DNA of 57,137 nt. Origin: a virus (taxonomy: Duplodnaviria; Caudoviricetes). The stretch covers positions 1 through 57,137 of IMG/VR virus record IMGVR_UViG_3300044718_000101; one strand, given 5' to 3'. The notes beneath the pieces were generated by a model that saw nothing but the letters and a program-made list of their open reading frames with translations, was not told the origin of the DNA and did not search any database. Shown here piece after piece: positions 1 to 57,137 of this stretch. Position numbers and translations under genes: made by a program. Within the stretch, counting starts at the first letter, position 1. Each line of letters begins with the position of its first letter.

Positions 1-537
1 GTGCTTACCTTCAAAGCATGCGCCAACTGCAAAGGCCGAGTGCCGGATAGCGTACGTCGCTGCCCTCATTGCGGGCTTGATCCGCACAGTCTGGTAAAGC
101 ACACCGTTATTCCGCCGGCACCCCCGACCCAAGTTGTACAAACCGCGCCGCCGATCCAGGCCGTGCCGGTTTACATCGTCCAACCGCCGCCGCCAAAGGG
201 CCGAACATGGCAAATAATCTCCAGCATCATCGGCGCACTGATCGGGCTCTGGGCGGTCAACTCAGCATTGGAATGCAGCCAACCCCACGGGCACGACGAC
301 ACAATCGTATTACACGCCGCCGAGGAGGCAACGAAAGAGCAGTTTGGGGACGGAATCCACTTCCCATCGTTATCGGATGTGAAGGTTGTAAACACCGGAG
401 ACAAGAACTACGACATCAGCGGAATTTTCACAACCAAATACGAACGCTTATTGCATTTCTCGGTGCACGTCGAGATTCTTCCGCAGGAAGGCAACTTGGA
501 GAAATGGGCCTACAGCAACTACCAAGCATGGGAATAA
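1..537 (+). CDS. Zinc-ribbon membrane protein (moron-like)
   Basis: CxxC..CxxC N-terminus, Pro-rich linker, one TM helix; GTG start at window edge. Confidence 0.6.
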   Translation: MLTFKACANCKGRVPDSVRRCPHCGLDPHSLVKHTVIPPAPPTQVVQTAPPIQAVPVYIVQPPPPKGRTWQIISSIIGALIGLWAVNSALECSQPHGHDDTIVLHAAEEATKEQFGDGIHFPSLSDVKVVNTGDKNYDISGIFTTKYERLLHFSVHVEILPQEGNLEKWAYSNYQAWE

Positions 538-544
538 CCTATCT

Positions 545-1558
545 ATGAACGCCACTGCTGATGTATTAGAGGGGAGGAAGAAGCCGCGTAATACTTTCAT
601 AGATTACGTTAGGCTAGGATTGGCTCTGGCTGTTGTAGCGGGGCACCTTCATCCATATTGGACATCCCCTATCCCTTTCTTTTGGCCCAGGTTCGCGGTT
701 CCGGCGTTCTTGGCGATCTCCGGCTATTACGTGTTGCAGAGCTACGAACGTTCATCCTCGTGGTCTGATTTTGCAATCAAACGGGTTCTGAGGGTCGTCC
801 CCGCGTTCGCCATATCTTTGATTATCGTCTGGTTCGCGGGTGGACTTCCGGCGCTTGGCGATTCACTCTTGAGATATGCAACGTTAGATCACGCCGGAAC
901 TTTGAGGGCGTCAGGCATGCCAATCGGGAACTCACCACTTTGGAGCCTGTCGTTAGAGGAGCTGTCTTACGCCGCCCTGGCCGTCCTCTTCACTCTCGGC
1001 ATGTACCGGCGCGTGTGGCCCATCTGGATAGCGTTCGTTATCGCCCTGGGCGTCTCGTTCTATGCCTGGCAATATCAATGGGGCTCACTCGTAGCAGAGC
1101 CGCTTCCGTCTTTCTTTGCGGGCTCCCTCATTTACCTTTATAGGGACAAACTCAAGTCTAGCGTTTGGGTTCTCGGTGTCGCAAGTTTTGTTGCAGGAAT
1201 GATTTTAACCAGACCGTCGTTTACGATGTTCGGGGCTTCGTGCATCGGGTGTGTGCTGGTTGGGGTCGGCTTACTGTTGGCATCCAAGGGGCTGAAGGGG
1301 CTACCGGCTATCCCCGACGTTTCCTATGGCATTTACGTGTACCACATGCCGCTTGCGATTGCGTTCGGCGCTTCGATCAATCCGTTGTTATACGTCCCCC
1401 TCCTCTTTGCACTTTCTATCGGTTCGTGGTATTTGATTGAAAAGCCCGCCCTAAAACTAAAAAACTGGCACCCCCGCCGCAAAGCGAGAGTGCCAGAAGT
1501 AAAGCCCCCGGAGCCCGTAACCTTCCGCACAAAAGGCACTGACTGGTGGATAGCCTAG
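545..1558 (+). CDS. Acyltransferase family 3 (OafA-like integral membrane O-acyltransferase)
   Basis: D-x-x-R..H, FLAISGY, KRVLRVVP, LWSLSLEE, SYGIYVYH, LIEKP motifs; many TM helices. Confidence 0.9.
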   Translation: MNATADVLEGRKKPRNTFIDYVRLGLALAVVAGHLHPYWTSPIPFFWPRFAVPAFLAISGYYVLQSYERSSSWSDFAIKRVLRVVPAFAISLIIVWFAGGLPALGDSLLRYATLDHAGTLRASGMPIGNSPLWSLSLEELSYAALAVLFTLGMYRRVWPIWIAFVIALGVSFYAWQYQWGSLVAEPLPSFFAGSLIYLYRDKLKSSVWVLGVASFVAGMILTRPSFTMFGASCIGCVLVGVGLLLASKGLKGLPAIPDVSYGIYVYHMPLAIAFGASINPLLYVPLLFALSIGSWYLIEKPALKLKNWHPRRKARVPEVKPPEPVTFRTKGTDWWIA

Positions 1559-4278
1559 TTTTTGCTAAGGATGTAATAGTTCGAACCGTCGGAAGTATAA
1601 GTGACGCACCCGCCCTGATTATTGATCGAAACACTCGCCGCTGCCCAAGCGCCCGTACCATTAAAGGTTTCCGAACCGGCGGGTAGGAGCGTTATCGCGC
1701 CCGTCGTCCTTGTGCAAAGGATCGTCATAATGCGGCCCTTACAGAGAGAAGCCGCTACCGCCGTGATCGTTTCAACCCCTGTACCGCCAATCAGCACAAC
1801 ATCATCAGTCGGCAACATCACATAGGTAGCCGAAGCGACTGTTACCTTGCCTCTGAGGATGCTTGACCAGTTGGCCCCGTCGTAGGCCATATCAACGTGA
1901 TCTGTCGAGTTGGTCACATGTCCTGCCGCCGCACCCGTGTACGAGTTCGTCGGAGCCGCAGTGGGGACTCCCGCCATTGAAGGCGGGAACCACTGACCCT
2001 TAGTGGCCGACGTTGCAAGCGCGGAGCCCCTAGCGTTCAACACTACATCGCCACCCTCTCCAACCTCCACATAGGTCACGGTGCTAGCTGTGCCGTTTGG
2101 CGTTAAACGAACCTGCCATTTCGTTCCCAAACTGCCCAATGCTTGACTTTCCGTCGCAATAAATGGCGTAAGCCCGGACGACGTGAACGCCGAAGAATTG
2201 TAGGTTCCCGCGTTGTAGGTGCCGATGATAGCCCCCGAAGTTGGATAGCCAACAATCCCGGTCCTCCAACTTCCAGATGCACCACCGCGCCCGAGGATCA
2301 TTCCAATAGAACTACCACTTGCGATCTGTGCCACCTGAAAGTTAGGCGCGCCAGTGGAGTCCAATCCATTAAAGAAAATCCCCTGATAGGATGCAGGAGC
2401 CGTGAACTGATAGCCGGTGGCAGAAGTGCTTGTAGCTGTTAAAGCTAGCTGCCCAGGCGTGGTGTAAACCATCCCCGAATCCGCCGCCAACGTCCCAGAG
2501 CCGCCGTTGAACTGAACCTGCCCGCTAGAACCAGCCGCCGAAGCCGTCCCCGTAGGCGTAGCCGTCGAAACGCTCGTGATCCTGCCCTTGCTGTCATAGG
2601 TCAGCACAGGAATAGAGGTAGCACCGCCGACCGTTCCACCTGTGACGACGTTGGCAAGAGCCGGTGAAGAAGCGGTACCGGTGAGGTCGCCAGCAAGCTG
2701 AATAGCGCCCTTCTGTGAGGCTCCAGCATCCGCAACGTCAAGCGCGATGCCACCCGCAGAATGGGTAACAGTCAGCTTTGTAGAGCCGGCCGTGACGCTC
2801 TTGTACTCAAGGCCGGATGCAGCGGCATTGACGCCGAGTATCTGATTAGCGGTTCCGATCGAAGATAGGCCAGTGCCACCACGGGCGGTGCCGAAAGTTC
2901 CAGATGTCACATCCGCCGCAGCGTGGGTGTGGTTCCCCGCCGCCGCCTGGGTTGAACCTGTTCCGAGGGTCCGCATCGAAGCGGTTCCCGCTGCTCCGTC
3001 TTTGTTGGCCGCTGCGACTTGTACATCGGTGATCGTAGCCGTGGCAATCTTCGTGGCCGTGATCGCACCGGCACCAATCGTCAGAGCCGGGAAGGTTGTA
3101 GTAGCGTCACCAGTGAACACACCCGCATTAGGCAAGTTTGCAGCGGGCAAGGTGCCGGTCACATCACTTGCCAGGTTCGCTTGATTCCCCCCAGAGATAA
3201 CGCCACCGGACGAGTTCTTGACCAGGCCCGCAGAACTTAACGCACCGAGGGTGAGGTTCTGGGCAGTCAACAATCCAGCGGGAGAACCGCTCATCTTTGA
3301 AGCCCCGGCCACTTGGAAATCAAAGAAGTTCTTAGAAGTCCCCGAAGGCGCGCGAATCCCGAAATAGGTGCCAAAGCTCGAACCACTGAACGAGTCAGAA
3401 CCGAGCTCCATCATGGCGTCAGAGCCAATCGCAAACGGGTCCTTCGTCAGGCTCAAGGTAAACGGAGTCGAGAACGTTGGCGCAAAGCTGAACTGATGGA
3501 AGCTCGACCACGTTGGGGAAAAGCTCTGATCCACTGAAACGGTGCCGGAAGTGGTGATGGTCGTAGGCGAGAGTGAGATTCCCGCGCCGGAGGAGATCGA
3601 CGTAACCGAACCAGTCCCGAACGTGGGAGTAAAGTTAATCCACGCCGAACCATTCCATTTCAGGAAGTCGCCCGACGTAGGAGAGCCCGCACTGACGTTA
3701 GAAAGGTTTCCCAGCGCGATTGCAGGCAAGTCCGCGAGAACCATAGCCCGGAACGTAGGAGCCGCCGCGCTGCCCGTCGTAGGGCCAAAGAAGCCGAAGT
3801 TTGCGGTTTGCGTGGCAAGTGTGGCCGCAAGCGTTCCAGTCGAGGTCACCGGAGAGCCTGAGACATTGAATATCGAAGGCAAACTAAGCCCAACCGATGT
3901 AACCGCCGCCGTCAAATAGTTCGGTGTAAAGTTGACCCAGTTCGAGCCGTTCCACTTTAAGATGTCCCCGCTTGCAAGGCTTGTAAGCGAGACATTCGAA
4001 AGGTTGGCAAGCGCGATCGGTGGCAGATCGGCAAGCACAAGCCCGCGCCAGGTCGGCAGAGCCGCAGAGCCCGAGGTAGGGCCGGCATAAACCTTATTGG
4101 CGCTTTGAGCCGTGATCGATGCCGGCGAGAATGGCACCCAAGCAGTGCCATTCCACTGGATAATTTGGCCCATCGTCGCCCCAGACTGATGCAGCCGGTC
4201 GAGCGGGATCTTCGATTGACAAAAGGCTGAGACGCAGCAAAGCGTCCCCAGCAATAGGGTTAAGAGTTTTAGTTTCAT
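1555..4278 (-). CDS. Fibre/adhesin-like Gly-Ser-Thr-Ala-rich repeat protein with an apparent signal peptide
   Basis: Last gene of the tail region; three G-x-x-(I/L)-x-WNG-x-x-W repeats; internal ~60-aa duplication; N-terminus MKLKLLTLLLGTLCCVSAFC-Q. Confidence 0.65.
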   Translation of the reverse strand: MKLKLLTLLLGTLCCVSAFCQSKIPLDRLHQSGATMGQIIQWNGTAWVPFSPASITAQSANKVYAGPTSGSAALPTWRGLVLADLPPIALANLSNVSLTSLASGDILKWNGSNWVNFTPNYLTAAVTSVGLSLPSIFNVSGSPVTSTGTLAATLATQTANFGFFGPTTGSAAAPTFRAMVLADLPAIALGNLSNVSAGSPTSGDFLKWNGSAWINFTPTFGTGSVTSISSGAGISLSPTTITTSGTVSVDQSFSPTWSSFHQFSFAPTFSTPFTLSLTKDPFAIGSDAMMELGSDSFSGSSFGTYFGIRAPSGTSKNFFDFQVAGASKMSGSPAGLLTAQNLTLGALSSAGLVKNSSGGVISGGNQANLASDVTGTLPAANLPNAGVFTGDATTTFPALTIGAGAITATKIATATITDVQVAAANKDGAAGTASMRTLGTGSTQAAAGNHTHAAADVTSGTFGTARGGTGLSSIGTANQILGVNAAASGLEYKSVTAGSTKLTVTHSAGGIALDVADAGASQKGAIQLAGDLTGTASSPALANVVTGGTVGGATSIPVLTYDSKGRITSVSTATPTGTASAAGSSGQVQFNGGSGTLAADSGMVYTTPGQLALTATSTSATGYQFTAPASYQGIFFNGLDSTGAPNFQVAQIASGSSIGMILGRGGASGSWRTGIVGYPTSGAIIGTYNAGTYNSSAFTSSGLTPFIATESQALGSLGTKWQVRLTPNGTASTVTYVEVGEGGDVVLNARGSALATSATKGQWFPPSMAGVPTAAPTNSYTGAAAGHVTNSTDHVDMAYDGANWSSILRGKVTVASATYVMLPTDDVVLIGGTGVETITAVAASLCKGRIMTILCTRTTGAITLLPAGSETFNGTGAWAAASVSINNQGGCVTYTSDGSNYYILSKN

Positions 4279-4293
4279 GGATTCTCCGAAGTG

Positions 4294-4315
4294 AAAAGGC
4301 CGCTAGAATGGCGGC
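4294..4315 (-). terminator. Putative intrinsic terminator hairpin
   Basis: GCCGC-CATTCTA-GCGGC then CTTTT on the minus strand. Confidence 0.45.
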
Positions 4316-4335
4316 AAAGCGTCTAAAATGGAGTT

Positions 4336-4653
4336 GTGACTAAGGCCCATCTAATCGGCAGTATCTTGCTTTGCTTCTGCGCTGTGATGGCGGGGTTGAC
4401 GAACCTAAATATGATCCAAACAAACAGCGACCTCACCCAGGAGCTAGTCCGCTTAAATAAGCAAATCGAATTTGATAGTCACGAGAATAGCTATCAGGAG
4501 GCGCGAATCTGCTTAATAGACCCGAACACCGGCAGTAAATGGGAATGGAACGACCCGTGGATCGGCTGGACGGTAACGAAGAACTATTGGCCCGTGCTTA
4601 CTATATCGAGCCATGATCCAGCATTTCCGAACTGGACCGTTCTAGCCCCTTAG
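4336..4653 (+). CDS. Small exported/membrane protein, antisense moron inside the tail region
   Basis: Fills the gap between two minus-strand genes; hydrophobic N-terminus; TAAAAT (4324-4329) 6 nt before the GTG. Confidence 0.6.
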   Translation: MTKAHLIGSILLCFCAVMAGLTNLNMIQTNSDLTQELVRLNKQIEFDSHENSYQEARICLIDPNTGSKWEWNDPWIGWTVTKNYWPVLTISSHDPAFPNWTVLAP

Positions 4654-5576
4654 TGCATATAGGTAAGCAAAATACAATCCGCCACGTCCCGCTCAGTCCC
4701 GACCGGCTGAGGAGCATCGCCCGTTAAGGTCATCGTCCAAACCCCGCCAGGCGTCGTAATCGCGTAGTCGTCGATCGGTATCAGAACGCCCTTCCCGTTG
4801 TTCATTTGGGCCAGCACGCCGCCCACAGGTGCCGTCGGAGCCGTGAACACCTTATTCGTCCCGTTGACGGTCCCGGAGGCCTTAACGACCACCTGCTGAG
4901 GCACATGCAGCGTCCCACCGCTAGTAATCTGCGTCTCGTTCCCCGCCGAATCCATCGCGAACAGTTCGACAATCCCGCCAACCGTCCTTCCGTAAATCAA
5001 TATCTCGCCCGTCACATGGACAGGTGAAGAGCCTTGATTCACCAGAGCCGCAAACGTCCCGACGTTCGCCTGCCCGTCGAGGAACAAATCAAACGCAGAG
5101 TGGAAAGGATGCGAAGGAGTGCGGCCAATACCTACCCGCTGATTCAAGAGGTCCAGAATCACCAGGCCACCGGCCAAGCTTTCTGTCATCGGGTCGAGCC
5201 ACGTATCCAGGGCCATACGGCCGCTTGTCCCGACCGTCACCGTTGAGCCGGTGGAAGTAAAACTGCCAAGCCGAACATAAGGCGCGCCCAGGTCGGTTAA
5301 GGTGGTCGAGGTCGAAAGGTTGTTATTATCCGGATCGATCCACACATAACCAGAGGAAGATGCAGGAGCATTGATCGAATTGCCCGGCAAGTCAACCGCG
5401 CATTCTCCCATAGCCTTGCCAGAAGAAACCGTTATGTTCAAGCCTCCGGTCGTGGACAAAGTGAGGCCGCTCATAACACCCCGGCCCTGCCAAGCGTGCA
5501 TCAGCTCAAGCGCGTCAAGCCATCCGTTGGCTAGGCCCTGTGTTAAGTAGTCTCCAAGTTGGGTGTATCCAGACAT
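4650..5576 (-). CDS. Putative minor tail/virion protein
   Basis: Abuts upstream tail gene; GVMSGL..GLNITVSSGKA motif common in tail fibre/baseplate-wedge N-termini. Confidence 0.6.
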   Translation of the reverse strand: MSGYTQLGDYLTQGLANGWLDALELMHAWQGRGVMSGLTLSTTGGLNITVSSGKAMGECAVDLPGNSINAPASSSGYVWIDPDNNNLSTSTTLTDLGAPYVRLGSFTSTGSTVTVGTSGRMALDTWLDPMTESLAGGLVILDLLNQRVGIGRTPSHPFHSAFDLFLDGQANVGTFAALVNQGSSPVHVTGEILIYGRTVGGIVELFAMDSAGNETQITSGGTLHVPQQVVVKASGTVNGTNKVFTAPTAPVGGVLAQMNNGKGVLIPIDDYAITTPGGVWTMTLTGDAPQPVGTERDVADCILLTYMH

Positions 5577-8500
5577 CTATTCTTCACTCCATGTTGTGCC
5601 CATGTCAGGGCTCACAAATCGCCGGTTCGGCGTCCCGCTCAAAAGGAACGTCAATAGCCGCTTCGGACCAGGGTCAATCGAAAGATCGAAAGATGCCTCG
5701 CTGCTGGTCACAATCGGACCAACGTTCACCCAAGTCCCATCCCGCAGCAACCGCCAAAGAACGTAGCGGGTTGTGTCATACACCGCGATGTAGGCCGTCT
5801 GGTTTCGCTTATCCGCACAGGTCCGGCACGATGTCCCGGTAGGCGCTATCGACACGGCCGCATCCCACTTATCGCCCAGCGAAGCCGACTGACAGGCATG
5901 CAAACCGGTCGAATCGATGTAGGCAAGCAGCAAAGAGCCATTGGGCAGATAAGTAATATCAAGGTCCGTAACCACCAACCCCGGAATAACCAACGCATCA
6001 CTCGAATAACCTCCAAGCAAATCAAAGCGCCAAACATGAACCCCGTCATCCCGACCATAGGCAGCCACCATCAACCGGCCCCGCTCCGTCTCGCACAGGC
6101 AAATCCCAGAGAAGATGATCCGCCCGCGTGACTTCTTCCGGTTGAAAGCGGTAAACGGCTGAATCTGCTTCATCGTCAGCCCGCCAGTCGCGCCGGGCTC
6201 AGCTATAAAGTCATAGCTCTGGCCGCTGAAGGCAAACGGGAAACCCGTTCGAAAATAGCCGCCCGCGTCCGGCATTCCAGAGCCGGCATCGCTACTATCC
6301 GAAACCCGCTGAATCCCAACGCTATCGGTCGTATCCGGCTTCCAGTGGCTATCCGTCGCAAGACCATGGCCAGCGCCGCGTAAATACTTCACGAACCGAA
6401 ACACCAGCGGATCGTTGGCCACATAAGCCAAGGTCGAGCCCCATTCCCCCATCCCTGGGTAAGCGTTGATCTGGTCCGCCAGCTCCTGAGCAGGAATCGT
6501 AACCCCCGCCGAGATATCCCGTTCTATCCAATATTCATAAAAAGCAGTATTGAAAGCATAAGTAGCGCCGGCCCCGCCAAGCAAATAGGCCGAGGCACCC
6601 GCATTCAAGGGTGCCGGGCCAGAAGCCGAAAGAGAAGTAGCCGTCCACCCGTCGCACGTGTTGATAAGCTGGCAAACTTCGTTAATATCGTTGCCCAGCC
6701 CCGAAACTCCGCTCAAATCATGGCGAAGCACCTCATCCGGGATCTCAAGACTCTGACGCCCGTCTGTCAAAGCAAGCAAATGGCGCTTGCACATATAGTA
6801 AGCCGAATCCGTCGTCGGGTTGTACGGCATGTAGAAGTCGTAGTGCAGAAACGTCGAAACGATGTCCAGCTTCACCGACCGTTTCACAAACAAATGAATA
6901 TCGGTCACCGTCAAGGTCGAGCCGTTCGGAATGCCGCCAATCGAGAGCGACTTCAGCACGTTCACCCCGGTATCGCGCCCTTCCTGAGTTGGATAACCCG
7001 CAGGATTCCCAAACCCGACCAGCATATGCACGTCGGCAGGATTAGCGATCGGGTAGCGGCTATCCTGAGAGCCGCCCGGCGACGAGCTATCCGGACAGCA
7101 CAAATCGATCTCGTAATCCGCGCTATCGCCAGCCGTCCCGGTCGTAATAGCCCAGGTCTTTCCCCCGATGCCAATCACCAACGGCACGCTATCGCCAATA
7201 TCGATTGAGAGTGAAACCTTCATGTACCGGTGAGATTCCATTCCCACTCTGGGCGAGAAAGCCGCCACAGCACTAGCTCCGTCCGCAGTAGCAGCGCCGA
7301 CCACAACTGTCCCGCCAGGCGTCGTGACCGTGCAACCCGTGCCCGTCCAGCCGGTTAGGTTCGCATGGTGCCCAATATCGCGGGTCGTAGCAAACGCGAG
7401 TCCAATCGCATCCCACTTGCGGCCCATGGATAGTAGGCGCCGATCTCTGGGGTCATCACCCAAGGCAGAGAGAGACGAATCCTTGAGCCAGCAGGACACC
7501 GGCCCCATGGTCTTCAGCACGTCCCCCGAGGAAAGCGAATAGTCGTACTGAGTCCATGAATGATCAGCCTCACCGCCAGAGAAAACGAACTCAGCCGGAG
7601 TAGCTATCCCTACAGCGTCGTAAATCCAATACTGGATTGTCAGATCGCCCTCAAGCCAAACCGCGCCAAAATCCCGAATGGAGCCGAGTATCCGGCAAAG
7701 CTTCGGAGGCCTCCACGTTGCACCGGCAGTCACCTGGCCGGTTCCTTCCAAAACCGCCGTGCAGCCAATTCCGAAGTCCCGCGTTAGTGCAGCCGTCGCG
7801 GGATCGTGAAAGACCAGCGTGTGAAAGGGAGTCGAAACGCCCGCAGTCAGATAGTCGATACGGTTGAACCAAACATTGTTAGCCTGGTGGTCGACCTTGA
7901 CAATATCGACCTTGTAATCTACGCCGTTGATGCTAGGCGTAATGAAACACTCAGAACCCCCCGAGAAGATGCCGGTCATCACCGCTTCAGTGAGCATCTG
8001 GTAGCCATTAAAGTCCGGGATCGGCAGCGCCAGCACCGTGTAGGTGTGCGTCTGGTCGTAGCCAATCGCGGGCACTTCGATGCGCACTGTCAACGATTGC
8101 CCAGGGACGAGCACGAGTTGCACCGCGCGGTTCGTGGCCACCGGCCCCTCAAAGTCAGGAGCAGTAGGCGGAAAGCCCAATGTGTCAGCCGTCAAAGGGT
8201 AGGTAAACAGCGGATCGTCGTAAATCTCGGTGCAGGGGATCGAAACGGTAACCGTGTAATCCAGGGTCAGCTCACCGGGATTAGTGACCTCGCAAGCAAA
8301 CGGACCAAACATTGAACCCGACGAAGGATCAAGATTCAGCGTAATCACCCCAAGCCCATAACCGTTCAGGTTGACGACAAGCTGAAAGAAATAGAACTCG
8401 GTAATCCCGTTTGCATCATTGATCGGACAATCGCTAGCCCGAGGACCGCAGCCACTAATCCCACTACCAGAAACCGGCCCCGACATCTGGTAACCACCGC

Positions 8501-8744
8501 TAGAGCCAACAGCCACCCCCATCCCTGAAGCCGAAAGCGTAGAGTCAAACGACTCGGTAGCAATCTTGTAAGGCTCCGCCCCAGGCACAAACTCGTACTC
8601 GTTGACGACGGCCGTAACCGGCATCCCAAAATCGTTCGCTGCATCGCTGGTAGCCGTAATGGGCGAGAACGTGAAAACCCGCTTACATTCATGGTGCCCA
8701 ATGAACTTAAGCACAAGGGCGCGGTCGTTACCAGAGGTAGGCAT
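5577..8744 (-). CDS. Large putative tail/receptor-binding protein
   Basis: 1055 aa, beta-rich, C-terminal Asp-box-like motifs (SASLGDKW, SPDMGTTW); position in tail module. Confidence 0.6.
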   Translation of the reverse strand: MPTSGNDRALVLKFIGHHECKRVFTFSPITATSDAANDFGMPVTAVVNEYEFVPGAEPYKIATESFDSTLSASGMGVAVGSSGGYQMSGPVSGSGISGCGPRASDCPINDANGITEFYFFQLVVNLNGYGLGVITLNLDPSSGSMFGPFACEVTNPGELTLDYTVTVSIPCTEIYDDPLFTYPLTADTLGFPPTAPDFEGPVATNRAVQLVLVPGQSLTVRIEVPAIGYDQTHTYTVLALPIPDFNGYQMLTEAVMTGIFSGGSECFITPSINGVDYKVDIVKVDHQANNVWFNRIDYLTAGVSTPFHTLVFHDPATAALTRDFGIGCTAVLEGTGQVTAGATWRPPKLCRILGSIRDFGAVWLEGDLTIQYWIYDAVGIATPAEFVFSGGEADHSWTQYDYSLSSGDVLKTMGPVSCWLKDSSLSALGDDPRDRRLLSMGRKWDAIGLAFATTRDIGHHANLTGWTGTGCTVTTPGGTVVVGAATADGASAVAAFSPRVGMESHRYMKVSLSIDIGDSVPLVIGIGGKTWAITTGTAGDSADYEIDLCCPDSSSPGGSQDSRYPIANPADVHMLVGFGNPAGYPTQEGRDTGVNVLKSLSIGGIPNGSTLTVTDIHLFVKRSVKLDIVSTFLHYDFYMPYNPTTDSAYYMCKRHLLALTDGRQSLEIPDEVLRHDLSGVSGLGNDINEVCQLINTCDGWTATSLSASGPAPLNAGASAYLLGGAGATYAFNTAFYEYWIERDISAGVTIPAQELADQINAYPGMGEWGSTLAYVANDPLVFRFVKYLRGAGHGLATDSHWKPDTTDSVGIQRVSDSSDAGSGMPDAGGYFRTGFPFAFSGQSYDFIAEPGATGGLTMKQIQPFTAFNRKKSRGRIIFSGICLCETERGRLMVAAYGRDDGVHVWRFDLLGGYSSDALVIPGLVVTDLDITYLPNGSLLLAYIDSTGLHACQSASLGDKWDAAVSIAPTGTSCRTCADKRNQTAYIAVYDTTRYVLWRLLRDGTWVNVGPIVTSSEASFDLSIDPGPKRLLTFLLSGTPNRRFVSPDMGTTWSEE

Positions 8745-8849
8745 AAGGAAAGCGTTCGAACGGTTCCCTCTTTTGAATGAGGGCTAGGGTGGATGCAAGT
8801 GGTTACGAAACAAGGCAAATGCGGGCCAATCCTAAAATATGGAGCCCGG

Positions 8850-8987
8850 TCACATAAGATGCACGGCAAGCACGGTGAGAAATGCCAGAAGGCATATGTT
8901 CCAAACCAATAAAACGCAGTTCCATCTGATCCTATGATCCAAATCTTGCATTCTCAGCCGATATTCGCAGCGATCAATTTCGGTCAT
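8850..8987 (-). CDS. 45-aa single-TM protein (not in ORF track)
   Basis: AGGAG RBS; MTEIDRCEYRLRMQDLDHRIRWNCVLLVWNICLLAFLTVLAVHLM. Confidence 0.5.
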   Translation of the reverse strand: MTEIDRCEYRLRMQDLDHRIRWNCVLLVWNICLLAFLTVLAVHLM

Positions 8988-9007
8988 GTGTTTCTCCTGA
9001 CCCACCA

Positions 9008-9265
9008 TCACGTAGGATCAACAATATCAATCCCACCATCGGCAAGCACTTTGCTGTAACCGACGACGAAGCGAAACTTCCCAACGTTGGGCCCATCCAA
9101 AAGCCGCAACTGCCGCGATGACCGGGTGTTCAAGAGCGTCCCGTTGACATCGGCCTCCTGTGACCGTCCGCGAGACAAGACGCCAAGGTTCTGCTCCTGC
9201 AGCTTGCGCTTGACCATCTCGCCAAGCATGAGCTTGTTTAATCTCGCTTCCGGTGTCTGACTCAT
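9008..9265 (-). CDS. Hypothetical tail-region protein
   Basis: GGAGG RBS before ATG; co-oriented with tail genes. Confidence 0.6.
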   Translation of the reverse strand: MSQTPEARLNKLMLGEMVKRKLQEQNLGVLSRGRSQEADVNGTLLNTRSSRQLRLLDGPNVGKFRFVVGYSKVLADGGIDIVDPT

Positions 9266-9305
9266 AAAATCCTCCGAACGAACTCAAAACTAACAAACAG
9301 ACGCG

Positions 9306-9352
9306 CCTCTCCTTGTGGGAGAGGTCGGTGAGCCTGCGAACCGGGTGAGGGA
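9306..9352. repeat. REP-like palindromic element
   Basis: CCTCTCC-TTGTG-GGAGAGG hairpin followed by ..CCGGGTGAGGG, the layout of CCCTCACCC/CCTCTCCC-type extragenic palindromes. Confidence 0.55.
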
Positions 9353-9430
9353 GTCTCCGAATCCATTCCGAAACGTCCCAACCATCAGGCGAAGCCGACC
9401 CCCTGCAAACTGAAAGCAGCGAACCGCCAA

Positions 9431-12100
9431 CTAAGAGGCTCTTCCAATAGCCGGCGTATTCTTCGTAAACATCGGGTAAGCCATGCTCGTCGTTTCGCCC
9501 ACATAAACCGCCGTGAACTTGGCCAGGTTCGCGTAAGACCGGGGATCATCACCCGCAGGCGTTCCGTCCACTGTCGTCTCCCATGCGATCTCATCAATCA
9601 AATAAGCGCCCAAACTCACAGGGTCGCCAAGCTTATAGGTCGCGCCCGAGTCCCATGGAGAATCCTTCGTGGCGATCATCACCAGCATGATAAAGTCGTC
9701 AACCCAGGTCGGCAACTGCCACTCGGCATCAAACAGATATCCACGATAAGCAACGCCGTCACGCGCATATTCGGTCCTAGCCATGATCTCAAGTTCGCCC
9801 GCCGTCGAAGCCATCGCGGTATGAGGCGGCCCAATCGTTTCGGATAGGTAGCCATTCTGGAAGTCAATCGAGCTCGGCAAAAGCGTTGCCGGATCAGGAG
9901 CGATGAAGGCCGTAAAACCATCCGCCCCAGGACCAGAGCCGCTAGCCCCGATCATCTTCAGATTGTTGTACTGCGCCCCGCGCATCGTGGGCTCAAGCTT
10001 GCCCGAGACGTTGTAATAGTAAGTCCCGTCAACCGCGTTCCACCGGTCGTCATCCTGCATCGTAGCCCCGTCGCTCTCACGCTCAGGCACACAAGCATCA
10101 GCCGTGAAGAACACCTTCGTAGGAACCACGGTCGGGTCGTATTCCGGGGTCAAATAGCAGTACCAGCCAACCCCAATATCCGAAATCGCCGCAACGCCGT
10201 TGGGAATCGAATTCCGGCGAACAAGCCGAATAGTGCGCTGGTCCCCGGTCTTCGACTGACAGCCGTAATGCTTAAAAAGCGAACGAAGCACGTCTCCGCA
10301 CTTAACGTCGCTCGCCATGTTCTTCCAGTCGTTGGCAGATTCAAAGCCCTGGATAAACAGGTTCATCAAAACCGGGTCGATAGAAACGGTTCCCGCGGCA
10401 AAGCCCGACCGAGTGATACAGTCCAGAATCACCGCCCCGTAAGCCTTGTTGTTGAGGCTCTGGAAGTGCGCCGCGCTGGTCCGGTTAAGGCAGCGCCACA
10501 GATCCTCAAACTCTGATTCGTCGGTATAGATAACGTTGTGCTTAGGCACCTTCTCGCCGCCTTCTAGCGTCTGAATCACCCCAACAGAGCCATCGTGGTT
10601 CGGGCGCAAGTGCAAAGCGTCACCCTCGAACACCGTAAACCCGTTGCGCTTGACAATGATCGGACCATCCGCCCGAAAAAGGTTGTCAGTATCCCCGCTC
10701 CGGTCCCACATCATTTCGAGCATGCCGACATCGGGCTTGGTCGAAAGCCGCCCGCTGATCTTGCGCCAAAGGCTAGAAATATCCCAGGTAGGCCAAGTAT
10801 CCGGGTCGGGAGTGAATATCTCCGGGGCTATCGCAATCGTGCTTCCCCAAATCTCGGGGGTATATCGTCCGTCGTCCGTAGGCGTCAGGGCGTATTGTAA
10901 AACCAGCTTCGTATCCGTCGCCGGTGTCCATGCGTTCGTTTGATCGTTCGTGAACGAAGGAACAATGCTTGAGCGCGAGCCATCGGGCGATTGACGGTTG
11001 ATCCCGTCCTCCCCGACCTCGGGCGTAGAGTTAGGTTTCGGCTCATCCAGCACTTCAGCGCAAAGCGTGATGTTGCAAGCCTTGTAACGGACCAGGATCG
11101 GGCAGAAATCAACGTTATAAGTCGTCTTCGGAACAGCGATCGCAAGCGCCGCCGCGCCCGTTATCTTGCGCAAATACTCCGGAGAGCCGTCCGGCTGTTG
11201 ACGGCTGAGTTTCGGAGGGTCGAAACCATGCTTACGGCACTCATAATGAAAGTTCCGGTGCATCATCGCTTTGGCCGCTGTCTTGGTCGACGTATCGCCC
11301 TGAGCGGCCTGCGAGAACGCAAACGACATCGCATCCACCCCGTTCGGGATGCAGGACACCATAAACGGCTTTCCCATGTCGATCCCCGCCGCCGTAAGGT
11401 TGAAGGTCTCGCGCTTAACGAAGTTCTGATTGGCCTGGGTGCCGATGTTTTGATACAGTTCGGCAACAGAACTGAGCTTCACGACAATAGCCCAAATCGC
11501 GCCATACATCACGCAGATCAGCGCCGGGTTACCATCCGCAATCGTCCCCGCAGAGTTGACCTGCACCGCCCATCCCTCATTATTGTTAAGTGGGTTTTGC
11601 GTCATCGCAACGGTGACCAGCCCGATTTTGTCAAGGCCAAGACCTGAATATCCAGGAGGCGGAGCAATCCCCGTCAAAGCGGCGTCACCGGGCGGGCGCG
11701 TCGTTATAAAGAGCGAAGGCTCTCCACCAAAGGTATCCGGCGCTTCCAGCAGTTCGAGCTCGGAGGTGTTTACAAACAGGTCCTCAAGGCGAATGAAGCT
11801 GTCGTGCCAATCCGGATTCGTCTTGATATCGTCGCTGAAGATGTTAGGCCGGCACATGACAACGCCGGTATCGGGGTCATGCCACCAGCCCGAACTAGTC
11901 GAAATCCCGTCGTCAAAAGGATGGTCAGGGTCCCAATGGCTAGGGTCCGCAGGCTGAACCGTTACCAGACCGCTGTCCGGATCGGTAACAAACGTGCCAC
12001 CAGTAAACGAGGATGCCACGCGCGACAAAGCCCAACCCTCCCGCCGGAGCGTCGGACGCGGCGGATAAAGGTGAACTTCAATCTCTTGAGTGCTAGCCAT
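9431..12100 (-). CDS. Putative tail hub/tip protein
   Basis: 889 aa, translationally coupled (TAATG) directly downstream of the tape measure gene. Confidence 0.6.
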   Translation of the reverse strand: MASTQEIEVHLYPPRPTLRREGWALSRVASSFTGGTFVTDPDSGLVTVQPADPSHWDPDHPFDDGISTSSGWWHDPDTGVVMCRPNIFSDDIKTNPDWHDSFIRLEDLFVNTSELELLEAPDTFGGEPSLFITTRPPGDAALTGIAPPPGYSGLGLDKIGLVTVAMTQNPLNNNEGWAVQVNSAGTIADGNPALICVMYGAIWAIVVKLSSVAELYQNIGTQANQNFVKRETFNLTAAGIDMGKPFMVSCIPNGVDAMSFAFSQAAQGDTSTKTAAKAMMHRNFHYECRKHGFDPPKLSRQQPDGSPEYLRKITGAAALAIAVPKTTYNVDFCPILVRYKACNITLCAEVLDEPKPNSTPEVGEDGINRQSPDGSRSSIVPSFTNDQTNAWTPATDTKLVLQYALTPTDDGRYTPEIWGSTIAIAPEIFTPDPDTWPTWDISSLWRKISGRLSTKPDVGMLEMMWDRSGDTDNLFRADGPIIVKRNGFTVFEGDALHLRPNHDGSVGVIQTLEGGEKVPKHNVIYTDESEFEDLWRCLNRTSAAHFQSLNNKAYGAVILDCITRSGFAAGTVSIDPVLMNLFIQGFESANDWKNMASDVKCGDVLRSLFKHYGCQSKTGDQRTIRLVRRNSIPNGVAAISDIGVGWYCYLTPEYDPTVVPTKVFFTADACVPERESDGATMQDDDRWNAVDGTYYYNVSGKLEPTMRGAQYNNLKMIGASGSGPGADGFTAFIAPDPATLLPSSIDFQNGYLSETIGPPHTAMASTAGELEIMARTEYARDGVAYRGYLFDAEWQLPTWVDDFIMLVMIATKDSPWDSGATYKLGDPVSLGAYLIDEIAWETTVDGTPAGDDPRSYANLAKFTAVYVGETTSMAYPMFTKNTPAIGRAS

Positions 12101-14538
12101 TACATTCCTGCCCGAGTGGCACGGGTAGCCGATTCTGCAGCCCGGTTATTCACGCTCGCATCTCGAATCGGAGCGATACCCTCGCCAAAGTAACGCTGAA
12201 GCAACCCTATGAGCTGCTTTGTAGCCGCACTGTCGGGATTCTGGTTATAGGTGGCCAGTGCCATGGTCTCAAGCTGCTTGCGGTCAATCGTTGCGCCGCC
12301 GTAAATGTGCGTCCAGTTCTTTTGGAATGCCTTGAAGTCCTCAGAGCGTCCATGCCATTTCTCAAATGCCGCCTTGCCTTCCTCGTTCTGCGCCGCTTTT
12401 CGTTGCGACCAATCCATTCCAAGTCCACCACCGCCAAGCCATGTCGGCATCTTGGCGAACAAACTTTCATCAGTGCCGAGAGTGTGATCAACCGTCGCTT
12501 CCTTAACCGCAACGGCCAAGAGTCCAACCTCAGCCAAAATAACGCCGATGCCGACCGTAGTGGCCGCAGTCGTCGCAGCCGCAGCGGTGCCAGCCACCGT
12601 AGCTCCACCCGATCCAGCAGCCGCCGCCCCAGCGCGGGCCGCCCATGAGGCCCTAGCAGCCTGAACGCCCCAGCCAACACCTTTCATTCCGACCAGACCA
12701 CCGGCGATACCAGCGCCTTGCTGAATCCAAGGGTTATCCGTAAAGTGTTCGGCTACTTTCTGCCCGACATAATCACCCGCCGCAAATCCCGCGATACCTA
12801 GGCCTGTGCCAACAATCCGACCACCAACACTCAGAACCTTTCCGCCAACGCCGCGAGCGATAGGCCCAAGGACCGGGAAGTTCTTCGCAGCGAAGCCCGT
12901 AGCCGCCACTGTGCCAACCGTAGCACCTGCAGCCTCGGCTTCTGCCACCGTCCTTCCAGCATCCAGTACCTTATTGCGTTCGTCAAGGGATGCGGAGGGA
13001 GTCGCAATGGGCAGTTCTTCTCCGTTAGGACCAAACCGCTTCGGAGACTTCATCACCTGGCCATCGGGGCCAAGCCGTCTGGGAGGTGGATGAACCGCGT
13101 CGGGGCTACCGTCGGCATTTCCAACACCGCCCTCAGCCTTGCCGCCAGATCCAGGAGGCGCACCGGTCAGGCCTGGAGGAGTTTCAGCCGGAGCCTTGCC
13201 GCCGCCATGCACCCCTTCTTCGGAAGGAGGAAATACGGTAGCCCCGCCACCCTTAGAACTGCCCCCAGACCCTCCGGGACCACCGGGCGCACCCTTTCCG
13301 CCCGGACCACCCGCTCCACCAACGCCGCCTGCAGCCCCCGCCGCTCCGCCTTCTTCTTCACCGCCAACAACGCCGCCCGCTCCACCGGACTTAGCCGACA
13401 TAGCAAGCACGTCCAGAGCCGCCGCAGCGTCAAGTGTAGCGACCGTGAACTTCGCAAGGCCAAGCTTTTGGGCAATAACCAGCGCCCCAATGAATATGGC
13501 GATCTGAGGCGCATATTCGACCAGCTTCTCGCCAAAGTCCAAGAGCTCCTGCGTTACTTGCTCGACTTGCTGGGGGTCAATAGACTTAATCCAGTCGGTA
13601 AGCTCTCCCGCAACCTTCGTTACTTCAGGCGCTAACTTTTCACCGATCGCGGGCAAGAGGTCAGTCTCGATAACGTTCTTGAGTCGCTGAATCGAAGCCG
13701 AAGCCTGCCCTGCTTGCTCATCTAAGAACTTCTGGTTCTTCGGGTCCTTTCCATACTCCAGGAGAGCCGCAGCCGCTTCCTTGAATGAAATCTGGGCGTT
13801 ATCGCCAATCCCGGTCGGCTTAGCTGAAAGACGCCTTTCGAACAACTTGATCAAGTTCTCGAATATGGGCTTGAGCTGGACTTGATCGTTAGCAAGCGCC
13901 CGCATTGTCCGCCGGTCCAAATGGCCGATAGATGCCATTTCCGCAAACTCGCGAAATGCCCGTGTGGTCTGCTGACTATCTGCCCCAGACTCAGCCGCAA
14001 CAGCAGAAAACGCCCTGAGCAGCGGCACTAGATCGTCAGCGCCGACCTCTTTCGTTCCTGCGAGCTTGGCCACGCCGGGCCGCATAGCGTTGATGTCGAG
14101 GCCCTGCTTGAAAGCGAAGTCCTCAGTCTGCTTCTCAATGCGCTTAGCGTTGTCTGGTCCAACATTGAACCGAAGCATCCGGTCGAAGGCGCGCTTACGC
14201 TCAAGCGACTCAATCGCCGCCATTCCGAGCTCAGCGCCACCCCGCAACGCAAAAATGCCCGCAGTCACACTCCCAATGGCCGAAACCAAATTGAGCATGT
14301 GACCACGGGCATACACTGCGTCGTCAGCAAGCATCCGGATCGGACGTCTGCCGTAGAGTCTGTTTAGTTGATTGTTTACATTTGAAACACCGCGCGCAAC
14401 CTCTTCCTGGGAAGAAGCCATGCGCTGATTCTCTGTATGAACACCACGGATACCGGCCTTGACCTCTTCAAGCCCGGCCCGCACTCCTCGTACGTCCTGA
14501 AGGGCCACGCGGATTGCGAGTAGTGTTGCTTCATCCAT
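12100..14538 (-). CDS. Tail tape measure protein
   Basis: Ala/Gly-rich helical 812 aa; follows the frameshifting tail chaperone. Confidence 0.85.
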   Translation of the reverse strand: MDEATLLAIRVALQDVRGVRAGLEEVKAGIRGVHTENQRMASSQEEVARGVSNVNNQLNRLYGRRPIRMLADDAVYARGHMLNLVSAIGSVTAGIFALRGGAELGMAAIESLERKRAFDRMLRFNVGPDNAKRIEKQTEDFAFKQGLDINAMRPGVAKLAGTKEVGADDLVPLLRAFSAVAAESGADSQQTTRAFREFAEMASIGHLDRRTMRALANDQVQLKPIFENLIKLFERRLSAKPTGIGDNAQISFKEAAAALLEYGKDPKNQKFLDEQAGQASASIQRLKNVIETDLLPAIGEKLAPEVTKVAGELTDWIKSIDPQQVEQVTQELLDFGEKLVEYAPQIAIFIGALVIAQKLGLAKFTVATLDAAAALDVLAMSAKSGGAGGVVGGEEEGGAAGAAGGVGGAGGPGGKGAPGGPGGSGGSSKGGGATVFPPSEEGVHGGGKAPAETPPGLTGAPPGSGGKAEGGVGNADGSPDAVHPPPRRLGPDGQVMKSPKRFGPNGEELPIATPSASLDERNKVLDAGRTVAEAEAAGATVGTVAATGFAAKNFPVLGPIARGVGGKVLSVGGRIVGTGLGIAGFAAGDYVGQKVAEHFTDNPWIQQGAGIAGGLVGMKGVGWGVQAARASWAARAGAAAAGSGGATVAGTAAAATTAATTVGIGVILAEVGLLAVAVKEATVDHTLGTDESLFAKMPTWLGGGGLGMDWSQRKAAQNEEGKAAFEKWHGRSEDFKAFQKNWTHIYGGATIDRKQLETMALATYNQNPDSAATKQLIGLLQRYFGEGIAPIRDASVNNRAAESATRATRAGM

Positions 14539-15356
14539 CTATTTCTTTCCGGCGGTTGCCTTATGCTTGCGCCACACGCGCATCTCTGCCTTATGCTGTT
14601 GATAGGCAATATTTAGTCTTCGAATGATTTCCTGCGGCGTCCATCCATCCCGGTAGAGCTTGCCGGGTGAGTCAATCCCGGCTTTCCAGGCCCAATATTC
14701 TAGGTCTGAGCGTGCTCTTTCGAATGGGCCGCCAAGGAGTTTCCCGCTGCGTTCTCCAGCAGTTCGTCTAGGTCGTCGGGATCGTCTGCCAACGACTCCC
14801 CGCCGTCAAGCTTAAAGTCACGAAGAGCGAGAGCCGTAGCGTTCTTGATACGAACACGAACTTCATTGATTTCTTTAGGGTTCTGCCTTTTGAGCGCCTT
14901 CGTAAGCTCGTGGCAAAGCTGCTCCACGTAAAGCCAAGCGCCCTGCCCGCTATTGCGCGGAACTTCCATAACTCCAAGCACTTCCAGCGCAGCGTTGGTG
15001 AGAAGCTGAAACAGCAAGGGCTCACTGTCATAAATCGCGTAGATCGTTTGACGGCTTAACGGCTCTTGGCCTTCGCCGGGAACGTAAGTCGCTTCAATCG
15101 CGAGGACATTCTCGTAAATGTCAGGATCATAGGGCAGTATCTTGCCGCTCTTATGCTGTCGATTGTTGATTCGTGCATTTTGCGACGAGGCGAGCACCTT
15201 GTCCGTATGCTTGGGAAACATGATCCGAAAGAAGTCGTCGCCATTGGGGATACCCGCAAGCTTGATCTCCTTCCCTTTATAAACGATGGTTTGTTCGCGC
15301 AGTTGTTTAGGCTGCGCGAACTCCATCAGGTCGTTGGGTTGCAAGTCTTTGCTCAT
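14539..15356 (-). CDS. Tail assembly chaperone, -1 frameshifted long form (gpGT-like)
   Basis: G GGA AAC slippery heptamer at 14739-14745; -1 frame open to TAG at 14539-14541, adjacent to the tape measure ATG. Confidence 0.8.
14700..15356 (-). CDS. Tail assembly chaperone (gpG-like)
   Basis: Between major tail and tape measure genes; slippery site near the 3' end. Confidence 0.8.
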   Translation of the reverse strand: MSKDLQPNDLMEFAQPKQLREQTIVYKGKEIKLAGIPNGDDFFRIMFPKHTDKVLASSQNARINNRQHKSGKILPYDPDIYENVLAIEATYVPGEGQEPLSRQTIYAIYDSEPLLFQLLTNAALEVLGVMEVPRNSGQGAWLYVEQLCHELTKALKRQNPKEINEVRVRIKNATALALRDFKLDGGESLADDPDDLDELLENAAGNSLAAHSKEHAQT

Positions 15357-15359
15357 AGA

Positions 15360-15920
15360 CTAGGTTCCGTGAGTCGCGATCCGAGCGTCATCAAAAGACG
15401 GATCGGCAAGACCGGTAAAGCTGTTGCCATAGTCGTCCGTGTAGGCATCCGTCGGAACGACGAGCATCGGTACTCGCCCGTAGGCTTCTACCTTCCCATG
15501 AATGACACCGGGCCCCGCGTCAACCAGCAGCTTCACGTCAGGTAGCGCCATGCGCCCCTGAATGAGCCACTGCTGCACGTCGTCGGCATCCGTCTGGTTG
15601 GCCTGCGTGGTGATGAACTGGCAAAGCGGCCCTTCTTTCAGGTACTTGGCCATGAGCCGCGAGGGATGCTCCAGCTTAATGTCAAACTCAAGCTCCGTAG
15701 CCTGCTTGACGAAGCGCATCTTCTTCATGGCTTCCATGCCACCGCTGAAGTCCTTGGTCTCTTCACCGCCTTTGAAGTCCAGATTGTCAAACTTCAAGAC
15801 GTTGATTGCCACGTTGGTCGTCGTGCCGCTCGGCCAAGCGCCGGTATCGGCCCCAACAAACAATAGGGCCACGCTGCACTCTTCGGGGTTTGTAACTACT
15901 ACTCTTCCGCCACTGCTCAA
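15360..15920 (-). CDS. Putative major tail (tube) protein
   Basis: Strong AGGAGG RBS with TTG start; 186 aa; syntenic position. Confidence 0.65.
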   Translation of the reverse strand: MSSGGRVVVTNPEECSVALLFVGADTGAWPSGTTTNVAINVLKFDNLDFKGGEETKDFSGGMEAMKKMRFVKQATELEFDIKLEHPSRLMAKYLKEGPLCQFITTQANQTDADDVQQWLIQGRMALPDVKLLVDAGPGVIHGKVEAYGRVPMLVVPTDAYTDDYGNSFTGLADPSFDDARIATHGT

Positions 15921-15951
15921 TGTCTTATCCTCCTAGGAAACAAATGGCCCC

Positions 15952-16419
15952 TCAACGCGGAACCTCAACGACGATTCGATACATGCCACCCGCGCGGCGC
16001 CATTGGTCTTTCCCGATATTTCGAGGCAGACCTGGCACCGTAGAAACCCGCGTGCAGCAAACTGGATAACCACCGACCAAAGCTTTCAGCCCCTGCGGAC
16101 CGCCAAGCGCCTGGTCGATTTGAAGAGCGATGTCGAAAGGGTCGTTCTGGTCCTGAACCCAACCGACAACGCAATAGGTAAAAATCGAGTGATAACGCAT
16201 GCCCTGCGAACCGGGTTCGTTATTGTTCACAAGCTCAAAAACAACGCACCTAAGCTTGTCAACCCCGTTCGGAATCGCCCCGTTAAAAATGCACTTCCCC
16301 GACCCAGCGTCGATGAAGCTAGGCCGGTCATCAATAATCGCGGTAAGAGCCGAAAACCCAGAGAGCGCATTATAAAGGAACCGCTCCGCCGCCTGTTGCT
16401 CAGTGATAGTTGCAGCCAT
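15952..16419 (-). CDS. Putative tail terminator/completion protein
   Basis: Synteny; LYNALSG..LTAII N-terminus typical of DUF3168-like proteins. Confidence 0.6.
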   Translation of the reverse strand: MAATITEQQAAERFLYNALSGFSALTAIIDDRPSFIDAGSGKCIFNGAIPNGVDKLRCVVFELVNNNEPGSQGMRYHSIFTYCVVGWVQDQNDPFDIALQIDQALGGPQGLKALVGGYPVCCTRVSTVPGLPRNIGKDQWRRAGGMYRIVVEVPR

Positions 16420-16490
16420 AAGAAATCAGGGGAGGAGAACGCGAACAACGAGAATCAAAACACTGCAAGCTGAAAGCCGCAAACTGCCAA

Positions 16491-17054
16491 CTATGCAGCA
16501 GCAGCCTTAGCGCGATTAATAGCCCGAGTCCGCTTACTTCGATAGACCCGCAAAGATTCCTTAATCGCCCACTCAACCCGCGCCTTGAAGAACGGCTTAA
16601 GCTCAAGGCCGGTATCGTTCATGTAGTAATAACCGGGCGAGTAAGTAGCGATCTTTCCGGGCTTCAGGCGAACACCGATCCGTCCAGCGCGAGAGCCGAT
16701 CCGCTCCGTATTTCCCCGCGTGTGAAACGACCCGTACTCGATCAGAGTCGAGTAGGAAGCACCGGAAGCAATAATGCCAACCCAGGGGTCATCAGGGGTC
16801 AAAGGAGGCGGCAAGAACCGTGCTTTGGGATTCTTGCCCGCCGCCTCGTTCGTAGCCGCCAAAAAGCCATTGTGACGCTGCGAGACAAAGTAAATGGAAT
16901 CCTGAAGAAAGCCGGTATCCACCGGGACTTTCCCCTTCGCCATCACGACCCCGAAAGCAAGCGTCTCGTCAAGTGCCTGGACAAGACGCTTCTCAAGTTC
17001 CGCCAGCATAAAGTCCAGCGGCTCAAGATCAATCGCGGTCGTAATCTTGACCAT
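16491..17054 (-). CDS. HK97 gp10-like tail completion protein
   Basis: AKGKVPVDTGFLQDSI and Y..LIEYGS motifs. Confidence 0.85.
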   Translation of the reverse strand: MVKITTAIDLEPLDFMLAELEKRLVQALDETLAFGVVMAKGKVPVDTGFLQDSIYFVSQRHNGFLAATNEAAGKNPKARFLPPPLTPDDPWVGIIASGASYSTLIEYGSFHTRGNTERIGSRAGRIGVRLKPGKIATYSPGYYYMNDTGLELKPFFKARVEWAIKESLRVYRSKRTRAINRAKAAAA

Positions 17055-17225
17055 CTACTCAGTCTTGACTTCAGGCTCAATCTTCGGAGCAGACTTAGCC
17101 GCCGGCGTTTTCTTCTTAGCAGCAGGACGATCGCCCCGTGAAGCAGCAGGAGCCGCCGGTACGACTTCGCTAGCATGGCGGTGGATCTTGGTAAAGTCAG
17201 TGATTTGTGTTGTGTGATGTAGCAT
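17055..17225 (-). CDS. 56-aa Ala/Lys/Pro-rich small protein (not in ORF track)
   Basis: Fills the gap; AGGAAG RBS; TAG abuts next ATG; MLHHTTQITDFTKIHRHASEVVPAAPAASRGDRPAAKKKTPAAKSAPKIEPEVKTE. Confidence 0.5.
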   Translation of the reverse strand: MLHHTTQITDFTKIHRHASEVVPAAPAASRGDRPAAKKKTPAAKSAPKIEPEVKTE

Positions 17226-17236
17226 GGTGTTTCTTC

Positions 17237-17632
17237 CTATTGGATTTCTAACATGACTGCGGCCCCGCAGGAACCGACATAGGTAGCAAGCTCGATCTCG
17301 GTAGCCTTGAACTCGATTCCGCCGATAAGGAACTTCATAGTCCCGTCGATCACAAGGTCATGCCGAAACTGAATCGTAGCTTCCGTCCGCTGCCGCTCAC
17401 CGCCAGCCTCTGGAGCGATCTCGTCACGAACGCGGCGCTGCAGAATAGGCTTGATCTGGCAAGGTGCATAACCAAGACCCTCGGGGTACAAGTCGGTAGC
17501 CTCGATCCAGCCCTGAACAATGCCGCCTTCGGGAGTGGTTGTATCCAGTGGCTCGAAAATGAGCATCTGGTCCTTCATCCACCCCTCAGCATGGGCTCTC
17601 AAAGCAGCAATATCGGCGTCAGAAAATGGCAT
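17237..17632 (-). CDS. Head closure/head-tail joining protein
   Basis: Synteny; TTPEGGIVQGW loop typical of gp16-like stoppers. Confidence 0.6.
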   Translation of the reverse strand: MPFSDADIAALRAHAEGWMKDQMLIFEPLDTTTPEGGIVQGWIEATDLYPEGLGYAPCQIKPILQRRVRDEIAPEAGGERQRTEATIQFRHDLVIDGTMKFLIGGIEFKATEIELATYVGSCGAAVMLEIQ

Positions 17633-17633
17633 G

Positions 17634-18320
17634 CTAAATCCCCAACTCGCGCAACTTGTAATCCTTTATCACGGCATTGGCATCCTTGACCCATCCTGAG
17701 CCAGCGCCTGCGATCGTGGCATAAACCGTTTCCTCATCCTTGGTTTTCATCGACTTGTAAGCCTGGGTATTTCGGCCTTCCATGATCGATGTCATCGCGA
17801 TCGAAGCGCCAAGAGCGAGGCAACACTTCCAGACATCTTCAGGCACCTCGTCGGAATAGCCCCACCGGCCGGTTACCTTCACCGACTGGGTTTGCCGCGC
17901 CGCATAGAGCGGCTGATGCACGATATAGAAAGGCTCTAGAAGCTGTACATATCGCCACGGCTCCCCAATCACGGGAGCATTGGCAGGAGTGAGAACAAAG
18001 TCACGCCCCTGAACGAGCAGAACACCATCCGGATTGTCGTAGGTGACATCCATATAGATGCTGGTCAATGAGAGCAACCCGGCATCAAGATCGATCACTG
18101 CCCCGCTGATCCCGCGACTTCCCTCCATGGCCGGTGGGTTAAAAGAACGCTCGACATCGGAAGCGTCTTTGAGGAACGGTCTGCGGCGGGTACGGCGTTC
18201 GAATTCTCGTTGAGACTTGACGCCGTAACCCACCCAGCTAAAGCCCGAAGGCACAATAACGCCCGCGCCAGTCACAAACGTGGTGATGTCGCTATCTTCG
18301 GGGAATGTCGTATGTGACAT
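17634..18320 (-). CDS. Head-tail connector (adaptor) protein
   Basis: VKVTGRWGYS..VPEDV motif; synteny. Confidence 0.7.
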   Translation of the reverse strand: MSHTTFPEDSDITTFVTGAGVIVPSGFSWVGYGVKSQREFERRTRRRPFLKDASDVERSFNPPAMEGSRGISGAVIDLDAGLLSLTSIYMDVTYDNPDGVLLVQGRDFVLTPANAPVIGEPWRYVQLLEPFYIVHQPLYAARQTQSVKVTGRWGYSDEVPEDVWKCCLALGASIAMTSIMEGRNTQAYKSMKTKDEETVYATIAGAGSGWVKDANAVIKDYKLRELGI

Positions 18321-18322
18321 GG

Positions 18323-18820
18323 CTATTTCTTAGGCTTGGCCTGTGCCTTTGGCTTGGGTTTCGGCTTGGCGACAGGGGCTTGAGTTGGCGCAGCGGCAGG
18401 AACGGCCGTCTGGACGGGCGATGTTGAATCAGTGCTTTCCTTTACGCCGGTTGCCTCCTCGCTTTTCTGGGCGGATGCGCCTTGAGCATTCGATTCGGAA
18501 TCGACTGGGCCCGTTCCCAAAGTGATCACCTTGTTTTCTTGCTGCACGTCTTCGGTCTGCGCTTCTTCAACCTGGACCGGATCGACAATGCCCAGTTCGA
18601 CAGCACGGCTCATCAAAATTCCGCCCTTTTCGGAGCAAAGAAGGATATGCCGGTTCGGGTCGTTCGCTTCTACAACGCAGCCCTGCTTGTCCAAGTACAA
18701 GCGCCGGCCAGGAAAATATTTCTTATTCATAGCTGAACTCTCAAATAAATCGATAGGCTTACAAGTGGTCGGAGAGCCGCAACTGCAACTCTCCACACCA
18801 CAAATGAAGCATCCGGGCAT
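18323..18820 (-). CDS. Hypothetical head-region protein
   Basis: TAATG coupling; Cys-rich N-terminus, low-complexity Lys/Pro tail; alternative start at 18730. Confidence 0.5.
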   Translation of the reverse strand: MPGCFICGVESCSCGSPTTCKPIDLFESSAMNKKYFPGRRLYLDKQGCVVEANDPNRHILLCSEKGGILMSRAVELGIVDPVQVEEAQTEDVQQENKVITLGTGPVDSESNAQGASAQKSEEATGVKESTDSTSPVQTAVPAAAPTQAPVAKPKPKPKAQAKPKK

Positions 18821-19227
18821 TAAAGGATAACGCCGGACAATCGAAGCGCGGCGAGGAGTGCGTTAACTTTCGCCTCTAGCCCGTCAAGGCGTGCCTCGAT
18901 ATTGGGAACCATATTGGCCCCAGATAGATAGGTCACAACCGCTGCAAGGTCCGCAAAGGTCCCCGGAACAGCCGTGATATTGGTCGTAGCAGCCAGATTT
19001 GCAACATCTGCCTGCTGAGTCACTACCATAACCAGCGCCCACGTCGGGGATACCTTCGTGTTCGTGTTCTGGTAGAGCTTGGCGTTAGTCGTATCGATCA
19101 TCAGGGCACCGGGCCCTGCAATCCCCGCGAGCGTTCCTGAAGTGCCGTTCACAGGCACGCCCGGGTTCTCGAACAAGGGGGTATCGTTCTGTCGACCGAG
19201 GCCCCTTGCTGGATCGGCGTAAGGCAT
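18820..19227 (-). CDS. Putative head fibre/decoration protein
   Basis: KVNALLAALRLSGVI C-terminus typical of head-fibre proteins; coupled start at 19227. Confidence 0.55.
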   Translation of the reverse strand: MPYADPARGLGRQNDTPLFENPGVPVNGTSGTLAGIAGPGALMIDTTNAKLYQNTNTKVSPTWALVMVVTQQADVANLAATTNITAVPGTFADLAAVVTYLSGANMVPNIEARLDGLEAKVNALLAALRLSGVIL

Positions 19228-19601
19228 TAAGCTTCCGCCGTCCACGAACCCGTGTAACCATAGACAGCCCAGTTAGAGCCACCCATGCACGAAAGACGCA
19301 CCGTCTCGCCAACAGCATCGGCCCATAGGTATTTACCGGCAGCACCCGGAACACCATTAGAAGGCAAGCTGATCGTGTCAGTGCCATTGGGATCGACACG
19401 GAGCTGCTGAGCGGTCCGCACGGCAAAGTCGAACCACAAGCCATCCTCTGCAGGGGGCAGCGTCAGCGTCACCGCGCCAGCGGCTCCGAAGTTGTTAAAG
19501 CATGATCCGCACTCACCGGCAAGGATCACATAATCGGCAACGTTGTGCGCAACTCTGCGAGGAGCGTGGCCGTTAGTTGTTCTCAAATCAGGGGTAGGCA
19601 T
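19227..19601 (-). CDS. Putative capsid decoration protein
   Basis: Immediately after the capsid gene; AAGAVTLTLPPA..GL motif; AAGGAGG RBS. Confidence 0.55.
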   Translation of the reverse strand: MPTPDLRTTNGHAPRRVAHNVADYVILAGECGSCFNNFGAAGAVTLTLPPAEDGLWFDFAVRTAQQLRVDPNGTDTISLPSNGVPGAAGKYLWADAVGETVRLSCMGGSNWAVYGYTGSWTAEA

Positions 19602-19692
19602 TGATCTTCCTCCTTAGGAAGCAGATAAGAAAAATGGAGTCAGGCCAGGACGGCTATAACGCCGCCCTGACAATCTAGTTGGGAGCCTTTAT

Positions 19693-21006
19693 CTAGGCAG
19701 CGAAGTCGGTCTCAACGAACGCTTGCGGCCTGATCAGGTCGAAAGCTGCCCGCATCTCGGCAAGGATGGCAACCAAGTTGCGGACGAAGAAGTCCTGGTG
19801 GCTGTCGGACGTAAGGATGTTCGACTGCTCGCGGTCCCAAAGGATAGCGAGTCTCCAGTCGGCAACCACACCGGTTCCTTCGTCGAATGCCTCGCACTCA
19901 ACAACCGGCAGACCCCAAAGACGAGGGATACCCAGAACGGACGGACCACCATAGTAGTAGCGGCCTTCGTTGTCCTTCATCAGGTCGAAGGCTTCCCAGT
20001 CGTTGGGATGCATAACGAACGCCGTTGCCTGAGCACGTCCAAGCGTTCGCACTTTGGTTCGCGCCTTCCGGGAAGTCGTGAGCCTATCCGTGTCGAAACT
20101 CTGTGTGCTGATATTGGGCTGATTCAGAACTCCGAGGAAGTTCTCCCCAACTCCATCACCCTTGGCCAGAAGGTCCTCCAGCTTCTCATCAATGCCATAC
20201 ATCAAGATCGTATCGATCAATGTCCGCAGCTGCCCGGCGTCGGCGACGGCGCGACGGGTTGCGGGGATCCAGTGAGCGATTGTCTTGACGTTGGTTTGCA
20301 CGAGTTCCAGAGCCCCGCCCGATTCGGGCTTCGTTCCAGAAACGCCTGCTGTAGCCGAAGCTTCAGGGACCGTATCCGCATTGTTTGTAAATGCAGTCAT
20401 CCGGACGAACTCAACAACATCGCTTTCGGTGTTACCATGGGTGATAACGTCGCGTAGCGTCAGCGGCCGCATAAATGTGCCCATGTCGAAGATTCCAGTT
20501 CGATCGGGAACCACGAACGCACCGGCGGACGTGTCAGAAGCACCGGTAAACAGGGTGCCCATCATCTGGCCACCAAGCTCTACCGCTGGTGAATCCACTC
20601 GCTGCTTCTGTGGAACTCTTGGCAGATTCGACATGAACGCCGCCATTTCCTTATCGGCAACCACCTGCTGGCCGATGGTCATGCGCCGTCCGTTGCGATT
20701 GGTTCCCGGGGCTCTTTGCGTTTCAGAAGGATGGGGAAGCTGGTTTGAAGCCCTGCCCATTTCGCGACCGCGTCGGTCATGAGCCGTGCGCTGCCCTTCC
20801 ATATCGAGCAAATCAGCAGCCTCGTGCTCGTATGCTTCGGTCTGCTTATTGGTGTCTTTGATGAACTTGACATCCTCGGCAGACATCTGCGCGTTGGCGT
20901 CCTTTTCAATCGCTTCGTCGTGTGCGTCGAACTTCTCGGAAACAGCCTTGTGGCCGTTCTCGATCTTTTCGCGCAGTTCTACAATTTTAGGATTCTCTCG
21001 TGGCAT
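19693..21006 (-). CDS. Major capsid protein, HK97 family
   Basis: Coiled-coil N-terminal delta-like domain; VKTIAHWIPATR, MHPNDW, LWGLPVV, FVRNLVAILAEMR motifs. Confidence 0.95.
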   Translation of the reverse strand: MPRENPKIVELREKIENGHKAVSEKFDAHDEAIEKDANAQMSAEDVKFIKDTNKQTEAYEHEAADLLDMEGQRTAHDRRGREMGRASNQLPHPSETQRAPGTNRNGRRMTIGQQVVADKEMAAFMSNLPRVPQKQRVDSPAVELGGQMMGTLFTGASDTSAGAFVVPDRTGIFDMGTFMRPLTLRDVITHGNTESDVVEFVRMTAFTNNADTVPEASATAGVSGTKPESGGALELVQTNVKTIAHWIPATRRAVADAGQLRTLIDTILMYGIDEKLEDLLAKGDGVGENFLGVLNQPNISTQSFDTDRLTTSRKARTKVRTLGRAQATAFVMHPNDWEAFDLMKDNEGRYYYGGPSVLGIPRLWGLPVVECEAFDEGTGVVADWRLAILWDREQSNILTSDSHQDFFVRNLVAILAEMRAAFDLIRPQAFVETDFAA

Positions 21007-22238
21007 TATTTCACTCCAAGCGCCGACAGTCGCCGTGCGCGGTTCAGATGCTGTTGCCGCAGGTCGTTGACCTCGCGGCCAGTTGAGGGCTCGCGCTCTG
21101 CCTCTTTGGGGTTCTGAGAGAGAAGCCCTTCGAGTTCGTCGCGAATGATGGCCAGTTGTCCGCGCACCTTTTCAGATAGCGGAGAACGGCCTTGGCCCGT
21201 GCGAATGGCTTTAAGGTCATCCACCCGGGCCGTGAGCGTTGTGAGTCCCCGAACGGCAGTAAGCACCGAATCGGAGTGCTCGTCCATCGTAAGCCGAATA
21301 GGCTCGGCTACGGTGGACTGAACATCGTTTGTGTCTAGATGGGCGCGTGCACCCTTGGTCACAGCAATCTTGCCGGACTCAAGCGCCTTTAGCGCATCTT
21401 CAAAGGTTCCAACTTTATCGGCCAGTCCGACTTTTACAGCCTCTGCACCGATATATACCCGGCCATCGGCAAGCTTCTTAGCCTGGTCGAAGGACATCCC
21501 GCGTCCGCGGGCAACCGCTTTAACGAATAGCTCGCCCTTTGCATCTACCGACCTCTGCCACTCGGCGAGTTGGTCGTCGGTGATCGCAGTTCCGTTAGTG
21601 CCTGCCCCTTTGAACTCGCCGTACTTCACGACGTGGACCGTTATGCCCTGGTCGGCTGCCATTTTGCTAAAATCTGGGGCAACGAGGAACACGCCCATTG
21701 CCCCATTTGTGGCAGTCGGGTTGCACCATATTTGAGAAGCGCTTGAGCCGATCCATAGGCCGCAACTCGCACTGCAATCGCTTACATACTGCAGCACAGG
21801 CTTCTTTTGGGCAAGCTTGTACAACAAGTCCGAGAGATCAGCAGATCCCGAAACTTCACCGCCTGGCGTATCGGTCCAAAGCGCTACTTGTTTTGCCTGG
21901 TCGTCATAAAGCAGGTTCGAGACTGCTGACATTAGGTCCCGAGTGCTGGTACCCCCCATGATCCACTGCCAGAACGTCATGTTCTTGGAAAGCGGGCCAA
22001 CCATATTTAGAAGCGCCGTCCCATTCGAGTTCAGCGCATAGCCTTTATCGTCATCGGCCGGGCATGAGAACCCGTATTCGTCCGCCCATGCGTCACCTCG
22101 CCCAGACTCATAGGCAGCTTTGGCAGAAAGGATTTCTTTGAGCGTTGCATCCCGCATACGCGAGTAGTTCGTCCTGAGCCATGTTTCGCTGAGAGCGAGG
22201 AATTCGTCCTGTGGGAAAAGCTGCTGGCGTTTATTCAT
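21006..22238 (-). CDS. Prohead protease, S49 (SppA-like) family
   Basis: DTPGGEVSG, SASCGLWIGS, GEFKG, ADGRVYIG, GLADKVG motifs; between portal and capsid. Confidence 0.9.
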   Translation of the reverse strand: MNKRQQLFPQDEFLALSETWLRTNYSRMRDATLKEILSAKAAYESGRGDAWADEYGFSCPADDDKGYALNSNGTALLNMVGPLSKNMTFWQWIMGGTSTRDLMSAVSNLLYDDQAKQVALWTDTPGGEVSGSADLSDLLYKLAQKKPVLQYVSDCSASCGLWIGSSASQIWCNPTATNGAMGVFLVAPDFSKMAADQGITVHVVKYGEFKGAGTNGTAITDDQLAEWQRSVDAKGELFVKAVARGRGMSFDQAKKLADGRVYIGAEAVKVGLADKVGTFEDALKALESGKIAVTKGARAHLDTNDVQSTVAEPIRLTMDEHSDSVLTAVRGLTTLTARVDDLKAIRTGQGRSPLSEKVRGQLAIIRDELEGLLSQNPKEAEREPSTGREVNDLRQQHLNRARRLSALGVK

Positions 22239-22257
22239 GGTGATTTTGGGAGGCAAC

Positions 22258-22282
22258 AAAAAAGCCGCTTGAATGGCGGCTT
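22258..22282 (-). terminator. Putative intrinsic terminator after portal
   Basis: AAGCCGC-CATTCAA-GCGGCTT followed by a U-run on the minus strand. Confidence 0.6.
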
Positions 22283-22307
22283 GAATGACGGTGCTAAAAA
22301 TCTGTGA

Positions 22308-23672
22308 CTAGACTCTAGTCTTTGGCTTAGGCTTGACCTTCGCGGGTACTCCACCTTGAGGGTCTTCCCCATCAATCAGCGAGTCGTCGGGCGGCTCTGG
22401 GGCTGAACCTTTTGGCCAGATGATCGTATCGCCCCCTGGAAGCGGGGGATCGCCGTACATAGCTCTGAGTTCGTTCACGGTCTTGCGAGTGCTAACCATG
22501 ATCTTGTTGCGCGTTTCTTCTTCTGTCTTGTCTTCTTGCAACACTTCTACACCCGTTGTATCGAAACCCGTGGTGTACGATTCGTCAATCGTGAAGTCTG
22601 GCAATACCTGCTGATCGAGCGTCTGAGTGATAACCCTATGAAGCGACATGATGCCGCGCCGGTAGGACTGTCTTTCTTCGAATGTCGCATTGGACATCGT
22701 ATTGCGGTCAAGGCCTGCGCCCGTTTTGGCAACGCCTGGGGCTACGCCAAGTAAAGCAGGGATTCTCTCTTCAGCGGTCTTGCGCTGCTCTCTGGTCAAG
22801 AGCTTGCCCAAATCGGCGCCAACATGGTCAACCTTCATCGGAAGGTTATGAACGACCGTTCCGCCCTGTTTGCCGTGGGTGCTTTGCGCATCGATCTTCT
22901 GTTTAATCGCTTTGCGCTCGTCCTCATCGGGCCCCATGTAATCCGGATCGATCTTGAACATGGCAGGGTCGGGGCTAACCATAGTTCCGATCATCCCCAT
23001 GTTCTCACCAACTGCAGCCGAGAACATTCCCCACGCCTCATCGGTAAATATCTCGGTTCGGCCAGCTTTCAAGCGGGACAGCCCCTTGCGCGTGTTCTTC
23101 GGATCCACTCCGCGCCGGAAATGAACGATATCCTTTGGGTCAATCTCAATCGGCTTCGAAAATCCAGGCGAATACAAATAGTGGTCGATGTAAACGGAAC
23201 CGTCAGGCGGGTAAATCGGCTCCATCAGGTGATGAGGGATGTAGAGATAACCGATAACTGCGTCCAGCCCTCCGCGCAACTTGTACCAGTAAGCGTTCCC
23301 GTCGATATCGAGTCCGATGATCGTTCCTGCCCAAAGAATATCGTCGCCGTAAAGCTCATTGGGACGCTTTAGAATCTGCTGCAACCTGCGCAGCGCCGCG
23401 TTTCCATGACGGATTGGCTGAATAACCGGTTTGTCTTCCGTGGTTTGTCGATAAATCCGAAGAGGAGCCTCAGCCCAGATGTCGAACTTCCACCCGAGGC
23501 AGATCATTACGATGCTATTGCCAAGTGAATCGACAGCAGCAATCAGCGATGCAAGTTGATCGGGGCTAAGCCCGTTAAGCATCCACGAACCGCCGCCAAT
23601 ACTCCCGCGCTCTCTAGGGAATCTGAATACCCCTTTGAGAAAGGCCTTTGCGCGGTCTAAGATGTTTGGCAT
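22308..23672 (-). CDS. Portal protein, HK97 family
   Basis: RPN, DGNAYW, DIVHFR, GLS, TVNELR..G.PP..GGD motifs. Confidence 0.93.
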   Translation of the reverse strand: MPNILDRAKAFLKGVFRFPRERGSIGGGSWMLNGLSPDQLASLIAAVDSLGNSIVMICLGWKFDIWAEAPLRIYRQTTEDKPVIQPIRHGNAALRRLQQILKRPNELYGDDILWAGTIIGLDIDGNAYWYKLRGGLDAVIGYLYIPHHLMEPIYPPDGSVYIDHYLYSPGFSKPIEIDPKDIVHFRRGVDPKNTRKGLSRLKAGRTEIFTDEAWGMFSAAVGENMGMIGTMVSPDPAMFKIDPDYMGPDEDERKAIKQKIDAQSTHGKQGGTVVHNLPMKVDHVGADLGKLLTREQRKTAEERIPALLGVAPGVAKTGAGLDRNTMSNATFEERQSYRRGIMSLHRVITQTLDQQVLPDFTIDESYTTGFDTTGVEVLQEDKTEEETRNKIMVSTRKTVNELRAMYGDPPLPGGDTIIWPKGSAPEPPDDSLIDGEDPQGGVPAKVKPKPKTRV

Positions 23673-23679
23673 AGTGGTG

Positions 23680-25215
23680 TTAGCTCATTGCGTGGCGCAA
23701 CTTACGAGTTCTCTTCGGTGGCCTTAACTTAGATATGATATATCTCAAACAATCCGCGAAATGGAACTTTGCCTTGTCCCTAATTTCCTTTGTCGGCTCG
23801 AGCTGATCGTCCAAAACTCTTGAATATCGCGTGATGTTTGCCACTGTCTTCACGCAGGTATCGAAGATGATAAGGTTCCCCGACGTGAACGCCTCGTAAA
23901 CACAACCGATTTGCGTCTCCACGTCATTAACAGGCGGCTCATCGAAGGGGATACCATGCATTCGGTAGGCCTCGCGCCACCCATCTTCCTGATGTGAACC
24001 AGCCGCGCCGGGATTGATGCCATGTGGCCCAATCGCTCTGACTAACGCCTCTCTCATCCCTTGGGCGTGCTCTTTGTAGCTCTTGCTTTTCTGCGTATAC
24101 TCGGCAACGACATAGAGCGTTTCACTTACCGGATCCTTGGCGATCCAGACGCAAGCCGTGTTATTGTTTCCAAAGTCGCCACCGGGAAAGACCTTCCAAT
24201 CGATCGGGATTGCAAATGGCTTACAAATGTGCTTCTTAGTGTCGAAGCATCCGTAAATCAGACCGGCGGGGCGAGTAAAGAGCCCTTTATACATCATGTC
24301 GAACTCCCAGTCCGGCATGCCGTTTTCCTCGCGCTCTAACTCACATTCCTGCTCTGAAATGTTCGGATTGAACCAGCTAGGGAAGTTGAAGAACGCCCAC
24401 CGCTTGTCACCGCGTTTGATTGCGGTTTCGGCTTTATCGTAAACATCCGTCTTGAACCAACCCCACTCATAAGGGGTTGTTCCCCAGAAGCGGCGGCCAA
24501 ACATTCCGCCCGGCCCTTCCGCTTCGTAGTAAGTGTCCTTCCACCACTTCAGCATTTCCCTTTGGGCATCAGTGAGCGCTTCCCATGCCCGCTTGAAAGT
24601 GTAGGACCTAGCGACCTTTAACCGGCGATTGAACGCCCGGTATGAGGCTTGCTTATTCTCCTTTTGCCCCGCCTCATCCCACGCCCCGGCTAAGGCGGTC
24701 ATCGATTCAAGGTTGCTTGAATCCTGGGTATAGGCGAACGTGAATGTAACCGGACAATGATCGAATCCTAAGACCTTTCGCAGCCCCTCTTTACTGAAGA
24801 AGAACTTCGGCTTATTCCCGCCGATCAGCCGGCCAAGCTGCTCCTCTTCTTCGAATAGGTCCTTAAACGCCGGTAAAGCCTGCTCGCCCATCAGCGTGAG
24901 CGTGGGCCCGGCATAGATGAACTTACCCTCGCCGAATAGCAGTATCAGCGGGGCGCATCGCTGGACTTCTCTTAAGAGCCAAGGTGCCTCCGTTGCAGTC
25001 TTGCCTCCTTGCGTTCCTGCAACCGCGACAACCTCCATCGCATGCGAAGCCCACGCCGCACTTTGTCCTTCGTGGAACCACTCCGGAGGGAAAGAAAAAT
25101 CCGAGACTTCTTCGTTCGCCGGAGTCTTTAACTCGGCGAAGTTATCAAGCCGTTCAGCTATTCTGCGTTCGAACTTCTCCGCTAGCGAAAGTGAGCCTGA
25201 CGATTGATAAGGCAA
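23680..25215 (-). CDS. terL: Terminase large subunit
   Basis: Walker A AGTQGGKT, Walker B WDEAG, TTP coupling motif, nuclease GGDFG and HFADCLRY. Confidence 0.92.
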   Translation of the reverse strand: MPYQSSGSLSLAEKFERRIAERLDNFAELKTPANEEVSDFSFPPEWFHEGQSAAWASHAMEVVAVAGTQGGKTATEAPWLLREVQRCAPLILLFGEGKFIYAGPTLTLMGEQALPAFKDLFEEEEQLGRLIGGNKPKFFFSKEGLRKVLGFDHCPVTFTFAYTQDSSNLESMTALAGAWDEAGQKENKQASYRAFNRRLKVARSYTFKRAWEALTDAQREMLKWWKDTYYEAEGPGGMFGRRFWGTTPYEWGWFKTDVYDKAETAIKRGDKRWAFFNFPSWFNPNISEQECELEREENGMPDWEFDMMYKGLFTRPAGLIYGCFDTKKHICKPFAIPIDWKVFPGGDFGNNNTACVWIAKDPVSETLYVVAEYTQKSKSYKEHAQGMREALVRAIGPHGINPGAAGSHQEDGWREAYRMHGIPFDEPPVNDVETQIGCVYEAFTSGNLIIFDTCVKTVANITRYSRVLDDQLEPTKEIRDKAKFHFADCLRYIISKLRPPKRTRKLRHAMS

Positions 25216-25819
25216 GGTTCTGTTGTTCCTGGGTCAGCCCTAACTGCGTATTTGTAAAGACATCGATCACAGCATTTGCAACCGCATCGGCCCTTCTTAA
25301 CGCTTCGGCCTCATTAAGCGCCCTAGCCCTATCGTGGAGAATGCTGCTCTCCGCTAATGTGTGACCCTTTAGTTCGTCACCTAATGCTTTCCACTGAGCC
25401 CACAAGGGAGCCAAGCGGTTCATCCTAGTTCTGGTCGGCTTCCCTTCGCAGATGCCAGCGATTTCGGCCCAAACCTCGTTCATCCGAAGTTCAACAACCG
25501 TGATTAAGTTCTTCAGGCTTAACAGTTCTTGCGGTTCGACTAAGGCACAGTTCGGAAAGACGGCCTGGTTATGAAACTTACTAGCCCGCCCATGAATCTG
25601 AGGAGCACCTGTGGACGTGCCGCCATGAGTCCTGCACCGGCCGTTGCAATATCCGCCGAACCAAACATGAGGATCATCTTCGCATCTGGTTCCCGGGAAG
25701 GATTTAGATTCGGCTCCGCAAATCTCGGAACCGTCCTCGCATTTGAACGGCTCCCCTTTCGGCGGATAGCTGTTGTAGGGGATATTGCGCCGGGTTGTGC
25801 CTTTTTGACCTTTCGCCAC
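25154..25819 (-). CDS. HGGxSTG-domain protein, putative terminase small subunit
   Basis: CGA..C..GRCRTHGGTSTG motif; directly upstream of terL. Confidence 0.75.
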   Translation of the reverse strand: MAKGQKGTTRRNIPYNSYPPKGEPFKCEDGSEICGAESKSFPGTRCEDDPHVWFGGYCNGRCRTHGGTSTGAPQIHGRASKFHNQAVFPNCALVEPQELLSLKNLITVVELRMNEVWAEIAGICEGKPTRTRMNRLAPLWAQWKALGDELKGHTLAESSILHDRARALNEAEALRRADAVANAVIDVFTNTQLGLTQEQQNLALSIVRLTFASGEVRTQNS

Positions 25820-26110
25820 CTAGACACCACTCGTAGAAACTACAGCCGGAGCAAGCGCCGCCGAAGCATGGCCCAAAATCTCATTGGCCACCGTCTCGAC
25901 AAGCGAAACAATCGGAGCCGATACGCCGTGCTCTGCTGCGATCTTCGCGATCTCACCCGGCAGCAACTGGCTTACAAGCGGGATCGCCTCGGCCAGAACC
26001 TCTTTCCCCGTGGCCACAGCCTCAGCGGCAAGCTTTGAGACTTTGGCCTTGACAACCGATTCAGCGACCGAGAAAAAGTGGCCCATCGCTAGGCTTAGGT
26101 GGATATGCAT
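25820..26110 (-). CDS. Hypothetical Ala/Val-rich protein
   Basis: AGGAG RBS; stop abuts the terS start. Confidence 0.55.
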   Translation of the reverse strand: MHIHLSLAMGHFFSVAESVVKAKVSKLAAEAVATGKEVLAEAIPLVSQLLPGEIAKIAAEHGVSAPIVSLVETVANEILGHASAALAPAVVSTSGV

Positions 26111-26474
26111 GAATGTGTTTCTCCTGGGGTTCCTCGTAGATGCCCCGAAATCTGCAATTGTCTAGCCGTAGACGACCATATTGCCGACGTCAGCAAAATG
26201 GTTCTATGTGTAGACAATCCTGGGTGGAACAGTTTTGATTTGAGCCAGAAGATTGTTCCGGTCAGCTTCAAAAATGTGGGCTGGAGATTGTATTTCTCCA
26301 TCTGAGCGGCAAAATATTACAAGGTAGAGGTCGTGCTTAGGTGAGCGGTCTAACTAGACGAACTCGGCATAGATCGGACGGCAAACTGACAACTTAAGAA
26401 AAGCGCTTTATCCTATAAGCGTTAGGTTCAAATCTTTACAATAACCGTGCGAAACAGGCCCGAAATGTTTACTA

Positions 26475-26861
26475 TTAGGAGTCGTGATATTCGGTGTTGA
26501 TAATGGTCATGTATTCCAGGTCTTCAACACCTACAATGGCTGTTCTCGTGGCGTAGCCAACATTGGCAGCCCAAACCCAGGTTTCGCGATCAATGTCGTA
26601 ACGACCGCCTTTGTAGCCTTCCATCGATTCTCCGATACGGCCTTCCAAATGTGCAATCAGGTCCTTCAGCAAGGCGTCTTCGGCCTGGGGCTCAGTCTCG
26701 TACCCTAGGGCTGCTTGCTCATAAAACCCTCGGTAACTGTCGAGTTTCGTGGGGATGATGCCGCCAAAGTCGAAGCGGACTGCCTTGTCGGGGTATTCGG
26801 GGTTGATCGTGGCTTTCAGCGCGTCGATCAGTTCGCCTAGTTGCAATTTGCTTCTCTTCAT
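26475..26861 (-). CDS. Hypothetical phage protein
   Basis: LGELI..L, DSYRGFY, GYKGG motifs; start chosen at MKRSKL. Confidence 0.6.
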   Translation of the reverse strand: MKRSKLQLGELIDALKATINPEYPDKAVRFDFGGIIPTKLDSYRGFYEQAALGYETEPQAEDALLKDLIAHLEGRIGESMEGYKGGRYDIDRETWVWAANVGYATRTAIVGVEDLEYMTIINTEYHDS

Positions 26862-26869
26862 AACATCGC

Positions 26870-27109
26870 TCACTTCGGCCCATCCGCATTGCTCGTAAGG
26901 CCTGTGCTTACCGGGGCATTCTTGGTTGTGTAATAGGCGTGTCCGTCCACTCCGAGCCCTGCGACGAAGCCCGACAATGCATAATGCGGAATCGTGTCTA
27001 CCCCAATTCCAAATAAGAAGTGCATCCCAACACCTAAGAGGAACCCAGCTAGGCACCCTAACAGACCACGGAAGCCCGCTATCTTAGGATCGTAGGGGAG
27101 TTGGTTCAT
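26870..27109 (-). CDS. Small membrane protein, holin candidate
   Basis: 79 aa, two hydrophobic segments; ATGA overlap with upstream ORF. Confidence 0.5.
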   Translation of the reverse strand: MNQLPYDPKIAGFRGLLGCLAGFLLGVGMHFLFGIGVDTIPHYALSGFVAGLGVDGHAYYTTKNAPVSTGLTSNADGPK

Positions 27110-27222
27110 GGGCGTTTGTAAATTCGGAAGATCAGCACCGCTTCTACCAGAACCACTACCAGCGGAAGCCAGGGATGGTGGTCGAAGAAAGAGAGCCATG
27201 ATTGGTTCCAGTGGGTGTACAC
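27106..27222 (-). CDS. 38-aa single-TM protein (not in ORF track)
   Basis: MYTHWNQSWLSFFDHHPWLPLVVVLVEAVLIFRIYKRP; fills the gap with ATGA coupling. Confidence 0.4.
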   Translation of the reverse strand: MYTHWNQSWLSFFDHHPWLPLVVVLVEAVLIFRIYKRP

Positions 27223-27227
27223 GGCGG

Positions 27228-27545
27228 TTAGTTGCCCAATTTCCGGTCTATACGCTCCGTTGTCTCTTTGATCGAATGCACGTCGTGTTCAACACCGACC
27301 ATGCGCGCGTCTGAGGCCGCTTGCTTTTGTGTGATATTGTTGATTTGGACACTGTGATCGGTGATCTTCGCCCCGAGGTCATCGATCTTCTGGCTAATAG
27401 CCCCCCACTGAGTAATAATCCCGATCACGAAAATAGCAATCGCAACCAGCGCACCAAGCCAGTCCCATTTCAATATCCACGGGTGCTTATCTGAGGCGCG
27501 TCGTCCCTTGCGTTCCATAACTTGCTCTTCGTGAATGTATGGCAT
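27228..27545 (-). CDS. TM plus coiled-coil lysis-region protein (holin/XhlA-like or spanin-like)
   Basis: Basic N-terminus, one TM helix, heptad C-terminus. Confidence 0.55.
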   Translation of the reverse strand: MPYIHEEQVMERKGRRASDKHPWILKWDWLGALVAIAIFVIGIITQWGAISQKIDDLGAKITDHSVQINNITQKQAASDARMVGVEHDVHSIKETTERIDRKLGN

Positions 27546-27588
27546 AAGCGTCTTTAGGTGTTTGGGCTAAAGGTGCCCGAGGTCGCGG

Positions 27589-27750
27589 TTATCTGAACAA
27601 CTGCATGAGCCAATAACCAATGCAACAAAGATTTGCGATGAAATATGAGTAATACCAAGCCGTATCGAATGCCTTCTTCGCATCCCTGAACTTGACAGCC
27701 GATGCATAAGCACCACACAAGCTAAACAAGGCGGCGAACACGAAGACCAT
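27589..27750 (-). CDS. 53-aa two-TM protein (not in ORF track)
   Basis: MVFVFAALFSLCGAYASAVKFRDAKKAFDTAWYYSYFIANLCCIGYWLMQLFR; TAATG coupling. Confidence 0.45.
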   Translation of the reverse strand: MVFVFAALFSLCGAYASAVKFRDAKKAFDTAWYYSYFIANLCCIGYWLMQLFR

Positions 27751-27986
27751 TACTGGCCCGATTCCGTCCCATCAAACCGCCAAGCCGCAGCAATCGCCCG
27801 CTCAACATCAGCGCCGTAAGCACGCTCCCCGCCGGGCAAGCCAACAACAGCCCACTTCATATCGGGCTGCGAGTAGAACGTCGGGCTGCACGTCGCGCCC
27901 CACGGGTTTACGTCCTTACCGGCCTTGTTGAAGGCTTCGGCCTGGGCGTTCTGTGCATCGTCGTAGTTCTGATCGGTTGTACTCAT
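27750..27986 (-). CDS. Hypothetical protein
   Basis: Co-oriented ORF with plausible RBS. Confidence 0.5.
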   Translation of the reverse strand: MSTTDQNYDDAQNAQAEAFNKAGKDVNPWGATCSPTFYSQPDMKWAVVGLPGGERAYGADVERAIAAAWRFDGTESGQ

Positions 27987-28002
27987 AACTCACCCTGCGG
28001 TC

Positions 28003-28617
28003 TTAAGCCGCTGTCGAAAACTTGTACAGGTCGTCGCCATCAACGACGACAAGCGAGACCACTTGCTGCCTAGTCGCCGTAATGGCAGCCCAAACCTTCG
28101 TCCATCCAGGCATCGGGCAAACCACGCACCCGGCCGACCACTGGCCGATATTGGCGCTCGATCCGCCGTGGTGGAAGTGAATACCAAACTGGCCGAGGTA
28201 AATCTTTATCTCGTCGTGGTCGATGATGCCGTCGCGGTTGGCGTCCCGCTGAACCTCGAAGTTCTCGGCCTGAACCAGACAAGGGTTCGAAGGATCGCCA
28301 TGGTGGAATCCCGGCTTGAAGTGGTAGACCTTGCCGCCATTGGCAAGTGAAATCAAGTGAGCAGCGCCGGCAGGATTGTCGGGATGCTCCGTCCAATAAG
28401 CGCCTGGGTGAGAAGTGCCCGGAACCATCATCCAAACAGGGCCACAAAGAATAATCGTGTCTTTGTACATATCCTCAGCAAACGGCGCAAGACTGATCTC
28501 GTCGGCGGACCTCGGAACAGCATTGCGGATCGCATAAATGCGAAGGTGCCCGGCGTCGGGCTTCACGCCATGAGCCATAGCGTAGCGGTCGAGCAAATCA
28601 GAAGTGATTTTGTACAT
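28003..28617 (-). CDS. Putative endolysin with an L,D-transpeptidase-like His/Cys motif
   Basis: VQRDANRDG..GQFGIHFH..WSAGCVV; surrounded by small TM genes; start at MYKITS. Confidence 0.65.
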   Translation of the reverse strand: MYKITSDLLDRYAMAHGVKPDAGHLRIYAIRNAVPRSADEISLAPFAEDMYKDTIILCGPVWMMVPGTSHPGAYWTEHPDNPAGAAHLISLANGGKVYHFKPGFHHGDPSNPCLVQAENFEVQRDANRDGIIDHDEIKIYLGQFGIHFHHGGSSANIGQWSAGCVVCPMPGWTKVWAAITATRQQVVSLVVVDGDDLYKFSTAA

Positions 28618-28618
28618 G

Positions 28619-28732
28619 TCAGTTTCCAAACAGCGACAGGCAGCCCGCGAAGGCGTAGCCAAGAAGAAATATCACCAGGGCGCAGCCCAAAAGCCTCCAG
28701 AACGAATCCATCAAGCGGTCAATCGCTCGCAT
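28619..28732 (-). CDS. 37-aa membrane peptide with lipobox-like FAGC (not in ORF track)
   Basis: MRAIDRLMDSFWRLLGCALVIFLLGYAFAGCLSLFGN; ends 1 nt before the lysin ATG. Confidence 0.4.
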   Translation of the reverse strand: MRAIDRLMDSFWRLLGCALVIFLLGYAFAGCLSLFGN

Positions 28733-28810
28733 CACCCGGCTCCTCATAGTGCATCCCGAAGTCAATAGGCTCAGGAGTTGGCTGGGCGTCGAAGGCTAAA
28801 AGCTCGGGGA

Positions 28811-29377
28811 TCATGCCGCCGTCACCAACTGGTATTGCTTCTCGTTGGCCAAGGCCCAAGCCTTGTTCCGGTTGAAGTCGTCCACGAAATCCTGGCCCCA
28901 GTCGTTCGACCGGAAGTAGCAAGCCGTGTTAGCCTGCGAGAATCCCATGGCCGAGAAGTTCACCGAGCCGGTCCAGCACTCATATTCAAAACCAAGCTCA
29001 GGGGCTACGACAATGGCCTTGTCATGCAGGATATAGCCCGGGTGGTCTGAATCGGGGCCCGCCGTCGAAACGATAAACTCACAGTTCGGGCAAGCCTTAG
29101 CAAGCTCGACAACCGCCGTCTTTTCCGATGGTCCGCATTCCTGGGTGTGGTCAATCAAGGCATGGATCACTACCCCCTCTTTCGAAGCGGCCTCAATCTC
29201 GGCAAAGAGTTCGCCTAACGAAAAGTTAAAAGCCTTGATCCACGTCTCGCGCGGACTGTGCAGCATTTCCAGGATGCGCGCCTTAGCCGCTTGACCTGCC
29301 ACAGGGAGCCGGTACCAGACCTGCGGGCAGTCAGTAGTGAGAATGCCAGGCGTTGCGCCAACTGCGGGTGTGTTCAT
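28811..29377 (-). CDS. Single-domain phospholipase D superfamily protein (Nuc-like)
   Basis: LHDKAIVV..WTGSVNFS (HxK..GSxN); start at MNTPAV. Confidence 0.8.
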   Translation of the reverse strand: MNTPAVGATPGILTTDCPQVWYRLPVAGQAAKARILEMLHSPRETWIKAFNFSLGELFAEIEAASKEGVVIHALIDHTQECGPSEKTAVVELAKACPNCEFIVSTAGPDSDHPGYILHDKAIVVAPELGFEYECWTGSVNFSAMGFSQANTACYFRSNDWGQDFVDDFNRNKAWALANEKQYQLVTAA

Positions 29378-29592
29378 TTTGGTTTTCCCTGAGAAAATCT
29401 TCCCGCACCAGGCCCGGCTAACCACGGGAGATGCGGCTTCGGACCAGTGATGCGGAAGACTTGAAATCTAGCCGGGGTTTTGAACCTACGTATTTGCGAT
29501 GCCCACCCCCATCCCTGGGAGATACCCCGGCTACTGTTGAACCCGACTGCACGGCCCGTTGAGGAGCCGAGATCGGGTCAGTCAACTCGTGG

Positions 29593-29757
29593 TTACTTGT
29601 TTGGGTTGTATGCGTTAGCTGGCATAACCCAAAGCTTGCCGTCCTCGGTGACGCGCTTCATTTCAATCGGCTTGCGGTTGGTTTGGGACAGCGCGCGGGC
29701 AACGGCAGGCCAAAGAACCTTGCGCATTCCGGCAGGGCGATAAAGTGTGTTTCTCAT
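29593..29757 (-). CDS. 54-aa basic hypothetical protein
   Basis: ORF from MRNTLY lying between two hairpin clusters. Confidence 0.35.
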   Translation of the reverse strand: MRNTLYRPAGMRKVLWPAVARALSQTNRKPIEMKRVTEDGKLWVMPANAYNPNK

Positions 29758-29772
29758 AGTGATTCGGGTATG

Positions 29773-29807
29773 AAAAAGCGCCCCGGCCCATTTCTGGAGC
29801 GGAGCGC
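29773..29807 (-). terminator. Putative intrinsic terminator
   Basis: GCGCTCCG..CGGGGCGC stem followed by TTTTT on the minus strand. Confidence 0.5.
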
Positions 29808-30074
29808 ATATTTCGTGGTGTCCTTTCTCGGTTCTGCCGACACCAGTGCAGATTCTTTCCAACCGAATCGGACGACGGTTTCATCAGCTAGATCGTATAG
29901 CCGTCGCCATCCCCAGAGTTAGCATGCTCACCAGCAGGGGATTGAAGCCTTTGAAAAAAGCGAAAACTCCCCGGGTGTTTGGATGACCGTGAGAAGTTTT
30001 CTGGTTGTGTTGGAAAGCCCATTCAGACGCATTGCACCCTGCCAGGTCTTCCGATTTAACTAAACGAGTCAAAG

Positions 30075-30284
30075 TCATAAAAAGTTGCTACGATTTATTT
30101 TCAGGTTCGCGGCGTACAAGATTCGCTCTCTTTCGATGAACGCAGCCAAGTCCACACCCTCCAACCGAACAATCTGAATGCTCGGGTTCGGCTCCGCCCG
30201 CGCGTGCGAAGCGTGTCTTTGTCCATTTGGCACCGTGACCGCGCTAGTCGTGTCACAGGGCACGTAAAACGGGATGGTTCTCAA
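30075..30284 (-). CDS. Hypothetical protein
   Basis: TTGA overlap with upstream gene. Confidence 0.35.
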   Translation of the reverse strand: MRTIPFYVPCDTTSAVTVPNGQRHASHARAEPNPSIQIVRLEGVDLAAFIERERILYAANLKINRSNFL

Positions 30285-30886
30285 GCCGCGTCCTCCGCCT
30301 TCGCCTCTTCAGCTTCGGCCCGCTTCTCAATCGCCTTCAAAACCAGCTTCCTAACCCGGAAGATCGCATGCTCTATGATGTACTTCTCCGTGTAGCCCAG
30401 CCGCTTCAACTCGGCCGGAAACGAGGGGACCGGCGGTAGCGAGGACTTGGACTCGATGGCCGATTCCCGGTAGCCAAGCCGCTTAACGTCATCCGGCAAA
30501 GATCTGGGCGGCGTTAGCGGCGGCGGCACCTTGAACAGCTTGAACGTCGACGCCGGTTCCCGCTGGTAGTAAACATGAATCAGCAACTCGCGCAGCGCCG
30601 TCGGAACGTTGCCCATCCCGTCCAGAATCCCGTCCACCAGCCGGAAGTCCGCAAGCTCGGCAGTCTGCTTCTGGCACGCCTCAAAGTCCGGTTCGCCGGG
30701 GTTATCAGTGCTCGGAGGAACCGGGTTCTTCAGCGGCATACCGACCACGGCCACCGCCCAGTTCTTAATCGCCCTATCCACCTGCTCGATCCGCTGACGA
30801 CGCAGTTCTCGCCTAAAAATCAGTTGCTTTTCTTGTTCTTGATCCATCCCTGTCTCCCAAACCTCACGCTCTCCCTGCGTTGTCAT
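30281..30886 (-). CDS. Hypothetical protein, candidate late-gene regulator
   Basis: Last large gene of the early operon before lysis (Q/RinA position); IKNWA and LLIHVYY segments; ATGA overlap with parB. Confidence 0.45.
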   Translation of the reverse strand: MTTQGEREVWETGMDQEQEKQLIFRRELRRQRIEQVDRAIKNWAVAVVGMPLKNPVPPSTDNPGEPDFEACQKQTAELADFRLVDGILDGMGNVPTALRELLIHVYYQREPASTFKLFKVPPPLTPPRSLPDDVKRLGYRESAIESKSSLPPVPSFPAELKRLGYTEKYIIEHAIFRVRKLVLKAIEKRAEAEEAKAEDAA

Positions 30887-31653
30887 GCCGATTTCTGCCG
30901 CTCCACAATAGCCGTCAAGTCGTTGAAACACCTGCTAACGATCTCCTGAGCCTCAGATGAGCTATGAAGTTCAGGATTCAAAAGCAACGACCGCAACGCC
31001 ACGAACCGCTGGGGCCGGGAAGTTTCGACAACCGTCAAACTTCGGGAAACAGGTGCTTTCGCCTGCTTGCCTTGGCGGATAGCCTCAGCGATTTGCAAGC
31101 CGGTCTTGCCCGTCAGTTCCTTGGCCCATCTACCCTGGTCCTCAGGCGCAACAGTTGCCAAAAACTTAGCATGCGAGGGCTTCAACTCGCCAGTGGACAA
31201 AGCCGCTTTGAGCTCGGGGGCCAAGTTCAAAAGTATAAGCCTGTGCTTTATCCTGTGAGTCGACACACCGGTCCGCGCGCTAATAACCTCGATCGTGTAC
31301 CCGTACACCTTGCGCAGCCGTTGATAGCACTCGGCTTCCTCAAGCGGCGGAATGTCGTCGTTCTGCAGTTGCGCGACGAGCTGAAGAATCTCGGCTTCGA
31401 TGTAATCGATCTCCCGAATGATGCAAGGCACATCCTGAAGGAGCGCTAGTTTCGCCGCTCGCAGTCGACGGGCACCGGTCACAACCTCAAAACCCGAACC
31501 GCTTAGGCGAACGACGAGTGGCTGCAGTACTCCGTGTAGCTTGACGCTCTCGCAAAGCTCCGCGAGCGTCTCAGGATTAAACGTCTTCCGTGGGTTAGTT
31601 CCCGATTCGCTCAACTTGGCGATCGGTATTTTCTTTATCTGCTCGACTTCCAT
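30883..31653 (-). CDS. ParB/RepB/Spo0J family protein
   Basis: NPRKTF, GVLQPLVVR, VTGARRLRA, PLEEAE motifs plus HTH. Confidence 0.9.
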   Translation of the reverse strand: MEVEQIKKIPIAKLSESGTNPRKTFNPETLAELCESVKLHGVLQPLVVRLSGSGFEVVTGARRLRAAKLALLQDVPCIIREIDYIEAEILQLVAQLQNDDIPPLEEAECYQRLRKVYGYTIEVISARTGVSTHRIKHRLILLNLAPELKAALSTGELKPSHAKFLATVAPEDQGRWAKELTGKTGLQIAEAIRQGKQAKAPVSRSLTVVETSRPQRFVALRSLLLNPELHSSSEAQEIVSRCFNDLTAIVERQKSA

Positions 31654-31739
31654 TTCTCAAACTCCTGTAAAAACTCAAACTCTCCATAGGGTTACTTGCC
31701 TTCCATGGGGTTGCTACTGCCCATGGACTAACCGGTGGC

Positions 31740-32276
31740 TCATGCACTTTCGCGAAGCTTGCGAATAGCCTCTTCACGCAAACGATCCGTCTCAGCAATC
31801 CCCGCTGCGGTAGGCGCACCATCGGGCTTAACCGTAGCTGTTGGCATCCTCACGCGCTTTCCCAACTGGTCGAACTTGGCTCGCAGCTCCGCCGCAAGTT
31901 CACGCCTCTCCCGCATTTCTTCCTCGGTAAGCGGTGGCGCGGGTAGCTGCTTTTGGGGATCGTCGTCAGCCCTAGCGTGGTATGCATCCAACCTGTTTAG
32001 CTTCACGGCGTCGATGATGTGAGCAGGCGCTGGCCAGGTTGCCTCTTTGCCAAGAAGCCTCATCACCCCCGCCTGCAACTCGGTCGGTTTCAGTCCGGCG
32101 CGTAGGAATAGCGATTCCCAAAGGGTCACCATGTCATCCGTGACCGTGGGCGCTTTCATCGGCAGACCCAGGGACAGAACGTACAGGGCGTTCTCCGCTG
32201 CGTCGTGCATCTCGCTTACTGCGCTCGTCGGCAAGTCGCTGTTTGAACTCTGTAGGTGATTCGATCCGTTTTCCAT
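31740..32276 (-). CDS. Hypothetical protein, possible helicase loader/inhibitor
   Basis: Directly after the initiator; W..L...WPAPAHI motif. Confidence 0.45.
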   Translation of the reverse strand: MENGSNHLQSSNSDLPTSAVSEMHDAAENALYVLSLGLPMKAPTVTDDMVTLWESLFLRAGLKPTELQAGVMRLLGKEATWPAPAHIIDAVKLNRLDAYHARADDDPQKQLPAPPLTEEEMRERRELAAELRAKFDQLGKRVRMPTATVKPDGAPTAAGIAETDRLREEAIRKLRESA

Positions 32277-33366
32277 TTGACCTCGTTTGTTGTTTCGGGC
32301 TTATCGCCCAAGGCTTGCGCCACTCCTCGCCTTCGAAGAAGCTCTTCATGCTCATCACGTACCGGGTGCCCGTCGTCTGGGGATTATCTCGTCCGCTAGG
32401 CGTCGAGTCGCAATAAGCCCGGTATCGGTTCACACCATCGCGGATTTCGAGCGCATCTCTGCCACGGTGAAGCGAACGCATAAACTCGGCGTTGCCCTCG
32501 ATCTCCCGCAAGTCTTCGTTTCCGCGAGACGGGTAGGTGGACTTGATCTCATTCCAGATTTCGGGCACCGGTTTAGAACAACCAGGTGGACCAGTCGCGT
32601 TTGCGGCCCCCGGCGAACAAGAAGAGACTGTAGTTTCTAATTGCTTAGAGTTAAGAGTTAAGAGTGAAGAGTATAGAGGGGGGTCGTTTTCGCGTCGATT
32701 TTCGCGATTTTCGTGACGACTTTCGGCTTTTTCGTGACGACTTTCCTTGTTGTCTGTTTGTTGCGCACTTTTCTGAGCCTCGTCAATACCCCCGGTTTCA
32801 TCGCCAGAGTCGTCACGACTTTCGGCTTTTTCGTGACGACTTTTACCGTTTGTCGTCACGTATTCCTCTATTTTCGTGACGAACTCCGCAACGTCGTTAT
32901 ATGTTTCGGGGATGCCCTTTTCAGCCGTGACGCAAATACCCTTTACCGACCTGTATTGCATCGACGGTTCCATGAATCCCGTCACCGGATGGGGGTATTG
33001 CGCCCTGATTCTGAAGTCATATTTGTAGCTCTGGTGCTTGAAGAACTTGGGAAAATACACATATTTCTTTCCACCCTGCATGTACTCTTTGATCAGTGGA
33101 ACGCCGCTATCATCAACCGCACTTTTCAAGAGGGCTATTGCCTGGGCCACTTGGTGATTTGTCGCCCTTCCAGGCACCACTTCGCGGGCCCATTTCGCCG
33201 GGCTTGCGTCATATCTGCCGTAGTGGTCAGCGTGGGACCGGCCATAGGTAAACATGAGCTCAGCGAGCACAGAAACGAACGGATCAACGTTCGTATCGGC
33301 GTCTCCCCAAAGCATCGCGAGTTGCCCGCTTACCGATGATTCGCTACTCGTTATTGTCGATCCCAT
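32134..33366 (-). CDS. Phage replication initiator (O-like)
   Basis: HADHYGR N-terminal motif, YFPKFFKHQ, repetitive linker with iterons, C-terminal YP..YC..YVM..SFF domain. Confidence 0.75.
   Translation of the reverse strand: MGSTITSSESSVSGQLAMLWGDADTNVDPFVSVLAELMFTYGRSHADHYGRYDASPAKWAREVVPGRATNHQVAQAIALLKSAVDDSGVPLIKEYMQGGKKYVYFPKFFKHQSYKYDFRIRAQYPHPVTGFMEPSMQYRSVKGICVTAEKGIPETYNDVAEFVTKIEEYVTTNGKSRHEKAESRDDSGDETGGIDEAQKSAQQTDNKESRHEKAESRHENRENRRENDPPLYSSLLTLNSKQLETTVSSCSPGAANATGPPGCSKPVPEIWNEIKSTYPSRGNEDLREIEGNAEFMRSLHRGRDALEIRDGVNRYRAYCDSTPSGRDNPQTTGTRYVMSMKSFFEGEEWRKPWAISPKQQTRSNGKRIESPTEFKQRLADERSKRDARRSGERPVRSVPGSADESAHGHG
32645..32882. repeat. Putative replication origin: iterons plus AAGAGT tandem
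   Basis: TTTTCGTGACGA four times, GTCGTCACG twice in inverted orientation, adjacent (T/G)AAGAGT repeats, all inside the initiator gene. Confidence 0.75.
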
Positions 33367-33477
33367 CTACTCCCAATCCTTGGGCGCGAGGGTTGGGTTA
33401 AGTGATTCCACCAATCGCACCTCCAATGTGCATAGTCGTCGGGATCTCCCTTCCCTTAGCTAGTGTCGAAATAGCCA

Positions 33478-34038
33478 CTATTTGCGCCTCCTGGCGTCGT
33501 AGGGCGCTAGTGTTTCCATGGTCACAAGCCTCACAGTTGGCTCCCACTTAGACCCGTGGCGGCCAGGCTGCTTCCAGCCGATCACATGGACGAGAAGACC
33601 GCATTTAAGCCAGTCCCGCAGGTTGTCGCACTTGCGGCGCTTGTTGAAAGAAGTCTCGTCGGAGCCGCACATCTTCGTGATGTGATTCCCCATCGCGTCA
33701 TACGCCGTGACCTGGATGCCAACCACTTCGCGATCGGGTTTAATCGCCATCCAGTCGAACAGGCCAAGAAAGTCCACGGTGAAGATGGAGCCGACGTAGC
33801 TGGTCCGCGTCTGGTCGACGCGGAAGACGACGTACCCCTGCCGCTCGTAAAACTCCCGGGTTCGCAGGTTGTGATCTGCCTTCTTTCGCTTCTCGCCCGG
33901 CTTCAAGGGGGCAGAAGACTCCCGCCGGCTCTCGCGAACCTTTTCGTAGTCAATCTCGCGCAGTTCCGTCTTTGGCTTGCCGTCGTCGAATGGATCCCAG
34001 TCGGGGCCGTGTTCTTCTATTAGGAGGGGGTTGTTCAA
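33478..34038 (-). CDS. PD-(D/E)xK-type nuclease, putative Holliday junction resolvase
   Basis: YERQGYVV..DFLGLFDWMAI..GIQVT. Confidence 0.6.
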   Translation of the reverse strand: MNNPLLIEEHGPDWDPFDDGKPKTELREIDYEKVRESRRESSAPLKPGEKRKKADHNLRTREFYERQGYVVFRVDQTRTSYVGSIFTVDFLGLFDWMAIKPDREVVGIQVTAYDAMGNHITKMCGSDETSFNKRRKCDNLRDWLKCGLLVHVIGWKQPGRHGSKWEPTVRLVTMETLAPYDARRRK

Positions 34039-35009
34039 GACAGCACCGCCGGGAACTCATCCCAAGTCCTACCATCCAAATACCGCCCAGCGGCCTTCTT
34101 GCCAACACGGTAAAGGTCCGGCTGATCGTCGCAGTGCCCGTCGGTATGGGCTAGATTCTCGCTATCTAAAATCCAACGACCGCCAAACCATGTAGCGGTC
34201 TGAACGGTCCCACGAACGCGGTCCACATTCTCGCCAGGCGTCCACTCCCCCCACTGCTTGAAGTGGAAAGGGATACGAGCTTCCCGCGCCCTATCTCGTA
34301 GGTTCCGCGCCCAATCCGGATTCATCGGCCTTGCGTCGCGCCCACTTTCTCCGCCGCACAATATCCAGTTCGTCATCGCCAAAAGCGTTGGCCAAGGCGG
34401 CAGAACCTCCGTGATGTCTTCCAGCAACGGTTCGCAGCTCCAGAACTTCACCGGAGCAGGAAGCGCGGCCAAGTGCGAAGCCCTGTCTAAATAGGCTTGC
34501 TTATCCTCGATCGTCGTCCCGACCCATGCATTTTTTGGCCACTCGTCTTCGCGCATCCAGGATTCGGGGACCAACCGTTTGAAGTTCTGTGGCCGCTTCG
34601 TCAGGAACAAGAAAATCAGATAAGGAACGGTCTCAACCTTCTCGAAAATGCGCCGCCGGGCGGCGTCCATCCGCTCCCGATCCGCATGTCCAGCGTGCAA
34701 AATCTCGCAGATATCGCACATGGAACCACAGAAAACAAACCGTGGTTCACCGTCCTTTGCGGCCTCGGCGTTCCACTTGTCGAGCTGGTTCCAGTAGGCC
34801 TCATTCGTGAAGAATCTTGGAGCCTTATGGCCCCAAATATCCCGCCCCCAGCGCTTCGAAAGTGTCAAGGCATAACAGGAATCACAAGCCGCAGAAACCT
34901 TCGTGCAGCCGTGCCAAGGGTTAAAGGTATAGCCTTTGACCTTCGCCCCAGAAGGAAGTCGCCGCCAAGTCCACTCTATAATAGTTTCAGCCACGAATAT
35001 GCCTCCCAT
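34035..35009 (-). CDS. Phage Gp37/Gp68 (DUF5131) family protein
   Basis: FNPWHGCTKVSAACDSCYA, FCGSMCD, LTKRP, SCEPLL, GGESG, FHFKQWGEW, VGKKAAGRYLDGRTWDEFP. Confidence 0.93.
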   Translation of the reverse strand: MGGIFVAETIIEWTWRRLPSGAKVKGYTFNPWHGCTKVSAACDSCYALTLSKRWGRDIWGHKAPRFFTNEAYWNQLDKWNAEAAKDGEPRFVFCGSMCDICEILHAGHADRERMDAARRRIFEKVETVPYLIFLFLTKRPQNFKRLVPESWMREDEWPKNAWVGTTIEDKQAYLDRASHLAALPAPVKFWSCEPLLEDITEVLPPWPTLLAMTNWILCGGESGRDARPMNPDWARNLRDRAREARIPFHFKQWGEWTPGENVDRVRGTVQTATWFGGRWILDSENLAHTDGHCDDQPDLYRVGKKAAGRYLDGRTWDEFPAVLS

Positions 35010-35214
35010 ACCGAACGAAGAAGTCCGAATCTCGAAGCCAAACCTTTCGTCCGTTAAACTCGCACAGCGCCCGGCTAGAACCGGGCGCCTTGAAGATCAT
35101 CGTGCCCGCCAGACCCCAAGGCAGGCGGAACTCAAATAGGTCATGCAAGAGCTTCACCGGCACCTCGCAGGAATAGTCGCTGCTCGAAAGAATCGGGGGG
35201 GGGGGGGTAATCAT
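34987..35214 (-). CDS. Hypothetical protein with a C13 tract near the start
   Basis: ATGA coupling to the MBL gene; fills the gap. Confidence 0.4.
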   Translation of the reverse strand: MITPPPPILSSSDYSCEVPVKLLHDLFEFRLPWGLAGTMIFKAPGSSRALCEFNGRKVWLRDSDFFVRYGRHIRG

Positions 35215-35930
35215 AGAACGCACCTCTCCTGAGCCACGTAAACAGCCCGGCCCGTAACCTCTTGCACTCGTCGCTTGAAGTCCGCCTCGTCCGAATTCGC
35301 GTTGCTCAAATGGAGCAAGTGAATCTCCTCGACGCTCTCCAAGTTGTTAGCCTTCAGCATTTCGAGAAGGCGCTCAAGCGACATATGCGTTCTTGCCGTC
35401 CGCCGGAACCTCTCCCGGTCGATCTTCCCGCTGGCCACGTTCGATTGCATCAGCTCAGTAGAGTGGTTGCACTCCACCGCCAGAATCGAAACTCCCTCGA
35501 ACCGGTAAGGAGAGTAAAGGGTGTCAGTCAAGTAAACCAACCGCTTGCCGCTAGGGCCAAGCACCATAAAGCCCAAGGTTCCCGCCTGGTCGTGCATCAC
35601 CTCAAAGGGCTTCACGTGCCAGTCGCCGACCGCGAAGTCCTCCAAAGGAATAGCGGTCTTTGCTCTGTGACCCCCAAGGCCCAAGCCCTCCCACGTTTCC
35701 GCCGAAGCATAGCAATCAACGCCGGCGCGCATCATCTCTTTGGCGGCTAGGCAGTGGTCGCCGTGGCCGTGGCTGATAAGGCACCCCTGAAGCGAAGTAA
35801 CGCGGAAGTTCAGCGCCCGTTGGATGTCCCGGTAGCGTATGCCGCACTCAATCGCGAGCACGGCATTCCCATCGCTGGCGGTGTAGAAGTTCCCACCGCT
35901 TCCACTTGCGTGAGAGTGAAACTCAAGCAA
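35211..35930 (-). CDS. MBL-fold metallo-hydrolase (YycJ-like nuclease)
   Basis: ASGSGGN, SHGHGDH, HD, TDT, ECNH, HMS, LHLS motifs. Confidence 0.9.
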   Translation of the reverse strand: MLEFHSHASGSGGNFYTASDGNAVLAIECGIRYRDIQRALNFRVTSLQGCLISHGHGDHCLAAKEMMRAGVDCYASAETWEGLGLGGHRAKTAIPLEDFAVGDWHVKPFEVMHDQAGTLGFMVLGPSGKRLVYLTDTLYSPYRFEGVSILAVECNHSTELMQSNVASGKIDRERFRRTARTHMSLERLLEMLKANNLESVEEIHLLHLSNANSDEADFKRRVQEVTGRAVYVAQERCVL

Positions 35931-36408
35931 AGGGGTCTACCTCAGCTTTTGGAGCAGGTAACGCTTCGACCAGCGTTGCAGACTCTATTTCCCGGGCGCC
36001 TTCGCGTGGATACTCGGCAAATCCTGCCTGACCCCATTCCCTCGCCGCTTCGTCAATCCGGGCAAGCCGCCAGATAGCACCACTGAACAGCGAATCAGAA
36101 TCGTCGGCCACTCGCTGAACAAAGCCGCGAGGGTTTTGCGCAAACATCTTGCCCAGGTCTGGCGCGAACTGGTGGAGCAGCTTCCCGAGCTCGTTCTGAT
36201 ATTTTGCTACCGCCATAGACGTGTGCTGAAGGTAGAACTCGCCATTACCGAAGCAGTCTCCGGGATCTGCTCCAATGCCCGATGGCAAAAGCGCCTCAAC
36301 AGAATCGATGGCGCTCAGAATCTCCGCAGCGCGGTCGGCGTCCTCGCGAGATTCATACTCGCGAGAGCCGACCTTGAACTTATGGATTTCTTGGACGGTA
36401 AAGGCCAT
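35923..36408 (-). CDS. Hypothetical protein
   Basis: Coupled at both ends within the operon. Confidence 0.6.
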   Translation of the reverse strand: MAFTVQEIHKFKVGSREYESREDADRAAEILSAIDSVEALLPSGIGADPGDCFGNGEFYLQHTSMAVAKYQNELGKLLHQFAPDLGKMFAQNPRGFVQRVADDSDSLFSGAIWRLARIDEAAREWGQAGFAEYPREGAREIESATLVEALPAPKAEVDPFA

Positions 36409-37400
36409 TAAATATCGTCTTCCGGCTGTCCTTCCGTCGCTTTGGCTTTAGCCACATCACCAGCGGGCGCGGCACTAGCTACAGCAGTGCCGACATGCTC
36501 CGGTTCCTCAACCGCCTCGTGGTCGATAATCTCGCCGGTCGCCCGATTCAGCGAAAGGATCTGCCCGTTCGCATGTTCGTCAACTTCGTCGGCAATCTCC
36601 GCAAGGAATGCGTCGTCCGCCTGACGTGAAACACTCGAGAGCAACAGCTTGTCGTCAGACATGTTGATAATCGGCTTCGTACGCCGCCGGGCCAACGTGC
36701 GCAGCGCGTATTCATCCGTATAGATGTCATGAGGGCTCGGCTTTTCCTTGGTGGAGTATTTGTAAGTGGGGGACTTGAGCCAACTCTTTCGAATGCGCTC
36801 CATGTCCATGATAATGCAGCCCATGTTTTCGCCCGTATCTGCATTCACGAACCCGCAGTAGCCCCCTATGATCAGGGCGCCCGTTTTTCGGGGGAATGGC
36901 TTCACGTGAGACTGAATCGTGTCAATCAGGCCATATGTGCTCGACCAAATCTTAACGATCTCAACGGGTTCACCGTCGTAAATCACATCCATGTAAGGAA
37001 CGATGTTCCCGGCCACGAGTTGGGCCACGTGGACATCCCCCCAGACCGACCGCTGACAGGTGAGTTGATTGCCGTAAACAATCCAGTAGCACTGCTTCTT
37101 CATGCAGTTGAGGGATTGAATGACGTAATCCAAAAGTGCGTTCGCCACGCTTTCAAGCGTGACTACCGAAGTGTCAATGACGCCGTTCTTCATAATCGGC
37201 TTGCTGTCTTTGTTCACAACGGTTTGCAGTTGAAGATATGCGGAGTTGAGGGCGTTGCCCGCGTCGTAGTTGGGAGGCAAAGTCAAAGCGCCCTTCTTCT
37301 GAAGGGCCTCCACCTGCTCCAAAATGCGGACGGTGATTTTCCCCTCGCTGAGGGGCTTGGTCGATAACGCGTTGTCTTTCTGTACGTTCTGAAGTGCCAT
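36408..37400 (-). CDS. recT: RecT-family single-strand annealing protein
   Basis: LPPNYDAGNAL, SVANALL, KKQCYWIVYG..L..QRS motifs; flanked by ATPase and MBL nuclease. Confidence 0.85.
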   Translation of the reverse strand: MALQNVQKDNALSTKPLSEGKITVRILEQVEALQKKGALTLPPNYDAGNALNSAYLQLQTVVNKDSKPIMKNGVIDTSVVTLESVANALLDYVIQSLNCMKKQCYWIVYGNQLTCQRSVWGDVHVAQLVAGNIVPYMDVIYDGEPVEIVKIWSSTYGLIDTIQSHVKPFPRKTGALIIGGYCGFVNADTGENMGCIIMDMERIRKSWLKSPTYKYSTKEKPSPHDIYTDEYALRTLARRRTKPIINMSDDKLLLSSVSRQADDAFLAEIADEVDEHANGQILSLNRATGEIIDHEAVEEPEHVGTAVASAAPAGDVAKAKATEGQPEDDI

Positions 37401-39454
37401 TAAAGTAAAGCCTCCTGGGCCTGTTGTTCGGTTTGGATAACGGTCGGGGCAGGCTTCTTCTCGCCTGCAGGTTGGGTCGATTTCGATGCGAACGTGATGC
37501 GCGCGGCAAGTTCCTTGCCCCGGTCAGTCGGCCTAGGAACGAAGGGCACGCCCTCCTCTGGCTTAGGCCAAGGAGCGACCACAAGCCGAATCTGCTGCGC
37601 GCGCGTCGGCAGAACGTCGGTGACCGACTCGGCGCCGTCGATAAAGATCGGCGGAGAAAAGCCGTAATGCGCGCCTAGAACGTTGATCACGTCCAGCCCC
37701 GCATTGATGCAAGCCGCATTGTTGAGTCCCTGGCCGTAAGGCACACCGCCAACGGTAGCAATGCAGCACTCCTCAATCCCGCCATTCACCAGCTCGTTAA
37801 AGAGCTTCCAGCGAACAAGCGCAAACTTGGAGTTGATGCGGTCGGTAAGAAGCTTCACCTTCTGCCGAAGGAACTCATCAAGCAGGAACAGTTGCCCCTC
37901 GATAACCTCAAACTCTTCGGCAAGCTCTTTCTCGCGGTCGGCAAGCTCTAACTTGCGGTCGATGCTTTGCTTGTTTCGGTTGACTGCCTCGATCGTCGAA
38001 AGCGTCGCCCGGTGAAGCGACCGCTTCTTGGTCAGGTCCTCGTCGAGCGTTGCAGCGGCAGCGGCCGAGTTCTCTTGCAGACCCGTAACCACCTTCTGAG
38101 CTTCAGCCTTTGCCGTGGTTAACCGCTGATACTCGGCATCGTCCGAAGGATGAACATAGCTCTCCTCGGGAATGACCACCGCGTCTAAATCGGTCCGCAG
38201 CTTTTCAAGCGAGATCTTAACCGTTTCGATCTCGGTCGTCTTAGTGGCAAGAGTCGCCGCAACCGCATCCCGCTCCTCCCTGTAGGTTTTGCCCGCAGCA
38301 AGCATCTTTTCCAAGGTGTCCGCTTTGGCCAGGTTGAAACGGGCTCTAGCCTCTTCAACATTCTCAGCGGGCAAGTCCTGTCCACAGGTCGGGCAAGCCG
38401 TCTCGCCGCCGAACTCCTTCTCCCGTTCGGCTGCGACCGCGGCTTTGGTTCTTTCTCGAACCGCGTCCATGTCGGCAACTTGACGCTCAAGGTTCCTGGC
38501 CGAGGCTTCCAAAACATTCAGCTCGATCTCGGCAAGCTTAACTTCCTGGGTTAGCTGCTGCTGACGGCTAAGCGCCTCAGTCCGGGCCGGGTTGACCCCG
38601 CCGCTCTGAAGTTCATTGGCCCGCGCATGCATCTTGCCCTGAAGCTCCAAAAACTTATTCCGCGCCTCAGCAACAGCACCGCCAGAGCTAAGGTTTGCCT
38701 TCTGGCTTTCAAGGTCAGCTATCGCAGCGGCCAACGTTTCCGCGTCCGCCTCATAGTTGCCGGCGGGAATATCGGCCATGCCTCTATCGCACTCGGCAAT
38801 CCGGACCGGAATCTCCTTAAGTTCGCCGTTGATCTTGTCCTTCGTGCCCTTCGCGATCTTCCGGTAGTCGTCGATGCTTCGGTCTTCCAGAAAGTTCCGA
38901 ATAGGCGAAAGCGCCCGGGACGAGGAAATCACGTCCGACTCGGAAACGTCCCCGCAAATCTCAAGCAGCAGCCGGCGACGGTCCTCCCACTTCATCCGGG
39001 AAATCACGTGCGCGGGGTCGGTCAGTTCCTGGAACCGCTTCGCCGAACAAACATTCTCAACCTGCCGGTCAAACTCCAGTTTCTGAACGGGAACGCCGTT
39101 GACGAAGTAATCGGTCGTGTGTTTCGTGAAGGTCTTCGTAGCCTCGCCCTTCTTCCTCTCCCACACCTCCTTGTAAACCTTCTTAAGGGTCAGCGTCCGC
39201 CCGTCAACATCATAAACACCCTCGACGCAGTGCTCAAGGTTGTGAAGGGGCTGATTGTCCTTGTCCAGGGTCTTGATGCCGAACTCGGCAGCGCCAAGCG
39301 AATCCTTACCGGTAAGTAGCCAGAACTCCGAGTCCGCTAACGTTGTTTTGCCGACGCTATTATCAGCAACGACGCAAGCATCAGAGCCGTTGGGCTTGAA
39401 CTCGAAGGATTTGATTCCCTTGAAGTTGGAAAGCGCGAGCGAGAGTAATCTCAT
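37400..39454 (-). CDS. SMC/SbcC-like ATPase (AAA_23) with coiled coil and zinc hook
   Basis: NFKGIK, NSVGKTT Walker A, CPTCGQ hook, IFIDGAES Walker B. Confidence 0.9.
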   Translation of the reverse strand: MRLLSLALSNFKGIKSFEFKPNGSDACVVADNSVGKTTLADSEFWLLTGKDSLGAAEFGIKTLDKDNQPLHNLEHCVEGVYDVDGRTLTLKKVYKEVWERKKGEATKTFTKHTTDYFVNGVPVQKLEFDRQVENVCSAKRFQELTDPAHVISRMKWEDRRRLLLEICGDVSESDVISSSRALSPIRNFLEDRSIDDYRKIAKGTKDKINGELKEIPVRIAECDRGMADIPAGNYEADAETLAAAIADLESQKANLSSGGAVAEARNKFLELQGKMHARANELQSGGVNPARTEALSRQQQLTQEVKLAEIELNVLEASARNLERQVADMDAVRERTKAAVAAEREKEFGGETACPTCGQDLPAENVEEARARFNLAKADTLEKMLAAGKTYREERDAVAATLATKTTEIETVKISLEKLRTDLDAVVIPEESYVHPSDDAEYQRLTTAKAEAQKVVTGLQENSAAAAATLDEDLTKKRSLHRATLSTIEAVNRNKQSIDRKLELADREKELAEEFEVIEGQLFLLDEFLRQKVKLLTDRINSKFALVRWKLFNELVNGGIEECCIATVGGVPYGQGLNNAACINAGLDVINVLGAHYGFSPPIFIDGAESVTDVLPTRAQQIRLVVAPWPKPEEGVPFVPRPTDRGKELAARITFASKSTQPAGEKKPAPTVIQTEQQAQEALL

Positions 39455-39702
39455 TCGGACTCCTTCGGGTCAAGCTTCACGCAGTCGTAAAGACCTTTTA
39501 TGAAAGCATTGAAATACTTCCCGGGGCTCTCGGCGAAGATCAGCTTCGCCACATGGTCACCGGGGACGGCGGTGTACTTATAAGTCCCGCCGCCCTTAAA
39601 CTGAATCCGCAACTCCATCGAAGGCTCATCCCAATGGATGCGCAGGATTTGCGTAGAGTGAGGCAGGGGTATCCAAAGCCTGCCAAGTGTTTTTTCCGCC
39701 AA
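39451..39702 (-). CDS. KTSC domain protein
   Basis: STQI..I.W....L.IQFKGG.TY.Y..VP......L..AESPGKYFN..IKG.Y. Confidence 0.9.
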   Translation of the reverse strand: MAEKTLGRLWIPLPHSTQILRIHWDEPSMELRIQFKGGGTYKYTAVPGDHVAKLIFAESPGKYFNAFIKGLYDCVKLDPKESE

Positions 39703-39704
39703 AG

Positions 39705-40037
39705 TTAAATAACCTCTCGGGTGTCCGGGCCTTCGCCGGTCGAAGAGGGTATATTGCTTTGTTGTGTAGCAACACTGACCTCTAAACGGGTCGCGGGCTT
39801 GGTCTGTTCAGAGACTGAGCCCTTATTTATTTCCGGCACGGGAAGTCCGTTGTCGATGGCATATTGAATTTCTAGGCCGGGGCGAACTTTGTAAAATCGC
39901 TGCTTAGAAACCCCGTATTTCGAACAGATTTCTTCAACTGAAACCTTTTTTCTTCGGAGGTAGCTTTTGTAGAGGCTCATCCACCGCTTTGAACTTAACT
40001 TCCTGTTCGGTTGCGCGTCGCTGTTGTTCCGTGCCAT
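39705..40037 (-). CDS. Cro-like HTH regulator
   Basis: SVEEICSKYGVSKQRFY HTH; divergent from the repressor. Confidence 0.7.
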   Translation of the reverse strand: MARNNSDAQPNRKLSSKRWMSLYKSYLRRKKVSVEEICSKYGVSKQRFYKVRPGLEIQYAIDNGLPVPEINKGSVSEQTKPATRLEVSVATQQSNIPSSTGEGPDTREVI

Positions 40038-40045
40038 GTGTTGAC

Positions 40046-40073
40046 ATTATACACAGAGTAAATACGTTGTCAA
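40046..40073 (-). promoter_or_regulatory. Lytic promoter (PR-like) for the cro operon, probably leaderless
   Basis: TTGACA-16 nt-TATAAT; ATG 8 nt after the -10; TGTnnACA sites at 40039-40046 and 40068-40075. Confidence 0.85.
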
Positions 40074-40081
40074 CAAACATT

Positions 40082-40090
40082 TGTTATAAT
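40082..40090 (+). promoter_or_regulatory. Extended -10 promoter for the repressor (PRM-like)
   Basis: TGTTATAAT 19 nt upstream of the GTG. Confidence 0.6.
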
Positions 40091-40109
40091 CGTTGGTATC
40101 ACAACATTT

Positions 40110-40817
40110 GTGGCTGAATATATTTGGACGGCGGGCCGCAAACTCGTCGCATTGGGGGAGCGCCTCAAACTAACTCAGGAAGAAATTGCCGACGTGATCC
40201 ATGTGGATCGCGGCACCATCGGCGCATATAAAAGCAGACACAACGCCAACCCATCGGTTGACAAGATCATGGAGTTTAAGAAGTGGGTCGAAAAAACCTA
40301 CCAAAAGAAACTTAGCCTTGAATGGTTCTTCGACAAAGCGGAGCCACCCGAGAAAGCCGAAGACATTGGCGAAAGAGACACGACCCCCGAAAGGGCCGTT
40401 TACGATGTGCCCTACTGGGGCGAAGTGCCATGCGGAGACTGGGAAGAGCCTTCTTCAGATACCGGCTTAACCGTGCCAATGCAACTCAGCAAAGAGCAAA
40501 AGAAGCTGCTAGACGAGCGCAAATTGATCGTAGTCAAGTCGATAGGGTTCAGCAACGCGCCCCGGATCGTACCCGGCCAATATCTCCTCGTGAAACGAAC
40601 CTCCCAAAAGCGAGAAGGCTATTTCACGCTTGCCCGCGACCAGGAAAACCGCCTCACGCTAAAGATGTTGAATTGGAATCCAGAACTCAGGGAGCTCGAA
40701 CTTCAGAGCTACAACCCCACCTACGGGGCAGCCCGCGCTGAAGAGGCTACGGTGCTAGGTTATGCCGTTGGGATGAGGGAAGACAACGAAGACGGTATAC
40801 GCGCCTCAGTAGCCTAG
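40110..40817 (+). CDS. cI: CI/LexA-like repressor (XRE HTH plus S24 peptidase)
   Basis: LTQEEIA..V.RGTI HTH; VPCG cleavage loop; GFSNAP Ser and TLKML Lys. Confidence 0.88.
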   Translation: MAEYIWTAGRKLVALGERLKLTQEEIADVIHVDRGTIGAYKSRHNANPSVDKIMEFKKWVEKTYQKKLSLEWFFDKAEPPEKAEDIGERDTTPERAVYDVPYWGEVPCGDWEEPSSDTGLTVPMQLSKEQKKLLDERKLIVVKSIGFSNAPRIVPGQYLLVKRTSQKREGYFTLARDQENRLTLKMLNWNPELRELELQSYNPTYGAARAEEATVLGYAVGMREDNEDGIRASVA

Positions 40818-41233
40818 CGAGACGCCTTGTTGACCTCATAAACAGAGCAGTCGTCAAGGTTCACGCCGTCCGGTCCTCCGTTTACAACTGTGCCGACCAC
40901 CGTCACGTCATCCTTCGCTGGATCAAGTCCGGTAAGTCGCTGCGCATCCGCGTCATTGCTCATGTGACAAGTAATCTGCCCGCCAACTTCACTCGAAAGG
41001 TATAGCGTAGGCGCGGAGCCGGGCTCGAATCTGCTGAAGGTCCCATCAACCTTCCATTGCTTTCCGACATACTCCGCAGCCGCATTCCCTGCGCTGTCTT
41101 TGAAGTCATCAACAAGCAGTTCAGCCGAAACGTTTTGCGCTGAAGCCGTCCCCGGTGGGGCACCGCCGTCAGACGACTGACTTTGACCGCATCCAACCAA
41201 ACAAAGCACAGCAAGCAACGCAGCATAACGCAT
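40814..41233 (-). CDS. OB-fold lipoprotein (tRNA_anti-like), possible superinfection exclusion
   Basis: MRYAALLAVLCLVG-C lipobox; VSAELL..F..YVGK..V.G and L.DC motifs; next to cI. Confidence 0.7.
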   Translation of the reverse strand: MRYAALLAVLCLVGCGQSQSSDGGAPPGTASAQNVSAELLVDDFKDSAGNAAAEYVGKQWKVDGTFSRFEPGSAPTLYLSSEVGGQITCHMSNDADAQRLTGLDPAKDDVTVVGTVVNGGPDGVNLDDCSVYEVNKASR

Positions 41234-41323
41234 GCATCCAATTTCGCTTACATCACCAACTATTTGCTGTTGAAAGTTTTCCCCGGCAATTTTTGTCATT
41301 TTCAACGAAAGGTTTACTAAGTG

Positions 41324-41352
41324 TTGACAAACATTGTTTTATGGTGTACAGT
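41324..41352 (+). promoter_or_regulatory. Early promoter (PL-like)
   Basis: TTGACA-17 nt-TACAGT; TGTnnACA sites at 41322-41329 and 41352-41359. Confidence 0.8.
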
Positions 41353-41393
41353 GTCTACAAGCGTTCTGAACAACGCGATTAGGAGACACGGAA

Positions 41394-41597
41394 ATGCTAC
41401 ACAAAGAAACACAGAACCAGACTTTCACCCGTCCCGCATGGGACTTCGACGATAACTGCGCAATAGCCCACGAGCAAGCGCACCGCGCCCGCCGCCGCAA
41501 ACCCTTCAAGTTCAGCACCATCGAAGGCGAAGCGCTCCGGCAGTACATGGAGGATCGCAACCTCGACAAGTCCGGGCTGACAGGACGGGCCGCGTAA
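41394..41597 (+). CDS. Hypothetical early protein
   Basis: AGGAG RBS; first gene after the promoter. Confidence 0.6.
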   Translation: MLHKETQNQTFTRPAWDFDDNCAIAHEQAHRARRRKPFKFSTIEGEALRQYMEDRNLDKSGLTGRAA

Positions 41598-41878
41598 TGG
41601 CCCTATCCCTAGCCGACGTCTACGCCGAAAACGACCGGGCAGAGACAATCACACTCGCCCCCGATGCATGGCAGAACGTCACTGGCAACCCGAACCACGG
41701 GGAGCTACACGTGTCGGCAATGCTGGGCGAAGCCGTCATCCAGTACGACGAGCATTCCGGCAGAGAGTCGTACTTCTTCGAAATCGCCACCGGTGAGAGC
41801 TTCGAAGACTTCAAAGGCCGCTGCGAAGCCAAGTTTTTCGAAAGGGCTCAGGAAGACGACCAGGACGGGTGGGAGTAA
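41597..41878 (+). CDS. Hypothetical acidic protein
   Basis: TAATG coupling at both ends. Confidence 0.6.
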   Translation: MALSLADVYAENDRAETITLAPDAWQNVTGNPNHGELHVSAMLGEAVIQYDEHSGRESYFFEIATGESFEDFKGRCEAKFFERAQEDDQDGWE

Positions 41879-42243
41879 TGCCCACCATCCTAGAACTCAC
41901 AAAGACCGTTTGCCGCGCCAGGGTTGAAAGCTTTGAATGCAGAAAAGACAGCGACGGCGAGATCATTTCCTACCGGCTGTACCTGAACTGCGAAATCGAT
42001 CAACGCTTTTGCACTTGCCCATCGTTTACAGAGAACGCACTAAAAGGCAACCTCGACTGCAAGCACTGCGAAACCCTTTGGATTCTCGCATTCGGTCCAA
42101 CCATCCCCCAGGCTTCCGCCCAAACCGACACCAAACCCCGCCTGTCGGTCTGGGGAGCCACAGACGAAGCATGCCGACTACTTGGCGTTCCACCGGCTAG
42201 CGAGTTCTCGGTAGCTGAAGAGTTTTGGGAGGAGCGGGCGTGA
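41878..42243 (+). CDS. SWIM zinc-finger protein
   Basis: CTCPSF..CKH motif. Confidence 0.75.
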   Translation: MPTILELTKTVCRARVESFECRKDSDGEIISYRLYLNCEIDQRFCTCPSFTENALKGNLDCKHCETLWILAFGPTIPQASAQTDTKPRLSVWGATDEACRLLGVPPASEFSVAEEFWEERA

Positions 42244-42725
42244 GAACATCCTCACAGGCGTTACCGCCCGCAGATCGAGAGGTATGGGTCAATCCTACGA
42301 CAAAGCTCAAGATCATAGGGACCACGTTTTCATTTAGCCACGCTATGCTTGCCAAGCGCCTTGGCGTTGCCCGTACTACCGTGGGAACATATTTCTCAAG
42401 GGGCAACACGGCTCCCAGTGGGGTCAAGGTCACGGCTCTCCTTAACTCTATCAACGAAGAGTTTGGTATAGAAATCCCCTTTGCGTGGGTATATGATGGG
42501 CAGCCCGGTCCCGTGCCAGGCGTCCCAACGCGCGGCGTCACGTCGCAAGCAGCAGAGCGCAAGGCAATAGTTAGCCGTCTCGCCGTAGAGAAATCCCTCG
42601 AATCGCTGGAGGCATCGCGCCAAGCCTCAGGCCTTGGATACACGGCGACGGCGGTTCTGAGACTTCAGGATGCAGTAGGGATTCTGCTCTCCGCGCTGGT
42701 GCTTTCGTCGGCGGTGTCCGAATGA
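42240..42725 (+). CDS. XRE-type HTH protein resembling the CI N-terminal domain
   Basis: LAKRLGVARTTVGTYFSR aligns with CI IADVIHVDRGTIGAYKSR. Confidence 0.7.
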   Translation: MRTSSQALPPADREVWVNPTTKLKIIGTTFSFSHAMLAKRLGVARTTVGTYFSRGNTAPSGVKVTALLNSINEEFGIEIPFAWVYDGQPGPVPGVPTRGVTSQAAERKAIVSRLAVEKSLESLEASRQASGLGYTATAVLRLQDAVGILLSALVLSSAVSE

Positions 42726-43228
42726 TCGACCTCCCTGGCACCGGACTGAATGAGTTCCAGTTACGAAAGCTGGACCGCGCCACAAAAGCAGCCCCGCCCC
42801 TACGCGTCGTCGCAAACAGCGCCCCGCCAACATGGCTGCACCTAATACGCGAAGCCGCCATAACCGTCAAGGCAGGGCGGCTGCCAGCCATCGAAGGCAA
42901 GCCCCACCTAAGCCGGTTCCTGCCGATCGATGAGTGTCACCAAACATTCCGGCTAGAGGGCTGCGTAACCGTGAAGGTCACCGGCCAGTATTGGGCGCAA
43001 GGGACGATCATCAAGGTCGAATACCCCTTTTCACCCTCCGCCGAGGAGCACGTAGTAAGGTGCCTAGAAGAGTTCTTCCCGCACAGCGCCGGAAGAACCG
43101 TAGGCCTCGGCGCTTATGAAGAGCGGGCCTACATCATCAGCCGAAGCGATATAGCTCCAAAAGAGATGGTGGCGGTTCCGAAGTGGGCGGGTTGGTTCAG
43201 TGCCGAGACCGTTAAGGGGGCTTGCTGA
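42722..43228 (+). CDS. Hypothetical protein
   Basis: ATGA/TGATG coupling. Confidence 0.55.
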   Translation: MIDLPGTGLNEFQLRKLDRATKAAPPLRVVANSAPPTWLHLIREAAITVKAGRLPAIEGKPHLSRFLPIDECHQTFRLEGCVTVKVTGQYWAQGTIIKVEYPFSPSAEEHVVRCLEEFFPHSAGRTVGLGAYEERAYIISRSDIAPKEMVAVPKWAGWFSAETVKGAC

Positions 43229-43440
43229 TGCGGTTCTACTACGGCTACATCGCCGGATGTTGCTCTACCTGCGTTATCACCGTCGCGCTGGCCCAACTCT
43301 CATGGCTTCCTATCGTGTTCGCCTTGATCGGTGCTGCAGGCATCGGATGCGCGATCTTCGGGAACATCGAAATGGTTCAGATCGAAGACGACCCCGCGCC
43401 CGGCGAAACGGGCCACGACCCTTTGAAGGAGGGGGAATAG
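43228..43440 (+). CDS. Small two-TM protein
   Basis: Two hydrophobic segments; coupled start. Confidence 0.55.
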   Translation: MRFYYGYIAGCCSTCVITVALAQLSWLPIVFALIGAAGIGCAIFGNIEMVQIEDDPAPGETGHDPLKEGE

Positions 43441-43857
43441 TTGGATAACGAACGTCGCTCAGCATTATTCGGGGGGGGGGCTTCAATGGTTACCCTAACC
43501 GATCCCTACACTACCGATCTGGAGGTGTACGAGCAAATGCTTAGTGCAACCACCCGCGAGAACCGAGATCGCTTGATGTCGTTGACTCCAGCAGAGAGAG
43601 AGGCCGAGCTTCGCCTCACTGAAGAAACAGGCCGCTACAACGAAGCCCAGGAAGAGAAGATCGAACGGCTCAGATTGCTAGGCGCTAACTCTGTATGGAA
43701 GATCACCGACCGGGTAGCCGTAGCCGCGATCATGACAGCCGCCGCGAATGGTGTAGACGCCGCGTGCGAAGCCGGAAGGCGTTACGGTGCCACGGTGCCC
43801 CAGGTCCGGGCCCTTCTGAAAGATGAGGGTGTGGCAACTGAAGAGGGATGGCTATGA
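43441..43857 (+). CDS. Hypothetical protein (start 43441 or 43486)
   Basis: Operon continuity; G10 tract at 43471-43480. Confidence 0.55.
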   Translation: MDNERRSALFGGGASMVTLTDPYTTDLEVYEQMLSATTRENRDRLMSLTPAEREAELRLTEETGRYNEAQEEKIERLRLLGANSVWKITDRVAVAAIMTAAANGVDAACEAGRRYGATVPQVRALLKDEGVATEEGWL

Positions 43858-44090
43858 ACTATCCCGTCCAAGTCGTCCACTTCGCCTGCGGACACCCTCG
43901 AAGCTACACCAAACGGGACTTCGACCTGCGTTTTGGTGAGAGTGAGTCGCCTTCACTGAAAGAGCCAAATATATGGGAATCGCCCGAGCCTTGTGCATCG
44001 TGCCGGACAGAGGCAAAACGACAGGCTGAGGCAGCGCGAGGGCAGGAGTTGTACTACGGAATGGCCGGTGTCTTTGGAGGTCTGCGATGA
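43854..44090 (+). CDS. Small Cys/His (zinc-binding) protein
   Basis: ACGH..CASC; ATGA coupling. Confidence 0.55.
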   Translation: MNYPVQVVHFACGHPRSYTKRDFDLRFGESESPSLKEPNIWESPEPCASCRTEAKRQAEAARGQELYYGMAGVFGGLR

Positions 44091-44275
44091 CCGCAACAAA
44101 CTTCGGGATTTGCACCCATTGCGGCAACGCCCCAGCGGTCGAAACGAACGCCGAAGGCACAACCAGACTTTGCGCCGAGTGCGCCGCCCTTCGCAAGAAC
44201 GAAGCATGGAACTTGCCAACCGGAACGCACCAGGAAGGCGAGAACTGCGAACGATTTCAAGGAGACGCGGAATGA
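44087..44275 (+). CDS. Small zinc-finger protein
   Basis: CTHC..CAEC; ATGA coupling. Confidence 0.55.
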   Translation: MTATNFGICTHCGNAPAVETNAEGTTRLCAECAALRKNEAWNLPTGTHQEGENCERFQGDAE

Positions 44276-44559
44276 ACCCCCAAGACCCCAGCTTCACCGC
44301 CCAAATGTCCGACCGCAGCCGGCTTCTGGGCATGGACCTTCCGAAATACATCGGGCTCGAATATGGCTCCAAGACCCGCCCTGAGAAGCAATCTTCGCCG
44401 TTGCTTCCATTACCAGTCAGTAAGCGGGTCTTGAAGCTCTCCACTTTCAGCGTGCTCCTCTTTGGCAGCCTAGGAATCATCTTCTTCATCTGCCTGGACA
44501 CGCCCCTACTCGTCGTTATCGCCCACTTCTGGGACCAACTCAAAGGATTGATTAACTAA
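44272..44559 (+). CDS. Small membrane protein
   Basis: Start at MNPQDP by ATGA overlap; C-terminal hydrophobic segment. Confidence 0.5.
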   Translation: MNPQDPSFTAQMSDRSRLLGMDLPKYIGLEYGSKTRPEKQSSPLLPLPVSKRVLKLSTFSVLLFGSLGIIFFICLDTPLLVVIAHFWDQLKGLIN

Positions 44560-44562
44560 CAA

Positions 44563-46068
44563 ATGGCCAAACTTACCATCCAACCCGCATTCATCAAAGC
44601 CACCGGCAACCTACTGGCAGCCGCTATTTTCTCCGACGTCGTTGACCAAATCACGAAGGGCGATACCGGCGCGATAGACATTAACGATGCCGCCACCAGC
44701 TACGGGGCAAGTCCTGACGACGTAGCCGAAGCTCTCGAATGCCTTAGCGAAAAAGGCTTCTTCGCTAAACCCCCGCACCCGTGGGCCATGATCGGCAGCT
44801 TCGCACCGGTCAAGATCGCAGTCGGGCTCAGTTATGGCCAGTTGCGATTGCCAAAAGCTGCACCAGCAACACCAAACGACAACCTAAGAAAAAGGCTATG
44901 CCCCGGCATTGACCCCCTAGCCATCAGAGGCCAAGAATACAAAGCCGAGGTCAAGAACGAAGAAGGGACCATAACCCTGACCGTCACCAGAACCGCCGAT
45001 CAGTTCATCGTGTGCGACGGCATGGAGTTCGAAACCGGTGACGAAGCATGGGAATGGGTCGATGAATGGGAGAAAGCGCAACTAGAACTAGTTGCGATCC
45101 TGGAATGGGCAGAAGGCCTAGGCCACAGCCCCGACCAAGATGTCATCTTCCTCTCGCCAAACTCCTACGAGCTGGTAGTAGACGCCGCCTACAACTTCGG
45201 ATACATCGAGGCGCTGGACGCATCCAACGAAGAACTATGCCAAGACGACCGCAGAGCAAAGGCCTACGAAACAGAAGACTTCCGAATGGGCGGAAGACTG
45301 TATCAGCGCCTTGATGTCGGGGGGAATGAATATCAGCCGGTGGAAGTGGAAGAAACAGAAACCCCCTCAGTGCTGGCCCAAATCCACCAGCTAGTCGTCA
45401 ACAACATCCTCCCACAACAGGAACTAACCCCCCTCGCGCCTCTTTCCCTGAAAGCACTAGCCGCCGAGATAAACGACCTCGACGAACGCAAGGAAACCGA
45501 CGAAGAACTGCACCGCCAATGCCTAGCAGATCGAGGGATCAAAACTCTCTCCTACTCCCTAAGCTATGCCCACGGAGAGACGCAGCCGCAGGTAGTGCAG
45601 CTATGGATCGAGTGGACCGATGGCGTAAAGCTGGAAACCACTTTTGATTTGGATGCTGAGAACGGGTTTCCGTTGGATGGCTACGAAGAGCCCGCCCCAG
45701 CGTTCGAGCGGAAGCCCGAGTACACGATTGGCGAGACAACCTATCAAGTAACGGTCACTCCATACATTCCTTACGACCCGCTAGGAGACGATGGATCGGG
45801 GACACCTGCCAAAGAGCGATTCAAGCTGACCATTATCGAGGGCACCTTAATCGTTCTCGGTGAAGTCGACCTAGAATCAGAAGACGAAGCCTGGTCCGAA
45901 GTCGAGAAGTTCCTCGCCACACGCGAAGACGCCACCCAGGACCTAGCCGCCCAAGCCGAAAGCCTAGAGCCAGAGTCCACCGAGTCCACAACGTCCACCA
46001 ACGGCAAAGCAACCAACGGGCAAACGAAAGGCAAAGCAGCTAGAACTAGAAAGGCGGTCGGGGTCTAA
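44563..46068 (+). CDS. Large acidic hypothetical protein with possible N-terminal winged helix
   Basis: 501-aa ORF, very Asp/Glu-rich with a basic C-terminal tip. Confidence 0.65.
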   Translation: MAKLTIQPAFIKATGNLLAAAIFSDVVDQITKGDTGAIDINDAATSYGASPDDVAEALECLSEKGFFAKPPHPWAMIGSFAPVKIAVGLSYGQLRLPKAAPATPNDNLRKRLCPGIDPLAIRGQEYKAEVKNEEGTITLTVTRTADQFIVCDGMEFETGDEAWEWVDEWEKAQLELVAILEWAEGLGHSPDQDVIFLSPNSYELVVDAAYNFGYIEALDASNEELCQDDRRAKAYETEDFRMGGRLYQRLDVGGNEYQPVEVEETETPSVLAQIHQLVVNNILPQQELTPLAPLSLKALAAEINDLDERKETDEELHRQCLADRGIKTLSYSLSYAHGETQPQVVQLWIEWTDGVKLETTFDLDAENGFPLDGYEEPAPAFERKPEYTIGETTYQVTVTPYIPYDPLGDDGSGTPAKERFKLTIIEGTLIVLGEVDLESEDEAWSEVEKFLATREDATQDLAAQAESLEPESTESTTSTNGKATNGQTKGKAARTRKAVGV

Positions 46069-46070
46069 CT

Positions 46071-48791
46071 TTGACCCAACCGGCACCAGCAATGAAGGAC
46101 CTCCCAGCTGCGGGGGTCTACGCGTCAGCCGAACTCGCCAGCTATCGAAAGTTCTTGCAGGACAAGGTACAGGTAGCCCCGTCCTTCGGCGTAGAATGCG
46201 ACCTGTCAGACGTCAACCCCCTCATGCGGCCGCATGCGGCCGCACTGTCGGTTTGGTCGACCAGGGGCGGTCGGCGTGGCATCTTCCCGTCTTTCGGACT
46301 TCACAAAACCACGATCCAGCTAGAAACCGTGCGGATCACGCTCGACAAGACTGAGCAGCCGAACGGGCTTATAATCCTTCCCCTCGGCGTCCGGCAAGAG
46401 TTTATTCGTGACGCCCACATGCTCCGCACCGGTGACAACCCATTCATCACCGATCAGCAGCGCGAGTGTCACGAGGAATGGACCGCCGGAAGGCCGGACC
46501 GAACCCCGGCGCCACGCTTTATCAGAACCACCGCCGAGATTGATGAGCCCGGTATCTACCTAACCAACTATGAATCGGTCCGGCTACACAAGATCGATAT
46601 CGGAAGGTTCGCCGCCGTTAGTCTAGATGAAGGAGATATCCTTCGCGGCTGCTTCTCAGGCTCCAAAACCTACGGGGAGTTTAAGGACCTCTTTGAAGGG
46701 ACCAGCATTCACCGCTGGGTAGCAACCGCAACCCCGAGCCCTCAAGAATATCACGAGCTGCTGGTCTACGCCCAGTTCCTTGGCATCATGGACATCGGCG
46801 AAGCGCGGACCCGCTTCTTCCAGCGTAACAGTCAGAAAGCGCACAGCCTCACGCTTCTACCGCATATGGAGGAAGAGTTCTGGATTTGGGTCAACTCATG
46901 GGCCGCGTTCGTGCTCAGGCCTTCAAACCTCGGCTTTTCCGACGATGGTTATATCCTTCCCGATTTGGAAGTCCACTGGCACGAGGTTCCAACCGATCAT
47001 ACCACCGCGGTAGCGAACGAGCGCGGACAAGGCAAGTTGATCAAGGACGTAACCGTCGGCGTCACCAGTGCTGCAAAGGAAAAGCAATCATCCCTAGATA
47101 CGCGCCTCCAAAAGCTGCTGGAGCTTCGAGAACTGGATCCGGATGCACACCGCATCATTTATCACGATCTCGAAAACGAAAGACGAGCCCTTGAGAAATC
47201 AATACCGGGTCTTGCCACCATTTACGGGAGTCAAGACCTTGACGACCGCGAAAAGATCAGTATCGACTTTTCCAATGGCGAAGTAAGCGAACTCGGCGGA
47301 AAGCCTAGCATGGTGGGCGCCGGCTGTAACTATCAAAGGTTCTGCCATTGGGCCATATTCATGGGGGTCGGATTCAAGTTCCGCGACTTCTTCCAGGCCA
47401 TCCACCGCATCCAACGCTTCGGCCAACCCCATCGATGTCGAATCGACATCATCTTTACCGAGGCCGAAGTCTCGATCAAAGAAGAACTCGAAAGGCGTTG
47501 GGCACAGCACACCACCATGGTTGAGCGCATGGCCGGCATTATCGAGCAGTACGGCCTAGATGGCGAAGGAATGCTCGAGCGGCTAACTCAGTCCATAGGA
47601 GTTGAGCGCGAAGAGTGGATCGGCGAGTTTGGCCACCTCGTTTACAACGACACTATCGAAGAAACGATGTCGATGGAAGACGACTCAGTGGACCTCATCG
47701 CCGGTTCCCCTCCATTCTCGAATCAATATCGATACTCGGCCAGCTATAACGACCTAGGCCACAACCCAAACATCAAGCTCTTTTTCGAGCAGCTTGGATA
47801 TCTCACCCGCCATTCGCTCCGCGTCCTTAAACCCGGCCGCTTCATGGCGATCCATATAAAGGACCGAATCCGCCACGGCAACATGACCGGCCTCTCATTC
47901 CCGACAATCGATCCGTTCCACTGCTACTACCTCGAACACGCCAAAGAGTGCGGATTCGAATATTGCGGCATGGTCACTATTGGGACCGACGTTGTTAGAG
48001 AGAACAATCAAACCTACCGGCTCAGCTACTCAAAGATGCTGAAGGACTCGACCACAACCGCGGTCGGCATGCCCGAATACGCAATGCTTTTCCGCAAGCC
48101 ACAAACTGATCTCAGCCGTGGCTTTGCCGATGAAAGGGTTAGGAAGAACGCCGAAGAATATCTCCTTGCCCAATGGCAGATTGACGCAAACGGCGTTTGG
48201 CTATCCAGCGGCGACCGCCTGGCGCTTCCGGAGGAAGCCAAGGGGTTAAGGCGCAAAGATGCTTACCGCCTGTGGAAGAAGTATTGCCTGGCGAACCCCT
48301 ACGACTATGAGAAGCACGTCGCGTTCGCATCGCTCTTGCAGCTAACCAAGACCCCGGGCGGCGGAAGCATCCTCCCCAAAGACTTCGCCCTCTTGCCGGT
48401 CCATGCAAAAAGCCCATGGATTTGGACCGACGTTTTCCGCGCCGGCACCCTTAACTCGGCACTCTCGCAAAAGAGGGTGGAAAAGCATGTCTGCCCCATG
48501 CAGTTCGACATTATCGACCGGCTAATCGAAAAGCTCACCAACCCCGGAGAACTGGTCTTCGATCCCTGGGGCGGAGTCGGCACAACCGTCGTTCGCTCAA
48601 ACAAACTCGGCCGTCGTGGCCGCTCGCACGAACTCAACCACTACTACTGGCGAGAATCCGTCAAGTTCGCCAAAGCCCAGGAAGAAAAGATGCGCGTTCC
48701 ATCGCTATTCGACCTGATCGAACTCGAAGCCCTCGCAGCGCAATCCGACGACTATGAAGCCGACGATGATGCCCTGGAGGAATCCGCCTAA
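46071..48791 (+). CDS. SNF2-like helicase fused to an N4/N6 DNA methyltransferase
   Basis: FGLHKT, TNYE, LDEG, ATATPSP, QAIHRIQRFGQ; MTase SPPF, HVCPMQ, VFDPWGGVGT. Confidence 0.88.
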   Translation: MTQPAPAMKDLPAAGVYASAELASYRKFLQDKVQVAPSFGVECDLSDVNPLMRPHAAALSVWSTRGGRRGIFPSFGLHKTTIQLETVRITLDKTEQPNGLIILPLGVRQEFIRDAHMLRTGDNPFITDQQRECHEEWTAGRPDRTPAPRFIRTTAEIDEPGIYLTNYESVRLHKIDIGRFAAVSLDEGDILRGCFSGSKTYGEFKDLFEGTSIHRWVATATPSPQEYHELLVYAQFLGIMDIGEARTRFFQRNSQKAHSLTLLPHMEEEFWIWVNSWAAFVLRPSNLGFSDDGYILPDLEVHWHEVPTDHTTAVANERGQGKLIKDVTVGVTSAAKEKQSSLDTRLQKLLELRELDPDAHRIIYHDLENERRALEKSIPGLATIYGSQDLDDREKISIDFSNGEVSELGGKPSMVGAGCNYQRFCHWAIFMGVGFKFRDFFQAIHRIQRFGQPHRCRIDIIFTEAEVSIKEELERRWAQHTTMVERMAGIIEQYGLDGEGMLERLTQSIGVEREEWIGEFGHLVYNDTIEETMSMEDDSVDLIAGSPPFSNQYRYSASYNDLGHNPNIKLFFEQLGYLTRHSLRVLKPGRFMAIHIKDRIRHGNMTGLSFPTIDPFHCYYLEHAKECGFEYCGMVTIGTDVVRENNQTYRLSYSKMLKDSTTTAVGMPEYAMLFRKPQTDLSRGFADERVRKNAEEYLLAQWQIDANGVWLSSGDRLALPEEAKGLRRKDAYRLWKKYCLANPYDYEKHVAFASLLQLTKTPGGGSILPKDFALLPVHAKSPWIWTDVFRAGTLNSALSQKRVEKHVCPMQFDIIDRLIEKLTNPGELVFDPWGGVGTTVVRSNKLGRRGRSHELNHYYWRESVKFAKAQEEKMRVPSLFDLIELEALAAQSDDYEADDDALEESA

Positions 48792-50921
48792 TGCCCCCAA
48801 AACTAGAAACCGGCTACGCCTTGTCGACCGGCGAAATAATCTACGTCGACCTATTCTGCGGAGCGGGATGCTCGTCGGAAGCAGCTCGCAGGGCGGCAAA
48901 GTCGTTAGGCAAACGCGTTCGATGTATAGCCTGTAACCATTGGCAGGTAGCCGTCAACTCGCACGCCGCCAACCACCCAGACGCCAAGCACTATTGCAAG
49001 GCAGTCCAAAAGGTTGACCCCAGGGAAGCAGTCCCGGGCGGCAAAGCCGACCTTCTAATCGCCGCTCCGCCATGCACCCACTTTTCAAGAGCAGCCGGCG
49101 GAAGACCGAAGAACGATCAGATGCGCTCCAACCCTCGCGAGGTCCTGCGATGGCTCGATCAAATCGAAATCCCCCGCCTATGGCTGGAGAATGTCCCCGA
49201 CTTCCTGACATGGGGGCCGCTGGACGATAAAGGCAAAACCATCAAAGAGCGAAAGGGCGAATACTTCCTCAACTTCATCAAGCTGCTCCAGCGACGGGGC
49301 TATCAAGTCGAGTGGCGAACCGTTTGCGCTGCAGACTTCGGCGATCCCACAACGCGTGACCCGCTTCTACCTCCAGGCCCGCAACGACGGCAAAGAGATC
49401 ATCTGGCCCGACCCCACCCACTGCAAAAGGAAGAAGCTCGAAAAGACAAAGACCTTCTACCCGCACGTTTTGCCATGGGCGCCGGCGCGTGGCTGCATCG
49501 ATTTCGGCATACCAAGCAAATCAATCTTCCGCCGCAAAAAGGCGCTAGCCGAGAAGACACTGATCAGAACTGAGCAAGGAATCCTGAAGCACGTCTCAGT
49601 CTTCAAAGAGGTATTCCTCGCCATGGTCCGGCACGAAATGCACGTCCTGACCGCCGCCGTCGAAGAAGCGCAGCACTATCCATTCCTGGTCATCTTAAGA
49701 AACCACGCGGATTCACAGTCGATCGATGATCCAATGCCGACCATAACGGCCAGCGGAACCCACGTAGGGCTAGGTGAAGCATTCCTGATTCCGAATCCGC
49801 TGCTCATCAAATACCACGGAGGAACGGGCACTAAAGCCAATCGTTCGCAGTCGATCGATGATCCGCTCGCCACAATCGATACGGCTAACCGCTTCGCAAT
49901 CGTAGAGCCCTCGATCATCAATATGAAGGGCCAAAGCACCGCCTCCTCAGTCGATGAACCAGCGCCAACCCAATGCACCAATGGGCACCTCTATCTAGCC
50001 GAAGCAAGCTACATCCTGCCGCCAAGAAAGTTCGACCGCATGGACGTGGATGACCTCAGCGAGCCGCTGAGAACGATCGATGCGTCGACCGGGCACAACT
50101 TCGCCCTAATCGAACCGTTCCTAGTTCAGAAGTTCGGAGAGCGAGCGGGCCAAGTGCCCCGCGTGATCTCAATAGGCGAACCCATGCCAACGGTAACAAC
50201 GGTAGGCGCTGGAATGCTAGTAGAGCCGTTCGCGGTCGATATGGCCCACGGGCAAGATCCAAACCAGACCAAGGCAGCAAGCGCAGAAAGGCGCGTTCAG
50301 TCGTTAGATGAACCCCTAGGCACCATCACCGCTAATCCCGGTAACGCCGTTGCTGAGTGCATCACGAAGGAAGCCTTTCTAGTCGACCGTGGCCGCGGCC
50401 ACAAAGAAGGCGAGTCCGGAGCGGCCCGCGTTCACTCGATAGACGAACCGCTCAACACCCTTACCGCGGCAAGAGAGAAAAGCGCGGCCGAGTGCGTCAT
50501 TCAGTACAACGGAACATCGCTTTCCAAAGATATCGATGAACCGCTTCCGACGATCCCCACAAAAGACCGGTTTGCCCTAGTCCAGGTCTTCATCAAAGAA
50601 GCCGATGGCACCATGGCCAGCCACGAATACCCCTGGGCGCTGGTGGACGATGAAGGCAGTATCCGCTATTTCCTGGATGTCCGGCTAAGAATGCTAAAGC
50701 CGCGCGAGCTCCAAGCCGCGCATAGCCTCAAAGACTACATCTTCACCGGCAACGTGTCAGACCAGATCAAGCAGATCGGCAACGGCATCGCACGCTGGAC
50801 CGTGCAGTCCCAAATCACCGCCATGTTCTGGGAAGGAACCCGCGAAGCGCTTAATGTCTTCCTGCTTGATCAGTTCCTAACCGAAACCAACCCCACGCCG
50901 CCAAAGGAGTGTGTCGCCTAG
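48791..50921 (+). pseudogene. C5-cytosine DNA methyltransferase split by a 1-nt frameshift at ~49356
   Basis: Motifs I (DLFCGAG), IV (PPC), VI (ENV) in 48791-49573; rest of motif VIII, repeats and motifs IX/X (RMLKPREL, KQIGN) in 49356-50921. Confidence 0.75.
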
Positions 50922-51209
50922 ATGAGTAAGACCGGCCCAATGTTCGCCAACTGCCTAATGTGCAACTTCACAACGTGCAACGGTACATGCGACGCCGCAG
51001 AGGCCGACCGGCTAATGGCTGCAAACCGCCAACTAGCCCCCTACCCCCAACAAATCTGCCACGCCTGCGCCACAAACGCGGGCGGCAACCCCCGAGGAAA
51101 CCTAGTGACCATGAACCTAACCACCTGCGACGTGTGCGGCAAAGAAACCGGCTGCTGCGCGCCAAGAGACTACCGGTACCCAGAGTTTGAGGGATTCGAG
51201 AAGCCATGA
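50922..51209 (+). CDS. Cys-rich zinc-finger protein
   Basis: Several CxxC pairs; abuts upstream stop. Confidence 0.55.
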   Translation: MSKTGPMFANCLMCNFTTCNGTCDAAEADRLMAANRQLAPYPQQICHACATNAGGNPRGNLVTMNLTTCDVCGKETGCCAPRDYRYPEFEGFEKP

Positions 51210-51400
51210 CCCAAGAAGAATACGAAGCCATTCCTCTGGTGCCCTGCGTGTCGTGCGGGAGCCCAACAAAGCACAGAGAAACAACGCGATATGGGAACAG
51301 CGAATATGCGGAGTGCCAGGGTTGCTTCAATGAACGCTCTGGGATGATTAAGCAGTTTGTAATCGCCGAATCCACGGACGACGACGGAAGGGTGGCATGA
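51206..51400 (+). CDS. Small zinc-ribbon protein
   Basis: PCVSCGS..ECQGC; ATGA coupling. Confidence 0.5.
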   Translation: MTQEEYEAIPLVPCVSCGSPTKHRETTRYGNSEYAECQGCFNERSGMIKQFVIAESTDDDGRVA

Positions 51401-51678
51401 GCAAGCTACTCCACGCCGAATCCTACGACTATCACCGCTTCACCGAAAGGCTGAGGTCTGGTGCCGTCGTCACGTGGGAATTTTATGGGACTCACCTACC
51501 GAACGACAATGGCGAAGCTCTAATCATCCGCCACTGTCCGCCAGAGCATGCAGAACCTCATTCATTTGAGATAACCGGCCTGGACGGTTGCTCACTGGTG
51601 GACCACGGCTACGCATGCCGCGCGATTGAAGACTGGAAGGCCCGAATCACCAAAGAAGCGAGGAGGAAAGCATCGTGA
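51397..51678 (+). CDS. Hypothetical protein
   Basis: ATGA/GTGA coupling. Confidence 0.55.
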   Translation: MSKLLHAESYDYHRFTERLRSGAVVTWEFYGTHLPNDNGEALIIRHCPPEHAEPHSFEITGLDGCSLVDHGYACRAIEDWKARITKEARRKAS

Positions 51679-52100
51679 ACGCCGAAATCCTACGACAGGG
51701 CGCTGAAGCGGTCATCGTTGTTGCATGCGCTGAATGCAGGACCACCATTTCTATACAGTGTGAAGACCCCGACGAGTTTACGGTCGAACTACGCTCTAGG
51801 CTCAATCGGAGGCTCGTTCGCGCCGGTTGGACTGAATATTACGACGAAGCTTATTGCCCCAGGTGCCAAAAGCAGTTCAGCTACCAAAGAAAGTTAGAAT
51901 GCCCCCTGTTTAGCTTCTGTAGCAACAAGGCTTGCTTCGGCGATGTCTGCAGCGAACGCGCCAAAGACGAGGACAACCGCAAGCTAGGCGAAAAGAACCG
52001 GGAAATCAGGTTCACAAAGCGCATGGAGAGACTGAAGACCGCGCTATCGTCACCGGTCCAGCGAGTGGAGCCGGTACAGGTTGTGGAGGTTAGGGTTTGA
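51675..52100 (+). CDS. Cys-rich hypothetical protein
   Basis: CAEC, GW..YCPRC; GAGGAGG RBS. Confidence 0.55.
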   Translation: MNAEILRQGAEAVIVVACAECRTTISIQCEDPDEFTVELRSRLNRRLVRAGWTEYYDEAYCPRCQKQFSYQRKLECPLFSFCSNKACFGDVCSERAKDEDNRKLGEKNREIRFTKRMERLKTALSSPVQRVEPVQVVEVRV

Positions 52101-52645
52101 GCGCAGCGCCGAGCATCCAGCACTTGCCACTAATCGATATGCCGATATGTGGCTTCTATCCCATCACAAACGATCACGCGAACGAGCTGCTAGTAAAGTG
52201 GAAACACAAGCTAGGTCCATGCAACAGACCGTTCCGCATGGAGGTCTTCGCGCTAGTCGTGAATGATGAACCGGTCTCGGTCGCAATCAGCGCAAGCATC
52301 GTTCATGGCCCCGTCTACGGCTATCAAGTCCACGAGGTCCTAGAACTTGCCAGGCTTGCTTCATCCAACGGCTGGGCGAACCGTGTAATGCTCCGGGTTT
52401 GGCGGGAATGCCTAGCGCCGACTTATAAATCATGGAAGCCGAAGGCCGTTGTTTCCTACTCGCATAACGCTTTGCACTCAGGAGATATCTACCGCTTCGA
52501 CGGCTGGAAGAAGGTCAAAGACGATTGCGGAACAGACGGTAAAGGCGGCAACTGGGGAAGGCGAGGCGAGGGATACGAGAACGTTGCGCTTCACGGCAAG
52601 AAGTCGCTTTGGGTTTATGAGTACCCGCAGGAGGTTAGGGTTTGA
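52085..52645 (+). repeat. 16-bp direct repeat flanking the Mom-like gene
   Basis: GGAGGTTAGGGTTTGA at 52085-52100 and 52630-52645. Confidence 0.8.
52097..52645 (+). CDS. Mom-like (GNAT-fold) DNA modification protein
   Basis: AN..L.KWKHK, VLELARLA, VVSYS..HSGDIYRFDGW. Confidence 0.7.
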   Translation: MSAAPSIQHLPLIDMPICGFYPITNDHANELLVKWKHKLGPCNRPFRMEVFALVVNDEPVSVAISASIVHGPVYGYQVHEVLELARLASSNGWANRVMLRVWRECLAPTYKSWKPKAVVSYSHNALHSGDIYRFDGWKKVKDDCGTDGKGGNWGRRGEGYENVALHGKKSLWVYEYPQEVRV

Positions 52646-53418
52646 AAATCATCAGCCTCGGCGCGGGCGTTCAGTCGTCCGCGATGCTCTTGATGGCATT
52701 AGAGGGAAGGTTTGGAGATAAGCCGGATTGCGCCATATTTGCAGATGCTCAGTGGGAACCGAAGGCAGTCTATGAGTGGCTTAGACGACTTGAGGCCGAA
52801 GTCTCGCCCTTTCCGATCTACCGTGTGACGAACGGCAACATCCGCGAGAAGGCCCGCTACGACACATCGGGTACTCGGTTCATCGTCATCCCAACGTTTG
52901 TAAAGAACGAATCAGGCGGGACCGGAATGTCTCCAAGGCAGTGCACCAAGGAGTTCAAGATCATTCCTATTCAAAGGAAGGTTCGGCAACTGGTAGGGCC
53001 GAAAGGCAGAGCACAATCCTGGATCGGCATAAGCACCGATGAAGCGATGCGGATGAAGCCGTCGCATCTCAAATGGTTGGTGAATCGCTGGCCCTTGATT
53101 GAAGCGAATCTGAGCCGCTACGACTGTGAGCAATACCTCCTGAAGCGGATGGGCGACGTCGCTCCAAAGTCGAGTTGCATTGGGTGCCCGTTCCACGGAG
53201 ACGATCACTGGCAGAGGATGAAATCCCAAGAGCCTGCCGAGTTCGCCGATGCTTGCGAGTTCGATAAGCAGATCCGCACTTTTCCGAACATGCGAGGCGA
53301 GAAGTTTCTACACCGTTCGTGCCGCCCGTTAGACCAGATCGAGTTCCTTCACGAAAAGCAGGGCCGCATGTTTCGTGACGCGTTCGGCAACGAGTGCGAA
53401 GGATTGTGCGGAGTATGA
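52642..53418 (+). CDS. PAPS-reductase-like (PP-loop) phage protein
   Basis: ISLGAGVQSS, AIFAD..WEP, RQCTKEFKI.PI, WIGISTDE, PKSSCIGCPFH, ECEGLCGV. Confidence 0.8.
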   Translation: MKIISLGAGVQSSAMLLMALEGRFGDKPDCAIFADAQWEPKAVYEWLRRLEAEVSPFPIYRVTNGNIREKARYDTSGTRFIVIPTFVKNESGGTGMSPRQCTKEFKIIPIQRKVRQLVGPKGRAQSWIGISTDEAMRMKPSHLKWLVNRWPLIEANLSRYDCEQYLLKRMGDVAPKSSCIGCPFHGDDHWQRMKSQEPAEFADACEFDKQIRTFPNMRGEKFLHRSCRPLDQIEFLHEKQGRMFRDAFGNECEGLCGV

Positions 53419-53963
53419 CCCCCACCGAAACGCAGAGAGCCGTCTTCTCAGACTGCCGCACCTACCGCTACGAACTGTGGCGGGTCTGGGATGAAAGCCT
53501 CCCCTACGTCGCATTCATCGGCCTAAACCCAAGCACCGCAGACGAAACCAAAGATGACCCCACGATCCGCAAGTGCCGCCACTTCGCCAAGGCCTGGGGC
53601 TACGGCGGGTTCGTCATGCTCAACCTATTCCCGTTTCGCGCAACCGATCCGCGAGAGCTGAAGAAGGCAAAGCAACCTTATGGAGAACTGTATATGCCTA
53701 GGGGTGGTGTCTATTGGTGGAGCAACACTAAGCGCATTGTAGAGCACGTAAGAGCGTCGGGCCTCATCGTAGCCGCATGGGGCGTTGATGGCGCGCACAG
53801 AAACAAGGCTTGGAATCTAATGAACTTCTTGACTCAGCATAGTATGGGTCCACGCATCCACTGCCTAGGCACCAACAATGACGGCTCGCCAAAGCACCCG
53901 CTGTACCTAGCGAACGAGACAAAGCCCGTCCCCTATGGTGAGGCTTGGAGGAAAGGGGCGTGA
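53415..53963 (+). CDS. DUF1643 family protein
   Basis: YRYELWRVW, FIGLNPSTAD..DDPTIR, NLF..RATDP, AAWG, PKHPLY. Confidence 0.92.
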   Translation: MTPTETQRAVFSDCRTYRYELWRVWDESLPYVAFIGLNPSTADETKDDPTIRKCRHFAKAWGYGGFVMLNLFPFRATDPRELKKAKQPYGELYMPRGGVYWWSNTKRIVEHVRASGLIVAAWGVDGAHRNKAWNLMNFLTQHSMGPRIHCLGTNNDGSPKHPLYLANETKPVPYGEAWRKGA

Positions 53964-54145
53964 TTGAACTCACTATTTGCGCCATATACGCAACCATCGG
54001 AGCCTTCCTGTACGGTCGATACGGCCCCTCGACAGACGAAGTTCCCGACAACGACGAAGGGAAAGTTCTGATGTTCTACCTATTCTGCTGGCCCATCATC
54101 ATGGCTTATGCCGTCGGGATGATGTTCAGAGGGAAACGAGGCTAG
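53960..54145 (+). CDS. Small two-TM protein
   Basis: GTGA overlap; two hydrophobic helices. Confidence 0.5.
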   Translation: MIELTICAIYATIGAFLYGRYGPSTDEVPDNDEGKVLMFYLFCWPIIMAYAVGMMFRGKRG

Positions 54146-54149
54146 AACC

Positions 54150-54506
54150 ATGCAATCCAGGCGCTACACCGATATGGAGCTACTAGCCAAAGCAGTCCTA
54201 GAACTGGCAGTATCGCAGCGACTTCCCGCGGCAACCTCTTTGAGCAGGCAGGACGCCATAAGACATATCGGCTGCTCAGAGCGTGCCTTCAAACATTACG
54301 AAGCAAAGGGCTATATTAAAGAGCTTGAGGGCGGCATATTCTCGGTCGAGCATTTGGACGGGCTAGTCGAGAAACTGAAAAAAGACTCTGAAAAGGTGAT
54401 AGATTTAACAAATGGCCAGATGGCACAAAGCGAGCAGCAGGTACATAGCGGAAAAACGAATCACACTCCCAAACGGGGAGAAGTTGCGTCCGTGCTGCTA
54501 CGGTGA
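54150..54506 (+). CDS. Putative excisionase (MerR-like HTH)
   Basis: LSRQDAIRHIGCSERAF..YEAKGYI; overlaps the integrase 5' end. Confidence 0.6.
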   Translation: MQSRRYTDMELLAKAVLELAVSQRLPAATSLSRQDAIRHIGCSERAFKHYEAKGYIKELEGGIFSVEHLDGLVEKLKKDSEKVIDLTNGQMAQSEQQVHSGKTNHTPKRGEVASVLLR

Positions 54507-55695
54507 AACCGCAGAAGAAGCCGACCAGCTTCTAGCCGATCACATCGAATCAATCTTCAGGCCTTTTAACGAATACGCCTTCGGAAGCTACGCCGCCCGG
54601 GCCTACATCCCGCTGCATGAAAACGACAGTTTCAAGAACCGAGAGCAAATCGCATGGGCCCTCGACACCCATATCCTTCCCGACTGGGGTTCACGCGATA
54701 TCAGGACCATCGAACGGACCGAGCTCCAACGCTGGGTTAATCGCAAACTAGACGCCGGACGTATCGGCGGAGGCACCCTCTCAAAAGGGAGTGTCACGCA
54801 CCTCAGAAAGGTGATAAGCGCCATCATGGATCTCGCTGAAGAAGATGGCATCATCGACAAAAACCCGGTCCGCAAAGTCAAGGTCATCACCCCCAAGCAA
54901 ACATCATCCCTAATCGCTGGGCCTGTTGCACAAAAGGAAGTCACCTACACGTCGGAGCAGCTTGTCAGGTACCTCGACTTCGCGCTAAGGCAAGAAAAGA
55001 TGATGGGGCTTATGATGGCGCCTATTATCTTCATGGAAGGATGGTGCGGACTTCGAAGGGGGGAAGCCCTAGGAACAAGAAGGCCGTTCATCACCAAAGA
55101 CAACGTGATTCAAGTCTTCTGGCAAGCTCAAAAACAAAAGCGGCCGTGGCCAGAAAAGAAACCGATCGGAAAGCGAAAGAAGAAACCCATCTGGGAATAC
55201 TTCATCGATATTATCGAGGTCAAGAGCACTGCAGGCCGGCGAACGATCCCACTCCCAGAGATCGGGGCAAGGATGCTAAGAGCCGTCGACTGGTGGGCGG
55301 CAAACGTAGAGTCTGACTCGGTGCTATTCTGCCCAAACTCCACCGGAGGCCTCCAAGACCCAGACAACGTAAACCGCGCACTGGAATCGCTAACGCAGCG
55401 CTATAACGACTCGCTAGAGTTCAACAACTCCCTTAGCGAAGCCGAGAGGGAAGAACTAAGGCTCCCAAAGATCGGAACGCACGGCCTAAGACGCAGTTTC
55501 GCCACCAACCTCGCCGAACTGGGATGCCCCGAAGAATTCCGGAATGCGCTACTTGGCCACGGCAAAAAGAACATGGCCCAGGAATACAACAAGATCCGCG
55601 AACTAACAAAGCTCAAATGGCTGGAAGCGCTTCACGAACCATTGAAGGTGCTTGTGGCAAGCGACTCGAAACCAAACGTCGCGAAAGCCGAGTAG
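54412..55695 (+). CDS. int: Tyrosine recombinase/phage integrase
   Basis: GLRRGE (R), VKS (K), HGLRRS (HxxR), LLGH, QEY (Y). Confidence 0.95.
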   Translation: MARWHKASSRYIAEKRITLPNGEKLRPCCYGETAEEADQLLADHIESIFRPFNEYAFGSYAARAYIPLHENDSFKNREQIAWALDTHILPDWGSRDIRTIERTELQRWVNRKLDAGRIGGGTLSKGSVTHLRKVISAIMDLAEEDGIIDKNPVRKVKVITPKQTSSLIAGPVAQKEVTYTSEQLVRYLDFALRQEKMMGLMMAPIIFMEGWCGLRRGEALGTRRPFITKDNVIQVFWQAQKQKRPWPEKKPIGKRKKKPIWEYFIDIIEVKSTAGRRTIPLPEIGARMLRAVDWWAANVESDSVLFCPNSTGGLQDPDNVNRALESLTQRYNDSLEFNNSLSEAEREELRLPKIGTHGLRRSFATNLAELGCPEEFRNALLGHGKKNMAQEYNKIRELTKLKWLEALHEPLKVLVASDSKPNVAKAE

Positions 55696-55705
55696 TAGAC
55701 GCTCA

Positions 55706-55724
55706 ACCGCCGTTCAATGGCGGT
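55706..55724. terminator. Hairpin between int and the tRNA
   Basis: ACCGCC-GTTCAAT-GGCGGT between convergent transcripts; no clear U-tract. Confidence 0.35.
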
Positions 55725-55786
55725 AACACTCCAGGGAGTAAACGGGCTTTCAAGCCAAAAAGGCCTGGTTTTGAACCTAAATAAAG

Positions 55787-55862
55787 TGGTGGAGACAACG
55801 GGGCTCGAACCCGTGACCTCCTGCATGCCATGCAGGCGCTCTCCCAGCTGAGCTATATCCCC
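55787..55862 (-). tRNA. tRNA-Ala (GGC); prophage attachment site
   Basis: 76-nt cloverleaf GGGGATATAGCTCAG..TGGCA..TTCGAGC..CTCCACCA; G3-U70 alanine determinant; encoded CCA. Confidence 0.97.
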
Positions 55863-55877
55863 ACTGATCGCGAGGTA

Positions 55878-55883
55878 ATTATA
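55878..55883 (-). promoter_or_regulatory. -10 box of the tRNA promoter
   Basis: TATAAT 15 nt upstream of the tRNA 5' end. Confidence 0.55.
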
Positions 55884-55892
55884 CACGTAGCC

Positions 55893-56147
55893 ATCGCTTA
55901 TTTCCTTTATGTCTTGCGAAGCGAGAAAACAGGTCGCTTTTACGTGGGTTCGACGGCGAACCTAACAGACAGGCTCTTGAGACACAACTCTGGCCGAAGC
56001 CTATCAACAAAGGGCGGGATTCCATGGACGCTTTGCTACGAAGAGGAATATGCGACGCGCTCCGAAGCCGTCGTCCGTGAGCTCGAGATCAAGAAATGGA
56101 AAAGCTCAAAGATGATTGAGGACCTTTCTGGGAGAGCGTCCCGATGA
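55893..56147 (+). CDS. Small GIY-YIG nuclease (UPF0213/SLX1-like); start codon uncertain
   Basis: YFLYVL.S....FYVGST.NL..RL..HN.G...ST....PW..E......A..RE..IK; ATC where ATG is expected. Confidence 0.85.
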   Translation: MAYFLYVLRSEKTGRFYVGSTANLTDRLLRHNSGRSLSTKGGIPWTLCYEEEYATRSEAVVRELEIKKWKSSKMIEDLSGRASR

Positions 56148-56290
56148 ATCGGGAAGGTCACGGGGCAGTTTATCCCGACTTGTCGGGAAGCCCCGTTGTC
56201 TCCACCACTTTTTGAGAAACGTCCCGGTGATTCGGGAAGGTCAGGGGGCAGCTTGTGCCGATTTATCAGGGAGCCCGATTGTCTCCACCA
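56128..56290 (+). repeat. Two tandem ~83-bp tRNA-Ala-derived repeats carrying TCCCGA..TCGGGA palindromes
   Basis: Copy 1 56128-56207, copy 2 ~56214-56290; both end TTGTCTCCACCA; inverted relative to the tRNA gene. Confidence 0.9.
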
Positions 56291-56303
56291 CTATTCGAGA
56301 GCA

Positions 56304-57137
56304 TCACCGAGGTGGCTGTAGCGACAGCCTTGGAATCTTAACCCAAGTGTAAGGTCGGGTCTGGAGTTCTATACGCGACAGATTCCTTCCTGATGTGAAA
56401 AGCCCGAGGGTAGAGCATCCATCTCCATACGAGTTCCAGAGCTTTCCATCCTTGTCGTAGCCCACGAAACGAAAGGCTTCACGCTCGGTCATGTCCAAAA
56501 GCCGCTTCGGGATAGTGACTCGGAATTGACCGTATCTGATCTCAGCGGTAGGTTCAGAATCAGTCAAAACGTAGTGACTCTTTGTTGCCTGGGCCTTATA
56601 AACGCAACGCGCCTGCCAGGGGCCTTGCGAGTAACCGAAATATAAGTCCGCAAACCGGACAGTAGGTGCCGTCCTCGCCATCCCTGTCACAAGGGTCGAA
56701 TAGGTCCTGTTGTTTTCATTTTCGTTGATCTCATCGGAGAGGCCGCTGTTTTCCAGCATTGGAATCTCCGCGAAGCGGACCGTCTCGCTCGGATATGACT
56801 CCATCTTGTAGAACTGCCGGTATCGGAAGCCATCCACCTGGATACTGAACTCGCGGTTCGCGTTACCATGGAAACGGCCTTGGTCAACTCTTGACTTGTG
56901 GGTTCGCTTTCCATTTGCCGTCCAAGTACGGCCAGTCTTAACATCTTCAACCAGCACCGTAAGGACTAACCCGTTCCCGATCGAACTATGCAAACCGGAT
57001 ACAGTTAGGCTGGACTGTGGCACAGGCATGAGAGGGTGCAACGCCTGCCCTCGCGCTACGGCTAACACAGTTGCAAACAGCCCTCCAACTGCGATTAAGG
57101 CTCTGGCCTGAATCTCGATCCCTAGGGGTCTACTCAT
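56304..57137 (-). CDS. Host hypothetical exported protein
   Basis: 277-aa ORF with hydrophobic N-terminus; outside the prophage. Confidence 0.6.
   Translation of the reverse strand: MSRPLGIEIQARALIAVGGLFATVLAVARGQALHPLMPVPQSSLTVSGLHSSIGNGLVLTVLVEDVKTGRTWTANGKRTHKSRVDQGRFHGNANREFSIQVDGFRYRQFYKMESYPSETVRFAEIPMLENSGLSDEINENENNRTYSTLVTGMARTAPTVRFADLYFGYSQGPWQARCVYKAQATKSHYVLTDSEPTAEIRYGQFRVTIPKRLLDMTEREAFRFVGYDKDGKLWNSYGDGCSTLGLFTSGRNLSRIELQTRPYTWVKIPRLSLQPPR

What the first reader, a model, noticed from the sequence alone, without database searches (positions are those of the whole stretch)
55787..56305. GIY-YIG nuclease with an array of chimeric tRNA/palindrome repeats copied from the adjacent tRNA gene
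Seen: the tRNA reads CTGGGAGAGCG-[CCTGCATGGCATGCAGG]-AGGTCACGGG-[TTCG]-AGCCCCGTTGTCTCCACCA. On the opposite strand, overlapping the GIY-YIG stop codon, copy 1 reads CTGGGAGAGCG-[TCCCGATGAATCGGGA]-AGGTCACGGG-[GCAGTTTATCCCGACTTGTCGGGA]-AGCCCCGTTGTCTCCACCA. The three tRNA blocks are identical. The anticodon arm is swapped exactly for a TCCCGA hairpin, and the T-loop TTCG for a second one. A decayed copy follows 83 bp later, and a possible third start (GAGAGC) lies at 56297. Known: small GIY-YIG proteins nick DNA, and REP-type palindromes cluster around the nucleases that spread them. Inference: a nuclease-plus-palindrome element that targets tRNA hairpins and builds arrays by nick-primed template switching onto the neighbouring tRNA. 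Alternatives are tRNA-mimic RNAs or decoy att sites next to an integration hotspot. I know of no description of this architecture, but could not search the literature.
Basis: partly seen in the sequence, partly recalled or inferred. Interest (0 to 1): 0.85.

Follow-up and report, generated by a model that had tools for sequence, protein, structure and literature searches.

The report
GIY-YIG nuclease cassette at tRNA genes
A tiny nuclease gene is fused to a scrambled partial copy of the neighbouring tRNA gene, and the same odd arrangement recurs in many bacterial phyla, which points to an apparently undescribed kind of selfish element that lives at tRNA genes.

Summary
Next to tRNA-Ala(GGC) lies an 87-aa GIY-YIG gene. 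Its 3' end runs in frame into a partial copy of that tRNA. Three blocks (11, 10 and 19 nt) are identical to the tRNA. The anticodon arm is swapped for TCCCGA-N4-TCGGGA, and a second such hairpin sits in the T loop. A decayed second unit follows.

It is not a local oddity. In 98 homologue loci from several phyla, 74 had a tRNA within 400 nt. Partial copies of that tRNA with a GC-rich hairpin in place of the anticodon arm are common there. The gene is an ORF-only cassette that usually takes its stop codon from the tRNA copy.

At one tRNA-Val locus in 25 related genomes, 15 were empty, 4 held the gene and 6 held remnants. The family was found in 105 of 201 genomes of one phylum. Those genomes hold more copies of the palindrome.

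The closest known systems are the Ssn/NTS hairpin nucleases (2025) and phage SegB (2026). Neither has this tRNA-chimeric form.

The most likely mechanism, which is inferred, is a hairpin-guided single-strand nuclease whose breaks drive recombinational duplication at tRNA genes. The window's copy looks decayed and sits in host DNA beside a prophage.

The parts
55787..55862 (-). Intact tRNA-Ala(GGC). Its 3' end faces the prophage integrase and its 5' end lies 21 nt from the GIY-YIG homology region.
   Evidence: ARAGORN; Rfam RF00005, 62.9 bits.
55884..56147 (+). Single-domain GIY-YIG nuclease gene (87 aa plus stop). The family's usual start position reads ATC (55893). The only canonical start in frame is ATG 55830, inside the tRNA gene on the antisense strand.
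   Evidence: Pfam PF01541, E 8e-14. The catalytic-type residues Y9, Y20, R30, H34 and E66 are invariant in 18 relatives. ORF list. Closest solved relatives are the UPF0213 proteins 1zg2 and 1ywl.
56128..56138 (+). Unit 1, D-loop/D-stem block, identical to tRNA positions 16-26. It encodes the last residues of the ORF.
   Evidence: Exact 11-nt match.
56139..56154 (+). Hairpin 1 (TCCCGA TGAA TCGGGA) in place of the anticodon arm. The ORF's stop codon TGA (56145-56147) lies in its loop.
   Evidence: folds as a 6-bp stem.
56155..56164 (+). Unit 1, variable-loop/T-stem block, identical to tRNA positions 44-53.
   Evidence: Exact 10-nt match.
56165..56188 (+). A 24-nt insert replaces T-loop bases TTCG. 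It ends in hairpin 2 (56173-56188, TCCCGA CTTG TCGGGA).
56189..56207 (+). Unit 1, T-loop end, T-stem, acceptor 3' strand and CCA, identical to tRNA positions 58-76. The identity runs 4 nt past CCA.
   Evidence: 23-nt perfect inverted repeat with 55783-55805.
56220..56300 (+). Unit 2, a decayed tandem copy (83% identical, spacing 83 nt). Its first hairpin (56222-56237) is imperfect and its second hairpin is lost.
   Evidence: a 12-nt exact match to tRNA positions 65-76 at 56279-56290.
54412..55695 (+). Tyrosine integrase of the prophage that fills the window to the left of the tRNA. This is context and not part of the element.
   Evidence: Pfam Phage_integrase and Phage_int_M. Terminase, portal and major head at 19.7-25.2 kb.

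Best explanation
The stretch is host DNA just outside a prophage that is integrated in tRNA-Ala(GGC). It holds one copy, probably decaying, of a widespread class of cassettes that reside at tRNA genes.

The cassette is an ORF-only, single-domain GIY-YIG nuclease gene of about 85 aa, with no promoter, stop codon or terminator of its own. It is joined in frame to a partial duplicate of the neighbouring tRNA gene. In that duplicate the anticodon arm, and often the T or D loop, has been replaced by a GC-rich palindromic hairpin.

Shown here:
- the anatomy;
- its recurrence at many tRNA isotypes and in many phyla;
- presence/absence polymorphism at one locus;
- tandem arrays;
- breakpoints in tRNA loops;
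- stop codons supplied by the tRNA copy;
- co-occurrence of the gene and the palindrome across genomes.

Inferred:
- The protein is a hairpin-recognising single-strand DNA nuclease like SsnA, and the hairpin is its cognate site.
- It cuts near the hairpin or in the loops of tRNA-gene DNA that has folded as a single strand.
- The breaks are repaired by recombination between the tRNA and its partial copy. This duplicates and amplifies the unit, as SegB does in T-even phages, and lets it enter empty tRNA loci through tRNA homology.
- The duplication keeps an intact tRNA and lends the gene the tRNA's transcription signals.

My odds for the separate steps:
- member of this family: 0.9
- selfish, insertional cassette: 0.75
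- hairpin is the nuclease's site: 0.55
- break-induced recombinational duplication: 0.45
For: 1. Association with tRNA genes. 74 of 98 homologue loci have an intact tRNA within 400 nt, 72 of them on the same strand. The figure is 53 of 61 loci with full flanks, and the median gap is 41 nt. A second sample gave 25 of 30. Six Ssn-like GIY-YIG paralogues in the same genomes had no tRNA nearby.

2. Partial tRNA copies. Identity to the local tRNA stops at about position 26-28 and resumes at about 44-46, with a hairpin in between. A strict hairpin signature occurs within 200 nt of the ORF in 48 of 98 loci, at 1.94 per kb against 0.13 per kb more than 500 nt away. It occurs in 13 of 30 loci of the second sample.

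3. Breakpoints. Downstream copies start at tRNA positions 11-19, with two exceptions. Upstream copies keep position 1 through the hairpin plus 10-17 nt, which reaches the T loop. Other junctions lie in the anticodon loop.

4. Stop codons. Of 40 loci, 17 use the TAG of the D arm exactly 4 nt before the hairpin, 11 stop inside the hairpin loop (the window among them), 10 stop elsewhere before the hairpin and 2 stop after it.

5. Same tRNA-Gly/tRNA-Val locus in 25 genomes of one family: 15 empty, 4 with gene plus copy, 6 with copies or remnants only.

6. Tandem arrays of 8, 5 and at least 14 units.

7. Prevalence and co-occurrence. The family is present in 105 of 201 genomes of one phylum at E<=1e-15. 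That threshold is about 58 bits, and Ssn-like paralogues score 39-51 bits. Genomes with the family hold a median of 14 copies of the palindrome, against 3 in the 96 without it. The Mann-Whitney p is 2.7e-12, not corrected for relatedness. The control pattern has a median of 1 in both groups.

8. Tree labels. Hairpin class and tRNA isotype cluster on the protein tree. 0 of 500 shuffles were as low as the observed 15 and 28 changes.

9. Precedents. SsnA binds a hairpin repeat as single-stranded DNA and cuts a few nt upstream. Its NTS core (TCCCGCG...CGCGGGA) resembles hairpin variants seen here (PMC11893778, sections 8 and 10). SegB cuts inside tRNA genes and drives recombination-dependent tandem amplification of a tRNA-plus-segB unit in which the segB C-terminus is truncated (PMC13096335, passages).
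Against: - No activity, binding or transcription was measured.
- The palindrome is not exclusive to carriers. 18 of 96 genomes without the family have 10 or more copies, and one has 239. In one genome most of its 42 copies lie in other repeat families or look like terminators.
- About half of the loci fail the strict hairpin signature (50 of 98 and 17 of 30). Some of these are real by eye, but distant relatives differ.
- Hairpin sequences vary widely (TCCCGA, CTCCGA, GTCGCC, TGGCGCC and others), so a 'cognate site' requires co-evolution that I did not test beyond clustering.
- The tree rests on 78 columns and is poorly resolved.
- No strain-level gain event was caught. The duplicated spacer fits a long staggered-cut duplication, integration of a circle by one crossover, or unequal exchange equally well.
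- The window's copy is atypical. The tRNA is on the opposite strand (2 of the 74 loci that have a tRNA nearby show this), there is no canonical start at the usual place, and unit 2 has decayed.
Confidence: 0.6

Rival explanations
1. A domesticated host system rather than a selfish element. As proposed for SsnA and NTS in Neisseria, the nuclease and its hairpin sites would limit recombination or transformation. Alternatively they would guard tRNA genes, which are hotspots for integrating elements. The tRNA copies would serve as placed target sites.
For: SsnA modulates natural transformation through NTS repeats (PMC11893778, abstract and section 9 legend). The family is very common, in 105 of 201 genomes. 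The window's copy sits exactly at a tRNA that a prophage used for integration.
Against: The pattern looks like gain and decay, not a maintained function: presence/absence with remnants at one locus, tandem arrays, pseudogenised copies with internal stops, and a decayed copy in the window. There is no PADLOC match. The prophage integrated despite the element.
Confidence: 0.15
2. The hairpin-bearing tRNA copies act mainly as RNA. They would be a structured 3' or 5' untranslated region that stabilises or terminates the small mRNA, or a tRNA mimic or decoy. The DNA-level pattern would be secondary.
For: The ORF ends inside the copy in 28 of 40 loci. The tRNA's terminator is duplicated behind the copy. 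Stems are kept while loops are replaced. One 260-nt contig of an RNA library from another organism joins a tRNA-Ala piece, a TCCCGA...TCGGGA hairpin and a second tRNA piece, though DNA carry-over is not excluded.
Against: The copies lack the acceptor 5' strand, or else the whole T arm. Rfam's tRNA model does not match them at E up to 10. Copies occur in arrays without any gene. The palindrome also sits in unrelated repeats. An RNA role does not explain mobility, arrays or the link with a nuclease.
Confidence: 0.1
3. The partial tRNA copies are ordinary attachment-site remnants left by integrase-mediated integration of mobile elements into the tRNA gene.
For: An integrase and a prophage abut the tRNA. 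Partial tRNA duplicates from integration are common (PMC9897764, passages).
Against: - The copies lie on the other side of the tRNA from the prophage and on the opposite strand.
- They start in the D loop and carry hairpin swaps.
- They repeat every 83 nt.
- No other copy of the tRNA 3' end exists in the window.
- In other genomes the units are about 300 nt and hold only the GIY-YIG ORF, with no integrase.
Confidence: 0.03
4. Chance similarity or an assembly artefact.
For: None beyond the fact that the window comes from a metagenome-derived provirus record.
Against: There are exact ordered blocks of 11, 10 and 19 nt. The palindrome count is 2 against 0.04 expected. The same architecture occurs in complete chromosomes and in dozens of independent assemblies.
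Confidence: 0.01

Closest known systems
Ssn family of site-specific single-stranded DNA nucleases with NTS/SRM hairpin repeats (Chenal et al. 2025, PMC11893778; I read the abstract, sections 8 and 10, and passages)
   Same: Both are single-domain GIY-YIG proteins of about 90 aa. In both, the gene is accompanied by short GC-rich hairpin repeats that are also dispersed in the genome. The palindrome cores are similar (NTS TCCCGCG...CGCGGGA, against TCCCGC...GCGGGA and TCCCGA...TCGGGA here). Carriers have more repeats.
   Different: - Protein clade: one branch (SH-aLRT 91) separates 87 tRNA-type rows from 5 Ssn-like paralogues. Identity is 29%. The best solved relatives are UPF0213 proteins, whereas Ssn is CDD cd10448.
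- Here the hairpin replaces arms or loops of a partial copy of the neighbouring tRNA gene, and the ORF is fused into that copy.
- The word 'tRNA' occurs 0 times in that paper's main text. Its supplements could not be read.
SegB, the free-standing GIY-YIG homing endonuclease of T-even phages (PMC13096335; I read the abstract and passages)
   Same: Both are GIY-YIG genes lodged among tRNA genes. SegB cleaves inside tRNA genes, and its motif RAWTSGAAC matches T-loop coding sequence. It drives recombination-dependent tandem amplification of a tRNA-plus-nuclease unit, and the nuclease's C-terminus is cut at the tRNA junction. This parallels the arrays and in-frame junctions seen here.
   Different: SegB is a longer phage enzyme that introduces double-strand breaks and cleaved dsDNA substrates in vitro. 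The paper describes no hairpin cassettes and no chimeric tRNA copies. The family here is chromosomal and almost absent from viral contigs: only 4 weak partial hits.
REP/BIME palindromes with RAYT transposases, and IS200/IS605 (seen only in search listings and abstracts)
   Same: A small nuclease gene is linked to short palindromic repeats that spread through a genome and are recognised as single-stranded hairpins.
   Different: Those enzymes are HUH/Y1 transposases that form covalent intermediates. Here the enzyme is a hydrolytic GIY-YIG domain. Those systems involve no tRNA scaffold.
tRNA 3'-end duplications at attachment sites of integrases (PMC9897764, passages)
   Same: A partial tRNA copy lies next to an intact tRNA gene.
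   Different: Attachment-site copies bound a large island with an integrase and carry no hairpin swaps. Here the units are 73-380 nt, start or end in tRNA loops, and flank only an 85-aa nuclease ORF or nothing.

Membership tests
GIY-YIG nuclease superfamily (Pfam PF01541) | A domain match above the curated cut-off. | tested here: met
   52.1 bits against a cut-off of 22.6, E 8e-14.
GIY-YIG nuclease superfamily (Pfam PF01541) | Conserved catalytic-type residues: the two Tyr of GIY and YIG, Arg, His/Asn and Glu. | tested here: met
   Y9, Y20, R30, H34 and E66 are invariant in 18 relatives including the window. That these are the catalytic positions is recalled from I-TevI.
Ssn family (CDD cd10448) | A single-domain protein of about 90-100 aa. 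| tested here: met
   87 aa with one Pfam domain covering almost all of it.
Ssn family (CDD cd10448) | Membership of the cd10448 clade. | tested here: inconclusive
   CDD is not on hand. On a 78-column tree, one branch (SH-aLRT 91) separates the tRNA-type rows from 5 paralogues that are flanked by NTS-like repeats. The best PDB relatives are named UPF0213.
Ssn family (CDD cd10448) | The gene is flanked by hairpin-forming repeats that also occur many times in the genome. | tested here: met
   Hairpins lie next to the ORF. Copies in carrier genomes number 42, 17, 11 and 7, against 0-1 for the control pattern. The median is 14 against 3 across 201 genomes. This cannot be tested for the window's own host, because only 57 kb is held.
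Ssn family (CDD cd10448) | Site-specific cleavage of single-stranded DNA near the hairpin. | not testable with these tools
   Needs biochemistry.
Free-standing GIY-YIG homing endonucleases (SegB-like) | A catalytic domain joined to a separate DNA-binding domain. | tested here: not met
   The protein has 87 aa and a single domain. NCBIfam's group I intron endonuclease model scores 22.7 bits against a cut-off of 56.
Free-standing GIY-YIG homing endonucleases (SegB-like) | Presence/absence polymorphism at a fixed target locus. | tested here: met
   15 empty, 4 filled and 6 remnants among 25 genomes at one tRNA-Val locus.
Free-standing GIY-YIG homing endonucleases (SegB-like) | Cleaves the allele that lacks the gene. 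| not testable with these tools
   Needs cleavage assays.
REP/RAYT and IS200/IS605 | An HUH/Y1 transposase. | tested here: not met
   The only protein is a GIY-YIG domain.
Integrase attachment-site duplication | Direct repeats of the tRNA 3' end that bound an island carrying an integrase. | tested here: not met
   The copies are inverted relative to the tRNA and lie outside the prophage. No further copy exists in the window.

The most novel reading that the evidence does not exclude
A very common but undescribed class of bacterial mobile element consists of nothing but an ~85-aa GIY-YIG ORF plus short hairpin cassettes, and it parasitises tRNA genes. It would cut the single-stranded loops of tRNA-gene DNA, duplicate part of the gene so that the tRNA survives, borrow the tRNA's promoter, stop codon and terminator, replace the loops of the spare copy with its own recognition hairpins, and amplify into arrays. 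It would be a chromosomal counterpart of phage SegB and a tRNA-targeted sister of the Ssn/NTS systems, present in about half of the sampled species of one large phylum and in several other phyla.
Probability: 0.45. Interest if true: 0.85.

Novelty: new variant of a known kind. Interest (0 to 1): 0.78.

Why it matters
If the reading holds, several things follow.
- It adds a minimal kind of selfish element, and a new target class (tRNA genes), to the recently found pairing of tiny GIY-YIG nucleases with hairpin repeats.
- It explains many 'pseudo-tRNA' and tRNA-fragment calls and many unnamed 'GIY-YIG nuclease family protein' genes in Bacteroidota, Verrucomicrobiota, Planctomycetota, Patescibacteria and other groups.
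- It offers a natural series of nuclease and hairpin pairs with different hairpin sequences, which may be useful as site-specific single-strand DNA cutters.
- It makes testable how nuclease-induced breaks create tandem gene arrays in bacterial chromosomes, as SegB does in phages.

Tried and rejected
- Rfam at E up to 10 over 55600-56500 matched only the true tRNA and two sub-threshold chance hits.
- The sigma-70 promoter and terminator scans of 55600-56500 found nothing. How the minus-strand tRNA and the ORF are transcribed here stays open.
- NCBIfam, PHROGs and PADLOC gave no family above cut-off for the nuclease or for the 277-aa neighbour.
- The viral-contig scan with the integrase found no relative. 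The scan with the nuclease alignment found 4 weak partial hits, which I did not examine.
- No second copy of the tRNA 3' end exists in the window, so the prophage's other attachment site was not found.
- Sequencing runs held only small shares of the stretch. Contigs covered the tRNA, and in one soil DNA run 151 nt of the ORF. None covered the repeat units, so there is no evidence on expression or on the arrangement.
- I looked for a fixed rule for hairpin insertion. In one genome, 5 nt are replaced by an 18-nt palindrome in four cases. However, the replaced bases lie partly in a stem in one case, and whole arms are swapped elsewhere, so no single rule holds.
- The 18-sequence alignment was too diverse for the metagenome scan, so a 5-sequence alignment was used instead.
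- One literature search was wasted on a term that matched surnames.
Supplements of papers are closed.
Full report
**1. What is in the window**

The record is a 57,137-base provirus entry, and no further host sequence is held. Phage terminase, portal and major head genes lie at 19.7-25.2 kb. A tyrosine integrase lies at 54412-55695. Its end faces the 3' end of the only tRNA in the window, tRNA-Ala(GGC), at 55787-55862 on the minus strand. The finding therefore lies in host DNA just beyond the prophage's attachment site.

Twenty-one bases beyond the tRNA's 5' end, on the plus strand, begins an 87-codon GIY-YIG reading frame, 55884-56147 (Pfam E 8e-14).

**2.

The plus strand at 56128-56207 copies the tRNA in three exact blocks:
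- tRNA positions 16-26;
- tRNA positions 44-53;
- tRNA positions 58-76, plus 4 nt beyond CCA.

The 17-nt anticodon arm between the first two blocks is replaced by the palindrome TCCCGA-TGAA-TCGGGA. TTCG of the T loop is replaced by 24 nt that end in TCCCGA-CTTG-TCGGGA. The pattern occurs only at these two places in the window, against 0.04 expected. Both fold as hairpins, with z -2.9 for unit 1.

The ORF reads through the first block and stops at a TGA in the loop of the first hairpin. A second unit follows at a spacing of 83 nt. It is 83% identical and its second hairpin has decayed. Rfam's tRNA model does not match the units.

**3. The same architecture elsewhere**

A scan of one genome per species gave 17 homologue loci. 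Their record titles name Bacteroidales, Cytophagales, Marinilabiliaceae, Ignavibacteria, Chthoniobacterales, Planctomycetales, Patescibacteria and a Pelagibacteraceae genome.

Most of these genes sit beside a tRNA. On the other side of the ORF lies a partial copy of that same tRNA, with a hairpin where the anticodon arm should be. Two layouts recur:
- intact tRNA, spacer, ORF, then a copy running from the D loop to the 3' end and on through the spacer;
- a copy running from position 1 through the hairpin to about the T loop, then ORF, spacer and the intact tRNA.

A metagenome scan added 80 loci. Counts over all 98 loci, window included:
- 74 have an intact tRNA within 400 nt, 72 of them on the same strand.
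- Among the 61 loci with at least 400 nt on both sides, 53 have one.
- The median gap is 41 nt.
- 48 have, within 200 nt of the ORF ends, a perfect GC-rich hairpin directly followed by a variable-loop-like NGRTY and lying outside any real tRNA. The density is 1.94 per kb, against 0.13 per kb further than 500 nt away.

Several loci that fail this strict test still show the copy by eye. In loci without a detectable tRNA, the contig often ends there or only partial copies are present.

An independent set of 30 loci, the best match in each of 30 genomes, gave 25 of 30 with a tRNA and 13 of 30 with the strict hairpin.

In five carrier genomes a second kind of small GIY-YIG gene is flanked by repeats of the GTCATTCC...GGAATC type. 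None of these six had a tRNA nearby.

**4. Anatomy of the junctions**

Downstream copies begin at tRNA positions 11-19, in the D stem or loop and 10-17 nt before the hairpin. There are two exceptions. Upstream copies end 10-17 nt after the hairpin, in the T arm. In some distant relatives the ORF joins in the anticodon loop, and the D loop carries the hairpin. T loops often carry an insert right after TTC, either the palindrome or two tandem 4-bp mini-hairpins. The breakpoints and inserts thus fall mostly in the three tRNA loops or at the base of the arms.

The ORF has no stop codon of its own. Among 40 loci with a downstream hairpin:
- 17 stop at the TAG of the D arm, exactly 4 nt before the hairpin;
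- 11 stop inside the hairpin loop;
- 10 stop elsewhere before the hairpin;
- 2 stop after it.

The spacer, which usually holds the tRNA's terminator, is duplicated behind the copy. Between elements at different tRNA isotypes, only the ORF and the hairpin are shared.

**5. Mobility**

I compared the tRNA-Gly(CCC)/tRNA-Val(UAC) locus in 25 genomes of one family:
- 15 have only the tRNA and its terminator;
- 4 have the ORF plus hairpin copy, one of them in three units;
- 6 have copies or remnants without the ORF.

Arrays of 8 units (period 343), 5 units (382) and at least 14 units (about 299) occur in other genomes. Some copies carry internal stop codons.

On a protein tree, close relatives share tRNA isotype and hairpin class. 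The observed changes were 28 and 15. Shuffles averaged 40.1 and 20.0, and none of 500 reached the observed values. The many changes show frequent switching between tRNAs. The tree has only 78 columns, and near-copies inflate such clustering.

**6. The palindrome as a repeat**

In four of five carrier genomes the pattern is far above its control: 42, 17, 11 and 7, against 0-1. Its contexts include:
- arrays of hairpin-bearing tRNA copies without any nuclease gene;
- terminator-like sites;
- other repeat families.

In one such family an 18-nt palindrome replaces 5 nt of a copy that lacks it.

Across 201 genomes of one phylum, the nuclease family is present in 105 at E<=1e-15. That threshold lies above the scores of the Ssn-like paralogues. 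Carriers have a median of 14 palindromes, against 3 in non-carriers (p 2.7e-12, uncorrected for relatedness). The control pattern has a median of 1 in both groups. The link is not exclusive: 18 of 96 non-carriers have 10 or more copies, and one has 239.

**7. Comparison with what is known**

Eight full-text searches found no description of a GIY-YIG gene fused to a hairpin-substituted tRNA copy.

The closest work is the Ssn family. These are single-domain GIY-YIG proteins (CDD cd10448). They bind the NTS hairpin repeat only as single-stranded DNA, cut a few bases upstream, and are flanked by such repeats. 'tRNA' does not occur in that paper's main text, and its supplements could not be read. 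The NTS core resembles some hairpin variants here.

The window's family is a separate branch (SH-aLRT 91). It is 29% identical to an Ssn-like paralogue. Its best solved relatives are the uncharacterised UPF0213 proteins 1zg2 and 1ywl, followed by SLX1.

Phage SegB cuts inside tRNA genes at a motif that matches T-loop coding sequence. It drives recombination-dependent tandem amplification of a tRNA-plus-segB unit in which the segB C-terminus is truncated.

**8. How it most likely works**

Shown: the anatomy, its recurrence, the polymorphism, the arrays and the co-occurrence.

Inferred:
- The protein recognises its hairpin in single-stranded DNA and cuts nearby, or cuts in the exposed loops of tRNA-gene DNA.
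- The break is repaired by recombination between the tRNA and its copy. This duplicates and amplifies the unit and allows entry into empty tRNA loci through tRNA homology.
- The long duplication preserves the tRNA and supplies the stop codon and terminator, and in the second layout the promoter.
- Hairpin swaps in the spare copy may be the nuclease's sites, or changes that protect the copy from cutting.

A staggered-cut duplication, integration of a one-unit circle by a single crossover, and unequal exchange all fit. I cannot choose between them.

**9. Peculiarities of the window's copy**

- The intact tRNA is on the opposite strand. This is so in only 2 of the 74 loci that have a tRNA nearby.
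- The family's start position reads ATC. The only canonical in-frame start lies inside the tRNA gene.
- Unit 2 has decayed.

This copy is probably inactive or rearranged. A deletion or inversion next to the prophage junction is possible but not shown.

**10. Verdict**

I file this as a new variant of a known kind, namely small GIY-YIG nucleases with cognate hairpin repeats and homing-type nucleases at tRNA genes. It is widespread and, as far as I could search, undescribed.

Noticed in passing
window 19693-25215, 37400-39454, 46071-48791, 53394-53963: The prophage to the left of the tRNA encodes a terminase large subunit, portal, major head protein, an SbcC-like/recombinase protein, a helicase with methyltransferase-like matches, and a DUF1643 protein. 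Two ORFs of about 900-1050 aa (5577-8744 and 9431-12100) have no PHROG match.
   Followed up: partly
window 32681-32886: Four direct repeats of about 43 nt share a TTTTCGTGACGACTTT core inside the prophage. They may be iterons or a regulatory array.
   Followed up: no
window 56304-57137 (-): A 277-aa ORF runs to the window's end and has no Pfam, PHROG or PADLOC match. Its stop lies directly against the end of repeat unit 2.
   Followed up: partly
L019-L022, L031, L034: In the same genomes, a second type of small GIY-YIG gene (motif TNDLxRRxxEH) is flanked by GTCATTCC...GGAATC hairpin repeats that resemble the published NTS. None had a tRNA nearby. These look like members of the Ssn family.
   Followed up: partly
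L015/L040, L036, L045, L168, L173, L176: A separate T-loop cassette is inserted right after TTC. It consists of two tandem mini-hairpins, each with a 4-bp stem and a 3-nt loop (22-23 nt in all). The architecture is conserved but the sequence is not.
   Followed up: partly
genome handle G143: One genome has 239 copies of the TCCCGA...TCGGGA palindrome, against 3 for the control pattern, yet has no match to the nuclease family at E<=1e-15. Either another enzyme spreads the palindrome there or the gene was missed.
   Followed up: no
run X4, record 23: A 260-nt contig from a soil RNA library, from another organism, joins a tRNA-Ala piece, a TCCCGA...TCGGGA hairpin and a second tRNA-Ala piece. This is a weak hint that such units are transcribed.
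   Followed up: no
L087, L089, L109, L003: In these loci the copy upstream of the ORF keeps an intact anticodon arm but starts at about tRNA position 28 and lacks the acceptor and D arm. In L087 the two spacers differ. The simple duplication models do not explain this.
   Followed up: partly
L028: A further small GIY-YIG gene lies 135 nt downstream of tRNA-Gly(GCC) with no visible hairpin-bearing copy. It may belong to a third subtype.
   Followed up: no
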